From an uncultured beta proteobacterium (GTDB lineage: Bacteria; Pseudomonadota; Gammaproteobacteria; Burkholderiales; Gallionellaceae), in assembly GCA_963695355.1 (NCBI GenBank), contig OY968775.1, positions 71,983 to 135,982 on the forward strand: a DNA stretch of 64,000 bases, in the 5' to 3' direction. A program made the translations under genes and the position numbers. Positions 1-64,000 of the stretch are shown one piece after another (positions within the stretch are counted from its first letter, which is position 1; each line of letters begins with the position of its first letter). The notes below the pieces were generated by a model, which saw only the letters and a list, made by a program, of their open reading frames with translations, was not told where the DNA came from and did not search any database.

Positions 1-3000
1 ATCAAATTACCGCTTTTAAATGACCCGACAGCGTTGCAAACATTTTTAGCCAGCCGGGCAGAGCTTCTGGGATTGTTCAATGCCGGTGTAATGAGCTACA
101 ACGCGGATGGCACAGTAATTGCCGAATCGCAAGCTTCTGCCGGGCAGCTTGGAGCAAACCAACTCAAACTTGAGCATATCGCCGCCGCTCTCCAGCACGG
201 TTTATCAACAGTCAGCAAGCCTCATGTTTTCACATCGCAAATTAGCCCTGAATTTTGCATGGTAGTTCCTATTCGAGATGTGGAAGGAAAAATAATTGGT
301 GCTTTGGCTGGCGTAACGGATCTGAATAAGCCCAATTTTTTAGAAGATGTCACTCAAAATCGCTATGGCAGGACGGGCGGCTATTTACTGGTCGACAAGC
401 AGACTCGGACTATCATCACTGCTACTGACAAAAGTCGCATTATGGAAACATTGCCTGCGCAAGGCACGATACCCGGCATCGATAAATTTATTCAGGGCTA
501 TGAAAGTTATGCCACTTTGACCAACCCGCTCGGAGTTAAAGTTCTTTCTTCCGCTAAAGGTATATCCAGTACAAACTGGTACGTTGCGGTGACACTTCCA
601 ATTGAAGAAGCCTTCGCGCCTATTGCTGCCGTCCAAAGAAATATTTTATTAGCCGCACTCATTTTTACCTTAATCGCGGGTGGTTTGACTTGGTGGATAC
701 TAAGCGAGCAGCTTGCACCGATACTTTCAGCCATAAAAATCCTGACGAACCTAAACAACACCCCTGACTCCACTCTTCATCCACTCATCATCGACAAACA
801 GGATGAAATTGGAGCGTTACTGACTGCCTTCAATCGACTACTGACAACTTTAAATAAACGGGAAAAAAATCTGCGCGAAAGTGAAGATCGCTATCACGTT
901 TTAGTCGATAAAACGCCGAGTGGTTTCATCGTGCATCATGGTGGGAAGGTGCTGTACGTCAACCCCGCCGCTATCCAAATGTTTGGTGCCAAAACTGCAC
1001 AAGACCTGATAGGGATGCCTGTACTCAACTTGATACATCCCAGCTTTCATCAGATCGTGTTGGATCAAATCAAAAAAAATACCGCTGACGGCATCGATAC
1101 GCCGCTAATGGAAGAAAAATTTGTCCGCTTGGATGGATCGACATTTGCGGGTGAAATCACCGGTACTGCGATTGTCTTCAATGGTGAACCTGCCATTCAG
1201 GCTAGCATTACCGACATTACTGAGCGCAAAGCCATCGCTGAAAAATTGCATAAAATTGAGCAACAATCCCACCTTTTAATCCAAACCGCCAACGAAGCTA
1301 TCTTCGTTCTCCAAGGCGGCCATTTGAAAACGGTGAATCCTGCATCAAGCAAATTAACCGGCTATTCAGAAACGGAGTTGCTAGCACTGCCTTTTTTAGA
1401 ATTAGTGCACAACGACGATAGAGAATTAGTGATCGGAAATTTTCAACGGCGCATGAAAGGTGAAGCCGTTGATGATCATTATCAAATCAGAATTATCACT
1501 AAACAAAATCAAACCAAATGGGTTGAGTTGAGTGGCTCTAAAATTGAATTCGATGGACAACCCGCTTCGCTTGGCTTTGCGACTGATATCACTGAACGCA
1601 AAAATATCGAATCCTGGTTATTGTTAAGTGAAGCAAACGCAACTAACTTGGCGAACATGTTACGTATGATGTGTGACAACGTACCAGACATGATTTGGGC
1701 AAAAGATTTGGATAAGAATTATATTTTTGCCAATAAAGCTATTTGCGAACAGTTATTGTGTGCAAAGGATACCAATGAACCCATCGGCAAAAATGATCTG
1801 TTCTTTGCGCAACGCGAAAGAAATCTTTTCCCCGACAACCCTGATTGGCATACCTTTGGAACTATCTGCCAAGAAAGCGATTACGCAACTTTAAGGCAAG
1901 GAAAAACGGCACGATTTAAAGAATGCGGCAATGTGAAAGGCCAACATTTATGTTTGGAAGTTTTTAAAGCCCCCTTCGTTAATGATAGGGGTGAAGTAAT
2001 CGGCGTGGTGGGAACCGCACGTGATGTCACCTTGCAAAAGGTCGCCGATGAAAAGCTGCGGCTTGCGGCCATGGTATTTGAAAATAGCAGCGAAGGCATG
2101 ATAGTAACCAATGCAGACGATCATATTATCGAGATCAATCCCGCCTTTACCAAGTTGACGGGCTATGACTTGCAAGAGGTTATAGGTAAAACACCCGCCG
2201 TTCTAAATTCAGGAGAACAATCGCCAAGCTTCTATCGTGAGATGTGGCAAAAAATCAATGAAACGGGTCAATGGCAAGGCGAAATTTGGAACCGTCGCAA
2301 AGATGGCGAACGCTATGCCGGGTGGCTGACGATCAATTCTGTTTATGACGAATCGGGCTCAGTACAACGCCGTGTTGCCTTGTTTTCTGATATCACCATA
2401 CAAAAGCAAGCTGAAGCTGCGATTCAATATACCAACCGCGCCCTTGCCGCACGCAACACAGTGAATCGCAGCTTGATGCGCACCACACACGAACGTGAAC
2501 TTTTCCAGGAAATTTGTCAGGCTATCGTTGAAAAATGCGGTTATGTACTGGCGTGGGTGGGGTATGTCGTCAAAAGCAAGAACAAGGAAATACGCCCCGT
2601 TGCACAATTTGGTTTTGAAGAAGGTTATCTAAATGTTGCCAAAATCGTATGGGCAGATACACCGCAAGGCCAGGGTACAACTGGCAGAGCCGCACGTTTG
2701 GGTAGCATCCAGATTGCGCAAAATCTGTTGACAGACGAGTCTATGGCACCCTGGCGAAATGAGGCGTTAAAACGAGGCTATGCGTCTTGCATCTCGCTAC
2801 CGCTCGCTGCGGATGGAGTAGTGTTTGGCGTGATGTCTATCTACGCCAAGCAAGCCGAAGCTTTCAATACAGCTGAGGCCGAGTTGCTGGAAGAAATGGC
2901 CAATGATCTCACCTTTGGTGTCACCGCTTTGCATGCACGCCAAGAGCGGGATATTGCCTTGCAACAACTGAGCAGTACGGCCAGCGAATTGGCAGAGGCA

Positions 3001-4650
3001 AATAGCCAAATCGAGTTAGAGCGTGCGCAACTTGCTGAACGGGTGACGCAACGTACCGCGCAATTGCTGTTGGCGAACAAGGCCAAAGATTCATTCCTGG
3101 CCACGATGAGTCACGAAATTCGCACCCCGCTAGGCGGTCTATTGGGCATGATGGAGTTGCTGGGTTTGTCACACCTTAGCCAAATGCAACGTGAAATACT
3201 AGTAACAGCACAAGAGTCAGGTGCAAGCTTGTTGCGCATCGTGGACGATGTGCTCGATTGGTCCAAGATCGAAGCGGGAAAATTGGAATTGTCTCCCAAA
3301 GTCACCACGATTGTAGAAATGATGATGGGAGTGAAGAACACTTACCTGCAACTTGCCAGTGAAAAAGGGCTGCAATTAAATTTGCAGGTAGATGGAAAAC
3401 TCGCTTCGGCACATCGCTTCGACCCGCTCAGGCTTTCACAGATACTCAATAACTTCGCCAGTAACGCAATCAAATTCACCAAACAAGGTCGGATAGACAT
3501 CGATGCGAAATGGCTATCGCGAACCAATGGCCAAGATGAAGTGGAATTTAGCGTAAAAGACACCGGCATCGGAATTGATGCCGCGCATCAATTACGGCTT
3601 TTCGAACTTTATGAACAAGCCAATGCGGATACCGCACGGATGTACGGTGGAACGGGATTGGGATTATCCATCTGCCGCAGCTTGGCCGACATGATGCACG
3701 GCCAGATAGGTGTTCAGAGCGTACCCGGAGAGGGATCAACCTTTAGTTTTAATGTGAATTTGGAAGTCGCAAGCTCGGTTGATGTAGATGATCTTCAATC
3801 AAACCATAATCCTTCATATAACACTGAAATTGAATCGGTGGTTAGGCCACTGGTGGGACAGGGAACCAGCCTTTCAGTTTTGGTGGTTGATGATCATCCG
3901 ATCAACCGGGCGTTACTGAAAAAACAATTGCGGCTACTCGGTCTGCAAGTAACCACGACTGAAGATGGCACTTCAGCTTTGTCGCTTTGGGAAAATGAAC
4001 ACTTTGACTTGATTATCTCCGATTGCCATATGCCTGATATGGATGGTTATGAGCTGGCACGGCGTATCCGCACAACTGAGCAACACTCCGACAAACAAGC
4101 TATTCCTATCATCGCCTGGACGGCCAATGTACTAACCGAAGAGCTGGAACGCAGCCGTGCAGCAGGCATGAACGACTTGTTGACCAAGCCAACCAAAATG
4201 ACCGACTTGAGAGAGATGCTCGTAAAGTGGCTGACTAAAACGAACTTATTACCCACTCTCGACACAATTGATTCCACCAAATTAACACCCCAGCATTCCC
4301 GCAAAAATCAGGTTGTACTGAATCTGGATGTCCTTAAATTGATTTCCACACGCCCCGAAAATCAATTGGAGCTGTTGAAAGAATTCAGTTTGCAGAACCG
4401 TATCGACGTTGCCAATTTAGATACGGTATTACAAACGGGAAACGCCCCGGAAATAATGCGCTGTGCCCACCGAATTAAAGGAGCGAGCCGCATGGTGGGC
4501 GCAGCCGAATTGGAGGATGTCTGCACACAAATCGAACACTCGGCAAAACAGAATGATTTAGACACTGCGCGCCTGATTTTCAGCACAGTTATCGAATCAG
4601 TGATGGCAGCACTTGAGGCCGCCATCAGCGCGTTCAAAGAAGGCAATTAA
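1..4650 (+). CDS. Hybrid sensor histidine kinase (Cache-like/TM, HAMP, multiple PAS, GAF, HisKA, HATPase, REC, HPt); 5' end truncated by window edge
   Basis: Frame is open from base 1. H-box FLATMSHEIRTPL, G boxes DTGIGI/GGTGLGLSI, REC VLVVDDH...SDCHMPDMDG, HPt AHRIKGAS, several PAS repeats ending in DITERK. Confidence 0.93.
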   Translation: MKLPLLNDPTALQTFLASRAELLGLFNAGVMSYNADGTVIAESQASAGQLGANQLKLEHIAAALQHGLSTVSKPHVFTSQISPEFCMVVPIRDVEGKIIGALAGVTDLNKPNFLEDVTQNRYGRTGGYLLVDKQTRTIITATDKSRIMETLPAQGTIPGIDKFIQGYESYATLTNPLGVKVLSSAKGISSTNWYVAVTLPIEEAFAPIAAVQRNILLAALIFTLIAGGLTWWILSEQLAPILSAIKILTNLNNTPDSTLHPLIIDKQDEIGALLTAFNRLLTTLNKREKNLRESEDRYHVLVDKTPSGFIVHHGGKVLYVNPAAIQMFGAKTAQDLIGMPVLNLIHPSFHQIVLDQIKKNTADGIDTPLMEEKFVRLDGSTFAGEITGTAIVFNGEPAIQASITDITERKAIAEKLHKIEQQSHLLIQTANEAIFVLQGGHLKTVNPASSKLTGYSETELLALPFLELVHNDDRELVIGNFQRRMKGEAVDDHYQIRIITKQNQTKWVELSGSKIEFDGQPASLGFATDITERKNIESWLLLSEANATNLANMLRMMCDNVPDMIWAKDLDKNYIFANKAICEQLLCAKDTNEPIGKNDLFFAQRERNLFPDNPDWHTFGTICQESDYATLRQGKTARFKECGNVKGQHLCLEVFKAPFVNDRGEVIGVVGTARDVTLQKVADEKLRLAAMVFENSSEGMIVTNADDHIIEINPAFTKLTGYDLQEVIGKTPAVLNSGEQSPSFYREMWQKINETGQWQGEIWNRRKDGERYAGWLTINSVYDESGSVQRRVALFSDITIQKQAEAAIQYTNRALAARNTVNRSLMRTTHERELFQEICQAIVEKCGYVLAWVGYVVKSKNKEIRPVAQFGFEEGYLNVAKIVWADTPQGQGTTGRAARLGSIQIAQNLLTDESMAPWRNEALKRGYASCISLPLAADGVVFGVMSIYAKQAEAFNTAEAELLEEMANDLTFGVTALHARQERDIALQQLSSTASELAEANSQIELERAQLAERVTQRTAQLLLANKAKDSFLATMSHEIRTPLGGLLGMMELLGLSHLSQMQREILVTAQESGASLLRIVDDVLDWSKIEAGKLELSPKVTTIVEMMMGVKNTYLQLASEKGLQLNLQVDGKLASAHRFDPLRLSQILNNFASNAIKFTKQGRIDIDAKWLSRTNGQDEVEFSVKDTGIGIDAAHQLRLFELYEQANADTARMYGGTGLGLSICRSLADMMHGQIGVQSVPGEGSTFSFNVNLEVASSVDVDDLQSNHNPSYNTEIESVVRPLVGQGTSLSVLVVDDHPINRALLKKQLRLLGLQVTTTEDGTSALSLWENEHFDLIISDCHMPDMDGYELARRIRTTEQHSDKQAIPIIAWTANVLTEELERSRAAGMNDLLTKPTKMTDLREMLVKWLTKTNLLPTLDTIDSTKLTPQHSRKNQVVLNLDVLKLISTRPENQLELLKEFSLQNRIDVANLDTVLQTGNAPEIMRCAHRIKGASRMVGAAELEDVCTQIEHSAKQNDLDTARLIFSTVIESVMAALEAAISAFKEGN

Positions 4651-4671
4651 AGCAACATTGATTTTCTTTGG

Positions 4672-5712
4672 CTAACTTACCCGCACCCCAGGCGAACCAT
4701 TTTTCATCTCACCTATCACGCCGGCCTGAGAAAATCCGGCTTGCTTAAAGCACGCTAACACCTCGTTAACCGCATCTGCTGAAACTGACACCAACAACCC
4801 TCCGCTGGTTTGCGGATCAGCCAATAAACGTTGTTGCCAGCCTTCGATATTTGCGGCGAAATCTATTGCATTACCGTAGCTTTCAACGTTACGCTCTATC
4901 GCCCCAGGGCCGTAGCCTTGCTGCGCTAACGGTAGTGCACTAGATAAAACCGGTACTTGATTGAAATTTATTTCCGCAGCCAAATCTGAGCCGCGACATA
5001 GTTCCAACAAATGTCCGAGTAGTCCGAAACCTGTTACATCAGTCAACGCATGCACGGCTGGCAATTCTGACAATGCAGTACCCACCGTGTTGAGCTTGGT
5101 GGTGTTGGCTATCAATTGTGCATAGCCGTTGGCGGACAACGCGCCTTTTTTTAAGGCTTGCGCCAACACGCCCACGCCCAAACCTTTACCGAGTATCAGC
5201 ACGTCACCTGCTTGCGCTTCGCTGTTCTTTTTTAACTTGTCGGGATGCACGATACCGATTGCGACCAAGCCGTAAATTGGTTCGGGTGAATCGATTGAAT
5301 GACCACCCGCAAGCGGGATGCCCGCTGCTTTGCACACGGACTCACCGCCTTGCAGAATGGCGCGTATTGCTTCCACGGGCAGTTTGTTGATAGGCATGCC
5401 GACGATGGCCAACGCCATGATAGGTGTGCCACCCATGGCATACACATCGGAGAGTGCGTTGGTTGCAGCGATGCGCCCGAAGTCATAAGGATCATCGACG
5501 ATGGGCATAAAAAAATCGGTAGTGGCGATGATGGCTTGTTGATCGTTCAGGCGATACACGGCTGCATCGTCGCTCGTTTCTCTACCCACTAACAAATTGG
5601 CATACGGCAACTTTTCTTGCACATCGCCCAAAATTTTTTGCAACATGGCTGGCGCAATTTTGCAGCCGCAACCGCCACCATGCGACAATGAAGTTAATTT
5701 AATTTCCGACAC
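4672..5712 (-). CDS. selD: Selenide, water dikinase (Cys-type)
   Basis: LTSLSHGGGCGCKIAP, DDAAVY, TDFFMPIVDDP and LADPQTSGGLL motifs. Likely GTG start at 5712 with AAGGA SD upstream. Confidence 0.97.
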   Translation of the reverse strand: MSEIKLTSLSHGGGCGCKIAPAMLQKILGDVQEKLPYANLLVGRETSDDAAVYRLNDQQAIIATTDFFMPIVDDPYDFGRIAATNALSDVYAMGGTPIMALAIVGMPINKLPVEAIRAILQGGESVCKAAGIPLAGGHSIDSPEPIYGLVAIGIVHPDKLKKNSEAQAGDVLILGKGLGVGVLAQALKKGALSANGYAQLIANTTKLNTVGTALSELPAVHALTDVTGFGLLGHLLELCRGSDLAAEINFNQVPVLSSALPLAQQGYGPGAIERNVESYGNAIDFAANIEGWQQRLLADPQTSGGLLVSVSADAVNEVLACFKQAGFSQAGVIGEMKNGSPGVRVS

Positions 5713-5732
5713 AAACGATTCCTTATATTTCA

Positions 5733-6767
5733 ATGTTATTTAGAACAGCAAACTTAACACAGCTTAACGAATTTGACGAAATCATCGATGTGCGCACGCC
5801 GGCAGAATTCGCTGAAGACCACATCCCCGGCGCGATCAATTGCCCTGTGCTTTCCGATGAAGAACGCATCACGGTAGGCACACTATACAAGCAACAGTCA
5901 CCGTTTGAAGCGCGTAAGGTTGGCGCGGCATTAGTTGCGATGAATATTGCTGAGCATTTGCAAACGCGCTTTAACCATCATCCGAAATCATGGCGACCGC
6001 TCATCTATTGCTGGCGCGGCGGACAGCGCAGCGGCGCGATGAGCATCATTCTCGCTCAAGTGGGATGGTCAGCACACAAATTGGAAGGTGGCTATAAAAG
6101 CTATCGCCGCGAAGTATTGAACCAACTCGAAGCATTGCCTGCCCATTTTCAGTTTCGCGTTGTATGTGGCTCAACGGGGTCTGGGAAAAGCCGCTTGTTA
6201 CAGGCATTAGCAAACAATGGTCAACAAGTGTTGGACTTGGAAGATATTGCACAGCATCGCGGCTCGGTATTGGGGAGGCTACCTGAACAAGGTCAACCCT
6301 CACAGAAATATTTTGACAGCCAATTGTTGTTGGCAATGCAAAAGTTTGATGTCACTCGTCCCATTTATGTGGAAGCGGAAAGCAATAAAATCGGACTCAT
6401 CACCCTACCCCCTGCCCTCATCACTGCCATGCACACCAGCGAGTGCCTGCTGGTGGAAACGCCTCTCGCTACACGCGTGGCAGGGCTAATCGAGGACTAT
6501 CAACATTACCTTGTGAATCCGTCTTTGCTCATCTCGCATTTGCAATCACTGCATCGCTTTCACGGTACTCAACAATTAGAGCATTGGACTGAATTGATAC
6601 ACGCGGGTGATTTTAAAACCATGGTAGGAGAGCTTTTGACGTTGCATTATGACCCCAGTTATTTGCGTGCGACCTCTAAGCACTACAAGCTACTGGACGG
6701 TGCTCGCAGAGTTCCGTTGGATGATTTATCGGTGGATGCGTTGCAGAAAATTGCAGTAACGCTCTAA
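5733..6767 (+). CDS. mnmH: tRNA 2-selenouridine(34) synthase
   Basis: Rhodanese domain IDVRTPAEF..HIPGA, YCWRGGQRS, P-loop-like CGSTGSGKSRLL, HRGSVLG; adjacent to selD. Confidence 0.96.
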   Translation: MLFRTANLTQLNEFDEIIDVRTPAEFAEDHIPGAINCPVLSDEERITVGTLYKQQSPFEARKVGAALVAMNIAEHLQTRFNHHPKSWRPLIYCWRGGQRSGAMSIILAQVGWSAHKLEGGYKSYRREVLNQLEALPAHFQFRVVCGSTGSGKSRLLQALANNGQQVLDLEDIAQHRGSVLGRLPEQGQPSQKYFDSQLLLAMQKFDVTRPIYVEAESNKIGLITLPPALITAMHTSECLLVETPLATRVAGLIEDYQHYLVNPSLLISHLQSLHRFHGTQQLEHWTELIHAGDFKTMVGELLTLHYDPSYLRATSKHYKLLDGARRVPLDDLSVDALQKIAVTL

Positions 6768-6773
6768 GACTTT

Positions 6774-6908
6774 CGTCATTCCCGCGAAAGCGGGAATCCG
6801 GCGCTTTTATTGATAATGCCTTTGGTTTTTTGATAATGCCTTTGGTTTTTCTGCCGCTCTGCGGCGAACTTATTGTTTAACTGGATTCCCGCTTTCGCGG
6901 GAATGACG
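6774..6908. repeat. REPIN-like element: inverted pair of GTCATTCCCGCGAAAGCGGGAATCC palindromes enclosing an exact 20-bp tandem duplication
   Basis: cgtcattcccgcgaaagcgggaatcc at 6774-6799 with inverted copy at ~6883-6908; tgataatgcctttggttttt twice at 6811-6850; between convergent genes. Confidence 0.9.
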
Positions 6909-6918
6909 GCTCAAGTTT

Positions 6919-7698
6919 TTATTCAAACTGCCATGCATCCATTGCCAAAATTCCGTAGGTCATCACATGATTGAGACGCTGCGCAGTTTCAAGTTTAATT
7001 GCCGCGCCTAATGCCACGAACAACGGCAATAAATGTTCATCCGTCGGATGGTTTTGCACGGCGTGCGGTGCGAGGCGACGATAATTACCAAGTGCGTCAA
7101 TGTCGCCTGATTGAATTTTTTCTGCCATCCAGTCGCAAAATTCCGTTACCCACACAGGCACAGCCTCTCCTTGCCGATGCTGAAAAATAGCGCGCAAATT
7201 ATGCGTGATTGAACCACTACCGATAATCAGCACACCCTGCCCACGCAAAGGCTGTAGCGCACGACCTAAGGCAATGTGCCACGCGGGGGTTTTTCTTGGT
7301 TGCAACGAAAGTTGCGTGACAGGAATGTTCGCATCGGGGTACATCAAACTCAGTGGAACCCACGCGCCATGATCCAAGCCGCGCATGTTGCTGTGTTGAA
7401 CAGGAATACCTGCTTTTTGGAGCAACTCAACAACGCTCTTAGCCAACTCTGGTGAGCCTGGCGCGGGATATTGCAATTCATAAAGTGCTTGGGGGAAGCC
7501 GCTAAAATCATGAATGGTTTCCGGTTGAACGACGCTACTCACCGTTGGAATATCTGTTTCCCAATGCGCTGAGATGACCAAAATTGCGGATGGGATTGGC
7601 AAAGATGCAGCGATTCTTCGCCACGCACCGCCCGTTTCACCCGGCTCTAAAGGCAAGGTGGGCGCACCATGTGAAACAAATAAAGCGGGCATCTTCAT
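6919..7698 (-). CDS. ygiD: DODA-type extradiol ring-cleavage dioxygenase (LigB/YgiD family)
   Basis: PALFVSHGAP, ILVISAHWE, TIHDFSGFP, RGLDHGAWVPL, GSGSITHNL and HPTDEHLLPL motifs. Confidence 0.9.
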   Translation of the reverse strand: MKMPALFVSHGAPTLPLEPGETGGAWRRIAASLPIPSAILVISAHWETDIPTVSSVVQPETIHDFSGFPQALYELQYPAPGSPELAKSVVELLQKAGIPVQHSNMRGLDHGAWVPLSLMYPDANIPVTQLSLQPRKTPAWHIALGRALQPLRGQGVLIIGSGSITHNLRAIFQHRQGEAVPVWVTEFCDWMAEKIQSGDIDALGNYRRLAPHAVQNHPTDEHLLPLFVALGAAIKLETAQRLNHVMTYGILAMDAWQFE

Positions 7699-7784
7699 TT
7701 TGCTATCCTAACATGCTGATGTTGCAGACTGGTATGTGAGGCATCTGGATTAGAATATCAATGGCAATCCACAAAGAGGTAATC

Positions 7785-8819
7785 ATGGAACTCAGGAAAT
7801 TAGGTGGCAGCGATTTACATATCTCGGTATTGAGTTTGGGCACGATGACGTTTGGCGAGCAGAATACTGAGGCAGATGCTCATGACCAGCTTGATTTAGC
7901 CGTCGCGCATGGTGTGAATTTTATCGACACAGCGGAGATGTACCCAGTCGCACCGCGCGCTGAGACATATAGTCGCACCGAGAGTTATATCGGCTCATGG
8001 CTTAAAAATCAGCAGCGCGATAAGTTGATTGTCGCGACAAAAATCGCGGGACCTTCACGCGGTTTTGCGTGGATACGCAATGGACCGAAGGTGAATCGCA
8101 CGCATATTGAAGCTGCCATAGATGGCAGCCTGCGTCGTTTACAGACCGACTATGTTGATCTGTACCAGATTCATTGGCCTGATCGTTATGTTCCGATGTT
8201 TGGCGCGACCAGCTATGACGTGGCGCAACAACACGACACTACGCCTATTCAGGAGCAACTCGAAGCGTTAGCGTCGTTGGTGCAAGCAGGCAAAGTTCGC
8301 CACATTGGTTTGAGCAATGAAACCGCATGGGGCGTGAGCGAATTTTTGCGTTGTGCTGAAAAATTTAACCTACCCAAAATCGTCTCGATACAAAACGCCT
8401 ATCACTTGATGAACCGCAGCTTCGAATCGGGCTTGGCGGAGATGTGTCATCACAATAATGTGGGATTGTTAGGCTACAGTCCGCTCGCGTTTGGGCATTT
8501 GACAGGCAAGTATCAAGCCGATGCGCAAGCCAAAGGACGCATCACACAATTCCCTAATTTCGGACAACGCTATGCAAAAATAAACGTTCCTGCTGCGGTG
8601 ACAGAGTACGTGCGCATCGCTCAGGAAGCAGGCATCCGCCCTGCGCAAATGGCACTGGCATTTGCCCGTACCCGATGGTTTACCCGCAGCGTGATATTGG
8701 GCGCAACCACCTTGCAACAACTCCAGGAGAATTTATTAAGTACAGAGGTCACACTATCCGCTGACACATTAGAAAAAATCGAGGCGGTGCATAGACGTTA
8801 CCCCAATCCTGCACCTTAA
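7785..8819 (+). CDS. tas: NADP(H)-dependent aldo/keto reductase (Tas-like)
   Basis: LSLGTMTFGEQN, NFIDTAEMYP, LQTDYVDLYQIHWPDR, IGLSNETAWG; ATG at 7785 preceded by GAGGT SD. Confidence 0.9.
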   Translation: MELRKLGGSDLHISVLSLGTMTFGEQNTEADAHDQLDLAVAHGVNFIDTAEMYPVAPRAETYSRTESYIGSWLKNQQRDKLIVATKIAGPSRGFAWIRNGPKVNRTHIEAAIDGSLRRLQTDYVDLYQIHWPDRYVPMFGATSYDVAQQHDTTPIQEQLEALASLVQAGKVRHIGLSNETAWGVSEFLRCAEKFNLPKIVSIQNAYHLMNRSFESGLAEMCHHNNVGLLGYSPLAFGHLTGKYQADAQAKGRITQFPNFGQRYAKINVPAAVTEYVRIAQEAGIRPAQMALAFARTRWFTRSVILGATTLQQLQENLLSTEVTLSADTLEKIEAVHRRYPNPAP

Positions 8820-8838
8820 ACGGTGACTCAACCCGCCA

Positions 8839-8910
8839 ACCGCTCACCCGAAAATACCAACCGTTCATCGCCGATTACCGCCTTTCATCTTAAAAGCCAA
8901 CCTTTCATCT
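8839..8910 (+). promoter_or_regulatory. Array of four imperfect 10-bp direct repeats with 20-21 bp period (putative LytTR/AlgR-type operator)
   Basis: accgctcacc (8839), accgttcatc (8860), gcctttcatc (8880), acctttcatc (8900), upstream of the riboswitch. Confidence 0.5.
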
Positions 8911-8949
8911 TGTGGGTTTTGACTCTAATCAGACAACACACTAACCTGC

Positions 8950-9030
8950 GTCCGCTTGGCAAACTTACCGAAATGTAAGGACGCAAAGTCACCGACCTAA
9001 GGGAAGCTATGGTAGCGGGACTGCAACACG
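8950..9030 (+). ncRNA. Cyclic di-GMP-I (GEMM) riboswitch
   Basis: GGCAAAC-UUAC-cGAAAu-GUAAG-GACGCAAAG-UC...CCUAAG...UAUGG-UAGCGGGACUGC: GAAA tetraloop, canonical 11-nt receptor, AGUC/GACU pairing at the base of P3; collinear with the Vc2 aptamer from memory. Confidence 0.92.
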
Positions 9031-9095
9031 ATGCATCATCCGTGTTCTCCCCCCTTGCCTTTTAAGGAATTTAATCAGCGCAAGTAAGGAACGAG

Positions 9096-9500
9096 ATGAC
9101 GCAACCAAAGACCGCAACAACTGTTATGATTCGGCTATGTCTAGGCCTCTTGCTCTCCACCCTTTCGCTAACAACGCATGCGGCTCAACCTGAAATCACT
9201 CAATTTGATTTGCTTTCGCTTCAACTCTCACACATCAAACAAATAGATTCATACCAAATAAGCACCACTGTAGCAAACACCCCCGCCAGCAATTTTGTAT
9301 TTGGCAAAATGCCTCATCTACCGTCAATATCCGAAATCAAAACAGGCACATTCTGGACAACCAGTATCCGCTGGCACTACACCGATAACGGCATAAAATC
9401 TTCTCTATCACCTAAACTCCGTATCGAATCTAAAGAAAGTCGCATCGAGCTCAACCCACTCAGGCATTCGCTTTCATTGTCGTGGCGCAGAGCACTTTAA
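9096..9500 (+). CDS. Hypothetical exported protein (signal peptide-like N-terminus) downstream of the riboswitch
   Basis: 134-aa ORF, AAGGA SD, hydrophobic stretch ending THA-A, beta-strand-like C-terminal half. Confidence 0.7.
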   Translation: MTQPKTATTVMIRLCLGLLLSTLSLTTHAAQPEITQFDLLSLQLSHIKQIDSYQISTTVANTPASNFVFGKMPHLPSISEIKTGTFWTTSIRWHYTDNGIKSSLSPKLRIESKESRIELNPLRHSLSLSWRRAL

Positions 9501-9707
9501 AAACTCAACTTTTCACGTCGCATTCCCTTTTTAAAAATCTGTTCCATTTCCGTATTACGCGAGGCTAGTTTATCTAATCTTGCGCATCAACCCGCATTAC
9601 CCCACTCGCGCTATAAATTAGCTTATGCCCACAGAACACAATCTGCGGCATAATTGGAGTACACCAATCATCGCCAAATCGTTATTCACCTGAATAGAAC
9701 ATGAAGT

Positions 9708-11264
9708 ATGCCTGTTATTAAAAGCAAAGCGGCTGACGAACATCGGCAAGCCAAGCGAATTGCTTGGGCTTATTCCCTTGTCTTGGGGATATGGGTGTTA
9801 ATTCAAAGTGGGCTTCCCTACACCCTAATCGCCAACGTTAAGCTGGCTGACAACGCATGGAGTGAGCTGGCGGTGGGGTGGTTTCTCATTGCTGCGTCTG
9901 CCTGGCTGTTGTACTTAATGCTTATCAAATACCAGTCACTGGTCAATCGTGATCCCCTGACAGGCCTGCCGAATCGGCAACTACTAAACGACCGCATCAT
10001 TCAAGCTATCGCTCATGCCGACCGTTCAAATCATCTCGTTGCGATTGTATTTATCGACCTCGACAATTTCAAACTCATCAATGACAGCCTCGGTCACACT
10101 GCGGGTGATCAACTGTTGATAATCATCGCTGAAAAACTTCAAGCTGCAATCCGCCCCGTGGATACCATTGCCAGATTAGGCGGAGACGAGTTCGTTCTTA
10201 TTCTGTATGACTTGCCTAACGAAAAGTACGTTTCTCAAGAAATTGATCGGATCAACCGGGTTTTTGCTGCCCCCTTTTTCGTCAGCAAACGCGAGATATT
10301 CGTCAGTTACAGTGCAGGCTTTAGCCTTTATCCGCAGGACGGAAAGAATGCGGAGACGCTACTGATGAACGCCGATGTTGCAATGTACCGTGCCAAAGAA
10401 CAGAGCGGCAATAGTTTTCAGTTTTACGCCCCTGAAATGCACGCCAAGATTAATGATCGCTTGTTACTAGAAAGCACCATGCGCCACGCTTTAGAAGCTG
10501 ATGAATTTTATTTGTTGTACCAGCCACAAGTCGATTTAAAGACCCGGAAAGTTTTCGGCATGGAGGCACTGATACGCTGGAGTCATCCCAGCATGGGCAT
10601 GATTTCACCCGATAAATTCATCTCGCTCGCTGAAGACACAGGGCTCATTGTTCCGATCGGTGAATGGGTCATTAAAACCGCATGCCGGCAATTAAAAGCC
10701 TATCAAGATGTCGGGTTAAAAAATCTTACTGTTGCCGTTAATTTGTCAGGTCGCCAATTCAAAGATAAAAACCTCATTTCATCTATAAAAAAGATATTGT
10801 ACGACACGGGATTAGCACCTGAATTACTCGAATTAGAACTAACAGAAAGTGTGCTAATGGATGATTCGGAACAGCTCATTGCAATTCTCGATCAACTCAA
10901 AAGCATGGGGCTAAAGTTGGCTATTGATGATTTCGGTACGGGATATTCCAGCTTGAGCTATCTAAAACGCTTTCCCATGGATAAGCTCAAAATTGACCAG
11001 TCATTTATCAAAGACATTGCTATGGGAGGTGATGACTCCGCCATAGTTAAAGCAATTATTTATCTAGGACACAGCTTAAATCTACAGGTAATTGCTGAAG
11101 GCATTGAGTCAAAAGCGCAGATGGATTTTTTAGCCTTGAATCACTGCGATGAAGGACAGGGATTTTATTACGGTACGCCATTAAGCGCGGGTGACTTTAA
11201 GAATTTCGTTGAACAACACAATCAAACAAAATCACCAACCGCAATAAACTCCAAGGCGTTGTGA
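9708..11264 (+). CDS. Membrane-anchored GGDEF-EAL diguanylate cyclase/phosphodiesterase
   Basis: Two N-terminal TM segments, DPLTGLPNR, intact RLGGDEF, intact EAL (MEALIRW), IDDFGTGYSSLSYL. Confidence 0.95.
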   Translation: MPVIKSKAADEHRQAKRIAWAYSLVLGIWVLIQSGLPYTLIANVKLADNAWSELAVGWFLIAASAWLLYLMLIKYQSLVNRDPLTGLPNRQLLNDRIIQAIAHADRSNHLVAIVFIDLDNFKLINDSLGHTAGDQLLIIIAEKLQAAIRPVDTIARLGGDEFVLILYDLPNEKYVSQEIDRINRVFAAPFFVSKREIFVSYSAGFSLYPQDGKNAETLLMNADVAMYRAKEQSGNSFQFYAPEMHAKINDRLLLESTMRHALEADEFYLLYQPQVDLKTRKVFGMEALIRWSHPSMGMISPDKFISLAEDTGLIVPIGEWVIKTACRQLKAYQDVGLKNLTVAVNLSGRQFKDKNLISSIKKILYDTGLAPELLELELTESVLMDDSEQLIAILDQLKSMGLKLAIDDFGTGYSSLSYLKRFPMDKLKIDQSFIKDIAMGGDDSAIVKAIIYLGHSLNLQVIAEGIESKAQMDFLALNHCDEGQGFYYGTPLSAGDFKNFVEQHNQTKSPTAINSKAL

Positions 11265-11602
11265 TCCGGGTCGCGGCAGAACAAAGCACTACGGCCGGTT
11301 GAACTGAGTGTATAAACCACTCCCGCTTCATTTAACTGCCCCATCAATTTATTCAAATTTAGAACTGCAAACGCAACATGGCGGTCTCGCCCCCCATGCG
11401 AAGGACGCTGCAATCCGTCCTCTGGATTCGGTAATGCCATCAAATGAATTTGTTGATTATCCGCCACGTCGTACCACACACCATCAAAGCTCATCGTCGG
11501 GCGGGTAGGATTAACCCGCAAGCCGAGTACACCTTCGTAAAAAATGCGGGACTTGGCTAAGTCAGCGGTTAAAAAAGTAGCGTGGAGTATTCCCGTAATC
11601 AT
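11222..11602 (-). CDS. VOC/glyoxalase family protein
   Basis: ILHATFL...FYEGVLGL, QIHL, GRDRHVAF, CRDPDHNALE; ATG overlaps purT stop (TGATG); 3' end overlaps the GGDEF-EAL gene by 43 bp. Confidence 0.88.
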   Translation of the reverse strand: MITGILHATFLTADLAKSRIFYEGVLGLRVNPTRPTMSFDGVWYDVADNQQIHLMALPNPEDGLQRPSHGGRDRHVAFAVLNLNKLMGQLNEAGVVYTLSSTGRSALFCRDPDHNALEFIAVGDFV

Positions 11603-12196
11603 CACACTGGCACCGGAACAATTTTACTAGCCGCCAACTTTGCGCGACTTCTTGCTTCATCGGTATCTTTGCCCGTCGCAAGTGCCACACCCATGCGACG
11701 TTTTTTGAATGACTCAGGCTTACCAAATAATCGCACATCGCTACATGGCACGCGCAGTGCTTCATCCACCCCCATAAATGCGATGCCTTGCGCTTCATGC
11801 TGCCCGTAAATCACCGCACTCGCGCCGGCTGCACGCAGGCTCACATCCACAGGCAAGCCGAGTATTGCGCGTGCATGTAACTCAAACTCATTTTGTATTT
11901 GTGTACACATCGTCACCATCCCCGTGTCGTGTGGACGAGGACTCACCTCGGAAAACCACACCTCATCACCCTTTACAAATAACTCCACACCGAAAATGCC
12001 CAAGCCCCCAAGATCATCCGTGACTTTTTTGGCTATCTCGCGGGAGCGTTGCAAAGCCAAGGGCGACATGGCTTGCGGCTGCCAGCTCTCAACATAGTCG
12101 CCCTGCACCTGGACATGTCCAATGGATTCACAGAAATATGTTTCCGTTTTCCCATCCGAGCCGATAGCACGCACTGTGAGTTGCGTAATTTCGTAA

Positions 12197-13163
12197 CATG
12201 CCTATGAATCATTCTCAGTTTCAGCTGCCTAACGTTTCGTACTCAACGAAACGAGGAAATGAATCATGAAGACGATGCCAACGAATGTATTGGACTGGCA
12301 GAAACGGTACGGAACTGAAGAAGCCTGCGCCCAAGCACTGGCGCAGCAACGCTGGCCGGACGGGTTTCGTTGCCCGCGATGCGGGCATGATCATGGCTAT
12401 GCCATCACCACGCGCCACCGTTACGAATGCGCCCATTGCCACTACCAAGCCTCGCTCACGGCGGGGACATTGTTCCACTCCACCAACCTCTCTCTTACCC
12501 AGTGGTTCTGGGCGGTCTACCTGGTCGCCTCGGACAAGGGCGGTATTTCCGCCATGCGACTGGCCAAACAAATCGGCGTGTCCTGGATCACCGCCAGCCG
12601 GATGCTGCGCAAGATACGCATTGCCATGGGACACCGGGACAGTATTTATCGGCTGCACGACCTGATCGAGATTGACGATGCCTTTGTGGGTGGCCGACGC
12701 AGCGGCAAGCGGGGGCGCGGTGCCGAAGGCAAAACCCCGGTGCTGGTGGCGGTTGAGAACCGGGATCAGCGTGCCGGTTTTATCGCCATGCAACAAGTTC
12801 CCGCCGTGACGAAGGGGGCGGTGGCGAAGTTTGTGCGACACCACCTTCCGCCCGGTCAAGCGGTGCGCAGTGATGCGCTGATCTCGTTGTTGGAGATCGG
12901 CAAGACACAGCACCATGCCGCACGGGTGACACCGCCCGACAAGGCGGGAGAATGGCTGCCTTGGGTGCATATTGCCATCGGCAACCTCAAGGCGTTTTTG
13001 CTGGGTACCTATCACGGTGTATCGTCCAAGTATTTGCAAGAATATCTCAATGAGTTCTGTTATCGGTTCAACCGGCGTGAGTGGGAAGCTGAATTGCCAT
13101 TACGCCTGCTCAACGCTTGCCTGACGCATACTCAGGTCAAACTGAAAATGGTTTAGAGGCATA
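12197..13163 (+). mobile_element. IS1595-family insertion sequence (probably ISSod11 group), 967 bp
   Basis: 8-bp TSD tttcgtaa at 12189-12196 and 13164-13171; imperfect ~30-bp terminal IRs (atgcctatgaatcattctcagttt / atgcctctaaaccattttcagttt); visibly GC-richer than flanks. Confidence 0.96.
12266..13156 (+). CDS. IS1595-family transposase
   Basis: Zn ribbon CPRC...[43 protein letters not shown]; stop lies in the right IR. Confidence 0.96.
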
Positions 13164-13929
13164 TTTCGTAATCGAAATGAATCACGCCCTCCACGATCAC
13201 CCTGCCCTGATTCACGCGACTGCCGCTGGCAGCATAGCTCCAAGCTGCATCCACTTCAGCGGCATTATCAACTTTAGATTGTCCCTTACCCGATGAAGAC
13301 ATCACGGGTTTAATGATGCATGGGTAGCCGATGTGCGCTATTGCGGCACGCATTTCTTCGAGACTGTCGGCAAAACGATACGGCGAAGTCGGCAAGCCCA
13401 ATGTCTCGGCAGCCAAGCGGCGTATGCCTTCGCGGTTCATGGTCAAGCGCGCGGCACGTGCGGTAGGAATGACACGCGCTAAACCTTCACTCTCGATCTG
13501 CTCCAACATCTCAGTCGCAATCGCCTCGATTTCCGGCACGATGATGTGTGGTTTTTCTTGCTCAATCAGGGCTCGTAATGCCGGGCCATCTGCCATGTTG
13601 ATGACGTGTGAACGATGAGCCACTTGGTGTCCCGGCGCGTTGGCATATCGATCAACTGCAATGGTTTCCACACCAAAACGTTGCAGTGCGATGATGACCT
13701 CTTTGCCCAATTCACCGCTGCCCAACAACATTACACGCGTGGCGGAAAGGCTGAGCGGCGTGCCAATGATTATCTTGTTTGTGTGAGTGGTCATATTGTT
13801 TTTATAAATGGACTTGAACTGCGTGAAATTATACACACGCAGGCTATTTTTCTTGAACCGTAATAAGAGTAGGATGAATCACTCGTTGAATCACCCGTTG
13901 CAACCACTTTTCTTTTAAGGAGCGAGATC

Positions 13930-14979
13930 ATGGCAAATATTGTGCAATTATTGGGTGACGAAGCTGAACAACTATTGGGCCATCGCTGCATAGGCATCCC
14001 AAAAGAATCGCTGCACTTGCCGGGCGCGGATTATGTGGATCGCGTGGTGGCGATGAAAGACCGCAAAGTCGGCGTACTGCGCAGCCTGCAAGCCTTGTAT
14101 GGGCAGGGGCGATTGGCTAACACGGGCTATCTTTCGTTGCTACCTGTCGATCAAGGCGTGGAGCATTCCGGTGGCGCATCGTTCGCGCCCAACCCAATGT
14201 ATTTCGACCCGGAGAACATCGTTAAACTCGCCATCGAAGGTGGCTGCAACGGCGTAGCATCTACGCTAGGCGTGCTGGGTTCAGTGGCGCGCCGTTATGC
14301 CCACAAAATTCCGTTCGTCGTAAAAATCAACCATAACGAAATGCTCACCTATCCCAACATTTACGACCAGACGATATTTGCCAGCGTCGATCAAGCGTTC
14401 GACATGGGCGCAGTGGCAGTGGGCGCAACCGTGTTCTATGGTTCGGAACATTCACGCAGACAAATTCAAGAAGTCTCCGAAGCGTTTGAACATGCGCACG
14501 AACTCGGCATGGCAACCGTATTATGGGCTTATCTGCGCAACCCCGCCTTCAAGACGAACGATAAGGATTATCACGCCGCCGCCGATCTTACCGGGCAAGC
14601 TAATCACCTCGCCGTCACCATCAATGCCGACATCGTCAAACAAAAAATGGCCGAAAATAATGGTGGATACAACGCCATCAAGTTCGGCAAAACTAGCCCC
14701 AAAGTCTATAGCGAACTCACCACCGATCACCCCATCGACCTCGTGCGCTATCAAGTTGCAAATTGCTACATGGGGCGCGTCGGCATGATTAACTCAGGCG
14801 GTGAATCGGGTAAAGATGATTTGCATCAAGCCGTGCGCACCGCCGTCATCAACAAGCGCGCTGGCGGCATGGGGCTGATTTCAGGTCGCAAAGCATTTCA
14901 AAAACCGATGCAAGATGGAGTGGCATTGTTAAATGCGATTCAGGATGTGTATTTGGATAAGGCGGTGACGGTGGCATAA
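13930..14979 (+). CDS. fbaB: Class I fructose-bisphosphate aldolase (DhnA type)
   Basis: [55 protein letters not shown]. Confidence 0.95.
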
Positions 14980-15090
14980 ACCCTGCGAAGGCTGTTTGTG
15001 CCAGTTGTAGAAATTCGATCCGTAGAGTCCCTTTTTAAAGTCGCAATTGCCATTTGGCGTTTCATACACGGATCCAAGGAGAACACTTTC

Positions 15091-16047
15091 CTACCTTTTG
15101 TTAACATCCGATGACGGAAATCCAATGATGCCTTTCAAATATTTTTCGCCCAAAATCTTGCTCTCTTCATGCATGAATTTTAGGAACGCCAATGCGACCA
15201 CAGACAGATGCTTATCTTTAGGATAGGCCAGGTACCAGTGACGTCGAATAGGAAATCCTTCAACGTCAAGCATAGCAAACTCTTCATTGTGACCATCAAT
15301 GGCCAGTGTATGTGCCGACAGCACAGCAATGCCTAACTTTCCGGCTACCGAATGTTTTATCGCTTCATTGCTGCCAAGCTCCATTCGAACTTTAATTTTC
15401 AATCCGCGCTCTCTAAAAAATTGTTCTGTTGCGAGGCGTAAACCTGATCCTTGCTCACGCATCAAAAAGTATTCTTCGGTCAAAAGACGAGGTGCAATAT
15501 TTTTTTTCCCCGCCAATGGATGTGTGCTGTGAGCTAGCACAATTAGTGGATTTTCCAAAAATGGCTCAAATGCAACATCCCCATTATCTGGAGGCTGACC
15601 AAGCACATACAGGTCATCAAGATTGTCATCTATACGTTGCTGCACTCGTTCACGATTTGTCACTTTGAGCGAAACATCAATGCCCGGATAGCGTTCACAA
15701 AAAAGCCCAAGCATTCGCGGTACAAAATATTTTGCAGTCGTAATGATTGCAATGCGCAGCCTGCCTGCTTTTATTCCATTCATATCGGATACCAACATTT
15801 CAAAGCGCGACAGGCTATCGAAAATATCATGGCATACCTTAAGTAATTCGCGCCCCGTTTCAGTTAGAAATATTCGTTTTCCAACCTGTTCAAATAAAGG
15901 TTGACCGATAATTTCAGACAATTGCTTGAGTTGAATCGATACGGTCGGTTGTGTCAGGTACAGCTCTTCAGATGCTCTGGTAAAACTTAAATTTCGAGCC
16001 ACCGCTTCAAACACTTTTAACTGGCGCAGCGTTGCATTTTTTAACAT
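15091..16047 (-). CDS. cbbR: LysR-type regulator of the RuBisCO operon
   Basis: NATLRQLKVFEAVAR..SFTRASEEL.LTQPTVS HTH, MREQGSGLR, MELGSNEAIK; divergent from cbbL. Confidence 0.93.
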   Translation of the reverse strand: MLKNATLRQLKVFEAVARNLSFTRASEELYLTQPTVSIQLKQLSEIIGQPLFEQVGKRIFLTETGRELLKVCHDIFDSLSRFEMLVSDMNGIKAGRLRIAIITTAKYFVPRMLGLFCERYPGIDVSLKVTNRERVQQRIDDNLDDLYVLGQPPDNGDVAFEPFLENPLIVLAHSTHPLAGKKNIAPRLLTEEYFLMREQGSGLRLATEQFFRERGLKIKVRMELGSNEAIKHSVAGKLGIAVLSAHTLAIDGHNEEFAMLDVEGFPIRRHWYLAYPKDKHLSVVALAFLKFMHEESKILGEKYLKGIIGFPSSDVNKR

Positions 16048-16209
16048 CGTTTTTTTACCCAAATAACCATTGATAAAAGTCTATCGTTACCATCTAAAAA
16101 TACAATTATTATTTATGGTTAATCTTTTTTATAGTGGCGGCACGCTCAGTTGAGCTACAGGTCTTCCTAGCCGGGAGGATACATTTTAACTATAAATAAG
16201 GAGTTTGTG
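16048..16209. promoter_or_regulatory. Divergent cbbR/cbbL promoter region with probable CbbR operator
   Basis: AT-rich, with a GATA-N6-TATC dyad at ~16072-16085 and a taaccat/atggtta inverted pair; standard position for a LysR-regulated divergent promoter. Exact boxes not resolved. Confidence 0.5.
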
Positions 16210-17631
16210 ATGGCAGTCAAGACCTACAACGCTGGCGTTAAAGAGTATCGCCAGACTTACTGGGAACCAGAATACAAGATTCAAGATACGGATATTCTGG
16301 CTTGTTTCAAAATTACGCCTCAAGCGGGTGTGCCTCGTGAAGAAGTGGCGGCTGCGGTTGCGGCTGAGTCATCAACAGGTACATGGACAACCGTGTGGAC
16401 TGATCTGTTGACGGACATGGATCACTACAAAGGTCGTGCTTATCGTATCGAAGACGTACCTGGCGACGACACTTGCTTCTACGCCTTTGTTGCTTACCCT
16501 ATCGATTTGTTTGAAGAAGGTTCAGTGGTTAACGTATTTACCTCATTGGTAGGTAACGTGTTCGGCTTTAAAGCATTGCGCGCATTGCGTTTGGAAGACG
16601 TTCGTTTCCCAATCGCTTACGTTAAAACTTGCGGTGGTCCACCACAAGGTATTCAAGTTGAGCGTGACATCCTGAATAAATATGGTCGTCCATTGCTGGG
16701 TTGCACCATCAAGCCTAAATTGGGTTTGTCTGCTAAGAACTACGGTCGCGCTGTTTACGAGTGCTTGCGTGGTGGTTTGGATCTGACTAAGGATGACGAG
16801 AACATCAATAGCCAACCATTTATGCGTTGGAGAACACGTTTTGACTTCGTTCAAGAAGCGATTGAAAAAGCGGAACGTGAAACAGGCGAGCGTAAAGGTC
16901 ACTACATGAACGTGACAGCACCAACGCCGGAAGAAATGTACAAGCGCGCTGAATACGCAAAAGAAATTGGCACGCCGATTATTATGCATGACTACATCAC
17001 AGGCGGTTTTTGCGCTAACACAGGCTTGGCTAACTGGTGTCGTGACAACGGCATGTTGTTGCACATCCACCGTGCGATGCACGCTGTGATCGATCGTAAC
17101 CCGCACCACGGTATTCATTTCCGCGTGTTGGCGAAGATTCTTCGTTTGTCCGGTGGTGACCATCTGCACTCAGGTACTGTGGTTGGCAAGCTGGAAGGTG
17201 ATCGCGCGCCAACGCTCGGTTTCGTTGACTTGATGCGAGACAGCTTCATTAAAGAAGACCGCGCACGCGGTATTTTCTTCGATCAAGATTGGGGTTCAAT
17301 GCCTGGTGTGTTCCCAGTTGCTTCTGGTGGTATTCACGTTTGGCACATGCCAGCGTTGGTTAACATCTTCGGCGACGATTCTTGCTTACAGTTTGGTGGC
17401 GGTACTTTGGGTCATCCATGGGGTAACGCAGCGGGTGCAGCAGCAAACCGCGTGGCGTTGGAAGCTTGTGTAGAAGCACGTAACGCAGGCCGAGAAATTG
17501 AAAAAGAAGGTAAAGACATCTTAACCAAGGCAGCGAACCATAGCCCAGAACTGAAAATTGCGATGGAAACTTGGAAAGAAATTCGTTTCGAGTTCGATAC
17601 TGTTGACAAGTTGGACGTAGCCCATAAGTAA
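16210..17631 (+). CDS. cbbL: RuBisCO large subunit, Form IA (green-like)
   Basis: [36 protein letters not shown] (catalytic KDDE), [27 protein letters not shown]. Confidence 0.99.
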
Positions 17632-17702
17632 GCATTGAGACAATGTCGCGTCGAACGATGCGCCGTATCTTGGTCCCTAGACTATTAAAAAAGGAAATTA
17701 AA

Positions 17703-18059
17703 ATGAGTGAAATGCAAGATTACAAATCACGTGTTAGCGATCCAGCCAGCCGCAAGTTTGAAACTTTTTCATACTTGCCAGCAATGACTACTGAGCAGAT
17801 CAGGCAGCAAATTGAATATATCGTTAAGAAAGGTTGGAACCCAGGACTTGAGCACACTGAGCCTGAGCACCTGATGGACAACTACTGGTATATGTGGAAG
17901 CTGCCGATGTTTGGTGAAACCAATGTGGATGTTGTGTTGAAAGAAGCGGAAGCTTGCCGTAAAGCTAACCCAAACAATCACATTCGTTTGTTGGCTTACG
18001 ATAACTACGCTCAATCGCAAGGCACCAACATGGTGATTTTCCGCGGTAAGACTGTATAG
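17703..18059 (+). CDS. cbbS: RuBisCO small subunit
   Basis: [42 protein letters not shown]; AAGGA SD before ATG 17703. Confidence 0.98.
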
Positions 18060-18082
18060 TTTTTTAAAGCATTGATCCCTTT

Positions 18083-18116
18083 TCCCCCGTGCTTGATCCA
18101 GTGCGGGGGACTTTTT
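18083..18116 (+). terminator. Intrinsic terminator/attenuator between cbbS and cbbQ
   Basis: tcccccgtgc-loop-gtgcggggga followed by cttttt. Confidence 0.75.
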
Positions 18117-18197
18117 AACCGAGAGTAGCATCAGGACGTAAATACTTTGCGATAGATTATTTACACCCTTATGTTGACTGAATAGTGAGAGGTAGCA

Positions 18198-19001
18198 ATG
18201 AGAGACATCATCCAGCAGTATCGAATAAACACAGAGCCATACTATCGTCCCGTTTCCGACGAGGTGGAGATTTATGAAGCCACCTATAGCGTACGTATGC
18301 CGATGATGCTGAAAGGCCCGACAGGTTGCGGTAAATCCCGTTTCGTAGAACATATGGCGTGGCGATTAGGCAAGCCATTGATTACCGTGGCTTGCAATGA
18401 AGATATGACCGCTTCCGACCTGGTGGGTCGATTTCTGCTCAATGCTGACGGTACGCACTGGCAGGATGGTCCGCTTGCACTTGCGGCCCGTTACGGTACA
18501 ATTTGTTACCTGGACGAAGTGGTTGAGGCGCGTCAAGATACCACTGTGGTCATCCACCCTTTAACCGACAATCGCCGCGTTTTGCCGCTTGAAAAAAAAG
18601 GCGAACTTATCAAAGCGCATCCCGATTTCCAGTTGGTGATTTCATACAATCCGGGCTATCAAAGCTTAATGAAGGATCTCAAACAATCCACCAAACAGCG
18701 TTTCGGTGCATTGGATTTTAGTTATCCCGAACACGACATTGAGACCGAAATTGTTGCCCACGAAACCGGCGTTAACTTGGAAGTGGCTGGCAAACTAGTT
18801 TCCATCGCCGAGCGTGCCCGCAACCTCAAGGGACATGGTTTGGATGAAGGCATCTCGACGCGCATGCTGATTTATGCAGGCAGCCTGATTGCCACTGGCG
18901 TTGATTCAATCAAGGCTTGTCGTGTGGCACTGGTTCGACCAATCACCGACGATCCCGACATGCGCGATGCGTTGGATGCGGCGGTGACCACATTCTTCTA
19001 A
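18198..19001 (+). CDS. cbbQ: RuBisCO activase AAA+ ATPase
   Basis: [44 protein letters not shown]. Confidence 0.97.
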
Positions 19002-19049
19002 TTTTTAGAAGCTCCGCTTTTTGCTTAACTCGCTCAGATACCCAACGAC

Positions 19050-21395
19050 ATGTCAATTACATTAGAGGATCACACCGATCTACTTGAAGAACTGGGGAGT
19101 CACGCCGCAGAGGTTCTGCAAGCCTCGTGGTATGAGGCGGCGCGGGCGTTTAGCCCGGCAGGGTTGGAAAATTATGTGCAGGGCGCACGTGCGCTTAAAA
19201 ACTTAGGACGCGGCGGCGATTTAGTCATTACCTTTATTCACAATGCACCTATCATTGCCAAAGAAATTGGCGAAGATTCAGTGGTGGATATGCTGGATAG
19301 CTTGATGGCACTTGCCTCTAAAACCAGCGGCTCAATGTTGGAAGCGGTTATAGCCAGCGCGCCAACGGCAGCTAAACGCTTGGGTGACCCCGCACTATTT
19401 CGCAGCTATTTGCAGTTGGTGAATACGCTGCTTAATCAAGTACCGCGCGGCTTGCGACCCATGTTGGAAAATCTGGAAGCATTGCTTGCTCAACTCACAT
19501 TGGGTGGATTGCGACGCTGGGCAACATGGGGCGCGCATGCGCACAAAATCAACTTTGAAGAACAGGTGGCGTACTTCGGACTGAAGTCCAAAGAGTCGCT
19601 GGCGATGTTGCAGAAGGAGCGTAAAGGTACGTTGTTTGTGGACGTGCAGCGGCGCATCAATATGTATCTGCGCGCACTGTGGGCTCGCGATTTTTTCATG
19701 CGTCCTACTTCCGGCGACTTTGAATCACGCGAGGGTTACAAGCCTTTTATCGAAGATTATTTTCTCCATTTACCCGATGCGTTTGATGATGTGAATGGCG
19801 TGTCTGGCTTGGAGGTTTATCGCGCTACAGCAGCGCATTGCGCGGCACATCTGGTTTACACACGCGAGCCAATTTCTGCCGAGGCACTCAATCCTTTGCA
19901 GATGGCGGTGATTAGTGTGATTGAAGACGCACGCGTTGAAACGCTGTCGATACGTGCTTTCCCAGGTCTGGAGCAGTTGTGGTCTAAGCTGCATTTTGCG
20001 CAAACCGATCAAGCAAACACCGTGGGCGATTACTTGAATCGACTGGCGCGTGCGTTGTTGGATAGCGATTATCAAGACGACGATGCGTGGATAGTTGAAG
20101 GTCGCACATTGTTTACGAGTGCTGCGCAGAGCGAAGAAAGTTTGAAGAGCAATCATTTTTCTTGGGAGGTGGGTGTGGCGTTGGCGCACGGTTTGATGCA
20201 AAAGCATATTGCCTACAACCCGCGTACTGACTTGTTGAGCGCGCCATATCGCGATGACAACCGTTATTTCTGGGAGTTTGAAGAATTCGATTTTAATAAA
20301 TCGCAATCGGCAGGATTTGAAACCGTTAAGCAAGTTCGTAAACACGTTTCGGTGATGGAATTTGCCAATGAACTTGAGGTGGAAACCGCAGGTGATGATG
20401 CCCAGGAAATCTGGGTCATGTCTGAAGAGTTTTTTCCATATGATGCAGCGCAAGAGAATGGCGTGAGTTTTAACGAACGGGAAGGTAAAGAGCCCGTCGC
20501 CGAACCTTACCATTACGCCGAGTGGGATTACCAAATTCAGTTGGAGCGCCCAGCTTGGGCGACAGTGATGGAAAAGCGCGCAAAAGCAGGCGACTTGCAG
20601 GTGATTGATAAAATCACGGCGGACAATAAGCGCATCGCCTCACGCTTGAAATTTTTGCTTGATGCGATGCAACCGCAAGGTGTGCAGCGCATTCGCAAGT
20701 TAGAAGATGGCGACGAAGTCGACATCAATGCAGCGATTAGCAGCATGGTAGATTTTCGTATGGGGATGCAGCCCGACCCTAGAACTATGATGCGCAGTGT
20801 ACGAAAAGTGCGTGATATTTCAGTATTGGTACTGCTCGATTTGTCCGAGTCCACCAATGAGAAAGTTATCGGACAAGATCAAACGGTGCTGGATTTAACC
20901 CGTCAGGCTTGCGTGCTGCTGTCTGATGCGATACACAAAATTGGCGATCCATTTGCGATACATGGTTTTTGTTCCGATGGTCGTCACGATGTTGAATACT
21001 ATCGATTCAAAGATTTTTCGCAGCCTTACAATGATGAGCCTAAGGCACGTTTGGCGGGCATGACAGGGCAACTATCAACCAGAATGGGCACGGCAATTCG
21101 GCATTCCGCACATTATTTACGCAACCAAAAAACATCGAAAAAATTGCTTATGGTGATTACCGATGGTGAGCCTGCAGATATTGATGTGCGTGACCCGCAG
21201 TATTTACGTTACGATGCAAAAAAAGCCGTAGAGGAAGCCGCGCGCAACGGCATCAATACCTTTTGCATGACACTCGATCCGCGCGCAGATCAATATGTAT
21301 CACGAATTTTTGGCAGTAAAAATTACATGGTGGTCGATCATATTGAGCGGCTGCCAGAGAAACTTCCGATGCTTTATGCAGGTTTAACTAGGTAA
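19050..21395 (+). CDS. cbbO: RuBisCO activase adaptor, VWA domain
   Basis: MIDAS LLDLSES, STRMGTAIRH, VITDGEPAD; follows cbbQ. Confidence 0.96.
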   Translation: MSITLEDHTDLLEELGSHAAEVLQASWYEAARAFSPAGLENYVQGARALKNLGRGGDLVITFIHNAPIIAKEIGEDSVVDMLDSLMALASKTSGSMLEAVIASAPTAAKRLGDPALFRSYLQLVNTLLNQVPRGLRPMLENLEALLAQLTLGGLRRWATWGAHAHKINFEEQVAYFGLKSKESLAMLQKERKGTLFVDVQRRINMYLRALWARDFFMRPTSGDFESREGYKPFIEDYFLHLPDAFDDVNGVSGLEVYRATAAHCAAHLVYTREPISAEALNPLQMAVISVIEDARVETLSIRAFPGLEQLWSKLHFAQTDQANTVGDYLNRLARALLDSDYQDDDAWIVEGRTLFTSAAQSEESLKSNHFSWEVGVALAHGLMQKHIAYNPRTDLLSAPYRDDNRYFWEFEEFDFNKSQSAGFETVKQVRKHVSVMEFANELEVETAGDDAQEIWVMSEEFFPYDAAQENGVSFNEREGKEPVAEPYHYAEWDYQIQLERPAWATVMEKRAKAGDLQVIDKITADNKRIASRLKFLLDAMQPQGVQRIRKLEDGDEVDINAAISSMVDFRMGMQPDPRTMMRSVRKVRDISVLVLLDLSESTNEKVIGQDQTVLDLTRQACVLLSDAIHKIGDPFAIHGFCSDGRHDVEYYRFKDFSQPYNDEPKARLAGMTGQLSTRMGTAIRHSAHYLRNQKTSKKLLMVITDGEPADIDVRDPQYLRYDAKKAVEEAARNGINTFCMTLDPRADQYVSRIFGSKNYMVVDHIERLPEKLPMLYAGLTR

Positions 21396-21403
21396 AAATA
21401 AAA

Positions 21404-21706
21404 ATGGAGCCATTACGCTATGCAGGATTACGCAACGATGAAAACGGCGGCATGACACACTTGGGGCAGATGGTCAAAGACGGCTGGATGTTTGGTTTTA
21501 TACCCGAAGACCAAGACTGCGCGGGCTGGACATATGGCGAGATGCAGACGCTGTACGAGAAATTATGGGCTGAATGGGAGAAATACGCTCATCTGCCCAG
21601 TCGCTTGCCGTCGGAATTACTAGATCGCTATATGCGCATTTATCAGGAAGCTATCGCACGCGCCAAAACTGAAGGCTGGAATCCTGAATTGGGTGAAGAT
21701 GACTAA
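21404..21706 (+). CDS. Hypothetical protein, 8 bp downstream of cbbO
   Basis: 100-aa acidic, Trp-rich ORF with ATG start; operonic spacing. Confidence 0.75.
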   Translation: MEPLRYAGLRNDENGGMTHLGQMVKDGWMFGFIPEDQDCAGWTYGEMQTLYEKLWAEWEKYAHLPSRLPSELLDRYMRIYQEAIARAKTEGWNPELGEDD

Positions 21707-22122
21707 CCGTGATGATCGGATGCGCGCCTGCCAAATTTAAGGATACGTGCGTCACCATGCAGTGTTTCTTTCTTGGCTAGCTCGCCCAAAGCGCGCGGCA
21801 GTTCGGCTTGTAAACGTGACATGAGCTGCGCAGAATCGGCACGATAGTAAACCGCTTGAAAAGCGACCGGTTCCTCCAACTTGGTACGCAATTGGGGGCG
21901 GAAATTTTGCCAAGCGATGTCGATCCAGCACTTGCGCTCGCCGTCGAGGAATACAAACTCCTCCGCATCCAAAACCGCCAGATACTGCATGGAACGTATC
22001 GGCACGAACAGGCAACCGGACGCGCTGCGAGAAAACAGGGTCTGCGCCAAATTATAGGTGGTGGCGGATAGATGACGGGACTCACGCATCAATTCCGCAT
22101 CGCGGTAACAAGTTATTTCCAT
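21703..22122 (-). CDS. Hypothetical protein
   Basis: ORF from ATG 22122 (MEITCYR) with AGGA SD; protein-like composition; 4-nt convergent overlap with the preceding gene. Confidence 0.7.
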   Translation of the reverse strand: MEITCYRDAELMRESRHLSATTYNLAQTLFSRSASGCLFVPIRSMQYLAVLDAEEFVFLDGERKCWIDIAWQNFRPQLRTKLEEPVAFQAVYYRADSAQLMSRLQAELPRALGELAKKETLHGDARILKFGRRASDHHG

Positions 22123-22238
22123 TTGTATTCCTGACCAAGAATGAATTGCGACATTATCCATTCTTTCGTATCCGGAAGACACGGTATTGAACAAGCAGGG
22201 TCGCATTATAAAAACTGACTGTACACAGGAAATCTAAC

Positions 22239-23426
22239 ATGCCACTTGTTAATTTGTCTGACATGATCACTCACGCACACCGCCACAAATATGCGGTTGG
22301 CGCATTTGGTGTCGCCAATCTAAATTTTCTGGAAGCCATCATGCAGGCTGCCGAAAATTGTCGCGCGCCCGTAGTACTCAATTTAATTGAGTCACACTTC
22401 AGTCACTACGATTTTGAACTTCTGATGCCCGCTGTGACTACGGCAGCCAAACGTGCCAACGTACCGGTCGCTATCAATTTCGATCACGGTACCAGCCTTG
22501 CCTCCGCCGAGCGTGCTATCCGTGCCGGATGCAACGGGGTAATGGTGGACACCTCGGCTATGCCTTTCTCCGATAATCTTTGGCAAACCCGTGACATAGT
22601 CGAGATGGCACATGCTTGCGGCATTACGGTAGAGGGCGAATTAGGTTATGTGCCGGGTGTCGAGGGAGAAAGCGCAAAAATACATCCGGGCGAGCTTGCT
22701 TACACTTCCGCAACCGAGGCCAAGGGGTTCGTTGAACGCACAGGAGTGGATTGCCTTGCGGTCTCGGTAGGCACAGTGCACGGTAGAATGAAAGGCGTTC
22801 CAAAACTTGATTTTGTGCGGCTGGCAAAAATTAAAGACGCAACCCCTGTACCTTTGGTGATACACGGCGGTACAGGATTATCGGACGATCAGTATCGAAA
22901 GTTAATTGCAAGTGGCATTGCCAAAATTAATTACTACACAGCACTTTCCGACGCTGCCAGTCGGCGCATAAGGGAAAACGTTGTTTCCGACCGTAGGGGG
23001 GACCACAGCTTTCTGCTGTCTGGTGTTCGTGATGTGGTGCGTGAAGAAGTGGAACGATGCCTCCGCCTTTGGGGCTGTGGCGGAAGGGCGGCAGAAGTGT
23101 TGACGCAATGCCGTCCATGGCAGGAAGTAGAGCACATTGTGTTATACAAAACCTCAACTGCTTTGTCAGAAAGCGAAGTGACTTCAATATGGAGAGAAGC
23201 AAGTAAATTAGTGGAAGCCATTCCAGGCGTGATTAGTATTCATAACAGCCAATCTCTGGAGATCGGCGGAGAATTTCGTTTCTGCATAAGGTTTAGACTT
23301 GCAAATAAAACCGCTCTGGATTTGTTCAAAAAACATCCAGCTCACACGCGGTTTACCAACAAAGTTTTACTGCCAGTAGCAATTGAACATACTACTTCAG
23401 ATATTGAAAATTTAAATCTTCTCTGA
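22239..23426 (+). CDS. Class II fructose-bisphosphate aldolase fused to a C-terminal Dabb (stress-responsive A/B barrel) domain
   Basis: NFDHG, VMVDTS, VEGELG, LAVSVGTVHG, LVIHGGTG, KINY; C-terminal VEHIVLYK...IPGV...HPAH Dabb pattern. Confidence 0.88.
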   Translation: MPLVNLSDMITHAHRHKYAVGAFGVANLNFLEAIMQAAENCRAPVVLNLIESHFSHYDFELLMPAVTTAAKRANVPVAINFDHGTSLASAERAIRAGCNGVMVDTSAMPFSDNLWQTRDIVEMAHACGITVEGELGYVPGVEGESAKIHPGELAYTSATEAKGFVERTGVDCLAVSVGTVHGRMKGVPKLDFVRLAKIKDATPVPLVIHGGTGLSDDQYRKLIASGIAKINYYTALSDAASRRIRENVVSDRRGDHSFLLSGVRDVVREEVERCLRLWGCGGRAAEVLTQCRPWQEVEHIVLYKTSTALSESEVTSIWREASKLVEAIPGVISIHNSQSLEIGGEFRFCIRFRLANKTALDLFKKHPAHTRFTNKVLLPVAIEHTTSDIENLNLL

Positions 23427-23469
23427 CCAACAAACATGCATATAACATGCACGTCCCAAGTATCGCACA

Positions 23470-23613
23470 GCTATTTATCCACCCAGCTTTCAACACGCAC
23501 TCGGCCACATGCTCAAATTCCACCACGTTGTTGGTAACAAGAATGAGTTTGTTCGCAAGTGCGTGAGAGACAATGACTACGCCACTGATATCCATATTTC
23601 TTAACGCGCTCAT
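23470..23613 (-). pseudogene. VapC/PIN toxin C-terminal remnant
   Basis: VIVSHALANKLILVTNNVVEFEHV resembles the VapC C-terminus (LIAAHAL...LVTNN.REF.RV); N-terminal PIN part absent. Confidence 0.65.
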
Positions 23614-23629
23614 TATGCCGTTTTCTTCA

Positions 23630-23780
23630 GCCGTGTCGCGAACCAGTTTTTCTCAAACCTCATCTGACTGAGGTCACTTGTCCACACACAATCAGGTGTA
23701 TCAGCTTGGGAATTGCGATTAAGTAAGCTCGCTGCAATCGGCAGGTTATGCTCACTGTCGGTGATGACAAAATTTACGTT
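23630..23780 (-). pseudogene. IS3-family transposase remnant
   Basis: Minus-strand translation VITDSEHNLPIAASLLNRNSQADTPDCVWTSDLS matches the IS3 TDS.H..P...NLL.R.F....PN..W..D region. Confidence 0.7.
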
Positions 23781-23830
23781 TTACACGGACTTTGATGCCC
23801 TGCCGTTCCAAGAGTAAACTGTTTGCAGCT

Positions 23831-24715
23831 TTAACACGCTTCTTCCGCATGCAGCTTCCCCGACATCAAACTCGCCGAAACAATGAGCACCGCACCTATC
23901 CAGTCTCTCAACTCCATCGCTTCTCCCGCCAAAAAGTAAGATGAAATGGCAGCTACAACCAACTCAAACAAAAACAACAGCATGGCGCGATTTGAGTGCA
24001 AATGCGTCACGCCGTATTGCACGGCGTAGCTGGTGGCACTCAGTGCTATGCCGATCAGCGCGAGTATCAGCCAAGCTTGTACATTCAACATTTGCCATTG
24101 GTTTGATAACCCTCCTTGCCACAGCAAGAAGGGGACGGTGAGCAACGCTGTGCCGAGCAACACACTGAAGGATTTTGCCTCGATATTCAAATTTGCGGCG
24201 CGGCGTGATAGCACGTTAGACAATGCGAAGCTCATCCCTGCTGACAATCCTATCCATTCAGAAAAATTTTGCGGATATGGCAGGCCGTGTTGTGGCTGCC
24301 ATAGCATGATGGCTGCGCCACACAAGGATAACGCCATCACCGCGTAGCCATAACGATTGAGCCGTTCGCCGAGTAGCCAATAGGAAAATAAAATCGTCCA
24401 CAGTGGCGCGAGATAAAACAACAGCAGCACGCGCATCACTTCGCCGTGCAACATGGCGAGGACATAGCCCAAGTTTGACCATCCTGCGCTGAACACCAAG
24501 CCTACCGTCCACCATCCGGCATGTTTTAGTGATTGCATCGCACGTGGCAACATAAACGTGCCGCACACTAATGCCAGCAAATAACTGATCATCGCAGCGA
24601 ATACGCCCGCCAAGCCCGCATCCTGCAACATACGATAAGGATACCAGATCAGTCCCCACACCAGTGCGCCGCTCAAAATTCCGACTATCGGCATTACATT
24701 TTGTTTTGATGACAC
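23831..24715 (-). CDS. DMT/EamA family transporter
   Basis: About 10 hydrophobic segments, two-repeat architecture, LLGERL motif. Confidence 0.9.
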   Translation of the reverse strand: MSSKQNVMPIVGILSGALVWGLIWYPYRMLQDAGLAGVFAAMISYLLALVCGTFMLPRAMQSLKHAGWWTVGLVFSAGWSNLGYVLAMLHGEVMRVLLLFYLAPLWTILFSYWLLGERLNRYGYAVMALSLCGAAIMLWQPQHGLPYPQNFSEWIGLSAGMSFALSNVLSRRAANLNIEAKSFSVLLGTALLTVPFLLWQGGLSNQWQMLNVQAWLILALIGIALSATSYAVQYGVTHLHSNRAMLLFLFELVVAAISSYFLAGEAMELRDWIGAVLIVSASLMSGKLHAEEAC

Positions 24716-24758
24716 TGACTACACCCTTATAATCCTACCCGCTCAGAATTTTCTATAA

Positions 24759-24840
24759 CCGTTCGCACTGAGCGTAGGCATTTTTGCCGAAGTCGAAGTG
24801 AGGTAGCTATCCATGTTTCGACTTCGCTGCGCTACGCTGA
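24759..24840. repeat. REP-like palindromic element (CCGTTCG.CTGAGCG..GAAGTCGAA class), right arm truncated
   Basis: ccgttcgcactgagcgtag...gaagtcgaa / ttcgacttc...ctacgct; same class as 61432-61497. Confidence 0.75.
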
Positions 24841-24932
24841 TATAACTTCTAGCCATTCGACTAAACTGTCAAAAAACGACAGTCAAGTCGCTGGTTATCA
24901 ACACGAACAGGACACCAACCAATACTATTGCA

Positions 24933-26129
24933 ATGAATCCAGACCTCAATCGTTTACAGCCCTACCCGTTCCAAAAACTTGCCGCGCTGTTTCGCGATGT
25001 TCAGCCTAACCCTGCGTTGCGTCCAATTAGCTTATCTATCGGCGAGCCCAAACATGCCACACCGCAATTCATCAAAGACGCGCTAACTGCCAACCTCGAC
25101 GGACTGGCGAATTATCCCACAACCGCTGGTAGTGACGCATTGCGCAACACTATTGCCAACTGGATCGCCACGCGTTTTGATGTGCCCGTACCCGATGCCA
25201 AGACGCAGGTGCTGCCCGTTAACGGTAGCCGCGAGGCGTTGTTTGCCTTTGCCCAAGCGGTGATTGATCGCAGCAAGCCTAACCCTGCGGTAGTTTGCCC
25301 CAACCCGTTTTACCAAATTTACGAAGGCGCGGCTTTCTTGGCTGGTGCAACGCCCTACTTTCTCAACACCTTACCGGAAAACCATTTCGCGTTAAATTTC
25401 ACGCAGCTACCCGAAGCAGTTTGGCAACGCACGCAATTGATATACGTGTGCTCACCGGGCAATCCGAGTGGCAGCGTGATGCCATTGAGCGAGTGGAAAA
25501 CCTTGTTCGAGATGTCTGACCGCTATGGTTTTATCATCGCGTCTGATGAGTGTTATTCGGAAATATATTTCGATCAAAAACCGCTCGGTGCGTTGCAAGC
25601 CGCACAACAGTTGGGTCGTAGTGACTACAAAAATTTGGTGGTATTTTCCAGCTTATCTAAACGCTCCAACGTGCCGGGGATGCGCTCCGGCTTTGTCGCG
25701 GGCGATGCCGAGGTCATTGCAAAATTCGCGCTGTATCGCACTTATCACGGCTCGGCAATGAACCCAGCCATTCAAGCCGCCAGCATTGCAGCTTGGAACG
25801 ATGAAGCGCATGTCGAAGAAAATCGCCGCCTGTATGCGGAAAAATTTGCCAAGGTAATAGCGATACTCAAACCTGTGCTGCCTGTGGCTTTACCCGACGC
25901 AGGTTTTTATCTGTGGATACGCACACCGATAGCAGACACCACTTTCGCGCAAGCTTTGTATCGCGACTATAATGTCACCCTCTTACCAGGCAGCTATTTG
26001 GCGCGCAACGTAAATGACGTAAACCCTGGCGAAAATTTTGTACGCTTGGCATTGGTTGCCAGCACCGAAGAAACGCTGGAAGCCGCACGACGTATCGCTC
26101 AATTTGTCTCAACACTTAATCAAAACTAA
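24933..26129 (+). CDS. dapC: Succinyldiaminopimelate transaminase
   Basis: LQPYPF, LSIGEPKH, PVNGSREALF, ASDECYSE, SLSKRSNVPGMRSGF; upstream of dapD. Confidence 0.95.
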   Translation: MNPDLNRLQPYPFQKLAALFRDVQPNPALRPISLSIGEPKHATPQFIKDALTANLDGLANYPTTAGSDALRNTIANWIATRFDVPVPDAKTQVLPVNGSREALFAFAQAVIDRSKPNPAVVCPNPFYQIYEGAAFLAGATPYFLNTLPENHFALNFTQLPEAVWQRTQLIYVCSPGNPSGSVMPLSEWKTLFEMSDRYGFIIASDECYSEIYFDQKPLGALQAAQQLGRSDYKNLVVFSSLSKRSNVPGMRSGFVAGDAEVIAKFALYRTYHGSAMNPAIQAASIAAWNDEAHVEENRRLYAEKFAKVIAILKPVLPVALPDAGFYLWIRTPIADTTFAQALYRDYNVTLLPGSYLARNVNDVNPGENFVRLALVASTEETLEAARRIAQFVSTLNQN

Positions 26130-26141
26130 CTGGAACTCAAC

Positions 26142-26963
26142 ATGGATCAATTACAAAAAATCATCGACGCAGCTTTTGAACGCCGCGCGGAAATTACCCC
26201 ACGTAACGCGGATGCTCAACTCAAGGAGACAGTTGATAACATTCTCATGCAGCTTGATCAGGGCAAGTTGCGCGTTGCTGAAAAAATCAACGGCGAGTGG
26301 GTCACACATCAGTGGCTCAAAAAGGCTGTATTGCTGTCGTTCCGTCTGGAGGACAACAATTTTATCAAGGGTGGTTTCACAAATTACTATGACAAAGTAC
26401 CGTCCAAATTTGCCGATTACAACAGCCGTGATTTCCGTGAAGGTGGCTTCCGTGTCGTGCCTCCTGCTGCTGCACGCCGTGGCTCGTTCATCGGCAAAAA
26501 TGTGGTGTTGATGCCGTCTTATGTGAACATCGGCGCATATGTGGACGAAGGTACGATGGTCGACACATGGGCAACCGTTGGCTCATGCGCTCAGATCGGC
26601 AAGAACGTGCATCTGAGCGGCGGCGTAGGTATCGGCGGCGTGCTTGAGCCTGTCCAAGCCAACCCGACTATCATCGGCGATAACTGCTTTGTCGGTGCGC
26701 GCTCCGAAATTGTTGAAGGCGTGATTCTCGAAGACAACGTGGTAATTTCGATGGGCGTATTCATCGGACAAAGTACTAAAATTTACGACCGCGAAACAGG
26801 CGAAGTGACTTACGGACGCGTGCCAGCAGGCTCTGTGGTAGTGAGCGGCAGCCTACCTTCCAAAGATGGAAGCTATAGTTTGTATTGTGCGGTGATTGTG
26901 AAAAAAGTTGATGCGAAGACATTGAGCAAAGTTGGCATCAACGAATTGTTGCGAGGCATCTAA
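26142..26963 (+). CDS. dapD: Tetrahydrodipicolinate N-succinyltransferase
   Basis: [48 protein letters not shown]. Confidence 0.98.
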
Positions 26964-26964
26964 G

Positions 26965-27035
26965 TCATTAGACGCTAGTTATTAGTCGTTAGTCGGGAAC
27001 TTGGTTTTTGCTTTAACTAACGACTAAAGTCTATC
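26965..27035. repeat. Heptamer-repeat hairpin between dapD and pilU
   Basis: Tandem 7-mers tcattag/acgctag/ttattag/tcgttag; perfect 12-bp IR ttagtcgttagt (26982-26993) / actaacgactaa (27016-27027). Confidence 0.65.
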
Positions 27036-27063
27036 TACTGGCAACTGTTTTAAGGAGAACCAG

Positions 27064-28227
27064 ATGATCGTCACACCACTATTGCAAATGGCCGTCGAAA
27101 GAGAAGCCTCTGATATATTTTTCTCGGTCGGCGCACCCGTGAATATAAAAATTCAAGGTGTGGTGATGCCGATCAATGCCCAAAAACTCGATCCTGAGCT
27201 AGTCAAACGTATCGCTTATGAACTGATGGGCCCCAAGCGTATAGCCGAATTCGAATCCGACATGGAAATGAATTTTTCTATGCGTGCAGAAGATATTGGC
27301 AATTTCCGGGTAAACGTATTTAAACAACGCGGCAGTATCAGCATCGTGATTCGATGTGTCAAAACACATGTGTTAAGTTCGGCTGAACTCAATCTGCCCG
27401 ATATCGTCAATCAATTGGTGACAGAAAAGCGCGGATTGGTGATGGTGGTTGGTTCAACTGGCTCGGGTAAATCAACCACGCTCGCGTCGATGATTCAGTA
27501 TCGTAATACTGAGCATAGTGGCCACATTCTCACCATCGAAGACCCACTAGAGTATTTGTTCCGCCATGACAAATGCGTGATTAACCAACGTGAAGTCGGC
27601 ACAGATACGCGCTCGTATGAGGAAGCTCTAATTAACGGCATGCGGGAAGCACCTGACGTGTTGATGATAGGTGAGATACGCGACAAAGAAACCCTGCGAC
27701 ACGCACTGATTTTTGCCCAAACCGGTCATCTATGTTTGACCACTTTGCACGCGAACAACAGCTATCACGCGCTGAACCGCATAGTGAATTTTTTTCCTTA
27801 CGATGCGCGTGTCGGTGTGCTGGCCGATTTATCAATGTGTTTGCGTGCCGTTATTTCGCAACGTTTGGTGCGCACTGTCGAAGGCAGGCAAATGCCCGTG
27901 GTGGAAATTTTGCTGAATACTTCGCTCATCGCAGACATGATTAAAAACGATGAAGTGGATAAAATTAAAAATGCCATCGAACAAAGCGTTTCTGCCGGTT
28001 CGCAAACTTTTGAACAAGCTCTTTACAAGCTCTTTAAAACAGGCAAAATTACCAAAGACGAAGCCATGCGCAATGCCGACTCGGCAAGCAACTTGGCTAA
28101 TTTGATTGATTTTTCCGAACGCACCAGCTCAGTGCCTGTGTTTGACCCTGCAAAAGTTGAACCTGAAATCGCGTCATCACGCTCTAATATCGGCGACATC
28201 AAATTGAATTTCGAAGATTCCAAATGA
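27064..28227 (+). CDS. pilU: PilT/PilU family type IV pilus retraction ATPase (PilU-like)
   Basis: ASDIFF, GNFRVNVFKQRG, VGSTGSGKSTTLA, TIEDPLE, REAPDVLMIGEIRD, TLHANNS..AL.RI.NFF. Confidence 0.88.
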   Translation: MIVTPLLQMAVEREASDIFFSVGAPVNIKIQGVVMPINAQKLDPELVKRIAYELMGPKRIAEFESDMEMNFSMRAEDIGNFRVNVFKQRGSISIVIRCVKTHVLSSAELNLPDIVNQLVTEKRGLVMVVGSTGSGKSTTLASMIQYRNTEHSGHILTIEDPLEYLFRHDKCVINQREVGTDTRSYEEALINGMREAPDVLMIGEIRDKETLRHALIFAQTGHLCLTTLHANNSYHALNRIVNFFPYDARVGVLADLSMCLRAVISQRLVRTVEGRQMPVVEILLNTSLIADMIKNDEVDKIKNAIEQSVSAGSQTFEQALYKLFKTGKITKDEAMRNADSASNLANLIDFSERTSSVPVFDPAKVEPEIASSRSNIGDIKLNFEDSK

Positions 28228-28577
28228 AGCTGTACGGCATCCCCAATTGCAACACGGTTAAAAAAGCGCGTAATTGGTTAGCGCAACACCTTATTACAGT
28301 TGAATTTCATGATTTCAAAAAGCATGGCTTGGATGAAGCGACCGCAAAAAATTGGTTACAACAAACCGAGTGGAATAAACTGATTAACCGTAGCGGATTA
28401 ACGTGGCGCGGGCTATCTGAAGAACGTAAGTTTGCCGTTCAAAACGATGCCAGCGCGTTGGCGTTAATGCTAGAAAAAACCAGTGTGATTAAACGTCCAC
28501 TACTGGAAAAAAATGGCAAGCTGCTGCACATCGGATTTGATGCTGTAGCTTATGCAAAAATTTTGAATTTGCAGTAA
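28224..28577 (+). CDS. ArsC/Spx (YffB-like) reductase family protein
   Basis: LYGIPNCNTVKKARNWL, FHDFKK, VIKRPLL. Confidence 0.9.
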   Translation: MKLYGIPNCNTVKKARNWLAQHLITVEFHDFKKHGLDEATAKNWLQQTEWNKLINRSGLTWRGLSEERKFAVQNDASALALMLEKTSVIKRPLLEKNGKLLHIGFDAVAYAKILNLQ

Positions 28578-28584
28578 ATAGAAA

Positions 28585-28614
28585 ACGGCATCTGATTTTG
28601 CAATCAGATGCCGT
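28585..28614. terminator. Bidirectional terminator hairpin between arsC-like gene and ccmI
   Basis: Perfect 13-bp stem acggcatctgatt-ttgc-aatcagatgccgt with A/T flanks. Confidence 0.8.
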
Positions 28615-28634
28615 AAATTTCCAACCGTCTAAAA

Positions 28635-29900
28635 TTAAGGAATGACTGAGCTAATCACCACGTTCAAGCCTTTTGAGCCAGGCTTAACAACATCTGTCAG
28701 CCCTTCTAAATCACCTGATTGAGACATAGGTGAGCCAGATTTCGACACTCTCGCTACAACAATAACTTTATCAAAGCCAGACAATTTTAGTTGTGGTTGC
28801 ATCGCCATACTGTCATCGAGCGCGAATTGCAACGGCAGATCTTTCACTTGTTTTTTCAACACAGCAAGCGGCATTTTAGGACCTTGTGCAGCACGAGCCA
28901 AAATAAATACAACATCGTCAGACTTAACCTGTGCCGCAAGTCCTGGACTCAATGTCACCGTTCCGGTAATCGCAGCAGCATTATCCGCCGCAGGTTTTGG
29001 TGCAGCTTCAACCGCAGGCAGTTGGGCTAATTTCTGCTTACCGCCCGGTTCGGCAGCAAGTAAATCGCGAGCTTCTTTAATACTATTAGTAAACTGTTTC
29101 GCTTCTGGCGAACCGGGTTCTAATTGACTTAACATTTGCTGCCAGTTCGTAATAGCAGCCACATAATCTTTGCCTTGCATCGCAGCAGAACCGCTCAAAG
29201 CTAACGCTGTCATGTTATTAGGATCAATGTCGAGTGCAGTAGCAAGGAATTTTTTAACTTCAGCACTTTGCAATGATTTGTCATGTGCCATCGCATAAAC
29301 ATCGGCATAGTTAGACCATAATTGGGCTTCATCAGGAACTTGCTTAACCAGTTGCTCATAGGCTTTAACAGCTTCGGTATAGCGTTGCATTTGGATGTAT
29401 GAGCTCGCCAGCTTATACCAGCCATGCGGGTTGTCAGGATTGCTATCCAACTCGCTTTGCAAGTCCTTTATGCCTTCTTCTGAGGTGATGGGTGAGTCAT
29501 CAACTTGAGTGCTTGCTGTTGTTGCGCCTGGCCGCAATGCTTTGGGTGTACCAACTTGAAAATATAGCAGCACGGTAAACAACGGCAACAACACCATCAT
29601 TATGATTGCTAAAATTTTTGCAGGATTGCGAAGTGGTGCGATAGCAGATAGCTCGGAAGTTTTAACCTCATCAATCAAACGGCCTTGCAATTCGCGCTTG
29701 CCTTGTTCGTAAGCCTCTTGTGTGAACAAACCATTTTTCAGATCAACTTCTAGTTCAGTTGACTGGTCACGCAAAATTCCCAAGTTAGCTGCATCACGAA
29801 GTACTTCATTGCTGTTGCCAGACTTCTTCCACAGCGGCCAAACCACAAACAGCATCGCAAGCAGCAGCAAGGCTGCACAAAATATCCAAAATAATGTCAT
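28635..29900 (-). CDS. ccmI: Cytochrome c biogenesis TPR protein
   Basis: MTLFWIF TM start, ANLGILRDQ..EL, TPR repeats, C-terminal VFILARA..GPKMPLAV domain. Confidence 0.92.
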   Translation of the reverse strand: MTLFWIFCAALLLLAMLFVVWPLWKKSGNSNEVLRDAANLGILRDQSTELEVDLKNGLFTQEAYEQGKRELQGRLIDEVKTSELSAIAPLRNPAKILAIIMMVLLPLFTVLLYFQVGTPKALRPGATTASTQVDDSPITSEEGIKDLQSELDSNPDNPHGWYKLASSYIQMQRYTEAVKAYEQLVKQVPDEAQLWSNYADVYAMAHDKSLQSAEVKKFLATALDIDPNNMTALALSGSAAMQGKDYVAAITNWQQMLSQLEPGSPEAKQFTNSIKEARDLLAAEPGGKQKLAQLPAVEAAPKPAADNAAAITGTVTLSPGLAAQVKSDDVVFILARAAQGPKMPLAVLKKQVKDLPLQFALDDSMAMQPQLKLSGFDKVIVVARVSKSGSPMSQSGDLEGLTDVVKPGSKGLNVVISSVIP

Positions 29901-29905
29901 GTTTG

Positions 29906-30364
29906 TTAGTCTTTCGTTGAATTGAGTAAATCTGCGGCGCGATGAGCATCTTCTGCAGAGAGCTGCACTTCGACAATATCTTTTTTGCGTTTGCGTAGCT
30001 GCACTACTAAACCAATCAAACCGATTATCAGCAATGCAAATGGACCGTACCAAAGTATCAAGGTGTAGCGTTTTACCGGTGGGTCGAACAGCACGAAATC
30101 TCCATAACGAGATACCAAGTAATCAATGATTTCCTGGTCGGTTAAACCTTTTGTCATTTGTTCACGAACTTCGCGACGCAAGTCTTCTGCAAGCCCTGAG
30201 TGCGAGCTAGCTAAAGATTCATTTTGGCAAACTAAGCAACGTAAGTTTTGTGCCAAACCTATCATGCGTTTTTCCAGGACTGGATCATCTGCCATATCCC
30301 GCGCTTCATTTGCATAGGCAAGCACGGGCAGCAAACACAATAAAAATATTAGTAGTCGTTTCAT
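29906..30364 (-). CDS. ccmH: Cytochrome c biogenesis thiol protein
   Basis: LRCLVCQNESL..S, RYGDFVLFDPP. Confidence 0.95.
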   Translation of the reverse strand: MKRLLIFLLCLLPVLAYANEARDMADDPVLEKRMIGLAQNLRCLVCQNESLASSHSGLAEDLRREVREQMTKGLTDQEIIDYLVSRYGDFVLFDPPVKRYTLILWYGPFALLIIGLIGLVVQLRKRKKDIVEVQLSAEDAHRAADLLNSTKD

Positions 30365-30891
30365 TTAGCTTGCAGCTCCGCAACCAAGGGAAGGATTGTT
30401 TCACGTAAATTTTGATTGGTTACAGGTCCGATTTGTTTGTAACGAATCATTCCCTGCTTATCAATCACGTAGGTTTCTGGTACACCATAAACACCATAAT
30501 CTATCCCTAGGCGGCCACTAGGATCAGTCACAATGAGTGTGTAAGGATCTCCGCCGTTTCTAGCTAACCAACCCTCGCCATCCATAGGGTTATCTTTGTA
30601 ATCTACGCCATAAATGGGAACGATGTTTTTGCGTGATAAGGCCAACAATACTGGGTGTTCGCCTTGACATGCCGCGCACCATGAAGCCCAGAAATTAAGT
30701 AGCCAAACCTTGCCCTTCATTTCCTCGTTGGTAAATTGCTTGCTTGGATCATGCAGCTGAGTCAGATTAAATGCTGGTGCAGCTTTGTTGATGAGCGGTG
30801 AAGGCACCTCATGGGGGTTAAGACCCAATCCCACATAAAGAAACCCTGCTAAGCCCACAAATACGATAAACGGCCAAATGAAACGCATCAT
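30361..30891 (-). CDS. ccmG: Periplasmic thiol:disulfide oxidoreductase DsbE
   Basis: PSPLINK, NFWASWCAAC, YGVYGVPETYVID. Confidence 0.95.
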   Translation of the reverse strand: MMRFIWPFIVFVGLAGFLYVGLGLNPHEVPSPLINKAAPAFNLTQLHDPSKQFTNEEMKGKVWLLNFWASWCAACQGEHPVLLALSRKNIVPIYGVDYKDNPMDGEGWLARNGGDPYTLIVTDPSGRLGIDYGVYGVPETYVIDKQGMIRYKQIGPVTNQNLRETILPLVAELQAK

Positions 30892-32888
30892 GACGTTTTA
30901 CCCTCTACTGCCACATTCGCAGCGATACTTTCATCAACGAGTGTCTTCGCTTTTTTGCTATGAATTCGATAACGACGATCACTAATCGCAAGTGCCCCAC
31001 CTAAAGCCATAAATAAACAGCCTACCCAAATCCAATCAACAAATGGTTTGTAATAAACACGAACTGCCCACGCATTCGCGGTATTCGGGATAGGCTCACC
31101 CAAAGAAACGTACAAATCTTTGAAAAAGCCTGTGTCAATGGCAGCCTCTGTCATTGGCATACCTGATGCGTTATAGCGACGCTTCTGCGGGGACAATGTA
31201 GTAAACGGCTTGCCATCTTTAGTAATCGTGATGGTTCCTTCAGCAGCGGTAAAGTTAGGGCCTTTGAAGTCATGCACGCCATCAAAGCGGAAGGTGTAGC
31301 CACCCGCATCAACGGTGTCGCCAATATCCATACGCACATCACGTTCTGTTGCATAACCTTTCACCACGGTTACCCCAATGATGAAAATCGCTACGCCTAA
31401 ATGCGCCATCTGCATGCCGTAATAACTTGCACTTTGGCTGCGTATTTTTTGCATCAAAGTACCGCGACCTGCCCAACGTTGTTGCAAGCTAACAATCAAG
31501 GTAGTGATTACCCAAAAGGATAGCATCAGACCTATAGAGATCATTGGGGTCCAATGATTAAAAATCAACGGCACTAAAACACCTAGCAACACCGTTGCAG
31601 CAAATGCCCAACGCACGCGCTTAACCAGTTCTGAAATACTCGCTTGCTTCCATCTTGCCAATGCACCGAAGCCCATCAAAATGACTGCAAGTGCCATCAG
31701 CGGCACGAACACTGCTTCAAAGTATGGCGGGCCTACGGATAATTTGCCCATGCCCAACGCATCCATAAACAACGGATACAACGTGCCAATAAATACTGAA
31801 GCCGACGCAACGGACAACAGAACATTATTTGCCAACAGCATCGATTCACGCGACACCACTTCAAACTTGCCACCCAAACCCACTTTAGGAGCACGCCAAG
31901 CGAATAGCAACAATGATCCACCAATGACAACGGTCAGAAATCCCAAGATGAAAATACCGCGCTTAGGATCAGTGGCAAAAGCATGCACTGAAGTCAACAC
32001 ACCTGAACGAACCAGGAATGTCCCTAGCAAACTGAGTGAGAATGCAGCAATCGCTAACAATACCGTCCAGCTTTTGAACGCACCACGTTTTTCTGTTACG
32101 GCAAGCGAGTGAATTAGAGCAGTTCCTGCCAACCAGGGCATAAAGGAAGCATTTTCAACTGGATCCCAGAACCACCAACCTCCCCAACCCAGTTCATAAT
32201 ATGCCCACCAGCTACCTAACATCACACCTGTTGTCAAAAATGTCCAAGCAATCGTTGTCCAAGGACGCGACCAGCGTGCCCAAGTCGCATCGAGCTTACC
32301 GCCCAACAGTGCAGCGATAGCGAAAGCAAATGCAACCGAGAAACCAACATAACCCGTGTACAACATAGGTGGATGAATGACCAAACCGGGATCCTGCAAT
32401 AAGGGATTCAACTCATTACCGTCAGCTGCAGCGGGCAACAAGCGGGTAAATGGATCAGATGTAAATAACATGAACAACAAGAAGCCAACCGCAATCAGCC
32501 CCATCACACCCAATACGCGTGCCACCATTTCTTCTGGAAGATGTTTGCTAAAAGTTGCAACCGCTGCGGCCCAAATCGACAATATAGTTACCCACAAAAG
32601 CAATGAACCTTCGTGTCCGCCCCAAATCGCAGCGAAGCGATATTGCATCGGCAAGCCCGAATTTGAATGTGATGCAACGTATAGAACCGAGAAATCATTA
32701 TTCAAAAAACTATTAGCCAAAATCCCAAACGCCATGGCAACAAAGACGAACTGACCATAAGCCAAAGGCCTAGCAATTCCCATTAACACAGAGCTATTTC
32801 GTGCCGCGCCCAAGATTGGCAAAATACCTAAAGTTAATGCTATAAACAGCGCGATAATTAAACAAAAATGACCAAGTTCTGGAATCAT
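30888..32888 (-). CDS. ccmF: Heme lyase CcmF
   Basis: MIPELGH, WGGHEGSLLLW, IHPPMLY.GYVG, WAYYELGWGGWWFWDPVENAS. Confidence 0.98.
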   Translation of the reverse strand: MIPELGHFCLIIALFIALTLGILPILGAARNSSVLMGIARPLAYGQFVFVAMAFGILANSFLNNDFSVLYVASHSNSGLPMQYRFAAIWGGHEGSLLLWVTILSIWAAAVATFSKHLPEEMVARVLGVMGLIAVGFLLFMLFTSDPFTRLLPAAADGNELNPLLQDPGLVIHPPMLYTGYVGFSVAFAFAIAALLGGKLDATWARWSRPWTTIAWTFLTTGVMLGSWWAYYELGWGGWWFWDPVENASFMPWLAGTALIHSLAVTEKRGAFKSWTVLLAIAAFSLSLLGTFLVRSGVLTSVHAFATDPKRGIFILGFLTVVIGGSLLLFAWRAPKVGLGGKFEVVSRESMLLANNVLLSVASASVFIGTLYPLFMDALGMGKLSVGPPYFEAVFVPLMALAVILMGFGALARWKQASISELVKRVRWAFAATVLLGVLVPLIFNHWTPMISIGLMLSFWVITTLIVSLQQRWAGRGTLMQKIRSQSASYYGMQMAHLGVAIFIIGVTVVKGYATERDVRMDIGDTVDAGGYTFRFDGVHDFKGPNFTAAEGTITITKDGKPFTTLSPQKRRYNASGMPMTEAAIDTGFFKDLYVSLGEPIPNTANAWAVRVYYKPFVDWIWVGCLFMALGGALAISDRRYRIHSKKAKTLVDESIAANVAVEGKTS

Positions 32889-32906
32889 GTCAGGCCTCTA
32901 ATATAA

Positions 32907-33380
32907 TTATTTAACAACAGGAACAACAATTGGAGCACTTGCTGATACAGACTTCGCTGCTTGTGCTTTATTCATAGCATCCAAGGCTTCTGGTGGCATG
33001 TAATTCTCATCATGCTTTGCCAAAACCTCCTCAGCACGCATCAAACCGCCTTCTTCCATTGTACCTCTAGCAACAACACCCTTACCTTCTTTAAACAAGT
33101 CAGGCAGGATGCCGGTATAGACTACGGGTAAGCTCTTTACGGTATCAGTGATAACAAAATTAACCGTTAGACCACCCTTATCACGCTTGATACTACCCTC
33201 CTCTACCAAGCCACCAATACGAAAACTCTTGCCAACCGGTGCCTCTTTATTGAACACCTGGGTCGGGGTGAAGTATAAATTTACATTACCCCTCAGTGAA
33301 TACAGCACCAACCCAACCGCTAGCCCAACTCCAGTCAATGCCACCGCAATGAACATAAATCTTTTCTGACGAGGCTTCAT
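32907..33380 (-). CDS. ccmE: Heme chaperone CcmE
   Basis: LYFTP, RIGGLV..GS, LPDLFKEG.GVVA, VLAKHDENYMP. Confidence 0.97.
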   Translation of the reverse strand: MKPRQKRFMFIAVALTGVGLAVGLVLYSLRGNVNLYFTPTQVFNKEAPVGKSFRIGGLVEEGSIKRDKGGLTVNFVITDTVKSLPVVYTGILPDLFKEGKGVVARGTMEEGGLMRAEEVLAKHDENYMPPEALDAMNKAQAAKSVSASAPIVVPVVK

Positions 33381-33548
33381 TTATTCGTTTTCTCCACTGT
33401 TACGCATCATGCGAATTTTTTGCAAAGTCGCTTTTCTTGCGTTTTTCAGCATCCCTAGCTCAATAGCAAACACCAGCATAGCAACACCATACGAACCTAT
33501 CCATATATAGGTAAACGGGTTTGCTCTCATCCAAATATCGAGTGCCAT
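33381..33548 (-). CDS. ccmD: Heme exporter protein CcmD (55 aa, not in ORF track)
   Basis: MALDIWMRANPFTYIWIGSYGVAMLVFAIELGMLKNARKATLQKIRMMRNSGENE; between ccmC and ccmE, with a YIW.SYG-like TM and basic tail. Confidence 0.88.
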   Translation of the reverse strand: MALDIWMRANPFTYIWIGSYGVAMLVFAIELGMLKNARKATLQKIRMMRNSGENE

Positions 33549-34285
33549 TATTGTTTCACCTCTGGTAATTCACCTATCCAAGTGGTGTTGCGCTCACGCT
33601 CTAAAATAATAGTCCGCACTCGTGCAAATACCACCGCCATTGCATACAACCAACACGCCGCCATCATGGTAAACATCGCCTGCTGCATCGCAATATGCAT
33701 GGATGAACCCGTGAATTTTATCGTCGAGCCTTGATGCAAGGTATTCCACCATTTTACCGAAAAATAAATAATCGGCACGTTGACCGAACCCACAATCGCT
33801 AACAAGGCGGAGGCGCGGTCGGCACGGCGTGGATCATCAATTGAAGCGTGCAAGGCAATGAAACCCAAGTACAAAAATAACAAAATCAATTCTGATGTCA
33901 TACGCGCATCCCACAACCACCACACGCCCCACATCGGCTTACCCCACAACGCACCAGTCCATAACGAAATGAAGGCAAACAAGGCACCCGTTGGCGCAAT
34001 TGCACTCGCCATCATTGCCGATAAACGCGTATTGAATATCAGTCCCAGTGCCGCGTAACCCGCCATGATCATATAGAGAAACATGGACAAAATTGAAGCC
34101 GGAACATGAATAAAGATGATGCGGTAGAACTCGCCTTGCTGTGCATCAACTGGCGCAACCGCAAAGCCAATGTACAAACCAATTGCAAACAATATCGCCG
34201 AAGCAACTGCTAGCCAAGGAATAAGCTTGCCAGCCAAGCCATAAAAAGTAGCAGGTGCTGCATATTTGAACCAGTTAATTGCCAA
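33548..34285 (-). CDS. ccmC: Heme exporter CcmC
   Basis: IIFIHVP, LWGKPMWGVWWLWDARMTS WWD motif, WWNTLHQ; likely TTG start at 34285 with GGAG SD. Confidence 0.97.
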   Translation of the reverse strand: MAINWFKYAAPATFYGLAGKLIPWLAVASAILFAIGLYIGFAVAPVDAQQGEFYRIIFIHVPASILSMFLYMIMAGYAALGLIFNTRLSAMMASAIAPTGALFAFISLWTGALWGKPMWGVWWLWDARMTSELILLFLYLGFIALHASIDDPRRADRASALLAIVGSVNVPIIYFSVKWWNTLHQGSTIKFTGSSMHIAMQQAMFTMMAACWLYAMAVVFARVRTIILERERNTTWIGELPEVKQ

Positions 34286-34290
34286 GTTTA

Positions 34291-34974
34291 TTACTCCATA
34301 GAAATGCGTAATGCTTGCGCGGTCACCCAAGGGGTGAATACTAAAGCCATAACGAAAAATGCACCCAACAAAGATAAATGCGCCGTGATATTCAACCCGC
34401 TCGTCACCGCATCAACTGCACCTGTAGCAAAAATCAAAACTGGGATACATAAAGGCAATACTAACAACGACAACAGAACGCCTCCACCGCGCAAACCCAG
34501 CGTTAAAGCCGCTCCAATCGCTCCCACCATACTCAATATCGGCGTACCTAACAGCAGTCCAATAATCAATACAACGAGTGCCTCACCCGTCATGTCAAAT
34601 TGCAATCCCAATACTGGCGCCATTAAAACCAAGGGCAATCCTGAAACCACCCAATGCGCAGCCATTTTCCCCAGCACCAACATCGACAACGATTGCGGTG
34701 CTAGCATCATCTGCTCCAACGTGCCGTCCAAGTAATCCGCTGAGAATAATCGCCCCAATGACAACATCGATGACAACAGTGCTGCAACCCACAATACGCC
34801 GGGAGCCATTTTCCTGAGCATCGCCATTTCAGGCCCGACACCTAAGGGAAACAAGCTAACCACCATCACGAAAAAAATCAACGTGGTCAACACATCAGCC
34901 CTGCGGCGCATCGCCAAAATCAAATCTCGGCGCACCACCAGCATCAACAAGCCAAGCATCGTGGATTTTTTCAT
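34291..34974 (-). CDS. ccmB: Heme exporter permease CcmB
   Basis: RRDL..A.R, LFPLGVGP, LF..DY.DGTLEQ, LLVLPLCIPVLIF. Confidence 0.96.
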   Translation of the reverse strand: MKKSTMLGLLMLVVRRDLILAMRRRADVLTTLIFFVMVVSLFPLGVGPEMAMLRKMAPGVLWVAALLSSMLSLGRLFSADYLDGTLEQMMLAPQSLSMLVLGKMAAHWVVSGLPLVLMAPVLGLQFDMTGEALVVLIIGLLLGTPILSMVGAIGAALTLGLRGGGVLLSLLVLPLCIPVLIFATGAVDAVTSGLNITAHLSLLGAFFVMALVFTPWVTAQALRISME

Positions 34975-35585
34975 GATAGATTCAAATTCAGCACGTCTAT
35001 CCCATCAACAATCAACGGTTGATGCGTCGTAAAAATCACCATACCTTGTCGCGCCAAATGCTCTGCAATTAACTGCTGAATCAGAGCCACTGCTCCGACA
35101 TCCAGCGCAGCCAAAGGTTCATCCAGTATCCACAACTTCGCATCATTCACTAACATGCGTGCCAACGCCACACGACGACGCTGACCTTGCGATAAAACTT
35201 TGGTCGGCAACTTCTCACGACCTTTCAATCCCATGCGACGCAACGCATCCATAGCCTCTTTTTCATCCAGTGATACGCCAGACAGTCCCGCTGAAATCTG
35301 CAAATTTTCCAGACCACTCAACTCATCCTTGATAGCATTGAGATGTCCGAGATACATCATCTCGGCATAGTATTCTTCGTCCAATTCACGAATGTTTTCA
35401 CCACGCCAAACAATCTCACCCTCGTCTGGCATCAAAAAGCCGCACAACGAACGTAATAAACTGGTTTTACCGCTACCGTTCGCGCCTTGCACTTGCATAA
35501 TTTGCCCGGAATCCAGCATGAAGCTTAATTCGGAAAACAAGCGGTGATCGCCGCGACTACAGGCAAGTTTACGGACTTCCAGCAT
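34971..35585 (-). CDS. ccmA: Heme ABC exporter ATPase CcmA
   Basis: GANGSGKTSLLR, LSQGQRRRVALAR, WILDEP, FTTHQ. Confidence 0.96.
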   Translation of the reverse strand: MLEVRKLACSRGDHRLFSELSFMLDSGQIMQVQGANGSGKTSLLRSLCGFLMPDEGEIVWRGENIRELDEEYYAEMMYLGHLNAIKDELSGLENLQISAGLSGVSLDEKEAMDALRRMGLKGREKLPTKVLSQGQRRRVALARMLVNDAKLWILDEPLAALDVGAVALIQQLIAEHLARQGMVIFTTHQPLIVDGIDVLNLNLS

Positions 35586-35653
35586 GGGGGGACTAATCTG
35601 CGTTTTAAATATTTCTTAATTGTATCTGATTTTGTCGGGTACTGACAACGCAA

Positions 35654-36151
35654 CTAAATTACCACTGGCTTATCGGACAGCTCGTTCACTTTTTCACCCG
35701 AATTCGGATAATGCACCGTGAAGTGTTGGCTCACGCGTTGCACCCCTTCAACAATGCCTCGTTCAAACTCGCCTTGTCGAAATGACTTCTCCATATCATG
35801 GCAAATCGCCTCCCATGCTTGCTTACCCAACTTATTGTCCACGCCTCGATCAGCCACGATTTCCACATCACGATCAGCTAATAGCAGGTAAATCAGTACG
35901 CCATTATTCAGTTCCGTATCCCATATCCGTAGTTGTGAAAAGACTTCGACTGCGCGCTGCCTGGCGGTTTTATTTGTCCATAAGTCACGACTATCCAGCG
36001 AAGCTTCTACCACAAAGCAAATCTGCCCTGCATGATGTTGCTCGCCCTGCTTGATGGCTTGCTCAATGTTATCGAGTGCGCTGTTAGGCAAGCAGCGTTT
36101 AACTTCCAAACTGCCCAGCCAAAAATGTTTGAGGATGCGTTTAATTTTCAT
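35654..36151 (-). CDS. TPM domain protein (LemA operon)
   Basis: IEQAI..GE..H.GQI, RAVEVF..LRIWDTE.NNGVLIY, EIVADRG. Confidence 0.88.
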   Translation of the reverse strand: MKIKRILKHFWLGSLEVKRCLPNSALDNIEQAIKQGEQHHAGQICFVVEASLDSRDLWTNKTARQRAVEVFSQLRIWDTELNNGVLIYLLLADRDVEIVADRGVDNKLGKQAWEAICHDMEKSFRQGEFERGIVEGVQRVSQHFTVHYPNSGEKVNELSDKPVVI

Positions 36152-36153
36152 CT

Positions 36154-37152
36154 TTACCATCCACCCGATGCGCCGCCGCCGCCAAACCCGCCACCTCCAC
36201 CGCCGCCCCAACTACTTCCGCCACCGCTGCCACTTCCAGTGAAAATATCACCACCAAAGCCGCCTCGACCAGAACGGAAGCTACCCGCGTTGCGTGCTGT
36301 TCCGCTGAACAAGGATAAAATGAAAGCGATCACGCCAACGGCAACAGCACCGAGTACAGGCATTAGAATCCACCAAGCCACACCGCCTGCTATTCCGCCA
36401 ACCAAACTGGCAGCAGGCAAACGCCCGAGCATTGTGCGTAACACACCACCAACAACTACAACCAATACAAAGACAAGTACGATCATTGTTTCAAAATTAG
36501 GGGCTGCCTTATCCCCCCGCTGCGCAACAGACGGCGGCAATGGCTCGCCACCGACCACTTGCATTATGGACTGCAAGCCGGCTTCAATTCCCATCGCAAA
36601 GTTGCCTTGCTTAAATGGTGGCGTAATTACTTCAGCGATGATGCGCTTTGCCGTCGCATCATTGAGCGCGCCCTCCAGCCCATAGCCCACTTCAATGCGC
36701 ATCTTGCGATCATCTTTGGCAATGATGAGCAACGCGCCATCATCAACTTTTTTGCGCCCCAGTTTCCATTTTTCTACTACACGCAAGCTATATTGTTCAA
36801 TGGTTTCAGGCTGGGTAGTGGGCAGCATCAACACGACTAGCTGCGAACCTTTAGTTTTTTCAAACTCAGCTAACTGGGTATCGAGAGATTGAACTTGGCT
36901 ACTCTCTAACGTGTTGGTTAAATCTGTTACATGCGCGGTCAACGGCGGAACAACCACCTCCGCAAACGCAGATTGAAGAAAAAGTAGCGCGAAAAATAAT
37001 CCTCGCGCTAAGTGGTAGAGCCTTGCAAAACAAATGCTGCATGTAACTGTATAGCGTTCTCCCCCACCCTCAGTCCCTCCCCCGATGGGAGAGGGAAGGC
37101 AAGCCCTTCTCCCATCGGGGGAAGGGTGGGGATGGGGGAACAAAACTTTCAC
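36154..37152 (-). CDS. TPM domain protein (YgcG family) with Gly-rich C-terminal tail; N-terminus includes a REP palindrome
   Basis: VTDLTNTL, WKLGRKKVDDGALL, RIEVGYGLEG, GGFGGGGASGGW. The only in-frame canonical starts ahead of the signal peptide lie upstream of the REP. Confidence 0.88.
   Translation of the reverse strand: MKVLFPHPHPSPDGRRACLPSPIGGGTEGGGERYTVTCSICFARLYHLARGLFFALLFLQSAFAEVVVPPLTAHVTDLTNTLESSQVQSLDTQLAEFEKTKGSQLVVLMLPTTQPETIEQYSLRVVEKWKLGRKKVDDGALLIIAKDDRKMRIEVGYGLEGALNDATAKRIIAEVITPPFKQGNFAMGIEAGLQSIMQVVGGEPLPPSVAQRGDKAAPNFETMIVLVFVLVVVVGGVLRTMLGRLPAASLVGGIAGGVAWWILMPVLGAVAVGVIAFILSLFSGTARNAGSFRSGRGGFGGDIFTGSGSGGGSSWGGGGGGGFGGGGASGGW
37056..37141. repeat. REP-like palindromic element (CCCTCCCCCGATGGGAGAGGG class)
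   Basis: Two inverted copies ccct(t)cccccgatgggaga(g/a)ggg with outer gttc..cccca / tgggggaac arms. Confidence 0.85.
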
Positions 37153-37184
37153 CGAGTTATAAAAAATTCAAATAAACACTACGC

Positions 37185-37796
37185 TTATTTTGCAGTGCTT
37201 GGCGCAGCAGGCTTCGCGCCAAAATCAACCGTAGGGGCATGGGAAATTTCTTTTTCATTTTCCACAGTTAATGAAGGCTTAACTTTGTAGCCGAATATCA
37301 TTGCGGTGATGTTGGCAGGGAATGAACGCACCGCCACGTTGTATTCTTTCACCGAGGCGATGTAACGATTACGCGCCACAGTTACGCGATTTTCCGTGCC
37401 TTCCAATTGCGCCTGTAAATCACGGAAGCTGGCATCCGCTTTGAGCTGCGGATAATTTTCCGCCACCACCATTAAGCGGCTCAACGCAGAAGTAAGCTGA
37501 CCTTGCGCCGCTTGGAACTTGGCAAACGCCGCCTCGTCGTTGAGCAACTCCGGTGTCACTTGCATACTGCCCACCTTGGCGCGCGCCTCGGTTACACCCA
37601 GCAGCACATCTTTTTCATGCTCGGCATAACCCTTCACCACATTAACCAAATTCGGAATCAAATCCGCGCGACGTTGGTATTGATTCAACACCTCCGCCCA
37701 ACTCGCTTTAATCTCCTCGTCGGCAGACTGAAAAGTGTTATAGCCACAGCCCGGCAAACTCACGACTAGCATCAACATCACGAAAATATTACGCAT
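37185..37796 (-). CDS. lemA: LemA family lipoprotein
   Basis: LPGCGYN, WAEVLNQYQRRADLIPNLV, ENYPQLKA, QLEGTENR.TVARNRY. Confidence 0.95.
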   Translation of the reverse strand: MRNIFVMLMLVVSLPGCGYNTFQSADEEIKASWAEVLNQYQRRADLIPNLVNVVKGYAEHEKDVLLGVTEARAKVGSMQVTPELLNDEAAFAKFQAAQGQLTSALSRLMVVAENYPQLKADASFRDLQAQLEGTENRVTVARNRYIASVKEYNVAVRSFPANITAMIFGYKVKPSLTVENEKEISHAPTVDFGAKPAAPSTAK

Positions 37797-37914
37797 TATT
37801 TTCTCCTCAAAATATTCAACACAAACTACTAGCTGACACAGCTTACGACCAAAGACTGCTCTTCATTGAAATCTACACCGCACTCCTAGCTAAATCAGTA
37901 CTGAAATAGACCAT

Positions 37915-38628
37915 TTAGTTTGCAAGATTTTTTAGGATTCGCCAAGGAACAGACTTGCTGGGGTTAATCTCCTCATGCTCTTCAGAAGTAACATAAGTAT
38001 CTTGAAATATTTTCCAGCCGTCATTTGTGGGAACAAAAATCCAGAAACCCTTCTCCGCATCAATGGCGACAGGAGTTCCATAGGTAGGCATTTCAGAGGT
38101 ATCAAGTACGAGATTGGCTTTACGTCGCTTTGCATCAATTAAGATGGAGTTAGATTTGAAACACCAATGTTCATTATTGTTACTAACATAACAATTGTCT
38201 CCAAATACTCTTTCAAAATAAACAGCACTGTCAGATTTAGCTGCACCTACATGAATGAAGGAACCTACCCATTCTGATGACGAATCGTATGGTTTTTTTG
38301 CCCATAACTCTCTATTCCGAAAGTGAACGCAAGCGTTCTCCGCCGCTTCGTGCCAACCATCAATCAGTAAGACTTCTCCATTTACTGAAATTTCAATTGC
38401 GCTAGTTGCATACTCGTTAAACTTTGTCATAGCTTCTGACCAATTTTTCACTTTTGGTAAGTTTTCCCAAAATGCTTTTCTTGCATAATGTCCCGCATGT
38501 AATTTAAGGCTGTCACGCGATTCACACTCTGCCCTAACTTGGCTCGAAATGTTTTCTGGTGTGGCAAGCACATCAGACAAGGTTGCAAATACTGCCATTA
38601 GAGCAACAATAAAAATCCCCATCCTCAT
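37915..38628 (-). CDS. Hypothetical exported protein, AT-rich
   Basis: 237-aa ORF, GGAGG SD, signal-peptide-like N-terminus, no family recognised. Confidence 0.75.
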   Translation of the reverse strand: MRMGIFIVALMAVFATLSDVLATPENISSQVRAECESRDSLKLHAGHYARKAFWENLPKVKNWSEAMTKFNEYATSAIEISVNGEVLLIDGWHEAAENACVHFRNRELWAKKPYDSSSEWVGSFIHVGAAKSDSAVYFERVFGDNCYVSNNNEHWCFKSNSILIDAKRRKANLVLDTSEMPTYGTPVAIDAEKGFWIFVPTNDGWKIFQDTYVTSEEHEEINPSKSVPWRILKNLAN

Positions 38629-38640
38629 ATCGCCTCCTAA

Positions 38641-39855
38641 CTAAACTGCCTGACCCGCCGCAAACCCTGAAGCCCAGGCCCACTGGAAGTTATAGCCGCC
38701 TAACCAGCCTGTAACATCCACCACTTCGCCAATAAAATACAGCCCAGGCACGTCGTTGCATTCCATGGTTTTGGACGACAGCGCACGAGTGTCGATGCCA
38801 CCGCAAGTGACTTCGGCTTTGGCGTAACCCATTGTGCCGGACGGGGTGACTTGCCAATCATGCAACGCCGCAGCGATTTGTTTGCGCTGCTTGTCGTTGT
38901 ATTGATTGAGCGGTTTGTTCTCAATCTTGGCGATTTCGGTCAGTTGTGCGCACCACACATCGGCAAAGCTTTTGGCGAACCACGTGGCGAGAAAATTACT
39001 CAGCAGTTTTTTACTGGTTTTATTTTCGGTCAACACAGCTTCCATATCTGCATCCGGCAGCATGTTGATGTGCAGTGGTGTACCGTGTTGCCAATAGGAC
39101 GAGGCTTGCAGGATGGCCGGGCCGCTCAAGCCGCGATGGGTAACCAGCACGTTTTCGCGGAATGCTTGTTTGCCCGCAGTGACGATGGCATCGAAGGACA
39201 CTCCCGTTAACTCTGAGTATGGCTTCCAATCATCTGGAGCAAACGTCAATGGAACTAAACCCGCTTTGAGCTTGGTGATGGGAATACCGAACTGTTCTGC
39301 AACATGGTAACCATAAGGGGTCGCGCCTGTTTTTGGGATGGACAAACCGCCCGTGGCGATAACCAAAGACACAGCCTCAAATTCGCCGCGCGAGGTGGTG
39401 ACGTAAAACTTGGCCTTCTTGCCCAAGCCTTGCTCTTCGGCATAAGGCGTGTGTTTGATTTCCTCGACTTCGCAGCTCATAAAACGCTTCACCCCTGCCG
39501 CCTCGCATTCGCTGCGCAGCATGGTAATCACCGCTTCCGATTCTTCATCACAGAACAATTGCCCCAAGGTTTTTTCGTGAAAGCCAATGTTGTGTTTTCG
39601 TAGTAGCGCGATGAAGTCATTCGGCGTGTAGCGTGCCAATGCCGAGCGACAAAAATTCGGATTCTCGGAAATAAAATTTTCCGACTTGGTATTAATGTTG
39701 GTGAAGTTGCACCGCCCCCCACCCGAGATACGAATTTTCTCCGCGAGCTTTCTTGAGTGATCGAGCAGTACCACTGAACGGCCGCGCTGTCCGGCTTGCA
39801 AGGCACACATCATGCCTGCTGCGCCCGAGCCGATTATGATTACATCTGTTTTCAT
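38641..39855 (-). CDS. NAD(P)/FAD-dependent oxidoreductase, HI0933/YhiN family
   Basis: IIIGSGAAG, KIRISGGGRCNFTN, IATGGLS.PKTGA, THRGLSGPA, GGYNFQWAWASG. Confidence 0.93.
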   Translation of the reverse strand: MKTDVIIIGSGAAGMMCALQAGQRGRSVVLLDHSRKLAEKIRISGGGRCNFTNINTKSENFISENPNFCRSALARYTPNDFIALLRKHNIGFHEKTLGQLFCDEESEAVITMLRSECEAAGVKRFMSCEVEEIKHTPYAEEQGLGKKAKFYVTTSRGEFEAVSLVIATGGLSIPKTGATPYGYHVAEQFGIPITKLKAGLVPLTFAPDDWKPYSELTGVSFDAIVTAGKQAFRENVLVTHRGLSGPAILQASSYWQHGTPLHINMLPDADMEAVLTENKTSKKLLSNFLATWFAKSFADVWCAQLTEIAKIENKPLNQYNDKQRKQIAAALHDWQVTPSGTMGYAKAEVTCGGIDTRALSSKTMECNDVPGLYFIGEVVDVTGWLGGYNFQWAWASGFAAGQAV

Positions 39856-40856
39856 CTTAATAATTCCATCGTAACTTGATTTTGACATTCGCCTGTTTTT
39901 TCAAACAAACTGATATTTTGTAACGTGGTTTGCGCAATGCTGGACAACGCTTCATGGGTAAAAAATCCCTGGTGTCCCGTAATCAACACATTGGGGAATG
40001 TCAGCAGACGCTCGAACATATCGTCTTGAATCACCTGATTGGATAAATCCTGAAAGAACAGATCGCCTTCCTGCTCATACACATCCAAACCCAGATAGCC
40101 AATCTTGCACGACTTCAAGCCCGCAATCACCGCTGGTGTGTCTATCACGCCGCCACGACTGGTGTTGATGAGCATCACACCACGCTTCATTTGCGCCACT
40201 GCCGCCGCGTTGATCAGATGTAACGATTGTTTGTTAAGCGGGCTATGCAGGGTAATGATGTCGCTGGCTGCGTAGAGCTGCTGCAATGATACATACTCCA
40301 CTCCTAAGCTAACGCATTCGGCATTAGGTTGCGGATCATATGCGATTAGCTTACAACCGAAGCCATGCAGAATTCCGGCCACGGCAGTGCCTATCCTTCC
40401 CGTACCGATGATGCCTACGGTCTTGCCGCGCAATTCGAAGCCCAGCAGCCCTTCCAGCGCGAAATTACCATCACGCACTCGATTGTAAGCACGGGGAATC
40501 TTGCGATTCAGTGCCATCATCAAAGCCACGCTATGTTCTGCAACTGAATGCGGCGAGTAGGCGGGTACACGCACAATTCTCAAACCCAAGTCACTCGCGG
40601 CTTGCACATCCACATTATTGAAACCCGCACAGCGCAGAGCGATCAATCGCGTGCCTTGTTCGGCGAGGTTAGTCAACACCGCTGCGTTCAAAGTATCATT
40701 GACGAATACGCATACAGTAGGGAAACCCGCCACCATTCGCCACGTTTCTTCGTTCAAATGCGCATCGAAAAAGATCAATTCGTAGGCAAATTCTCGATTG
40801 GCTTCCGAGAGGAAATTTCGGTCGTAAGATTGCGTGCTGCAAACGGCGATCTTCAT
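39852..40856 (-). CDS. ldhA: D-lactate dehydrogenase (2-hydroxyacid dehydrogenase)
   Basis: FVND, LRCAGFNNVD, VPAYSP..VAEH, GIIGTGRIG, INTSRG, LDVYEQE, LITGHQGFFT. Confidence 0.92.
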   Translation of the reverse strand: MKIAVCSTQSYDRNFLSEANREFAYELIFFDAHLNEETWRMVAGFPTVCVFVNDTLNAAVLTNLAEQGTRLIALRCAGFNNVDVQAASDLGLRIVRVPAYSPHSVAEHSVALMMALNRKIPRAYNRVRDGNFALEGLLGFELRGKTVGIIGTGRIGTAVAGILHGFGCKLIAYDPQPNAECVSLGVEYVSLQQLYAASDIITLHSPLNKQSLHLINAAAVAQMKRGVMLINTSRGGVIDTPAVIAGLKSCKIGYLGLDVYEQEGDLFFQDLSNQVIQDDMFERLLTFPNVLITGHQGFFTHEALSSIAQTTLQNISLFEKTGECQNQVTMELLR

Positions 40857-41713
40857 TGGCTAGTCCCCGAATACTTAGTTACAAAAGCTGACAAAGCATC
40901 ACGATACTCCAACCAAGCAATGGTGCCGCTATTGTTATGTTCACCACCTTCAATGAGTAACAGTGATTTGGGTTGCGGCGCAGCAGCGTAAAGTTGTTTT
41001 GCCATCCCGACGGGCACTTTTTTATCCCAAGTTCCATGAATCATTAACAATGGAACATTAAGTTTTTTGATTTTTTCTATAGTATTGAAACGCTGGTTAA
41101 GCAGTAAACCAACAGGTAAAAATCCGTATTCAACTTCCCCCATTGCTTGCATCGACGTGAACGTGCTTTCGGTAACCACACCCGCCGCTTCAGGATGATG
41201 AATGGCCAAGTCAACCGCAATCGAACCTCCCAAAGAGTGCCCGTAAATAAAGGCTTGAGTAGGTTTTATATTGCGCACTTTAAGTAGGTATTGCCAAGCT
41301 GCTTCAGCATCTTGATAGGCATTTTCTTCACTCGGTTTACCCGTGCTTTTGCCAAAACCGCGATAATCCACCAGCAATACGTTGTAGCCTAAATTATGCA
41401 GGCGCAATGTGTGCTCAAGATTGTTGGCAATGTTGCGATAGTTGCCGTGCAAATACAGCAAAGTCACTGCATTCATCCTATCGGAAGGTATCCACCAACC
41501 ATGTATCTCCGCCTTCTCTGCACCCTCACCTACCGCGAAGTGCAAGTTTTCAAACTTCATCCCCAAACGGTCCGGGGTGGTTTGAAAAATAGGCGATGGC
41601 AAAAAGACAATCTGCTTTTGCATTGCCCACATATAGGCGCAAGCCGCCACATAAAGTATCGCTACAACGCCCAACCCACGGGTTATTCGGCGCGTCCAAC
41701 TATTGCGTTTCAT
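40853..41713 (-). CDS. Alpha/beta hydrolase (ABHD13-like)
   Basis: LYLHGN, DYRGFGKS.GKPSE, YGHSLGG nucleophile, IHGTWD, GGEHN. Confidence 0.9.
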   Translation of the reverse strand: MKRNSWTRRITRGLGVVAILYVAACAYMWAMQKQIVFLPSPIFQTTPDRLGMKFENLHFAVGEGAEKAEIHGWWIPSDRMNAVTLLYLHGNYRNIANNLEHTLRLHNLGYNVLLVDYRGFGKSTGKPSEENAYQDAEAAWQYLLKVRNIKPTQAFIYGHSLGGSIAVDLAIHHPEAAGVVTESTFTSMQAMGEVEYGFLPVGLLLNQRFNTIEKIKKLNVPLLMIHGTWDKKVPVGMAKQLYAAAPQPKSLLLIEGGEHNNSGTIAWLEYRDALSAFVTKYSGTSQ

Positions 41714-42411
41714 GCGGTATTTTCTAGCTTATTCCACAAGCACGCATTTTTACTGGTCTTGTCGAGGTCGATCATTTGTTGCGCATGCGCCGCTAATTCT
41801 GCCTCACTAGGCTGTAAAACGCGCAACTGGGGACGCGACCCATCAGTATTAAATACGGCTGCTTTACGCTGAACAGGCGTGTCAACGTCGCCAAGAAAGC
41901 TATGCTGACCGCGCGTCATTGCAAAATAGGCTTCGGCGAGTAACTCTGTATCCAGCAACGCGCCGTGCAGGGTGCGATGCGTGTTGTCAATTTCATAGCG
42001 GCTGCACAATGCGTCCAAACTATTTTTTTTACCTGGGTGCATTTCACGCGCCAACTTCAGTGTATCTAACACCTCATTTTGTAAAGCAGGCAGTCCCAAT
42101 AAACTCAGCTCATGGTTTAAGAAACCCATATCAAACGGCGCGTTGTGAATAATCAATTCAGCACCGGCGATAAATTCCAAAAAGCTCGCGGCAATGTCGG
42201 CAAACTTGGCTTCATTTTGCAAACGCTCATAAGTCAAACCGTGCACCGCTGCCGCACCCGCATCAATCTCGCGCTCAGGGTTGAGATAGCGATGAAATCG
42301 ACGCAGTGAAATTTTTCTGCCATCCAATTCAATCGCGGCCAGTTCAATCACGCGATGTCCTTGCTGCGGGCTGAGGCCGGTGGTTTCCGTATCCAATACG
42401 ATTCTACGCAT
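41710..42411 (-). CDS. dnaQ: DNA polymerase III epsilon subunit
   Basis: [27 protein letters not shown] exonuclease motifs. Confidence 0.97.
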
Positions 42412-42868
42412 GACTTTTCTCCGCGCTCTGCAACACCGTTTCCACACCCAAATTTGCCAACGCATCGGCGCGTTCGTTGCCTTGGTGTCCGTTATGCCCC
42501 TTAACCCAAACCCATTCGATGTCGTGCTGTGAGGCCAGCGCATCTAACCTGCGCCATAAGTCTTCGTTTTTCACCGGTTTTTTATCGGCAGTTTTCCAGC
42601 CGCGCTTCTTCCAATTTTCCATCCACTCGGTAATGCCTTGCAGCACATACTTGGAGTCAGTATGCAGCCTGACATGACAGTGCCGCTTCAGTGCTTCCAA
42701 TGCGGAGATAGCACCCATCAATTCCATTCGATTATTAGTGGTGTGCAGATCCCCGCCAAACAACTCACGCTCCACACCTTTGTTGCGCAGCAACGCCCCC
42801 CAACCGCCCACGCCGGGATTGCCCTTGCATGCGCCATCGGTAAAAATTTCAGTGACTGCTTTGTTCAT
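42404..42868 (-). CDS. rnhA: Ribonuclease HI
   Basis: [49 protein letters not shown]. Confidence 0.98.
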
Positions 42869-43586
42869 CTTGCCGTACATCCTCGTTATTCAATTTAGGC
42901 GTGGCAGGCAATAACTTGCCCACCAGCCCATTATTCCATTTGGGTTTTATTAACCGCATTCCGGGCACACGCTTAATCGCGTGTAAAAAATATACCCCAC
43001 CACTGACTGCCCACCAGCGATCTCCTGCTGATTCTATAAACGCACATCTCTCCAGCCATTTTCTTTGCTGAAAAGGTGGTGCATAAGCGGAAAAACGTCC
43101 TCCCACCACTTCGAACCCCAGCAACGCCAGCCAATCTTTAAGCCTCGTTAAACCAATGAATTCACCACACCAAGGATAACCCTGTTTATGTTCACGCGTG
43201 CGATTCAGCCCCCACAAACTCAGCGGGTTAAACCCACTGATAATCAGATTCCCTTCGGGCATTAACACACGCTCCACCTCGCGCAAAATTTGATGGGGCA
43301 TGTCGGAAAATTCCAACACGTGCGGCAACAACAATAAGTCCATGCTATCGCATTCAAACGGCAATTCCGTTTGAATAAACGTTACATCGCAATCTTTGAC
43401 ACGCAAGGGTATGCGGCTGGTACGCAGAAAATCATGTTGAGGCAAACCCAACTGCAAAGCATTGAAGCCAAAAATATCACTCACAGTACGATCAAAATAT
43501 GCCTGCTCACGACTCAGCACATAATCGCCCTGGGGCGTAGCGAACCACTCGCCCAAACTTTGTGCAGTTACCTTACAATTCGGCAT
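42849..43586 (-). CDS. Class I SAM-dependent methyltransferase (YafS-like)
   Basis: [41 protein letters not shown]; standard position beside rnhA/gloB. Confidence 0.9.
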
Positions 43587-43606
43587 TGCTTAATGTCCCT
43601 GCGAAT

Positions 43607-44398
43607 ATGTTCAACATTACGGCCATCCCTGCTTTTCAAGATAATTACATTTGGGCAATCCACAATGGGAAACACGCTGTTGTTGTTGATCCTGGTGACG
43701 CTACGCCCGTGTTGAAATTCTTGACTACGCATCATTTGCAACTAACCACTATTCTATGCACGCATCGACATAATGACCACATCGGCGGCATCGCAAAACT
43801 GCGCGCAGAATACCACGTGCCAGTGTACGGACGAAGTCATCCCAACAATCCTCACATTACACATGATTTGCGGGAAGGTGAGCAGCTTACCCTTGCCGAA
43901 TTCAATCTCACTTTCAACATCATGGAAATACCCGGCCACCTCGACGATCACATTGCGTTTTTCAACTCAGATATTTTATTTTGCGGTGACGTATTATTTG
44001 GTGCGGGTTGCGGTAGAAACAAAGAAGGCACGCTTGTACAACTGCATCACTCCTTGCAACGCCTGAGCCAATTGCCTGATGAAACTCGCGTGTATTGTGC
44101 TCACGAATATACCGCAGCGAACATTCAATTTGCGTTGGCTTGCGAACCCAGTAATTTAGTCTTACACGAACGTTTACTAGCCACTCAAAAGCTACACACC
44201 ACCAATCTTCCCAGCTTGCCCAGCACCATTGCATTAGAAAAGACCACAAACCCTTTTCTGCGCTGCAACTCACCTGAAATCATCGACACCCTACAGCATC
44301 GCGGCTTACAAGATACTACTGAGCTTGCCGTGTTTATTGCCTTGCGCGAATGGCGCAATGCCTTCGCCAGTGTTTTTGATGAGCCGACAGCGATGTAG
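43607..44398 (+). CDS. gloB: Hydroxyacylglutathione hydrolase
   Basis: IPAFQDNYIW, VDPGDA, THRHNDHIGG, PGHLDDHI, FCGD.LF..GCGR, CAHEYT, TNPFLR. Confidence 0.96.
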   Translation: MFNITAIPAFQDNYIWAIHNGKHAVVVDPGDATPVLKFLTTHHLQLTTILCTHRHNDHIGGIAKLRAEYHVPVYGRSHPNNPHITHDLREGEQLTLAEFNLTFNIMEIPGHLDDHIAFFNSDILFCGDVLFGAGCGRNKEGTLVQLHHSLQRLSQLPDETRVYCAHEYTAANIQFALACEPSNLVLHERLLATQKLHTTNLPSLPSTIALEKTTNPFLRCNSPEIIDTLQHRGLQDTTELAVFIALREWRNAFASVFDEPTAM

Positions 44399-44452
44399 CA
44401 TCGTTTTCGGATTGCAGCGAAAGACGTTCTAGGCTATCCTGCGCGCCCTTTC

Positions 44453-44543
44453 GGAGAGGTGGATGAGCGGTTTAAGTCGCACGCCTGGAAAGCGTGTTTG
44501 GGATAATATCCCAACGGGGGTTCGAATCCCCCCTTCTCCGCCA
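44453..44543 (+). tRNA. tRNA-Ser(GGA), long variable arm, encoded CCA
   Basis: GGAGAGG/CUUCUCC acceptor stem, CACGC-CU GGA AA-GCGUG anticodon arm, GGUUCGAAUCC T-loop, ends GCCA. Confidence 0.98.
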
Positions 44544-44547
44544 TAGA

Positions 44548-44569
44548 CGTTCGGAATTTTGTGATATAA
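44548..44569 (+). repeat. Left sub-terminal inverted repeat
   Basis: cgttcggaattttgtgatataa, exact reverse complement of 60815-60836. Confidence 0.97.
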
Positions 44570-44705
44570 AAGCTCGATTTCGAAAACATTCCGCCCAAGC
44601 CAATCCGCGCCCATCTTGTTGTTAATATAGGGATTATCAGAATATCTTCGCTGGATGCCGTAAATAATTAGATTCTAAAATACCTAAAATTTGGATCTGA
44701 AGCAG

Positions 44706-44789
44706 GCCTAACTTTCATACCCCAATTTCCTGCTGTATTGAATAGCAACTTTTTGGCAGCAATATTTTGCGATTAGCATTCTGTTAGGT
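44706..44789 (+). other. Possible degenerate integron attC site
   Basis: R'' gcctaac (44706-44712), R' gttaggt (44783-44789), internal tgctg/cagca pairing; L boxes poorly matched. Confidence 0.4.
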
Positions 44790-45140
44790 GCCATAAGCAG
44801 AGCTCACATTTCTTTCCAAAAGGAGACATTCGTTCCTGCCCGTACTATCATGTGCGAAGGTGTGTTCGATGATTTTAGTATTCAGTTTGTAGGTGTGCTA
44901 AAAATACTTAACCGATTTAAATGAAAATATAGATTCGGCATGAAGAAGTTTGAAGTTAGTAACCGCTATTTTATCAAGTATTAATTGAAAAATAACATAC
45001 ACCGAGTTCAAACTTCATAGTGCCGAAGCAATAGCTCCCTACACAGCTAATTTATTATCCACCTGTCTTGATAAAAGATTAGGTCTTTTATTGGGGCCTA
45101 TATTCGTTAGGCAGGGCTTCATCGAGAGAGGTATTAAATT

Positions 45141-45644
45141 TTGAGCATGGAAAGTGTTTTATCAATAATTGGTTCAATTGCTTCTATTGGTGGAGCAATT
45201 TGGGCATTTATTGAAGCTAAAAAATCTACGAATGCAGCAACTAAATCAGAACGACTTCGTGATGAACTTATCCATCGAAGAAAAATGGTAGAGGTATCAC
45301 AAGTGCATTCAGAGACAACTAGAGTTTTATCTGTTGTATCCAAAGTTGGGCCTTCTTGTAATGCAAAGCTTCTCAAAGGTGTTAACTGTGCTGATATCGC
45401 AAAAGAGGTAGAGGTATATGCAAGGTTTATCTTAGAACAAAGCGGGCATTTCACTGATTTTTTCGAAAATAAAGCCAAAGAACTTTGTGCTGATTTAAAA
45501 AACGATATTGAAGCTTTGTCCGAAGCTATCAGTTTTGAAGACAAAAAAAATTACGGCAAAAGCATCTACTATAAAATTCAGAATTTTGTGCCCGCAGTTA
45601 AACAGCTCTCAGATGAAAAGAAAGAGCGAGCATTAGAGCTATAA
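45141..45644 (+). CDS. Hypothetical protein with N-terminal TM helix (cassette-borne)
   Basis: 167-aa ORF starting 28 bp after a GTTAGGC core site (45106-45112). Confidence 0.8.
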   Translation: MSMESVLSIIGSIASIGGAIWAFIEAKKSTNAATKSERLRDELIHRRKMVEVSQVHSETTRVLSVVSKVGPSCNAKLLKGVNCADIAKEVEVYARFILEQSGHFTDFFENKAKELCADLKNDIEALSEAISFEDKKNYGKSIYYKIQNFVPAVKQLSDEKKERALEL

Positions 45645-45658
45645 ATTAAGGAGTTATC

Positions 45659-46216
45659 ATGAAATTGACAGATGGTGAAAAGTTAATTGTTCTTATGCTA
45701 AGCGAGCTTTATGAAAAGCTTGGTGTAAATGGCGAAATAGAACCTGATTTCATTAAATCAGCTATTTTTAGCGATCAACTTTGGGGTATAAAATGGAAAT
45801 ATAGTGGTATTCCATTCGAAGAGTCAGAAGACCCAGAAATTGTAAAAGAAGTGGTTGATATTCTCGATATGTGGAGTTTCATTGAACGCGCCTATAGCCA
45901 ATTAAATGAAGAACAAAAGACTAAATTAGAAGCTGATGTTCCCTATTTTGGTCAAGATCCGAAATTTGTCGGTTTCGATGGCAATAATGAATCTGAATAT
46001 ATGGGAACAGCTATGTTTTTAGTAAATGAACTGGAAAGGTTTCAAGAATTTAGTGGCCGCAGCTTCAATTGCCACTCTCAATCAATAGATGGGTATCTCA
46101 GAATGTTGAGCGCATTCGAACCAATTCGTAAAACATTATCAAACAAGCCGTTAAACCTTGAGCAGTTAACTACAATTTTAAAAGAAATAACCCATCCCAG
46201 TAGAAGACAAGCCTAA
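45659..46216 (+). CDS. YfbU-family protein (cassette-borne)
   Basis: MKLTDGEKLIVLML, EVVDILDMW..IE, F.GFDGNNE..Y....FLV....RF, N.HS....Y.RML; stop codon lies inside GCCTAAC. Confidence 0.8.
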   Translation: MKLTDGEKLIVLMLSELYEKLGVNGEIEPDFIKSAIFSDQLWGIKWKYSGIPFEESEDPEIVKEVVDILDMWSFIERAYSQLNEEQKTKLEADVPYFGQDPKFVGFDGNNESEYMGTAMFLVNELERFQEFSGRSFNCHSQSIDGYLRMLSAFEPIRKTLSNKPLNLEQLTTILKEITHPSRRQA

Positions 46217-46250
46217 CAAAGCGTTCGTTCGGATGCTAACTACGCTGCGG
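46211..46250 (+). other. Truncated integron attC site (5' half)
   Basis: gcctaacaaagcgttcgttcggatgctaactacgctgcg: R'' box overlapping the ORF stop and exactly complementary to GTTAGGC at 45106; the 3' half is missing. Confidence 0.7.
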
Positions 46251-46259
46251 TCTGCACTT

Positions 46260-46560
46260 TGGAAACGCTACTGACCGCAATGTGCTGCCATATTTTATCA
46301 ACGTCGCAGGAAAACTGAATGTTTCAGGCTGGGATGCGAAAGAGCGACAATTGAGTTTTTCCAAGAAGTGCCAGGCCATCTGTATGGAACTAAAGTTGGA
46401 CTTCAATCCTTCGGTTGAGCCAAACGCTACCGCCATTCGGCTATTCGATTTGCGCAATGAGCTTGCCCATCCAAAGATGGTCACCGAGTCACTGAACGAA
46501 TTAATATCCCAGCAAGAATATGAGCGCCGACAAACTGAATTGGGGGGGGATAAGCCATCC
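46260..46560 (+). pseudogene. HEPN-like protein fragment
   Basis: YFINVAGK...W...ER.LS...K followed by LRNELAHPK (Rx4H); no intact N-terminus. Confidence 0.5.
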
Positions 46561-46929
46561 ATTGAGGGAACAGCTCACTCCTCTTGCAGTAGATCAGCTT
46601 ATTCAGTCCACCGAGGCTTACCGCTTGATGAAACAGTCGCGATGCTTAACACACACAAACCCAACGAAGAACAATTAAAGATGTTGACGTTAGGAATGGA
46701 AATGTTTGTGGGTGTGCTGGGTAATGTTGTTTCAGGCGTTGGCGAAAATAGGCATTGATACCACCATTATTAAAGGTATTCGATCCAAGTTTTATTAAGT
46801 TTTCAGCAGATTCCGTTTTGCTAATTAATAGCCCAACGTTGTCAAAATTGTCAGCTACAATGCAAAAAATATTGTTCTCAGTAAACTTTTTTTGTATTTC
46901 TTAAGACCTAATACGGCGCAGTTTTAATT

Positions 46930-48756
46930 ATGATCCTTGCCAAAATCCCACCTGTGAAGAGTCCGAGCCTGCCTGGATTCTCTATTGATGCGAACGTCTG
47001 TCTAAACCCTGCCTGCGAAAATTTCGGTGTCTCAGGAGAAGACATCCATCTGCCGGAAATCGGTTATGAATATAAGGACAACGATGAGGTCTTAAGATAC
47101 AAATGTAAGCGCTGCGGCCAATCCCACTCAGCCTTTAGCAATACCAGCGTGTTAGAAACTTTTCATCGCTGTCTTCAGAACTCGATACCCTACGCAAGCT
47201 GCCCAAATCCAGAGTGTAAAAATCATTTTGTAAACCTGTTTGAGCACTACCATGACGACCCGAGAGATAAGCGCGAAAAGCTTTATCGCATAAATGTCTC
47301 TGATGATGCCAAGGAGTATTATCAGGCTCGATGTCGTAGTTGCAATAAAACCTTCACCTTGTCAAAACCACTCCGTCTGCATATCAGTGAACGCAGATTC
47401 TGGCAGAAGGACATGGGTTTCTTCATTAAAGCTATCGTTAACAGCTCCGGGCCATCCATTGTCATGAACCTGGCAGAGGTTCATGGCGATCTCTACTATT
47501 CCCAGCTAACGGCTGCTTCGAATGCGTTACTCAATTACAACAACTTTCATCTCATCAATCTCTTGAAGCCCTCCGTTGCTCCTAAACTAATGCGGATTTA
47601 CACAGACTGTATCGTTTGCAGCATCAAGATGCACCGCAATGACCAAAGAGTTCAACTGATGAAAATCATTGTGTCAACTACTGAACTAGATGGCCGCTCA
47701 CTGATCCTCGCGTTCCACCCTTTGTTCGATCAGCAAGACATTGACGACAACATTATTGCGAACGATCACAAACAGCCATTGGAGCTACGGCGATATGAAT
47801 ATCTGAAACATCCATTCAATACTAAAAGGGATGAGAAGAATCCATTGCCTCCAATCGGGGTCGGTGGATCCTTCATGGAGGATTCATATGCCTACATGGG
47901 ACATTTTTTGGTATTAAGGAAACTTCTTGCCAAGGTAGAGTCATTACAGTTCTATATGGACGGTGAAGCTTCCCTATACAATGCTGCATTGACGGCCTTT
48001 TCCGATCGCATCAAACCCAATCACAACAAATCCAAAAGAAGTAGCTGTGATATCGTCGTGAAGGTATTGGAGAAAGATAAAAAAGCAACCCAAAATTACT
48101 CTCAGGTGAGGGACCAGGCTAGAAAATCCTTTCGAAAAGTCCATGCCGATTCGAAGCCGCCCGATGCCTCTCAATTACGCCGATTTTTATTGAGCGAAGA
48201 GATGCAACGGGTGAATGAGTCCATCAAAAATAGCAACACCAATAAGAGCAGAAAATTATTTACAGAACCACTCTCCAGAATTTACACAGTAGCAACCAGC
48301 AGGGCCAACACGACCGGTAAAGATTTTTGGGTAACCGACCTACTTAATGGTAAATCAAACCCGCCAGCCAGAATTTTGTGGTTAACCCGAACGACCGAAC
48401 ATGCAAATACAGACCATGAGCTCGACTTGTATCACAACTGTTCGCTCTTTTACATTGATAGTATATTTGGAGCCTTCCGACAGCGCTCCTCGTTGGTAGC
48501 TCGGCCTCAATTAACGGCATCAGGCCAAAGGAGCTATAACAGCAATCCCGAGTTACCTATCAATCTGATCCAGGATTTCACCATCAACGTAGCGTACTGG
48601 AATTTCTTCCTGAAATATCGAAGTGTGCCGAAAGAAACCATTGCCTATGTGCATGGCCTAGTCAAAAAGAAAGAATCTCCGGAGTTCAAAGTGGCTTTCC
48701 AGACCAGATATACCTTTGATAATGCGAAAAGGATAACCAAATGGCTTGGTATTTGA
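46930..48756 (+). CDS. Large multi-Zn-ribbon RNase-H-fold transposase-like protein, paralogue A
   Basis: CLNPAC/CKRC and CPNPEC/CRSC Zn ribbons, helical HTH-like segment, acidic motifs IYTD, FYMDGE, YIDSIF, and C-terminal VAYWNF...TIAYVHGL, all collinear with paralogue B. Confidence 0.7.
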   Translation: MILAKIPPVKSPSLPGFSIDANVCLNPACENFGVSGEDIHLPEIGYEYKDNDEVLRYKCKRCGQSHSAFSNTSVLETFHRCLQNSIPYASCPNPECKNHFVNLFEHYHDDPRDKREKLYRINVSDDAKEYYQARCRSCNKTFTLSKPLRLHISERRFWQKDMGFFIKAIVNSSGPSIVMNLAEVHGDLYYSQLTAASNALLNYNNFHLINLLKPSVAPKLMRIYTDCIVCSIKMHRNDQRVQLMKIIVSTTELDGRSLILAFHPLFDQQDIDDNIIANDHKQPLELRRYEYLKHPFNTKRDEKNPLPPIGVGGSFMEDSYAYMGHFLVLRKLLAKVESLQFYMDGEASLYNAALTAFSDRIKPNHNKSKRSSCDIVVKVLEKDKKATQNYSQVRDQARKSFRKVHADSKPPDASQLRRFLLSEEMQRVNESIKNSNTNKSRKLFTEPLSRIYTVATSRANTTGKDFWVTDLLNGKSNPPARILWLTRTTEHANTDHELDLYHNCSLFYIDSIFGAFRQRSSLVARPQLTASGQRSYNSNPELPINLIQDFTINVAYWNFFLKYRSVPKETIAYVHGLVKKKESPEFKVAFQTRYTFDNAKRITKWLGI

Positions 48757-49526
48757 GCGAGGTCGTCACCGATCTCTCCCCTGTCGTGGAGATCCTCAAG
48801 CTATACGATCAGACCACCGGATCATTCCCCGATGAAGAAAATAACGATGATTACAAAAAACGCCTAGTCCCGTTATTACGCCAGGCCACGTTTAATACCG
48901 ACCACATTGAAGCCGATAGCATCCCGGCAGCCTATGAGAATGATGAGTACAAATGGCTGGCATCCGGCTACCACGACCTTATCCGCAAACTGGGGCTTGT
49001 TAAGCTTAGCGTCGATAAGCTTGAGCGTGAGCATGGGTACTCTTTAGAACTGACAGAAGCAGGAAGACAGGTTCTCAACCAGCAGCTCACCTTATCCGAA
49101 CTCATGAAGGCCGGGTTGCCTGAATGGAGAAACGATGCCGGAATCCACCCCTATCCGATCATCCTAAAGCTCTTGTCGAATTTAAAACAGAGCAATCTTT
49201 ACCCTTGTGGTGGCCTGTTGCTGCTGGAGGTAATGATCGTTTTATTGAAGCTCAACCAACCGCATGGACACATTATCAATCTCTATGACCATATCCAGGA
49301 ATATAGAAAAGGGTTTTATCCTTACATGACTGGTGAGGTTCAAGTCGATCTGATCAACTATTCAGGTTTACTCTGGGAGAAGCTGAGCCAGGACTTATCC
49401 AACTACCATGCTGCCAATTACCCGGCTCGGGCAACATTGCAACTGATGATGTACGCGGGCGATTTAGCCTATGGCCCGGTACCCGATGAGATCTTTGGTC
49501 AGGTTCAGTACGTCACCATCGCCTAA
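48741..49526 (+). CDS. Putative AlwI-family restriction-endonuclease-like DNA-recognition (winged-helix) subunit
   Basis: LIRKLGLV...LELTEAGRQVL and IHPY.IILKLL.NL...LLLLEV resemble the AlwI-family N-terminal domain; overlaps paralogue A by 16 bp. Confidence 0.5.
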   Translation: MAWYLSEVVTDLSPVVEILKLYDQTTGSFPDEENNDDYKKRLVPLLRQATFNTDHIEADSIPAAYENDEYKWLASGYHDLIRKLGLVKLSVDKLEREHGYSLELTEAGRQVLNQQLTLSELMKAGLPEWRNDAGIHPYPIILKLLSNLKQSNLYPCGGLLLLEVMIVLLKLNQPHGHIINLYDHIQEYRKGFYPYMTGEVQVDLINYSGLLWEKLSQDLSNYHAANYPARATLQLMMYAGDLAYGPVPDEIFGQVQYVTIA

Positions 49527-49541
49527 TACGAGTCATTCATC

Positions 49542-50390
49542 ATGGTTGAAAACAACAAAACCATCGCCATCGGTACAGATAAAGATCCCTATAAGGTACC
49601 GCTGAACCTAAAACAGTTGTCGATATATATGCAATACATTATTCCGAATTCAAAGCGTGAAATGAAAGATATATTCGGTAAATTTGATCTCGATTCAGCT
49701 TCACGCAGAAAACAGCTGAACACCATCGACTTTAAAACCGATGCGGGTGAACGCATGACATTGCAGAAAATCAACAAAGGGCTCACGATGGAATTGTTCG
49801 CTAGCGGAATGTTCAGCTACTTCGATCATCCCTCAGAAGTGCATTCAAACTGTGTCGCAAATCGATATCACCCTCAAGGTGCAGTTGATAAGAACCAATA
49901 CCAAGTAGTGCCAAAAAATTATGCACCAGGGGGTATGCCGGATGTGCAGATTGACTATACGAATTTCATGGTGATGTTAGAGGTCAGTGCCAAGGAGAAG
50001 CCAACCTTAGGAGATTTGAGTAAACAATTTAACGGTGCATTAAAGCACGCACGCACAATCCGCGAAGATGGATATGATAAGCCTATCTATTGCCTAGTGA
50101 TCCACGAGCGCTCTTTGATGGAAACGAAAAATAAAACCGCGCTGAAAGAAGTCCTGGAAGTGATCAATCCATCAGAGCAGATCTATATCACCGCGATATC
50201 GATATTGGAATTTGCGGGTTTGGGGCAAGTGATGGCAGATACATACGAGAATGCCATTTCCATAATACAGAACGACAATTTACTTAGTGTCCTCAAGGCA
50301 ACCGTTGAAAAGGGTGTTGAGGGTAAGTTTCATGACGAATTCGTTAAATGCCTGAAAGACCTTAAACCCAAAGCTGCTCATGAATGGTGA
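49542..50390 (+). CDS. PD-(D/E)XK nuclease, AlwI/FokI-like catalytic subunit
   Basis: PKNYAPGGMPDVQI..Y...MLEVS...KH...YCLVI matches the AlwI-family pattern APGG.PD...EV; no methyltransferase nearby. Confidence 0.6.
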   Translation: MVENNKTIAIGTDKDPYKVPLNLKQLSIYMQYIIPNSKREMKDIFGKFDLDSASRRKQLNTIDFKTDAGERMTLQKINKGLTMELFASGMFSYFDHPSEVHSNCVANRYHPQGAVDKNQYQVVPKNYAPGGMPDVQIDYTNFMVMLEVSAKEKPTLGDLSKQFNGALKHARTIREDGYDKPIYCLVIHERSLMETKNKTALKEVLEVINPSEQIYITAISILEFAGLGQVMADTYENAISIIQNDNLLSVLKATVEKGVEGKFHDEFVKCLKDLKPKAAHEW

Positions 50391-50419
50391 CTTTGGAAGT
50401 TTGTGTGTGGATGTGACTG

Positions 50420-50748
50420 GAAGCATATTCCACTCGTTTTGAGATTTTCGACAGATTTTCGGCCTTAGCTGACGTGACTGGCTGGCTCATGTAGGTGTAA
50501 AGACAGCCTACATCACACCTGGCAGTCCATGGGAGAACGGTGACTGTGAAAGCTTCAACGGCACATTGCGTAATGAGTTGCTTGATGGAGATATCTTCTA
50601 TGGTGTCAAAGAAGCGCAGGTGTTGGTTGATCAGTGGGTCAGGCATTACAACACCACCAGGCCGCACAGTTCGTTGGGTTACAAGCCTCCTGCGCCAGAG
50701 GCTATCATCAACATGAACATACAAAATTTACACTCGGTGATGCACTGA
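50420..50748 (+). pseudogene. IS3-family transposase 3' remnant
   Basis: GVKTAYITPGSPWENGDCESFNGTLRNELLD...W..HYNT.RPHSSLGY.PP. Confidence 0.9.
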
Positions 50749-50905
50749 AGTATGATACAAATACTCTCACTTCAAGTGGTACTAAATTTGACGCAGTTCA
50801 TGACTTCAGCAACGAGCACCACCATGTCCGCAAAGCATAACGTAACTCTGTCAGGGGTTGGCAACCGTACCTTCGGGCGAAAGGTGTGAATGCAGGACTT
50901 AACGC

Positions 50906-53083
50906 CTACGTCGATAAATACAATCGCCACTGTTGAATTACTGATGCGGTCACTGCATCGCTCAACCATACTGCTTGTTGAAGAATTTTAGTATTCTCAT
51001 CATTGGGTAACTTTGGATTACATAATTGCTTGCACATATCCAGCAAGTTTTTATAGGGTATCGGACTTTTGCTGAATAGCGTGTTATGTCGATACAACCC
51101 TAACTCTTTTAACTGAGTGTTGAGAAGGGCTGCATAGATGTATTTTGAATAGCTTAAATTCAGCTCCATATTGACGTATTCACGAAACACGTCTGCCTCA
51201 ACGATGACATTTTCTACATTTAAAATCTCACGAATAACCTGCATGACGGCATCTGTGTCGATATTGCTAAAGGCTTTTTCAGTTGTGGTGTAAACCATTT
51301 TATCAACGCGAACCACTTTGCCTTCTTGCATCAAATTGCTGATATAAAATCCGGCATGACCTAAACTTTTGCTTTTCAATCGCTCAGCTATTTCCTGCTT
51401 AGTCATGGCTACTGTGGATTCATTAAGCACTTTTATGATGACATCGGCTTGGGTGATACGTTTTGAATCTGGATCAAGGCTTATGCTATCCGAACCTGAT
51501 TTGCCATCAAAGTAAAGTCCGTAATCTTCGCCATACTCTCTGACAAGATGGCGCAAAGTGAAGTACTCTATTTCGCTGCGTTGCCCTTTGGTTTGATAGT
51601 AATAGTCGTGCAAATGCGAAGCTGTTATTTGTTTTCGCTTAAAGTAATCAATCAGATGTTGCATGATTTCAGGGATGTCAAACTGCTCAAGGTCAAGAAA
51701 TATCAGATTTCGATAAGTTCCTTTGCCGCATAAATAAATATATTCGGAATCATTGAACCCATGAGTTGATCTAGTCTCATCTATTTGTGTTGATGCGCAC
51801 CCTTTTACATTTACTATTTTGGCAATATCTTTCCATGGCAATCCTTCGGGATGAGAAGTTAAGATATGAGCCACGGCCTTGCCTCTAGCAAGTTTCATTG
51901 GATAAATGCCTTGTTCAGTTACTTTAATGTTATGGGATTTCTCTAATTGGTTTATGCCGTGTATTGCTGATGCCTTGTCGTACCCATAATTCGACATCAA
52001 TTCATTGATGATAATTTCTTCGGCGACAGGGGAAGGCATAGAGCAGAACAGCGAGTCTATAATTTCAGTATGAATCTTGGTGAAAATTATCTTGCTAATG
52101 CTGCCTGTTTCAACTTGGCAACATAATTCAATAAGAGCGTAGAACAGCTTCTCTGTGGCAAAACATTTGGCTAATTTAGGCAATAACACCGTTAAATCTT
52201 CAATCATTCTTGCACGGATATTTGCCCATAATATTTTGGGTGGTATCGTCAAACGAAAAGGAAGATTGGCATTGATAGGCTGCTCAATTTGGCGTATCCG
52301 CTCTCTGGTTAGTGGCTTACCCTCGGTATTTTTATATCGACCTGCAACTTCCTCAAGCGTTTCATGTTGGTGATTGAATCCCCAGCGCGAAAGCGCAATA
52401 TCCGTTTTCATTTCATCCAATGTCCATAAATAGCTTTCAATGTCTTCAATGAGTACGTTATCTATCTCTTTAAATTCAATTAAGTTTAATGAGGTAAATT
52501 TTTCCGACTGCTCAAATAAAAGGTTGGGCAATTGTTTTTGCAATTTAATTAAACTTAAAGCATACAACTTGCCCACAGAAGGTAATTCAGCAAAGTGAGA
52601 CGAATCGAGATTAATGAGGTCTTGAACCGTGACTAAGTCGCCCACTGAAGCAGAAATTTTTCTTATGAGTTCTTGATATTGTGTTGGGAATACCACTTGC
52701 GCCAGATGAGTTTCTAGTTGTGCTAGTGAAAGTGTAATTTGAGGGGGTAATTCAAACGCGGCAGGCATCGTGCTTAAAGCATTTTCCTTGATATCAGAAC
52801 CTGGTTTGACTGTTGAGGCATTCATGTCAAGTGACAAGCCAATCTTGCCAAGACAGAGCTCGATTTCCCGCAGCGACTTAAGGCCTAAATTCTGGGCTTG
52901 CAGCAAACTATTTCTAGTGCATTGAACCAGATCTCGGATGTAATGAATATTTTGTTTCTTGAGGCAATTGTATGGGCGCGGTGGGAGATTCAGATTCTCA
53001 ATGGGGCGCTGAAAAATTGCGTCATTCTTACTAGATAAAAGCACTTGTCCATATTCCGAAGTATCCATTTCATTCATTTTCAT
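50906..53083 (-). CDS. RNAP alpha-CTD / sigma70 region-4 / multi-wHTH protein
   Basis: IENLNLPPRPYNCLKKQNIHYIRDLV...NLGLKSLREI (alpha-CTD), a second degenerate copy, and TLEEVAG...TRERIRQIE (sigma70 r4 HTH). Confidence 0.8.
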   Translation of the reverse strand: MKMNEMDTSEYGQVLLSSKNDAIFQRPIENLNLPPRPYNCLKKQNIHYIRDLVQCTRNSLLQAQNLGLKSLREIELCLGKIGLSLDMNASTVKPGSDIKENALSTMPAAFELPPQITLSLAQLETHLAQVVFPTQYQELIRKISASVGDLVTVQDLINLDSSHFAELPSVGKLYALSLIKLQKQLPNLLFEQSEKFTSLNLIEFKEIDNVLIEDIESYLWTLDEMKTDIALSRWGFNHQHETLEEVAGRYKNTEGKPLTRERIRQIEQPINANLPFRLTIPPKILWANIRARMIEDLTVLLPKLAKCFATEKLFYALIELCCQVETGSISKIIFTKIHTEIIDSLFCSMPSPVAEEIIINELMSNYGYDKASAIHGINQLEKSHNIKVTEQGIYPMKLARGKAVAHILTSHPEGLPWKDIAKIVNVKGCASTQIDETRSTHGFNDSEYIYLCGKGTYRNLIFLDLEQFDIPEIMQHLIDYFKRKQITASHLHDYYYQTKGQRSEIEYFTLRHLVREYGEDYGLYFDGKSGSDSISLDPDSKRITQADVIIKVLNESTVAMTKQEIAERLKSKSLGHAGFYISNLMQEGKVVRVDKMVYTTTEKAFSNIDTDAVMQVIREILNVENVIVEADVFREYVNMELNLSYSKYIYAALLNTQLKELGLYRHNTLFSKSPIPYKNLLDMCKQLCNPKLPNDENTKILQQAVWLSDAVTASVIQQWRLYLST

Positions 53084-55395
53084 TGTCCTGAATTATTTCT
53101 GTTCTTTTGCAGACAACTGAGAAAACGAAATTCTGAACTAAATACACGTTTAATTTCTGCTCTACCTTCGGCGGGTAGTTTTAATAAATCCTGCCTCGTC
53201 TTAATAATATTCAGATACTTTTCAATGAGCAAGGACTCTTCATTAATTTCGGCAATTTTTGAGATATTTGTCGGCGATACCTCAAGGGGTGCTGTGATGG
53301 CTTGTTGATTTAATTGAACGGAATTTATGGATAAAAAATTTCCTAATTCACTTTCATTACCCAACAAAAACTCGACCTCGGCTTCCGAGCAAGCAAGCAA
53401 ACCGTTATGTTGCTTAGCAAGGCTAATCGCTCTAAAACTTGGGCAGATGCGATTTTTTTGATAAAAGTTCTGCGCGTAATCCAAGCATATTTTACGAAAC
53501 ATACCTTGATCGTATTGCCCAATTAATGCGGCTTCCAGATAGCCAAAATACGAGTCAAAATGCGTAGCGATTTGGTCGGCAGTAACATCAGTCGAAATAC
53601 TTTCGATTTCATTCAGTTTGGGGATATGGTTGTTGTCCTCATAGTATCTTCGCAGCACCTCAATCACCTGCATTCGTGACTTCAAGCGATATTGCAGCTC
53701 TTCAATAAGTTGCAAAACTTGCGCGGCAGATTGGCTATAGCTCACTTCCAACGAAGAGTTATGCACGGTTTCCTTTTTATCGCGTGGCTCCCAATTTTCT
53801 TTTTCAATGGGTACGCGATTTACTCTTTTGCTGAGTTGGTGTACTTCGTTTAGCCGTTCCAATGAACCCACAAAATCTAATACATGAACGTAATCTTTGT
53901 TGGGTGTTTTGCGCAGTCCTCTGCCTAGTTGTTGCAGCCAGATCGTATGCGACCCCGTGTAACGCATAAAAACTAGCAGATTAGTTTCTGGAATATCAAT
54001 GCCTTCGTTGAATAAATCTCGTACCAAAATGTAACGATAATTCCCCTCACGGAAATCACGGATATTTTGCCAGCGTTGTGAATCACTCATTTGAGAATGT
54101 ACAAAGGTCGCGCTGCCTGGCGGGAAAAACTGAATCAGGTAAGTAATGTGTTGAATATTGCGGCAAAAGACAATCCCCTTGAGATTGCAGATTTGTTTTT
54201 CTTGTACGGTTTTTTCTATGATGCGGACAACTTCTTCGTCCTTTTTATGCAAGAACAGACGTTGGTCTAAATCGCTAATCGACATGCCATGATTCAGTTG
54301 GTCTATACGCGATTGATCCAAGTCATCAAGCAAAACCAAATACTTTGGAAATGCCAGTTTGTTATGACGCAATGCCCAAGCTAAATCATACTTGCCCACA
54401 TGACCTGCCGCACCACCAAAAAATGCTAGTACGTCTTTGTTATCCTCACGAAACGGTGTTGCGGTCAGGCCTATCAATAATTTTGGATGAAAATGCTCGA
54501 CGACTGTGGCATAAGTTCTGGCTGGGGTGTGATGAGCTTCATCAACCACTATCACGTCAAAAGTTTCCTTTTCCAGCGTGGCGATTTTGCTAAATAGCGT
54601 ATCGAAACTGCCAAACACAAAATCAGTTTGCTCTGGGTTTGCACCATCAAAACAGGCCGAAAATGAGTAAGTGCCAATACCCAAAACGTTTTTGAAGGCA
54701 GTAACCGATTGCAACAGTATTTCGACCTGATGCGCCAAGAACAGCACACGCTTAACTTTGCCCTGTTGCAATATCTGTTTTAGCAAATGGGCAACGGTAT
54801 AGGTTTTACCTAACCCTGTTGCCATTTCTATTAACAAACGATTATGCCCTGCATTAAAGCGCGTCAAGCTGTCCTGAATAACGGTTTCTTGGTATGTTCT
54901 GGGCTTGATATCCCGTCCGATTTCTGATTGCTTCTCAATCCACAAATTCTGCAAACTGTCACGATCAAGTAGCTCAACTCCAAGTCTTAACGCTCTTACT
55001 TTCACCTCGGAAGTAAAATAAGAATTTGTCACTAAAATCATGTTGACGACATTAGCGAGCTTTGCGCCCGTGACCAATTGATTTAATGCGCTTACGTCAA
55101 CTGTATCTCCGGCTTGCCTTTGCTTGACTTCAATCGCAAATTTTCGTTTGCTTTTATAGGCGAAAATATCAACACCACCATCACCATGCTTAAACTCCTT
55201 CCCTACTTTGGTAATAATTGCATCGCTCCAGCCAGCAGCCACAAAAACATCCCGGACGTAAATTTCAAAATCGGATGGAGATAGTTTATCTATCAGTTTG
55301 AATTCTGATAAAGCGGCTTTGTTCAGTGGCGGGCAAACACGATTTGTGTTGACATGATGTTTTCCACCGCCGACTTGTTTTTTGCCTGTTTTCAT
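53080..55395 (-). CDS. Mrr-family endonuclease fused to SF2 (ResIII/DEAH) helicase
   Basis: DFE.YV..VF...GDGGVD...IEVKQ...VTNS.FT (Mrr_cat); MATGLGKT, VDEAHH, GLTATP, FNEGIDIP, QQLGRGLR. Confidence 0.88.
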   Translation of the reverse strand: MKTGKKQVGGGKHHVNTNRVCPPLNKAALSEFKLIDKLSPSDFEIYVRDVFVAAGWSDAIITKVGKEFKHGDGGVDIFAYKSKRKFAIEVKQRQAGDTVDVSALNQLVTGAKLANVVNMILVTNSYFTSEVKVRALRLGVELLDRDSLQNLWIEKQSEIGRDIKPRTYQETVIQDSLTRFNAGHNRLLIEMATGLGKTYTVAHLLKQILQQGKVKRVLFLAHQVEILLQSVTAFKNVLGIGTYSFSACFDGANPEQTDFVFGSFDTLFSKIATLEKETFDVIVVDEAHHTPARTYATVVEHFHPKLLIGLTATPFREDNKDVLAFFGGAAGHVGKYDLAWALRHNKLAFPKYLVLLDDLDQSRIDQLNHGMSISDLDQRLFLHKKDEEVVRIIEKTVQEKQICNLKGIVFCRNIQHITYLIQFFPPGSATFVHSQMSDSQRWQNIRDFREGNYRYILVRDLFNEGIDIPETNLLVFMRYTGSHTIWLQQLGRGLRKTPNKDYVHVLDFVGSLERLNEVHQLSKRVNRVPIEKENWEPRDKKETVHNSSLEVSYSQSAAQVLQLIEELQYRLKSRMQVIEVLRRYYEDNNHIPKLNEIESISTDVTADQIATHFDSYFGYLEAALIGQYDQGMFRKICLDYAQNFYQKNRICPSFRAISLAKQHNGLLACSEAEVEFLLGNESELGNFLSINSVQLNQQAITAPLEVSPTNISKIAEINEESLLIEKYLNIIKTRQDLLKLPAEGRAEIKRVFSSEFRFLSCLQKNRNNSGQ

Positions 55396-55955
55396 TATTT
55401 CAGTGAAGAAGATGAAGTTGTAAAATTGAAAGCAAGTCTATAGCACTAGTGATATAGGTGTCGATAATTAGTGGCTTCACATATTGCAATCGATTCCTTC
55501 CATCTGCACAGGTTGCGGAGCGTTTAGTTGTTCGACATCGCAGCTAACACGTGAAAGTCATCCCACTCTCCTATCGAATGCATCTTATTCGCACTAATGG
55601 CATCTTTCAGGATGACTTGCTACAAGGGTCGACAATCCGCCAGTAGGTCGGGTGGCGAGCCTCTCCATTATCAGTTATTCCTCAAGCTGATTAAACTGCT
55701 TCAAAAATAATTCAATGACTACTTTGTAGAAGGGAGTATGAGCAAGCCTACAGCACTACAGCAATATATAAATGTCATTTACGGAACTTCAACTTGTTAT
55801 TTCATTTATTTTACGGCACGATTCTGTGATGAGAACGATTTTTCTATATTGTCATCAGTGAAAGAAATACGTAATGGTAAATTTCACCCCACCTACGGAA
55901 ATTGACGCTTCACAGCATAACTGCCTGCGCCCCTCACTTCAAAGTTAAATCCCAG

Positions 55956-56780
55956 ATGGCGATCCACCAACTCGATCTATTAGAGAATGCACTCGACAGC
56001 CTAGCTGAAGCACTGGCGAAGTTCGAAGAGGGCGATGCGGGAGAATCAAAGGCATACAAGTTCGCCATTTTACATATGGCGCACTTTATTGAACTTATTT
56101 TCAAACATCACATAGCACAAAAGCATCCGCTATTGATTTACAAGGATCCATTCGCGCAAAAGGTCGATAAGAACAAAACCATTACCCTTTGGGATGCGGT
56201 GAATTTTATCAACAACGAGGCGACAGACACAGTTTCTGCTGAGTTTCGTACCAACTTGGAATGGCTGAAGCGACTAAGAAACGAAATCGAACACCACAAA
56301 TTCACAATGGATGTGCCACAGGTGCGCATCACGTTGGGAAGACTGTTCCGATCAGTGCTTGAATTTCTTGAAAACTATAGCGGTGTTGAGATCGAATCTC
56401 ATATTCCCGACAACACAATGGATTCTTTCAAGGTGCTTTCTGACGAGTATGAGTTCCGACGACGCGATGCCATCCGTAAAGCAGAAGAAGTCGAAAAAGC
56501 AAACACATCAGACCACACTTCGGGCGAAGACGAGTCACCTGTGAGGCTTGATTGTCCCAATTGTGAGAACCCAACTCTGGTTATCAATGATGACTCTGAT
56601 ACGGGCTATCGTTGCACATTCTGCGAGAACGAAGATAGTGACGAGTTGCCCGCATGGTGCGACATTTGTAGCGTCCAAACCATCCATGGTGAACTCGTAT
56701 TTTGGGAAAGCGAGGCTGGTCAAACTGAAGGCCGCTGCTATTACTGCTCAGGTAGATACCGTGCTGAAAAAGATGACTAA
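55956..56780 (+). CDS. HEPN-like protein with C-terminal Zn ribbons
   Basis: AILHMAHFIELIFKH, LRNEIEHH (Rx4H), CPNC/CTFC/CDIC/CYYC; likely ATG at 55956. Confidence 0.65.
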   Translation: MAIHQLDLLENALDSLAEALAKFEEGDAGESKAYKFAILHMAHFIELIFKHHIAQKHPLLIYKDPFAQKVDKNKTITLWDAVNFINNEATDTVSAEFRTNLEWLKRLRNEIEHHKFTMDVPQVRITLGRLFRSVLEFLENYSGVEIESHIPDNTMDSFKVLSDEYEFRRRDAIRKAEEVEKANTSDHTSGEDESPVRLDCPNCENPTLVINDDSDTGYRCTFCENEDSDELPAWCDICSVQTIHGELVFWESEAGQTEGRCYYCSGRYRAEKDD

Positions 56781-56863
56781 ACTTTGGTCTAGCATGGTAT
56801 GTGCGAAAAGTCGCGCAGGCATGGTTGATTCTAAAGCCAGATTTCATAACATGAGCTGAGCTA

Positions 56864-57769
56864 ATGATTACAGAAAAATTGTATATTATTGGAAACGGTT
56901 TCGACATTTATCACGGGATACCATCGCGGTATACGGACTTTCGAACATATCTTGAACAGAGCGACCGGTCACTTTGTCAGAAGCTTGAGAACTACTTCAG
57001 TTACGAAGGATTATGGGCGGACTTTGAACAATCGCTGGCTGATTTCGATGCTGACAGATTGATTGAGGATGCGTCAAATTTTCTTGTTTCCTATGGGTCA
57101 GACGATTGGAGCGATTCATATCACCATGATTTTCAGTATGAGATTAATGAAGTGGTTGTCGCTTTATCACAGACATTGAAATTAAAGTTTGCGGAGTGGA
57201 TTGCACAACTACCAATCCCATCCGAGTTGGATATTAAAAATAAAAAGCTCGGTTGCATTGACAAAAATTCGACATTTTTGTCGTTCAACTATACAAACAC
57301 CCTTCAGGCAGCCTACTTAGTTTCAGACAGCCATGTGCTTCATATTCACATGAAATATCTAGTAAATGGCCCAGATTTAGTGCTGGGGCACGCTTGGAAG
57401 CCGGTCAAAAGAAATGCGTTAATGCATCAAGATGATCTTGAGCGGCAAGATGTCCGCATTGCCGAAGGCGACAAGATAATTGATAGATACTTCAAGACAA
57501 CCTACAAGCCAACGGAAGAAATTATAAAATTAAATGGCGAATACTTTGCGAGCTTGCGCCGAACAAAAGAAATTTATGTACTTGGGCACTCGATGTCGTG
57601 CGTTGACATTCCATACTTTCAAGAGATTGTGAGATCAATTGATGCGCGAAACACGAAGTGGTACATAAGCTACTTTGATGAGAAAGAGTTAGCAAGTCAT
57701 CAAGGAGCAATGAATGCCCTTGGCATTAGAGCAGAGTTGATAAATTTTTCTGACTTAAAGAGTATTTGA
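56864..57769 (+). CDS. abiH: AbiH-family (SIR2-like) abortive infection protein
   Basis: LYIIGNGFDIYHG..SRY.DF, FLSFNYT.TL, HIH...LGH, YVLGHSM..VD..YF. Confidence 0.85.
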   Translation: MITEKLYIIGNGFDIYHGIPSRYTDFRTYLEQSDRSLCQKLENYFSYEGLWADFEQSLADFDADRLIEDASNFLVSYGSDDWSDSYHHDFQYEINEVVVALSQTLKLKFAEWIAQLPIPSELDIKNKKLGCIDKNSTFLSFNYTNTLQAAYLVSDSHVLHIHMKYLVNGPDLVLGHAWKPVKRNALMHQDDLERQDVRIAEGDKIIDRYFKTTYKPTEEIIKLNGEYFASLRRTKEIYVLGHSMSCVDIPYFQEIVRSIDARNTKWYISYFDEKELASHQGAMNALGIRAELINFSDLKSI

Positions 57770-58040
57770 GTGAGTGTCTAAAGCGGGGAAAAGGTGTGTG
57801 ATTGGTTTTTATAAAGAAAATAGCCAGCCCGCAATTATACTGCCAGCTTTCCAGCTAAATAATTTTAGAGCAGTGAAGTGGGCAACTGCACTAATGAAGG
57901 CGATTGAGGACGCAAACGCAAAATGATAGATAGCGACTTCTGGGTTGCGCACATTGTCCAGCATTGAACAAAGAGGCCTTTGATAAAAACTCTGAATATA
58001 GGAGAATGAGGAATTGGCGAATAGCAACAAACATTAATTA

Positions 58041-58577
58041 ATGATAGCTTGGGAAGCATTTAAATATCGGGGAGTCGAGTACGATTTAACTCATCTTCAC
58101 CCATGCCGTCTCCAGTATATTCAATCGGAAAAATCTGGTCAGCCAGAAAGAAGATATATCGTTGAAGTCTGCTACAGCTTGCACTGCTTTACAAAAACAT
58201 TTTCAACCGCAGCAGACCCACATCTTAACTATAGTGATGCAAGAGAGACTCGAACTTTTGATCTTGAAAGATACGAATTATCTAAACAACTACCGCAAAT
58301 CATCCAAGACCTGAGTTCTAAAAGATGTATGCATACGGGAAAGGGAAATTTCTTTGTGGTTGAAGTTGTTACTTCAAGCGGTGCTAAAGAAGATTACGAG
58401 GTGTATTTTGATGTCCAGAATTCAAGTGCCAAGGGAATGATTGCACGCCTCTTTGTACAAAGTGCTTATGTCAGAGATGAAAAGCATATCAACAGATTAG
58501 CCGCCACCAAAAAAATATCGCTGTTTGTGATTCTGAATAATAAGCAAACAGGAAAGCCGATTAAAATGCCGCAGTAG
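58041..58577 (+). CDS. Hypothetical protein, putative RNase toxin (BECR-like, tentative)
   Basis: 178-aa ORF with YDLTHLHP, HCFT, R.FD.ERYELSKQLP and RLFVQSAY; faces a convergent structured RNA. Confidence 0.6.
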   Translation: MIAWEAFKYRGVEYDLTHLHPCRLQYIQSEKSGQPERRYIVEVCYSLHCFTKTFSTAADPHLNYSDARETRTFDLERYELSKQLPQIIQDLSSKRCMHTGKGNFFVVEVVTSSGAKEDYEVYFDVQNSSAKGMIARLFVQSAYVRDEKHINRLAATKKISLFVILNNKQTGKPIKMPQ

Positions 58578-58579
58578 AA

Positions 58580-58710
58580 ACGGTTAAGGCTCCTTACGGA
58601 GCCTTAACTTTGATACTAACCGAACCTCTTAGAATATCTGCACTTGGGCGGAAACCATTTCTGGCGGGATCACTGCACGGCTTTCACCGCATTCGGTTTA
58701 TACAATGACA
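58580..58710 (-). ncRNA. Putative ~130-nt structured RNA (candidate RNA antitoxin)
   Basis: Enclosing stem AACCGAA/UUCGGUU, hairpins GCGGU-GAAA-GCCGU and CCA-GAAA-UGG, upstream sigma70 promoter, downstream terminator. Confidence 0.6.
58583..58608. terminator. Hairpin terminator shared by the convergent ORF and RNA
   Basis: Perfect 11-bp stem gttaaggctcc-ttac-ggagccttaac with short T/A tracts on both sides. Confidence 0.8.
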
Positions 58711-58715
58711 TGGGC

Positions 58716-58744
58716 AATATATTCCTAAATGACGAACCCGTCAA
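58716..58744 (-). promoter_or_regulatory. Sigma70 promoter driving the putative RNA
   Basis: Minus strand TTGACG (58744-58739), 17-bp spacer, TATATT (58721-58716); no ORF follows before the terminator. Confidence 0.7.
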
Positions 58745-58856
58745 TATCTATTCCGCCATCACAATCTGACCGTACCGTCGTGTGAATTGACTGTTGTTGG
58801 CGACGATTGGAGGGTAATCTCAAGCGTGTTGGCACCCTTAGTACGCTTGACCGCAG

Positions 58857-60737
58857 TTATAAGCGCATTCCTTTCCTACGTTTTCTGGGTGCTCTCGGTA
58901 TCTTCTGTCCGGGCCACAACACATCATCGTAATGCAAAGGTTTATTAGTTAGCCCAAGCCGCATAGCTGGCGTCATTTTGTCATCATCACTGATCTTGAT
59001 GAAATTATGATAAACCCGAAGCAGACTCAGATATTGCTCCACCATCTTTGGATTGTAGGGTGCGTAACCGTGCCAGACCGTGTTGTAGCCGCTTGAAGTG
59101 CCAATCGGGCGCTCAAATGCATTTATCAATCGCCTCGAAATTTGAAAAATATTATCCACGGCATTGATGCCTGCATCGAGGTACATCTGTGCCCTGGTCA
59201 AATCGTCATAGTCATTGTCGCTTCGCTCAGTTAACCAGCATATAGCTTTATCCGGTTCGTTCATTGACGGAAGAGGATGGGTCACCCATTTATCCTTCCA
59301 TTTACCAATGTTCGCTGCCCCTACTATGTTGTCGTGCATCAACCATAATTTAGCCTGATCCCGTTTGTTTGCGGGTAAATTGGACGAGTAGTCTGACAGG
59401 ATCTGTTGTGCCTTTTCACACCGACCCTCTTTATCTGGAGTGGTCAGGAATTTCGAATAGCGAACATAGAAACCGTGGGCTTGACCAGATTTGATTTCTT
59501 TTTCAAATGCCGAGATAAATCCGGCCCTGAGCATGGAATCGCAATCCATGTAATAGAATAATTTCTCTACCCCTGCCCCCTTGACCAGCATATGCATCAT
59601 TTGAAAATGGGCATAGCTGGTATACGGCACATGAACTTGCATGCCTTTGGTCAAGATGGGATTGCAGTAATCCAAATCCATATTTTGTTGCTCACGATTC
59701 TCAACATCCTTGCGAGATTGTGCTGCAACATAAACATCATTGATCTGTTGCAAGATATCCTGAGCCTTTGTTAAACCGAGTCGCTGACCAAGCTTGCGGC
59801 CAGCCAGAAACTCATCACAAGTCATCCAATATTGTGCGTGCTGTCTAAATGCTTCCGGTCTCAACGCGTCACCGTTCATCGAGGCTTCTTTGTTGATCGT
59901 GTAGGAATCGGCATCCTTATCGTAGTTTGCACACATGCCAAGGATAAAGCGGCTATCCTGATCAACCGTACACACAGTTGAAAATTCAGCGTTACGCCGA
60001 TCATGCTTATTAGTCCAGTTGAGTTGATACTCCTGGACATCGACTGATAGCCTGAGGGTTTTGGGAAGCAATATCTCACCATTGATCATACGTCGGTCAA
60101 ACAATCCTGATAATTGGTTGCAGCGACGATGGACAAAATCGAGTAAAGAGTAATAGTTTTCATTGCTTTGGATAGACATCCCCCTGATAGCGCATCGAAC
60201 TGGGGATTTGTTGGCGACACGGCTGAATAAATCCGATGCCATATGCCTGTTCTTTGGATGAATACGAACTGGTTGTGAAGCCAACATCCGTTTCTTGCAA
60301 GCCTTGCATACATATAGCTGCTCTCCGGTGACCGAGTGAACCCCTGCCCTACTGTAAAGCTCAGGATACTCACCAACAGTACATCCGCAATTCGGACATC
60401 CAACCGTCTTGCACGCGAGTAATTCGGTCGTCGTAAGCACTGAATGGGTGATGCGCTCAAATTCAGCGGATATACCGGTATTGGATTTGATTGGAATCTT
60501 CTCGTTGCATGACTTACACAGGATGGCCGGAATACGACCTTCTGATGTGTTTGTTACTTTGTAATGAGTATCGCGATCGGGGCTCGGGCCAGGTTTACCA
60601 GGCTGTTCTCTGGCAGGGATACCAAAGTTATCACATTGAGGGTTTTTGCAAAAATTGACCTGCAGTGGCATGGCCGGACTGGCCCCCAATTTCAGTTGGG
60701 AGGTCGGCGGAATACGAAAATTTGTTGGCTGAACCAT
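58857..60737 (-). CDS. Large multi-Zn-ribbon RNase-H-fold transposase-like protein, paralogue B
   Basis: NFCKNPQC/CKSC and CKTVGC/CKAC Zn ribbons, HTH-like segment, LSVD, YYMDCD, NAVDNIF..SRR, VYHNF...MTPAMRLGL (IS1-like tail); starts 77 bp inside the right IR. Confidence 0.75.
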   Translation of the reverse strand: MVQPTNFRIPPTSQLKLGASPAMPLQVNFCKNPQCDNFGIPAREQPGKPGPSPDRDTHYKVTNTSEGRIPAILCKSCNEKIPIKSNTGISAEFERITHSVLTTTELLACKTVGCPNCGCTVGEYPELYSRAGVHSVTGEQLYVCKACKKRMLASQPVRIHPKNRHMASDLFSRVANKSPVRCAIRGMSIQSNENYYSLLDFVHRRCNQLSGLFDRRMINGEILLPKTLRLSVDVQEYQLNWTNKHDRRNAEFSTVCTVDQDSRFILGMCANYDKDADSYTINKEASMNGDALRPEAFRQHAQYWMTCDEFLAGRKLGQRLGLTKAQDILQQINDVYVAAQSRKDVENREQQNMDLDYCNPILTKGMQVHVPYTSYAHFQMMHMLVKGAGVEKLFYYMDCDSMLRAGFISAFEKEIKSGQAHGFYVRYSKFLTTPDKEGRCEKAQQILSDYSSNLPANKRDQAKLWLMHDNIVGAANIGKWKDKWVTHPLPSMNEPDKAICWLTERSDNDYDDLTRAQMYLDAGINAVDNIFQISRRLINAFERPIGTSSGYNTVWHGYAPYNPKMVEQYLSLLRVYHNFIKISDDDKMTPAMRLGLTNKPLHYDDVLWPGQKIPRAPRKRRKGMRL

Positions 60738-60814
60738 AATTATCTCGACTTTTCACATTTAAGTGGAAATATTAAAAGCATGTAACATACTGCTTGCTTT
60801 ACATATTTTAGTCA

Positions 60815-60836
60815 TTATATCACAAAATTCCGAACG
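60815..60836 (-). repeat. Right sub-terminal inverted repeat
   Basis: ttatatcacaaaattccgaacg, followed by ggtag and the ttctccgcca duplicate. Confidence 0.97.
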
Positions 60837-60851
60837 GGTAGTTCTCCGCCA

Positions 60852-60957
60852 AATCAATCACTTATGATTATTATAAGTAATCATAAGTAACTGCAAAACA
60901 CCAAAAATAACAGCTTTAGTCTGACCGTTTCCTGACCGTTTTACAAACTCGGTCAGG
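60852..60957. repeat. Putative left end (att region) of an older integrative element
   Basis: 11-7-11 dyad acttatgatta/taatcataagt (60860-60888); direct repeats ctgaccgttt at 60921 and 60932 with an inverted cggtcag at 60950. Confidence 0.5.
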
Positions 60958-61007
60958 AAAAATTTTTCTTTTCAGTCAATAGACAGGCTGCCAACGTTAA
61001 CCAAGAT

Positions 61008-61165
61008 TCAGATTCCGCTTGAATTGGTGCAAGTGTAAGTAGTGCCATTGTAATTAAATTCACACATGCCACCTCCAAGCTCGCAGTCACGAGCGAAAGC
61101 CTTATAGTCGATGCAGCTGTGTAGGTTCTCAGGTATTTCGTGTGCATAACATTCATCAAAAATCT
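61008..61165 (-). pseudogene. ArdA-like antirestriction protein C-terminal remnant
   Basis: FDECYAHEIPENLHSCIDYKAFARDCELGG resembles the ArdA IP..L..YIDYEAFARD motif. Confidence 0.5.
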
Positions 61166-61189
61166 TCTGCTGCATCTTCATGATGTCCA

Positions 61190-61400
61190 TCGTACAAGAT
61201 TGCGATGCCGTTGTTTGACTGTCCAACTATATCCGATGGCGGATCGTCGTTCTCGAATATTATGACTTGAGCAGCTTGGAATTCCTCCGCTATAGACCGA
61301 TAGAATGTATCTTTTACATCATGCGAGAAGCCGCCTTTGTCCATATCAGGTTCGCGATAGACCACGAGCGAAGAATCAATCAACACAACTAGCCATTCGA
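61190..61400 (-). pseudogene. C-terminal remnant of an SMC-like/ABC three-component ATPase
   Basis: VVLIDSSLVVYREPD...VKDTFY..IA...QVIIFEN..PP (Walker B/D-loop and final strand pattern). Confidence 0.45.
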
Positions 61401-61431
61401 CTATTGATCCGGCACGAATTGAACTTGATAA

Positions 61432-61497
61432 CCGTTCGTGCTGAGCCTGTCGAAGCACAAGAATCCACTTACATTTCGACAGGCTCAATGCGAACGG
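61432..61497. repeat. REP-like palindromic element
   Basis: ccgttcgtgctgagcctgtcgaa ... ttcgacaggctcaatgcgaacgg inverted pair. Confidence 0.88.
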
Positions 61498-61554
61498 ATT
61501 CGCGGATAAACGGCACCGAAGCAATAAGTCCGCAAGCGGGCAAGTCGCTGGTTA

Positions 61555-61757
61555 TGGGGAACGTTAAAAAACGAATTCGTTCATTAACGTAAATTCAAAA
61601 CCAGACAGGAAGCAATTCAGGAGATTACCGAGTACATTGAGGTCCTCTATAACGGACAACACAAGAAGGCAAGACTGGGCTATCTGTCACCTGCTGCGTT
61701 TACACAGTGATATGCAACATTACTCACTGCTTAACCCATCGGACTAGCAGAGGTCAT
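61555..61757 (+). pseudogene. IS3-family transposase 3' remnant with right end
   Basis: WGTLKNEFVH*RKFKTRQEAIQEITEYIEVLYN...RLGYLSPAAF with an in-frame stop, followed by ...ggactagcagaggtca ending in CA. Confidence 0.85.
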
Positions 61758-61796
61758 CCTTATTTGTTTGATTGTCGGGTTGATTTTTGACAAGTG

Positions 61797-62651
61797 CTAA
61801 CAGCTATGCAACGTACGATGCGACAAAGCTGGCAAGCTGCTGCGCAAGCTAACCTGATAAGAAGGATTGATCTCGCCCATCACCACGCCAGAGCCGCGTG
61901 GCAGTCTATCCAACACGCGACCCCACGGGTCAACGATCATGCTGTTGCCATGGGTTTCGCGCCCATTCACGTGATAACCACCTTGGGCGGGAGCGATTAT
62001 GTAAGCCAAATTTTCAACGGCACGGGCGCGAACCAACACTTCCCAATGCATCTTGCCTGTGGTTTCTGTGAACGCGGACGGCAGGACAATGATGTCGATG
62101 TTTTTCATGGCGCGGAATAATTCCGGGAAGCGTAAGTCATAACAAATCGCCAAGCCGATGCGCCCGAACGGACTATCGACGACAACGACTTGATTGCCCG
62201 CTTCGATAGTTTTTGCTTCGTTATAATTTTCATTGCCCAGCTCTAAATTAAACAAATGGATTTTGTCGTAACGCGCCACTTGCACACCATGTTCATCAAA
62301 TACGAGACAACTATTCATCACCTTGTCTGGAGTACTGGCGAGTAATGGTATGGAGCCGCCAACCAACCAGATTTTGTGCTGCCTGGCGGTGTCACTGAGG
62401 AATTGTTGTATCGGCCCACTGCCTAGTGGTTCGGCAACCTTTAACTTATCTAATTCGGTCATACCCATGATGGCAAAGAATTCCGGCAGGACGACTAGGC
62501 GCGCGCCCTTCTCCACCGCATTGGCAATTAACCTGCGTGCTTCACTGATATTACCCGCCACGTTCGGCCCCGAAGCCATTTGTATCGCCGCCACTTTGAA
62601 TGCGTTGACTTGTGCGGCGATGCGTTGTTGTGTTGAATTACCGATACTCAT
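61797..62651 (-). CDS. Carbon-nitrogen hydrolase (Nit1/deaminated glutathione amidase-like)
   Basis: VVLPEFF (E), YDKIHLF (K), ICYDLRFPE (C), HGNSMIVDPWG; standard position after yhdP. Confidence 0.93.
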   Translation of the reverse strand: MSIGNSTQQRIAAQVNAFKVAAIQMASGPNVAGNISEARRLIANAVEKGARLVVLPEFFAIMGMTELDKLKVAEPLGSGPIQQFLSDTARQHKIWLVGGSIPLLASTPDKVMNSCLVFDEHGVQVARYDKIHLFNLELGNENYNEAKTIEAGNQVVVVDSPFGRIGLAICYDLRFPELFRAMKNIDIIVLPSAFTETTGKMHWEVLVRARAVENLAYIIAPAQGGYHVNGRETHGNSMIVDPWGRVLDRLPRGSGVVMGEINPSYQVSLRSSLPALSHRTLHSC

Positions 62652-62662
62652 ATCATTTCCTA

Positions 62663-64000
62663 TCACTTAGCTTTCTTAACTTTTTCGCCGCCCAGTTTAA
62701 CCACATTCGGATCATTCCAAGTCCCGCTGATATTGTATTCAAATGATGCCAACTTATCGAGTGGATTTCCCAAGACTTTATTCGCAACCAACGCACCGAG
62801 GCCCACCAAAGGACTAATTGCAACCGCGCCAATCAGCGACACTGTGCTGCCCACGGTGGGTAGAACTTTCACACGGATGTTTTGTGTCGCGTCATTCAAA
62901 TTCACATTGCCCTTCATGGTCACTTTTGCCGATGAGCCATCAATACTAAAATCTTGTGTGTCCATCATGCCGTTTTTAATCGCCACGTTACCCCTGATGC
63001 TGTCAAACTGAAAACCTTGCCGAAATACATCGTTAAAATCCAGTGTGAGATGCTTGGGCAACGCTTGCAAACTCAACACGCTGAGCAGTTTTCCGATACC
63101 GGGATCCATCTGAATAAACCGTCCTTTGTCAGTTTCAAGATTCAGCCCGCCATTCAGCGTGGCGAAATTAAATTGGCTGGGCGCACCCTGCCAGGATAAA
63201 TTGGCATCCAGCTTGCCACTGCCATCTTTAACTGTGTCCGGGTAACCGGAGCGTGCCAGAATTTTCCCCGCATCGCTAATCGCCAAAGTTAATTTGACCT
63301 GGCTCTGCTGATGGCTTGGTTCACCCTCATGCCACAGACCTTCGCCGGTCAATTCGCCATCCGGGTTGTTCACATACACCCGGCGCAGTCGCCAATCCTT
63401 GCCTTCAGGGTGACCGACTATGCCGAATCGACCGATTTGCTTACCCGTGAATTGCAAATTTTCTATATCAACTTCCAACGCTGGCAAGGTGCCAGGGTGC
63501 AGGTTATCTGCATTTTTAGCAGCGTCTGGCAATGCCGATTTTGCCGCGCTTTGCCACAATAAATTTTTCAAATGCGCTGTCAGCTTTCCGTTCGCGGCAT
63601 AATTGTGTTCCGCATCCACCACCACAGGGTGGGGCTGCCAAATAATTTCACCGTTAATTTCATTACCCGACAGTTGCGCGGACAAACCATCCGCGCGTTT
63701 GAGCGCGTCAACTTGCAAGTCTTGAAAATTCAACCCGTAGCCCGTGAGTTTTGCAATGCGCAAAGTCGCGCCTTCTATCGGCAGCGTAGCATTGGAATTT
63801 TCCGAGCCGTTGTCCAACACGTCCCAGCCTTGCAGCGACAAAGCGGGCAAGCTGCCCGTCAGCCACACGCCCGCTTTGGCACTCACGGTTTCATTGCTCA
63901 AAATCTTATCTGTGCCACCAAAATTCACGATGCCATGTTTGACCTGCATCACACCGTTTTCATGGCGGCGCAAAATTTTTGCGGTGAGCAAATCACCCAA
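62663..64000 (-). CDS. yhdP: YhdP-family AsmA-like phospholipid transporter, C-terminal part (truncated by window)
   Basis: GIGKLLSVLSLQALPKHLTLDF.D.F..GF.FD.I.G, IDGSSA, Y.ISGTW.DP. Confidence 0.9.
   Translation of the reverse strand: MGDLLTAKILRRHENGVMQVKHGIVNFGGTDKILSNETVSAKAGVWLTGSLPALSLQGWDVLDNGSENSNATLPIEGATLRIAKLTGYGLNFQDLQVDALKRADGLSAQLSGNEINGEIIWQPHPVVVDAEHNYAANGKLTAHLKNLLWQSAAKSALPDAAKNADNLHPGTLPALEVDIENLQFTGKQIGRFGIVGHPEGKDWRLRRVYVNNPDGELTGEGLWHEGEPSHQQSQVKLTLAISDAGKILARSGYPDTVKDGSGKLDANLSWQGAPSQFNFATLNGGLNLETDKGRFIQMDPGIGKLLSVLSLQALPKHLTLDFNDVFRQGFQFDSIRGNVAIKNGMMDTQDFSIDGSSAKVTMKGNVNLNDATQNIRVKVLPTVGSTVSLIGAVAISPLVGLGALVANKVLGNPLDKLASFEYNISGTWNDPNVVKLGGEKVKKAK

What the first reader, a model, noticed from the sequence alone, without database searches (positions are those of the whole stretch)
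58041..58744. Putative RNase facing a convergent, independently promoted structured RNA (type III TA-like, non-repetitive)
Downstream of the 178-aa ORF, the opposite strand has a near-consensus sigma70 promoter (TTGACG-17-TATATT). It would drive a ~130-nt non-coding transcript that folds into a closed multibranch structure (7-bp outer stem, two GAAA tetraloop hairpins, GUGCAG twice) and ends at the shared terminator. The RNA barely overlaps the ORF, so antisense control is unlikely, and a protein-binding RNA antitoxin fits better. Known ToxIN/CptIN/TenpIN antitoxins are upstream tandem repeats; this one is single and convergent, closer to the AbiF-type concept but with an unrelated-looking protein.
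Basis: partly seen in the sequence, partly recalled or inferred. Interest (0 to 1): 0.8.

Follow-up and report, generated by a model that had tools for sequence, protein, structure and literature searches.

The report
YjaZ protein with SroH-like partner RNA
The ORF is a YjaZ-family protein, and the opposite-strand transcript beside it is a real, pseudoknotted small RNA found next to almost every YjaZ gene across bacterial phyla; it is a distant relative of the uncharacterised E. coli yjaZ-sroH pair, so the two probably work as one mobile protein-RNA unit.

Summary
The 178-aa ORF (58041-58577, +) belongs to the YjaZ family (PF27200) and is 32% identical to E. coli YjaZ/HtrC. Downstream on the minus strand lie a sigma70 promoter (58744-58716), a ~95-nt structured core (58711-58616) and a shared terminator (58608-58583).

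A covariance model of the core finds it at the same place and strand beside 76 of 80 YjaZ genes. These come from Proteobacteria, Acidobacteriota, Binatia and a Deinococcus plasmid. Covariation is strong: 26 of 28 pairs show compensatory changes.

The fold is an H-type pseudoknot (P1/P0) carrying two mostly GNRA-capped hairpins and a hairpin with a near-invariant CCAAG loop.

E. coli K-12 has the same layout: yjaZ, then convergent sroH. On plasmids, Rfam's sroH model and my models hit the same sites, so SroH is probably a diverged member.

Conserved antisense pairing to the yjaZ mRNA was tested and not found. An RNase fold was tested and not found. Neighbours vary, and 673 plasmid records carry the gene.

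A direct protein-RNA partnership is the best reading, and a type III-like toxin-antitoxin is possible but unproven.

The parts
58041..58577 (+). YjaZ-family protein gene (178 aa, PF27200)
   Evidence: ORF. There are 217 homologues of ~175-181 aa, and all listed carry PF27200. NCBIfam NF007263 (YjaZ) matches at E 2.3e-15, below the equivalog cutoff. Identity to E. coli YjaZ is 32%. AF2 gives pLDDT 90.1.
58583..58608 (.). Shared bidirectional terminator hairpin (11 bp) ending both the yjaZ mRNA and the small RNA
   Evidence: The gap between the stop codon and the RNA core has a median of 32.5 nt and lies between 23 and 55 nt in 68 of 74 loci, just room for this hairpin.
58580..58709 (-). Predicted whole small RNA (~130 nt), from the inferred start ~7 nt after the -10 box to the terminator
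   Evidence: Inferred from the promoter and terminator positions and from the 5' end of the covariance-model match. The transcript itself was not observed.
58616..58711 (-). Conserved structured core of the RNA (SroH-like)
   Evidence: Model R1 scores 94.9 bits, E 1.1e-18, and this is the only hit in the 64-kb window. No Rfam match.
58702..58709 (-). P1, 5' strand (GUCAUUGU); pairs with 58669-58676
   Evidence: Predicted de novo by RNAalifold on a MAFFT alignment. 6 of 8 pairs have compensatory changes and 89.6% of cells are paired.
58669..58676 (-). P1, 3' strand (GCAGUGAU)
58692..58698 (-). P0 (pseudoknot), 5' strand AACCGAA; pairs with 58618-58624.
   Evidence: This helix was not part of the covariance model. 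Even so, 83.8% of cells are paired and 6 of 6 pairs show compensatory changes. It crosses P1.
58618..58624 (-). P0, 3' strand UUCGGUU
58677..58690 (-). P2 hairpin with GAAA loop
   Evidence: 95% of cells paired and 5 of 5 pairs compensatory. The loop is GNRA in 40 of 78 sequences.
58654..58665 (-). P3 hairpin with GAAA loop
   Evidence: 96.3% of cells paired and 4 of 4 pairs compensatory. The loop is GNRA in 31 of 78 sequences.
58637..58652 (-). P4 hairpin with near-invariant loop CCAAGU
   Evidence: 5 of 5 pairs are compensatory. The loop is CCAAG[U/A/C] in 66 of 78 sequences. The window has a C.A mismatch at one pair.
58716..58744 (-). Sigma70-type promoter of the RNA (-35 TTGACG 58744-58739; -10 TATATT 58721-58716)
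   Evidence: TTGAC/TTGC and TAnnnT occur at the same distance from the RNA 5' end in most of 76 loci.

Best explanation
This is a distant member of the YjaZ-SroH cassette, a self-contained and horizontally mobile two-gene unit. One gene encodes a ~178-aa YjaZ-family protein. The other, placed tail-to-tail, encodes a ~130-nt small RNA with its own sigma70 promoter, and both share a bidirectional terminator.

The RNA folds into a compact H-type pseudoknot (P1/P0) that carries two mostly GNRA-capped hairpins and a hairpin with a conserved CCAAG loop.

The RNA most likely acts by binding the YjaZ protein directly, not by base-pairing with its mRNA. The leading specific mechanism is toxin-antitoxin-like, resembling type III: the RNA holds a harmful protein in check, and the pair serves plasmid or island maintenance, or phage defence.

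Shown here: the conserved structure, strand, promoter and terminator, the obligate co-occurrence with YjaZ, the mobility, and the link to SroH.

Inferred: transcription in this organism, RNA-protein binding, any toxicity, and any RNase activity.
For: Co-occurrence and layout:
- The RNA was found at the same place and strand beside 76 of 80 genome loci, plus a contig-truncated hit (L082) and the window.
- Three of the four remaining loci give weak hits at the same place. The fourth ends at a contig edge.
- The distance from stop codon to RNA is fixed.

Structure, strand and signals:
- Covariation includes the pseudoknot helix that was not in the model.
- The strand is set by 252 G.U against 73 A.C pairs and by the GNRA loops.
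- Promoter elements are conserved.

Link to SroH:
- E. coli K-12 has yjaZ followed one base later by convergent sroH.
- Rfam's sroH model hits above its gathering score beside plasmid YjaZ genes in L087, L088, L089 and L094. The best hits of R1 (three loci) and R2 (all four) fall on the same sites.
- The YjaZ clade that carries SroH-type RNA differs from the rest at many family-invariant residues, so protein and RNA change together.

Autonomy and mobility:
- 69 upstream neighbours fall into 121 Pfam families, and none occurs more than 3 times.
- 673 plasmid records carry the gene, often next to ParA, Rep, resolvase or type II TA genes.
- In the window it sits in a low-GC island at tRNA-Ser, beside AbiH and a type IV restriction enzyme.

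Against antisense, and TA-like asymmetry:
- No conserved complementarity to the mRNA.
- Three loci with a disrupted YjaZ ORF keep a well-scoring RNA. No intact gene with readable flank clearly lacks an RNA.
Against:
- Nothing shows that YjaZ is toxic, binds RNA or is a nuclease. The confident AF2 model has no significant structural neighbour in the PDB.
- In E. coli K-12 a sroH deletion is viable and only envelope-stress sensitive (PMC5389530, PMC13572404). That argues against a potent toxin there, although the E. coli clade has lost many family-invariant residues.
- The strict tail-to-tail layout could also mean a cis mechanism.
- The homology to SroH rests on weak scores (7.8-16.9 bits) plus position and architecture. 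E. coli K-12 SroH itself was not hit by my models.
Confidence: 0.6

Rival explanations
1. Cis-acting 3'-overlap regulator. Convergent transcription and pairing of the two RNAs across the shared terminator would control yjaZ mRNA stability or termination. This resembles type I TA pairs whose antitoxin overlaps the toxin mRNA 3' end (bsrG/SR4 and txpA/RatA, from memory). The conserved fold would serve only RNA stability.
For: The arrangement is always tail-to-tail with a fixed gap of ~32 nt that holds one shared hairpin. The loops of a bidirectional terminator are complementary in the two RNAs by construction.
Against: The overlap is only the ~26-nt hairpin, which is self-paired in both RNAs. 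Terminator sequences vary freely, while the non-overlapping 95-nt core is the conserved, covarying part. A pseudoknot with GNRA loops and an invariant loop is more than stability needs. There is no conserved complementarity to the mRNA.
Confidence: 0.15
2. Trans-acting regulatory small RNA with YjaZ as its helper. The RNA would regulate other cellular mRNAs. YjaZ would be its dedicated chaperone, processing factor or stabiliser, and would not be a toxin.
For: E. coli SroH bound the kbl mRNA in gel shifts (PMC6172242). A sroH deletion has an envelope-stress phenotype (PMC5389530, PMC13572404).
Against: The cassette moves between phyla and plasmids, where host targets differ. The conserved single-stranded motifs are short (CCAAG, AAGAG). 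The RNA looks like a compact tertiary fold, not a seed-bearing sRNA.
Confidence: 0.15
3. Ligand-sensing or catalytic RNA, that is, a riboswitch-like or ribozyme-like element. Its fold would control read-through of the terminator into antisense yjaZ, or it would cleave itself.
For: A pseudoknotted aptamer-like core followed directly by an intrinsic terminator is the layout of transcriptional riboswitches.
Against: I saw no anti-terminator alternative. The terminator varies while the core is fixed. No Rfam ribozyme or riboswitch matches. E. coli SroH is detected as a full-length primary transcript, alongside processed forms (PMC5389530).
Confidence: 0.05

Closest known systems
E. coli K-12 yjaZ (b3989, formerly htrC) with the small RNA SroH (b4691, Rfam RF00372)
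   Same: A YjaZ-family gene is followed immediately by a convergent, independently transcribed small RNA that ends at the shared terminator. The order of elements matches: P1, a GNRA hairpin, a second hairpin, a hairpin with a CAAAGU loop (CCAAGU/C in plasmid copies), then a 3' strand that can pair back. Both partners are functionally uncharacterised (PMC11551758, PMC5389530).
   Different: The proteins are only 32% identical. The E. coli clade differs at many family-invariant residues. Rfam's sroH model does not detect the window RNA, and my models do not detect K-12 SroH. SroH is longer (161 nt), with a 5' extension and an extra hairpin. No paper in the searchable library mentions both genes.
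Type III toxin-antitoxin / abortive-infection systems (ToxIN, CptIN, TenpIN)
   Same: A protein gene is paired with a dedicated, structured, pseudoknot-forming non-coding RNA. Both are mobile, plasmid-borne and found in defence-island contexts. The proposed logic is an RNA that neutralises a protein directly.
   Different: In those systems the RNA is a tandem repeat array upstream on the same strand, processed by the toxin (from memory). Here it is single-copy, convergent and self-promoted. There is no sequence or fold similarity to ToxN-type RNases. Toxicity is untested.
Type I toxin-antitoxin pairs with 3'-overlapping antisense RNA (bsrG/SR4, txpA/RatA; from memory)
   Same: A convergent small RNA gene abuts the 3' end of the protein gene.
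   Different: Those toxins are small hydrophobic peptides, and the RNAs pair over ~100 nt or more. Here the protein is a 178-aa soluble protein, the overlap is only the terminator, and the conserved part of the RNA lies outside the overlap.

Membership tests
YjaZ protein family (Pfam PF27200; NCBIfam NF007263) | Significant match to the family model, or to family members, over the full length | tested here: met
   All listed homologues (down to 44% identity, full-length coverage in nearly all) carry precomputed PF27200, named YjaZ. NF007263 matches at E 2.3e-15 over residues 12-174. BLASTP against E. coli YjaZ gives E 7e-18. PF27200 is not in the local Pfam copy, so the window protein itself shows 0 families.
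YjaZ protein family (Pfam PF27200; NCBIfam NF007263) | Equivalog of E. coli YjaZ (NCBIfam cutoff 324 bits) | tested here: not met
   57.1 bits against a cutoff of 324. The E. coli clade differs at many conserved positions. The window protein is a family member, not an equivalog.
SroH RNA (Rfam RF00372) | Score at or above the Rfam gathering threshold (80 bits) | tested here: not met
   No sroH hit in window 57700-59000 even at E <= 10. The model does hit E. coli (201 bits) and plasmid copies (87-144 bits).
SroH RNA (Rfam RF00372) | Convergent small RNA gene directly after a yjaZ homologue, sharing its terminator | tested here: met
SroH RNA (Rfam RF00372) | Common descent or architecture with SroH | tested here: inconclusive
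   Neither R1 nor R2 was built with any SroH-type sequence. Their best hits lie on the Rfam sroH sites in L087, L088, L089 and L094 (R1 in three, R2 in all four), but at only 7.8-16.9 bits. The order of helices is the same. K-12 SroH itself was not hit.
Type III toxin-antitoxin (ToxIN/CptIN/TenpIN) | Toxin of the ToxN/AbiQ-type endoribonuclease families | tested here: not met
   No PADLOC or Pfam hit. Foldseek against the PDB gives a best E of 0.13 for the whole model and 0.12 for the C-terminal domain, with no RNase among the top 50 apart from one marginal hit to a CdiA toxin-immunity entry at E 0.78.
Type III toxin-antitoxin (ToxIN/CptIN/TenpIN) | Antitoxin is a tandem array of short repeats upstream of the toxin on the same strand | tested here: not met
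   No tandem repeat in 57500-59000. The RNA is single-copy, downstream and on the opposite strand.
Type III toxin-antitoxin (ToxIN/CptIN/TenpIN) | The RNA binds and neutralises the toxic protein | not testable with these tools
   Needs toxicity and rescue assays and binding assays.
Type I toxin-antitoxin | Antisense RNA pairs with the toxin mRNA to block translation or trigger decay | tested here: not met
   Loop-to-start-region complementarity is present in 6 of 78 loci. Cognate and non-cognate duplex energies are -39.9 and -39.6 kcal/mol. Complements of the conserved motifs occur in at most 14 of 77 mRNAs.

The most novel reading that the evidence does not exclude
YjaZ-SroH-type cassettes would be an unrecognised, phylum-spanning class of RNA-protein toxin-antitoxin or defence modules. 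A single-copy, convergently encoded, pseudoknotted RNA would directly gate an effector protein whose fold has no solved relative. This would give a function to the 20-year-old orphan sRNA SroH and to a protein family of more than 1,300 sequence clusters.
Probability: 0.35. Interest if true: 0.85.

Novelty: new variant of a known kind. Interest (0 to 1): 0.68.

Why it matters
SroH has been catalogued in E. coli since 2003 and yjaZ/htrC since 1990. Both are still listed as uncharacterised, and I found no paper that treats them together.

The comparative evidence makes them one unit. The unit has a defined RNA fold, with named helices and an invariant loop, which can be mutated and restored in ordinary E. 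coli K-12 experiments.

If the RNA gates the protein, this would be a new architecture for RNA-protein toxin-antitoxin or defence systems. It is common on Klebsiella, Enterobacter, Xanthomonas and Pseudomonas plasmids.

It also shows that Rfam's sroH model covers only a small corner of a much wider RNA family.

Tried and rejected
1. Known RNA family. Rfam scans of the window, 8 genome loci and 11 plasmid loci found nothing at these sites except sroH in E. coli-type copies.
2. Repeated element or MITE. The spacer is single-copy in the genome and there is only one model hit in the window.
3. P4 loop CCCAAG pairing with codons 3-5 of yjaZ (CUUGGG in the window). This is not conserved, present in 6 of 78 loci. 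Cognate and non-cognate duplex energies are equal.
4. RNase or RelE/BECR-like fold, also suggested in earlier AI notes. It was not reproduced. There are no Pfam weak hits in 63 members, no PDB sequence hit, and no significant Foldseek PDB hit for the whole protein or the C-terminal domain. Only weak BFVD hits appeared, to domains of phage polyvalent proteins (E 3e-3, TM 0.40); these are a lead, not a result.
5. A conserved operon partner. None was found.
6. Phage-borne copies. None in 50,697 phage records, though one phage-plasmid carries the cassette.
7. Plus-strand RNA (a yjaZ 3' UTR). Rejected on the G.U/A.C ratio, the GNRA loops, the conserved minus-strand promoter and the position beyond the terminator.
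8. Direct detection of K-12 SroH with my models failed.

Because of this there is no RNA-seq check and no whole-genome scan for orphan RNA copies.

Full report
OBSERVATION

The 178-aa ORF lies at 58041-58577 on the plus strand. On the minus strand, TTGACG-17-TATATT at 58744..58716 is the best sigma70-like site in 57700-59000, matching 10 of 12 positions. An 11-bp G+C-rich hairpin at 58583-58608 is terminator-like in both directions.

Folding energy alone does not decide anything. The minus strand gives -42.2 kcal/mol (z -4.7) and the plus strand -42.0 (z -4.8), and much of that comes from the terminator. Rfam has no match there, even at E <= 10. There are no tandem repeats. The spacer is single-copy in the 3.14-Mb genome.

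THE PROTEIN

The local Pfam copy, PADLOC and PHROGs give nothing. A homologue search returned 217 proteins, mostly 175-181 aa, and all listed carry precomputed PF27200, which names YjaZ. NCBIfam NF007263 ('stationary phase growth adaptation protein YjaZ') matches at E 2.3e-15, far below its equivalog cutoff. Identity to E. coli K-12 YjaZ is 32%, E 7e-18.

An exhaustive profile search found 1,346 50%-identity clusters at E <= 0.001. The best 150 are all short (90-242 aa) with a single matched stretch covering most of the protein, so no long multi-domain fusions appear among them.

AlphaFold2 gives a confident model: pLDDT 90.1 and pTM 0.84. Foldseek finds no significant neighbour in the PDB for the whole protein (best E 0.13, TM ~0.2). 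The same holds for residues 60-178 folded separately (pLDDT 86.3; best E 0.12). A PDB sequence-profile search found nothing. Weak BFVD matches to domains of phage 'polyvalent' proteins (E 3e-3, TM 0.40) are only a lead.

So 'putative RNase' has no support here. The 'RelE-like' idea in earlier AI notes was not reproduced.

THE RNA IS REAL AND TIED TO YjaZ

I fetched 80 genome loci that encode relatives. A blastn of the window's spacer against them showed that the ~130 nt after the stop codon are conserved, often more than the gene:

- L002: 96% over 163 nt, against 79% for gene plus spacer.
- L012: 81% over 129 nt, although the gene itself does not align at the DNA level.
- Acidobacteriota: 74-79%.

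RNAalifold on a plain MAFFT alignment of 27 elements predicted helices P1-P4 plus the terminator. 25 of 30 pairs had compensatory changes.

A covariance model of the 95-nt core (R1) gave 78 hits in 85 sources. Every hit lies directly downstream of the YjaZ gene on the opposite strand. They comprise 76 of the 80 genome loci, a contig-truncated copy (L082) and the window (94.9 bits), with no second hit in the window. Of the four missing loci, one ends at a contig edge. The other three (Pseudomonas, Xanthomonas; ~31-33% protein identity) give their best hits at the expected place and strand, at 8.8-16.2 bits.

The hosts span Alpha-, Beta- and Gammaproteobacteria, 'delta' MAGs, Acidobacteriota, Binatia, Entotheonella and a Deinococcus plasmid.

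STRUCTURE

Counts on 76 distinct sequences:

- 90.3% of cells are paired, against 73.9% in shuffles (0 of 500 shuffles reach it).
- 26 of 28 pairs show compensatory changes.
- Sliding the partner by 1-3 columns drops pairing to 29-41%.

The alignment was fitted to P1-P4, which favours them. However, those helices had already been found de novo. It still shows 83.8% pairing, with compensatory changes at all 6 pairs.

P0 (58698-58692 with 58624-58618) crosses P1 (58709-58702 with 58676-58669). The core is therefore an H-type pseudoknot that carries:

- P2 (58690-58677, GAAA loop).
- P3 (58665-58654, GAAA loop).
- P4 (58652-58637).

The P4 loop is CCAAG[U/A/C] in 66 of 78 sequences. The P2 and P3 loops are GNRA in 40 and 31 of 78 sequences.

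STRAND AND SIGNALS

G.U pairs outnumber A.C pairs 252 to 73 on the minus strand. Upstream of the model's first base, TTGAC/TTGC and TAnnnT hexamers recur at fixed spacing in most loci, although the surrounding sequence is not conserved. The gap between the stop codon and the RNA core has a median of 32.5 nt, and lies between 23 and 55 nt in 68 of 74 loci, just enough for the shared hairpin.

Together these indicate an independently transcribed ~130-nt RNA on the minus strand.

LINK TO SroH

In E. coli K-12, yjaZ (4189786-4190325, +) is followed one base later by sroH (4190327-4190487, -), which is the same layout. No paper in the searchable library holds both names.

Rfam's sroH model does not hit the window. 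It does hit, above its gathering score (87-144 bits), directly after plasmid-borne YjaZ genes of Enterobacter, E. fergusonii, Kosakonia and Thiothrix. At those same sites and on the same strand lie the best R1 hits in three of the four loci, and a hit 0.7 bits below the best in Kosakonia (7.8-16.9 bits; L087 E ~0.03-0.05). The best four hits of a second model, built only from distant non-SroH members, also lie there.

The alignments assign the same parts: P1 GGAUG/CAUCC, a GNRA hairpin, a second hairpin, a CCAAGU-loop hairpin, and a UCUG 3' strand that can pair back. RNAalifold on the five SroH-type sequences independently recovers hairpins in that order, plus one extra hairpin.

K-12 SroH itself was not hit by either model. 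I rate homology as probable, about 0.75, not proven.

The YjaZ proteins that accompany SroH-type RNAs differ from the rest at many positions conserved in at least 90% of the family. Examples are H18F, H20D, D66A/S, C96V/I, N103S, R145I/V/A and D146S/T/P. Protein subtype and RNA subtype therefore change together.

CONTEXT

The upstream neighbours of 69 loci fall into 121 Pfam families, and none occurs more than three times (ParA-type, Rep3 and TrbI are among them). The pair is therefore autonomous.

673 plasmid records carry a homologue: Klebsiella 371, Xanthomonas 82, Enterobacter 44, Pseudomonas 37. Of these, 355 are conjugative. No phage record does, but one E. fergusonii phage-plasmid carries it as an opposite-strand insert among tail genes. 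On plasmids it sits next to ParA, Rep, resolvase and type II TA genes, including on ~10-kb plasmids.

In the window it lies in a low-GC stretch (0.36-0.46, against 0.47-0.51 outside) that begins at tRNA-Ser 44453-44543. Its neighbours are AbiH, a PDC-S64/DUF3644-like protein and a Mrr-helicase type IV restriction enzyme.

MECHANISM

Antisense control of translation was tested and rejected. The window's CUUGGG, which is complementary to the P4 loop, is present in 6 of 78 loci. Cognate and non-cognate RNA-mRNA duplex energies are equal (-39.9 against -39.6 kcal/mol). Complements of the conserved motifs occur in at most 14 of 77 mRNAs.

A compact pseudoknot with GNRA loops and an invariant loop, found obligatorily next to one protein family in otherwise unrelated contexts, is best explained by direct RNA-protein partnership.

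A toxin-antitoxin-like role is favoured by the plasmid stability-region and island contexts. It is also favoured by an asymmetry. Three loci with a frameshifted or truncated YjaZ ORF (L073, L074, L080) keep a good RNA (49-82 bits). The one variant that lost the RNA has also lost the 3' third of the gene (L083/L084). No intact gene with readable flank clearly lacks an RNA. In L095 the models fail, but a promoter-like site, hairpins and a terminator are visible by eye.

Against this, toxicity and binding are untested, and no nuclease fold was found. In E. coli K-12 the sroH deletion is viable with only an envelope-stress phenotype (PMC5389530, PMC13572404). That is compatible with an attenuated chromosomal copy, but it is not evidence for one.

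The literature still calls SroH uncharacterised, although one study confirmed an in vitro mRNA target (kbl) (PMC6172242, PMC5389530). YjaZ's former htrC designation has been retracted (PMC11551758). sroH is patchily lost among E. coli lineages (PMC3318445).

NOVELTY AND LIMITS

The two genes are catalogued in E. coli. The window's pair is a distant variant that Rfam does not detect. I found neither the module concept nor the pseudoknot model in the literature I could search.

Many earlier AI notes in this scan reached the same reading. I arrived at it before reading them and do not count them as evidence.

Noticed in passing
L034:1820-1911 (-), Legionella waltersii: A RAGATH-13 ribozyme-class Rfam hit at 77.5 bits, just under the gathering score of 80, about 2 kb upstream of the YjaZ gene.
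   Followed up: no
L088 (E. fergusonii plasmid NZ_CP099330.1, 72326-73067 in the record): The yjaZ-sroH cassette sits as an opposite-strand insert between tail and baseplate genes of a phage-plasmid. A HigBA/RelE-type TA pair lies close by.
   Followed up: partly
L083/L084:4001-4642: A 213-aa variant, 94% identical to the window protein over residues 1-142. Its last third and the RNA have been replaced by unrelated sequence, and an EamA gene abuts it. This looks like a deletion that took the gene's 3' end and the RNA together.
   Followed up: partly
window 58857-60737 (-): A 626-aa ORF immediately upstream of the RNA promoter on the same strand. It has no hit in NCBIfam, PADLOC or PHROGs, and only sub-threshold Pfam matches (DUF6399, E 0.0045; DUF4428, E 0.036). 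Another first-reader note calls it transposase-like.
   Followed up: no
window 44453-61000: A low-GC island (0.36-0.46) starts at tRNA-Ser(GGA) 44453-44543. It carries a Mrr+helicase type IV restriction enzyme (53080-55395), a PDC-S64/DUF3644-like zinc-ribbon protein (55902-56780) and AbiH (56864-57769) next to the cassette.
   Followed up: partly
L095:1922-2213 (-), Shewanella xiamenensis 9.5-kb plasmid: Neither covariance model nor Rfam finds an RNA after this 33%-identical YjaZ gene. By eye, the spacer still has a TTGACG promoter-like site, a GGGUGG...CCACCC helix and a strong shared terminator, so it may hold a further diverged RNA type.
   Followed up: partly
window 58650/58639 (P4 pair; alignment A4 columns 149/166): 21 of 76 distinct sequences, the window included, lack a standard pair at this position, where most have C-G; those inspected, including the window, carry C.A. 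On the opposite strand this would read as G.U. It might be a protonated A+.C wobble or a recognition feature.
   Followed up: no
L015, L017, L018 (Acidovorax, Rubrivivax MAG, 'Synechococcus' MAG): Identical RNA cores, promoters and match statistics appear in contigs assigned to very different taxa. This suggests mis-binning of MAG contigs or very recent transfer.
   Followed up: no
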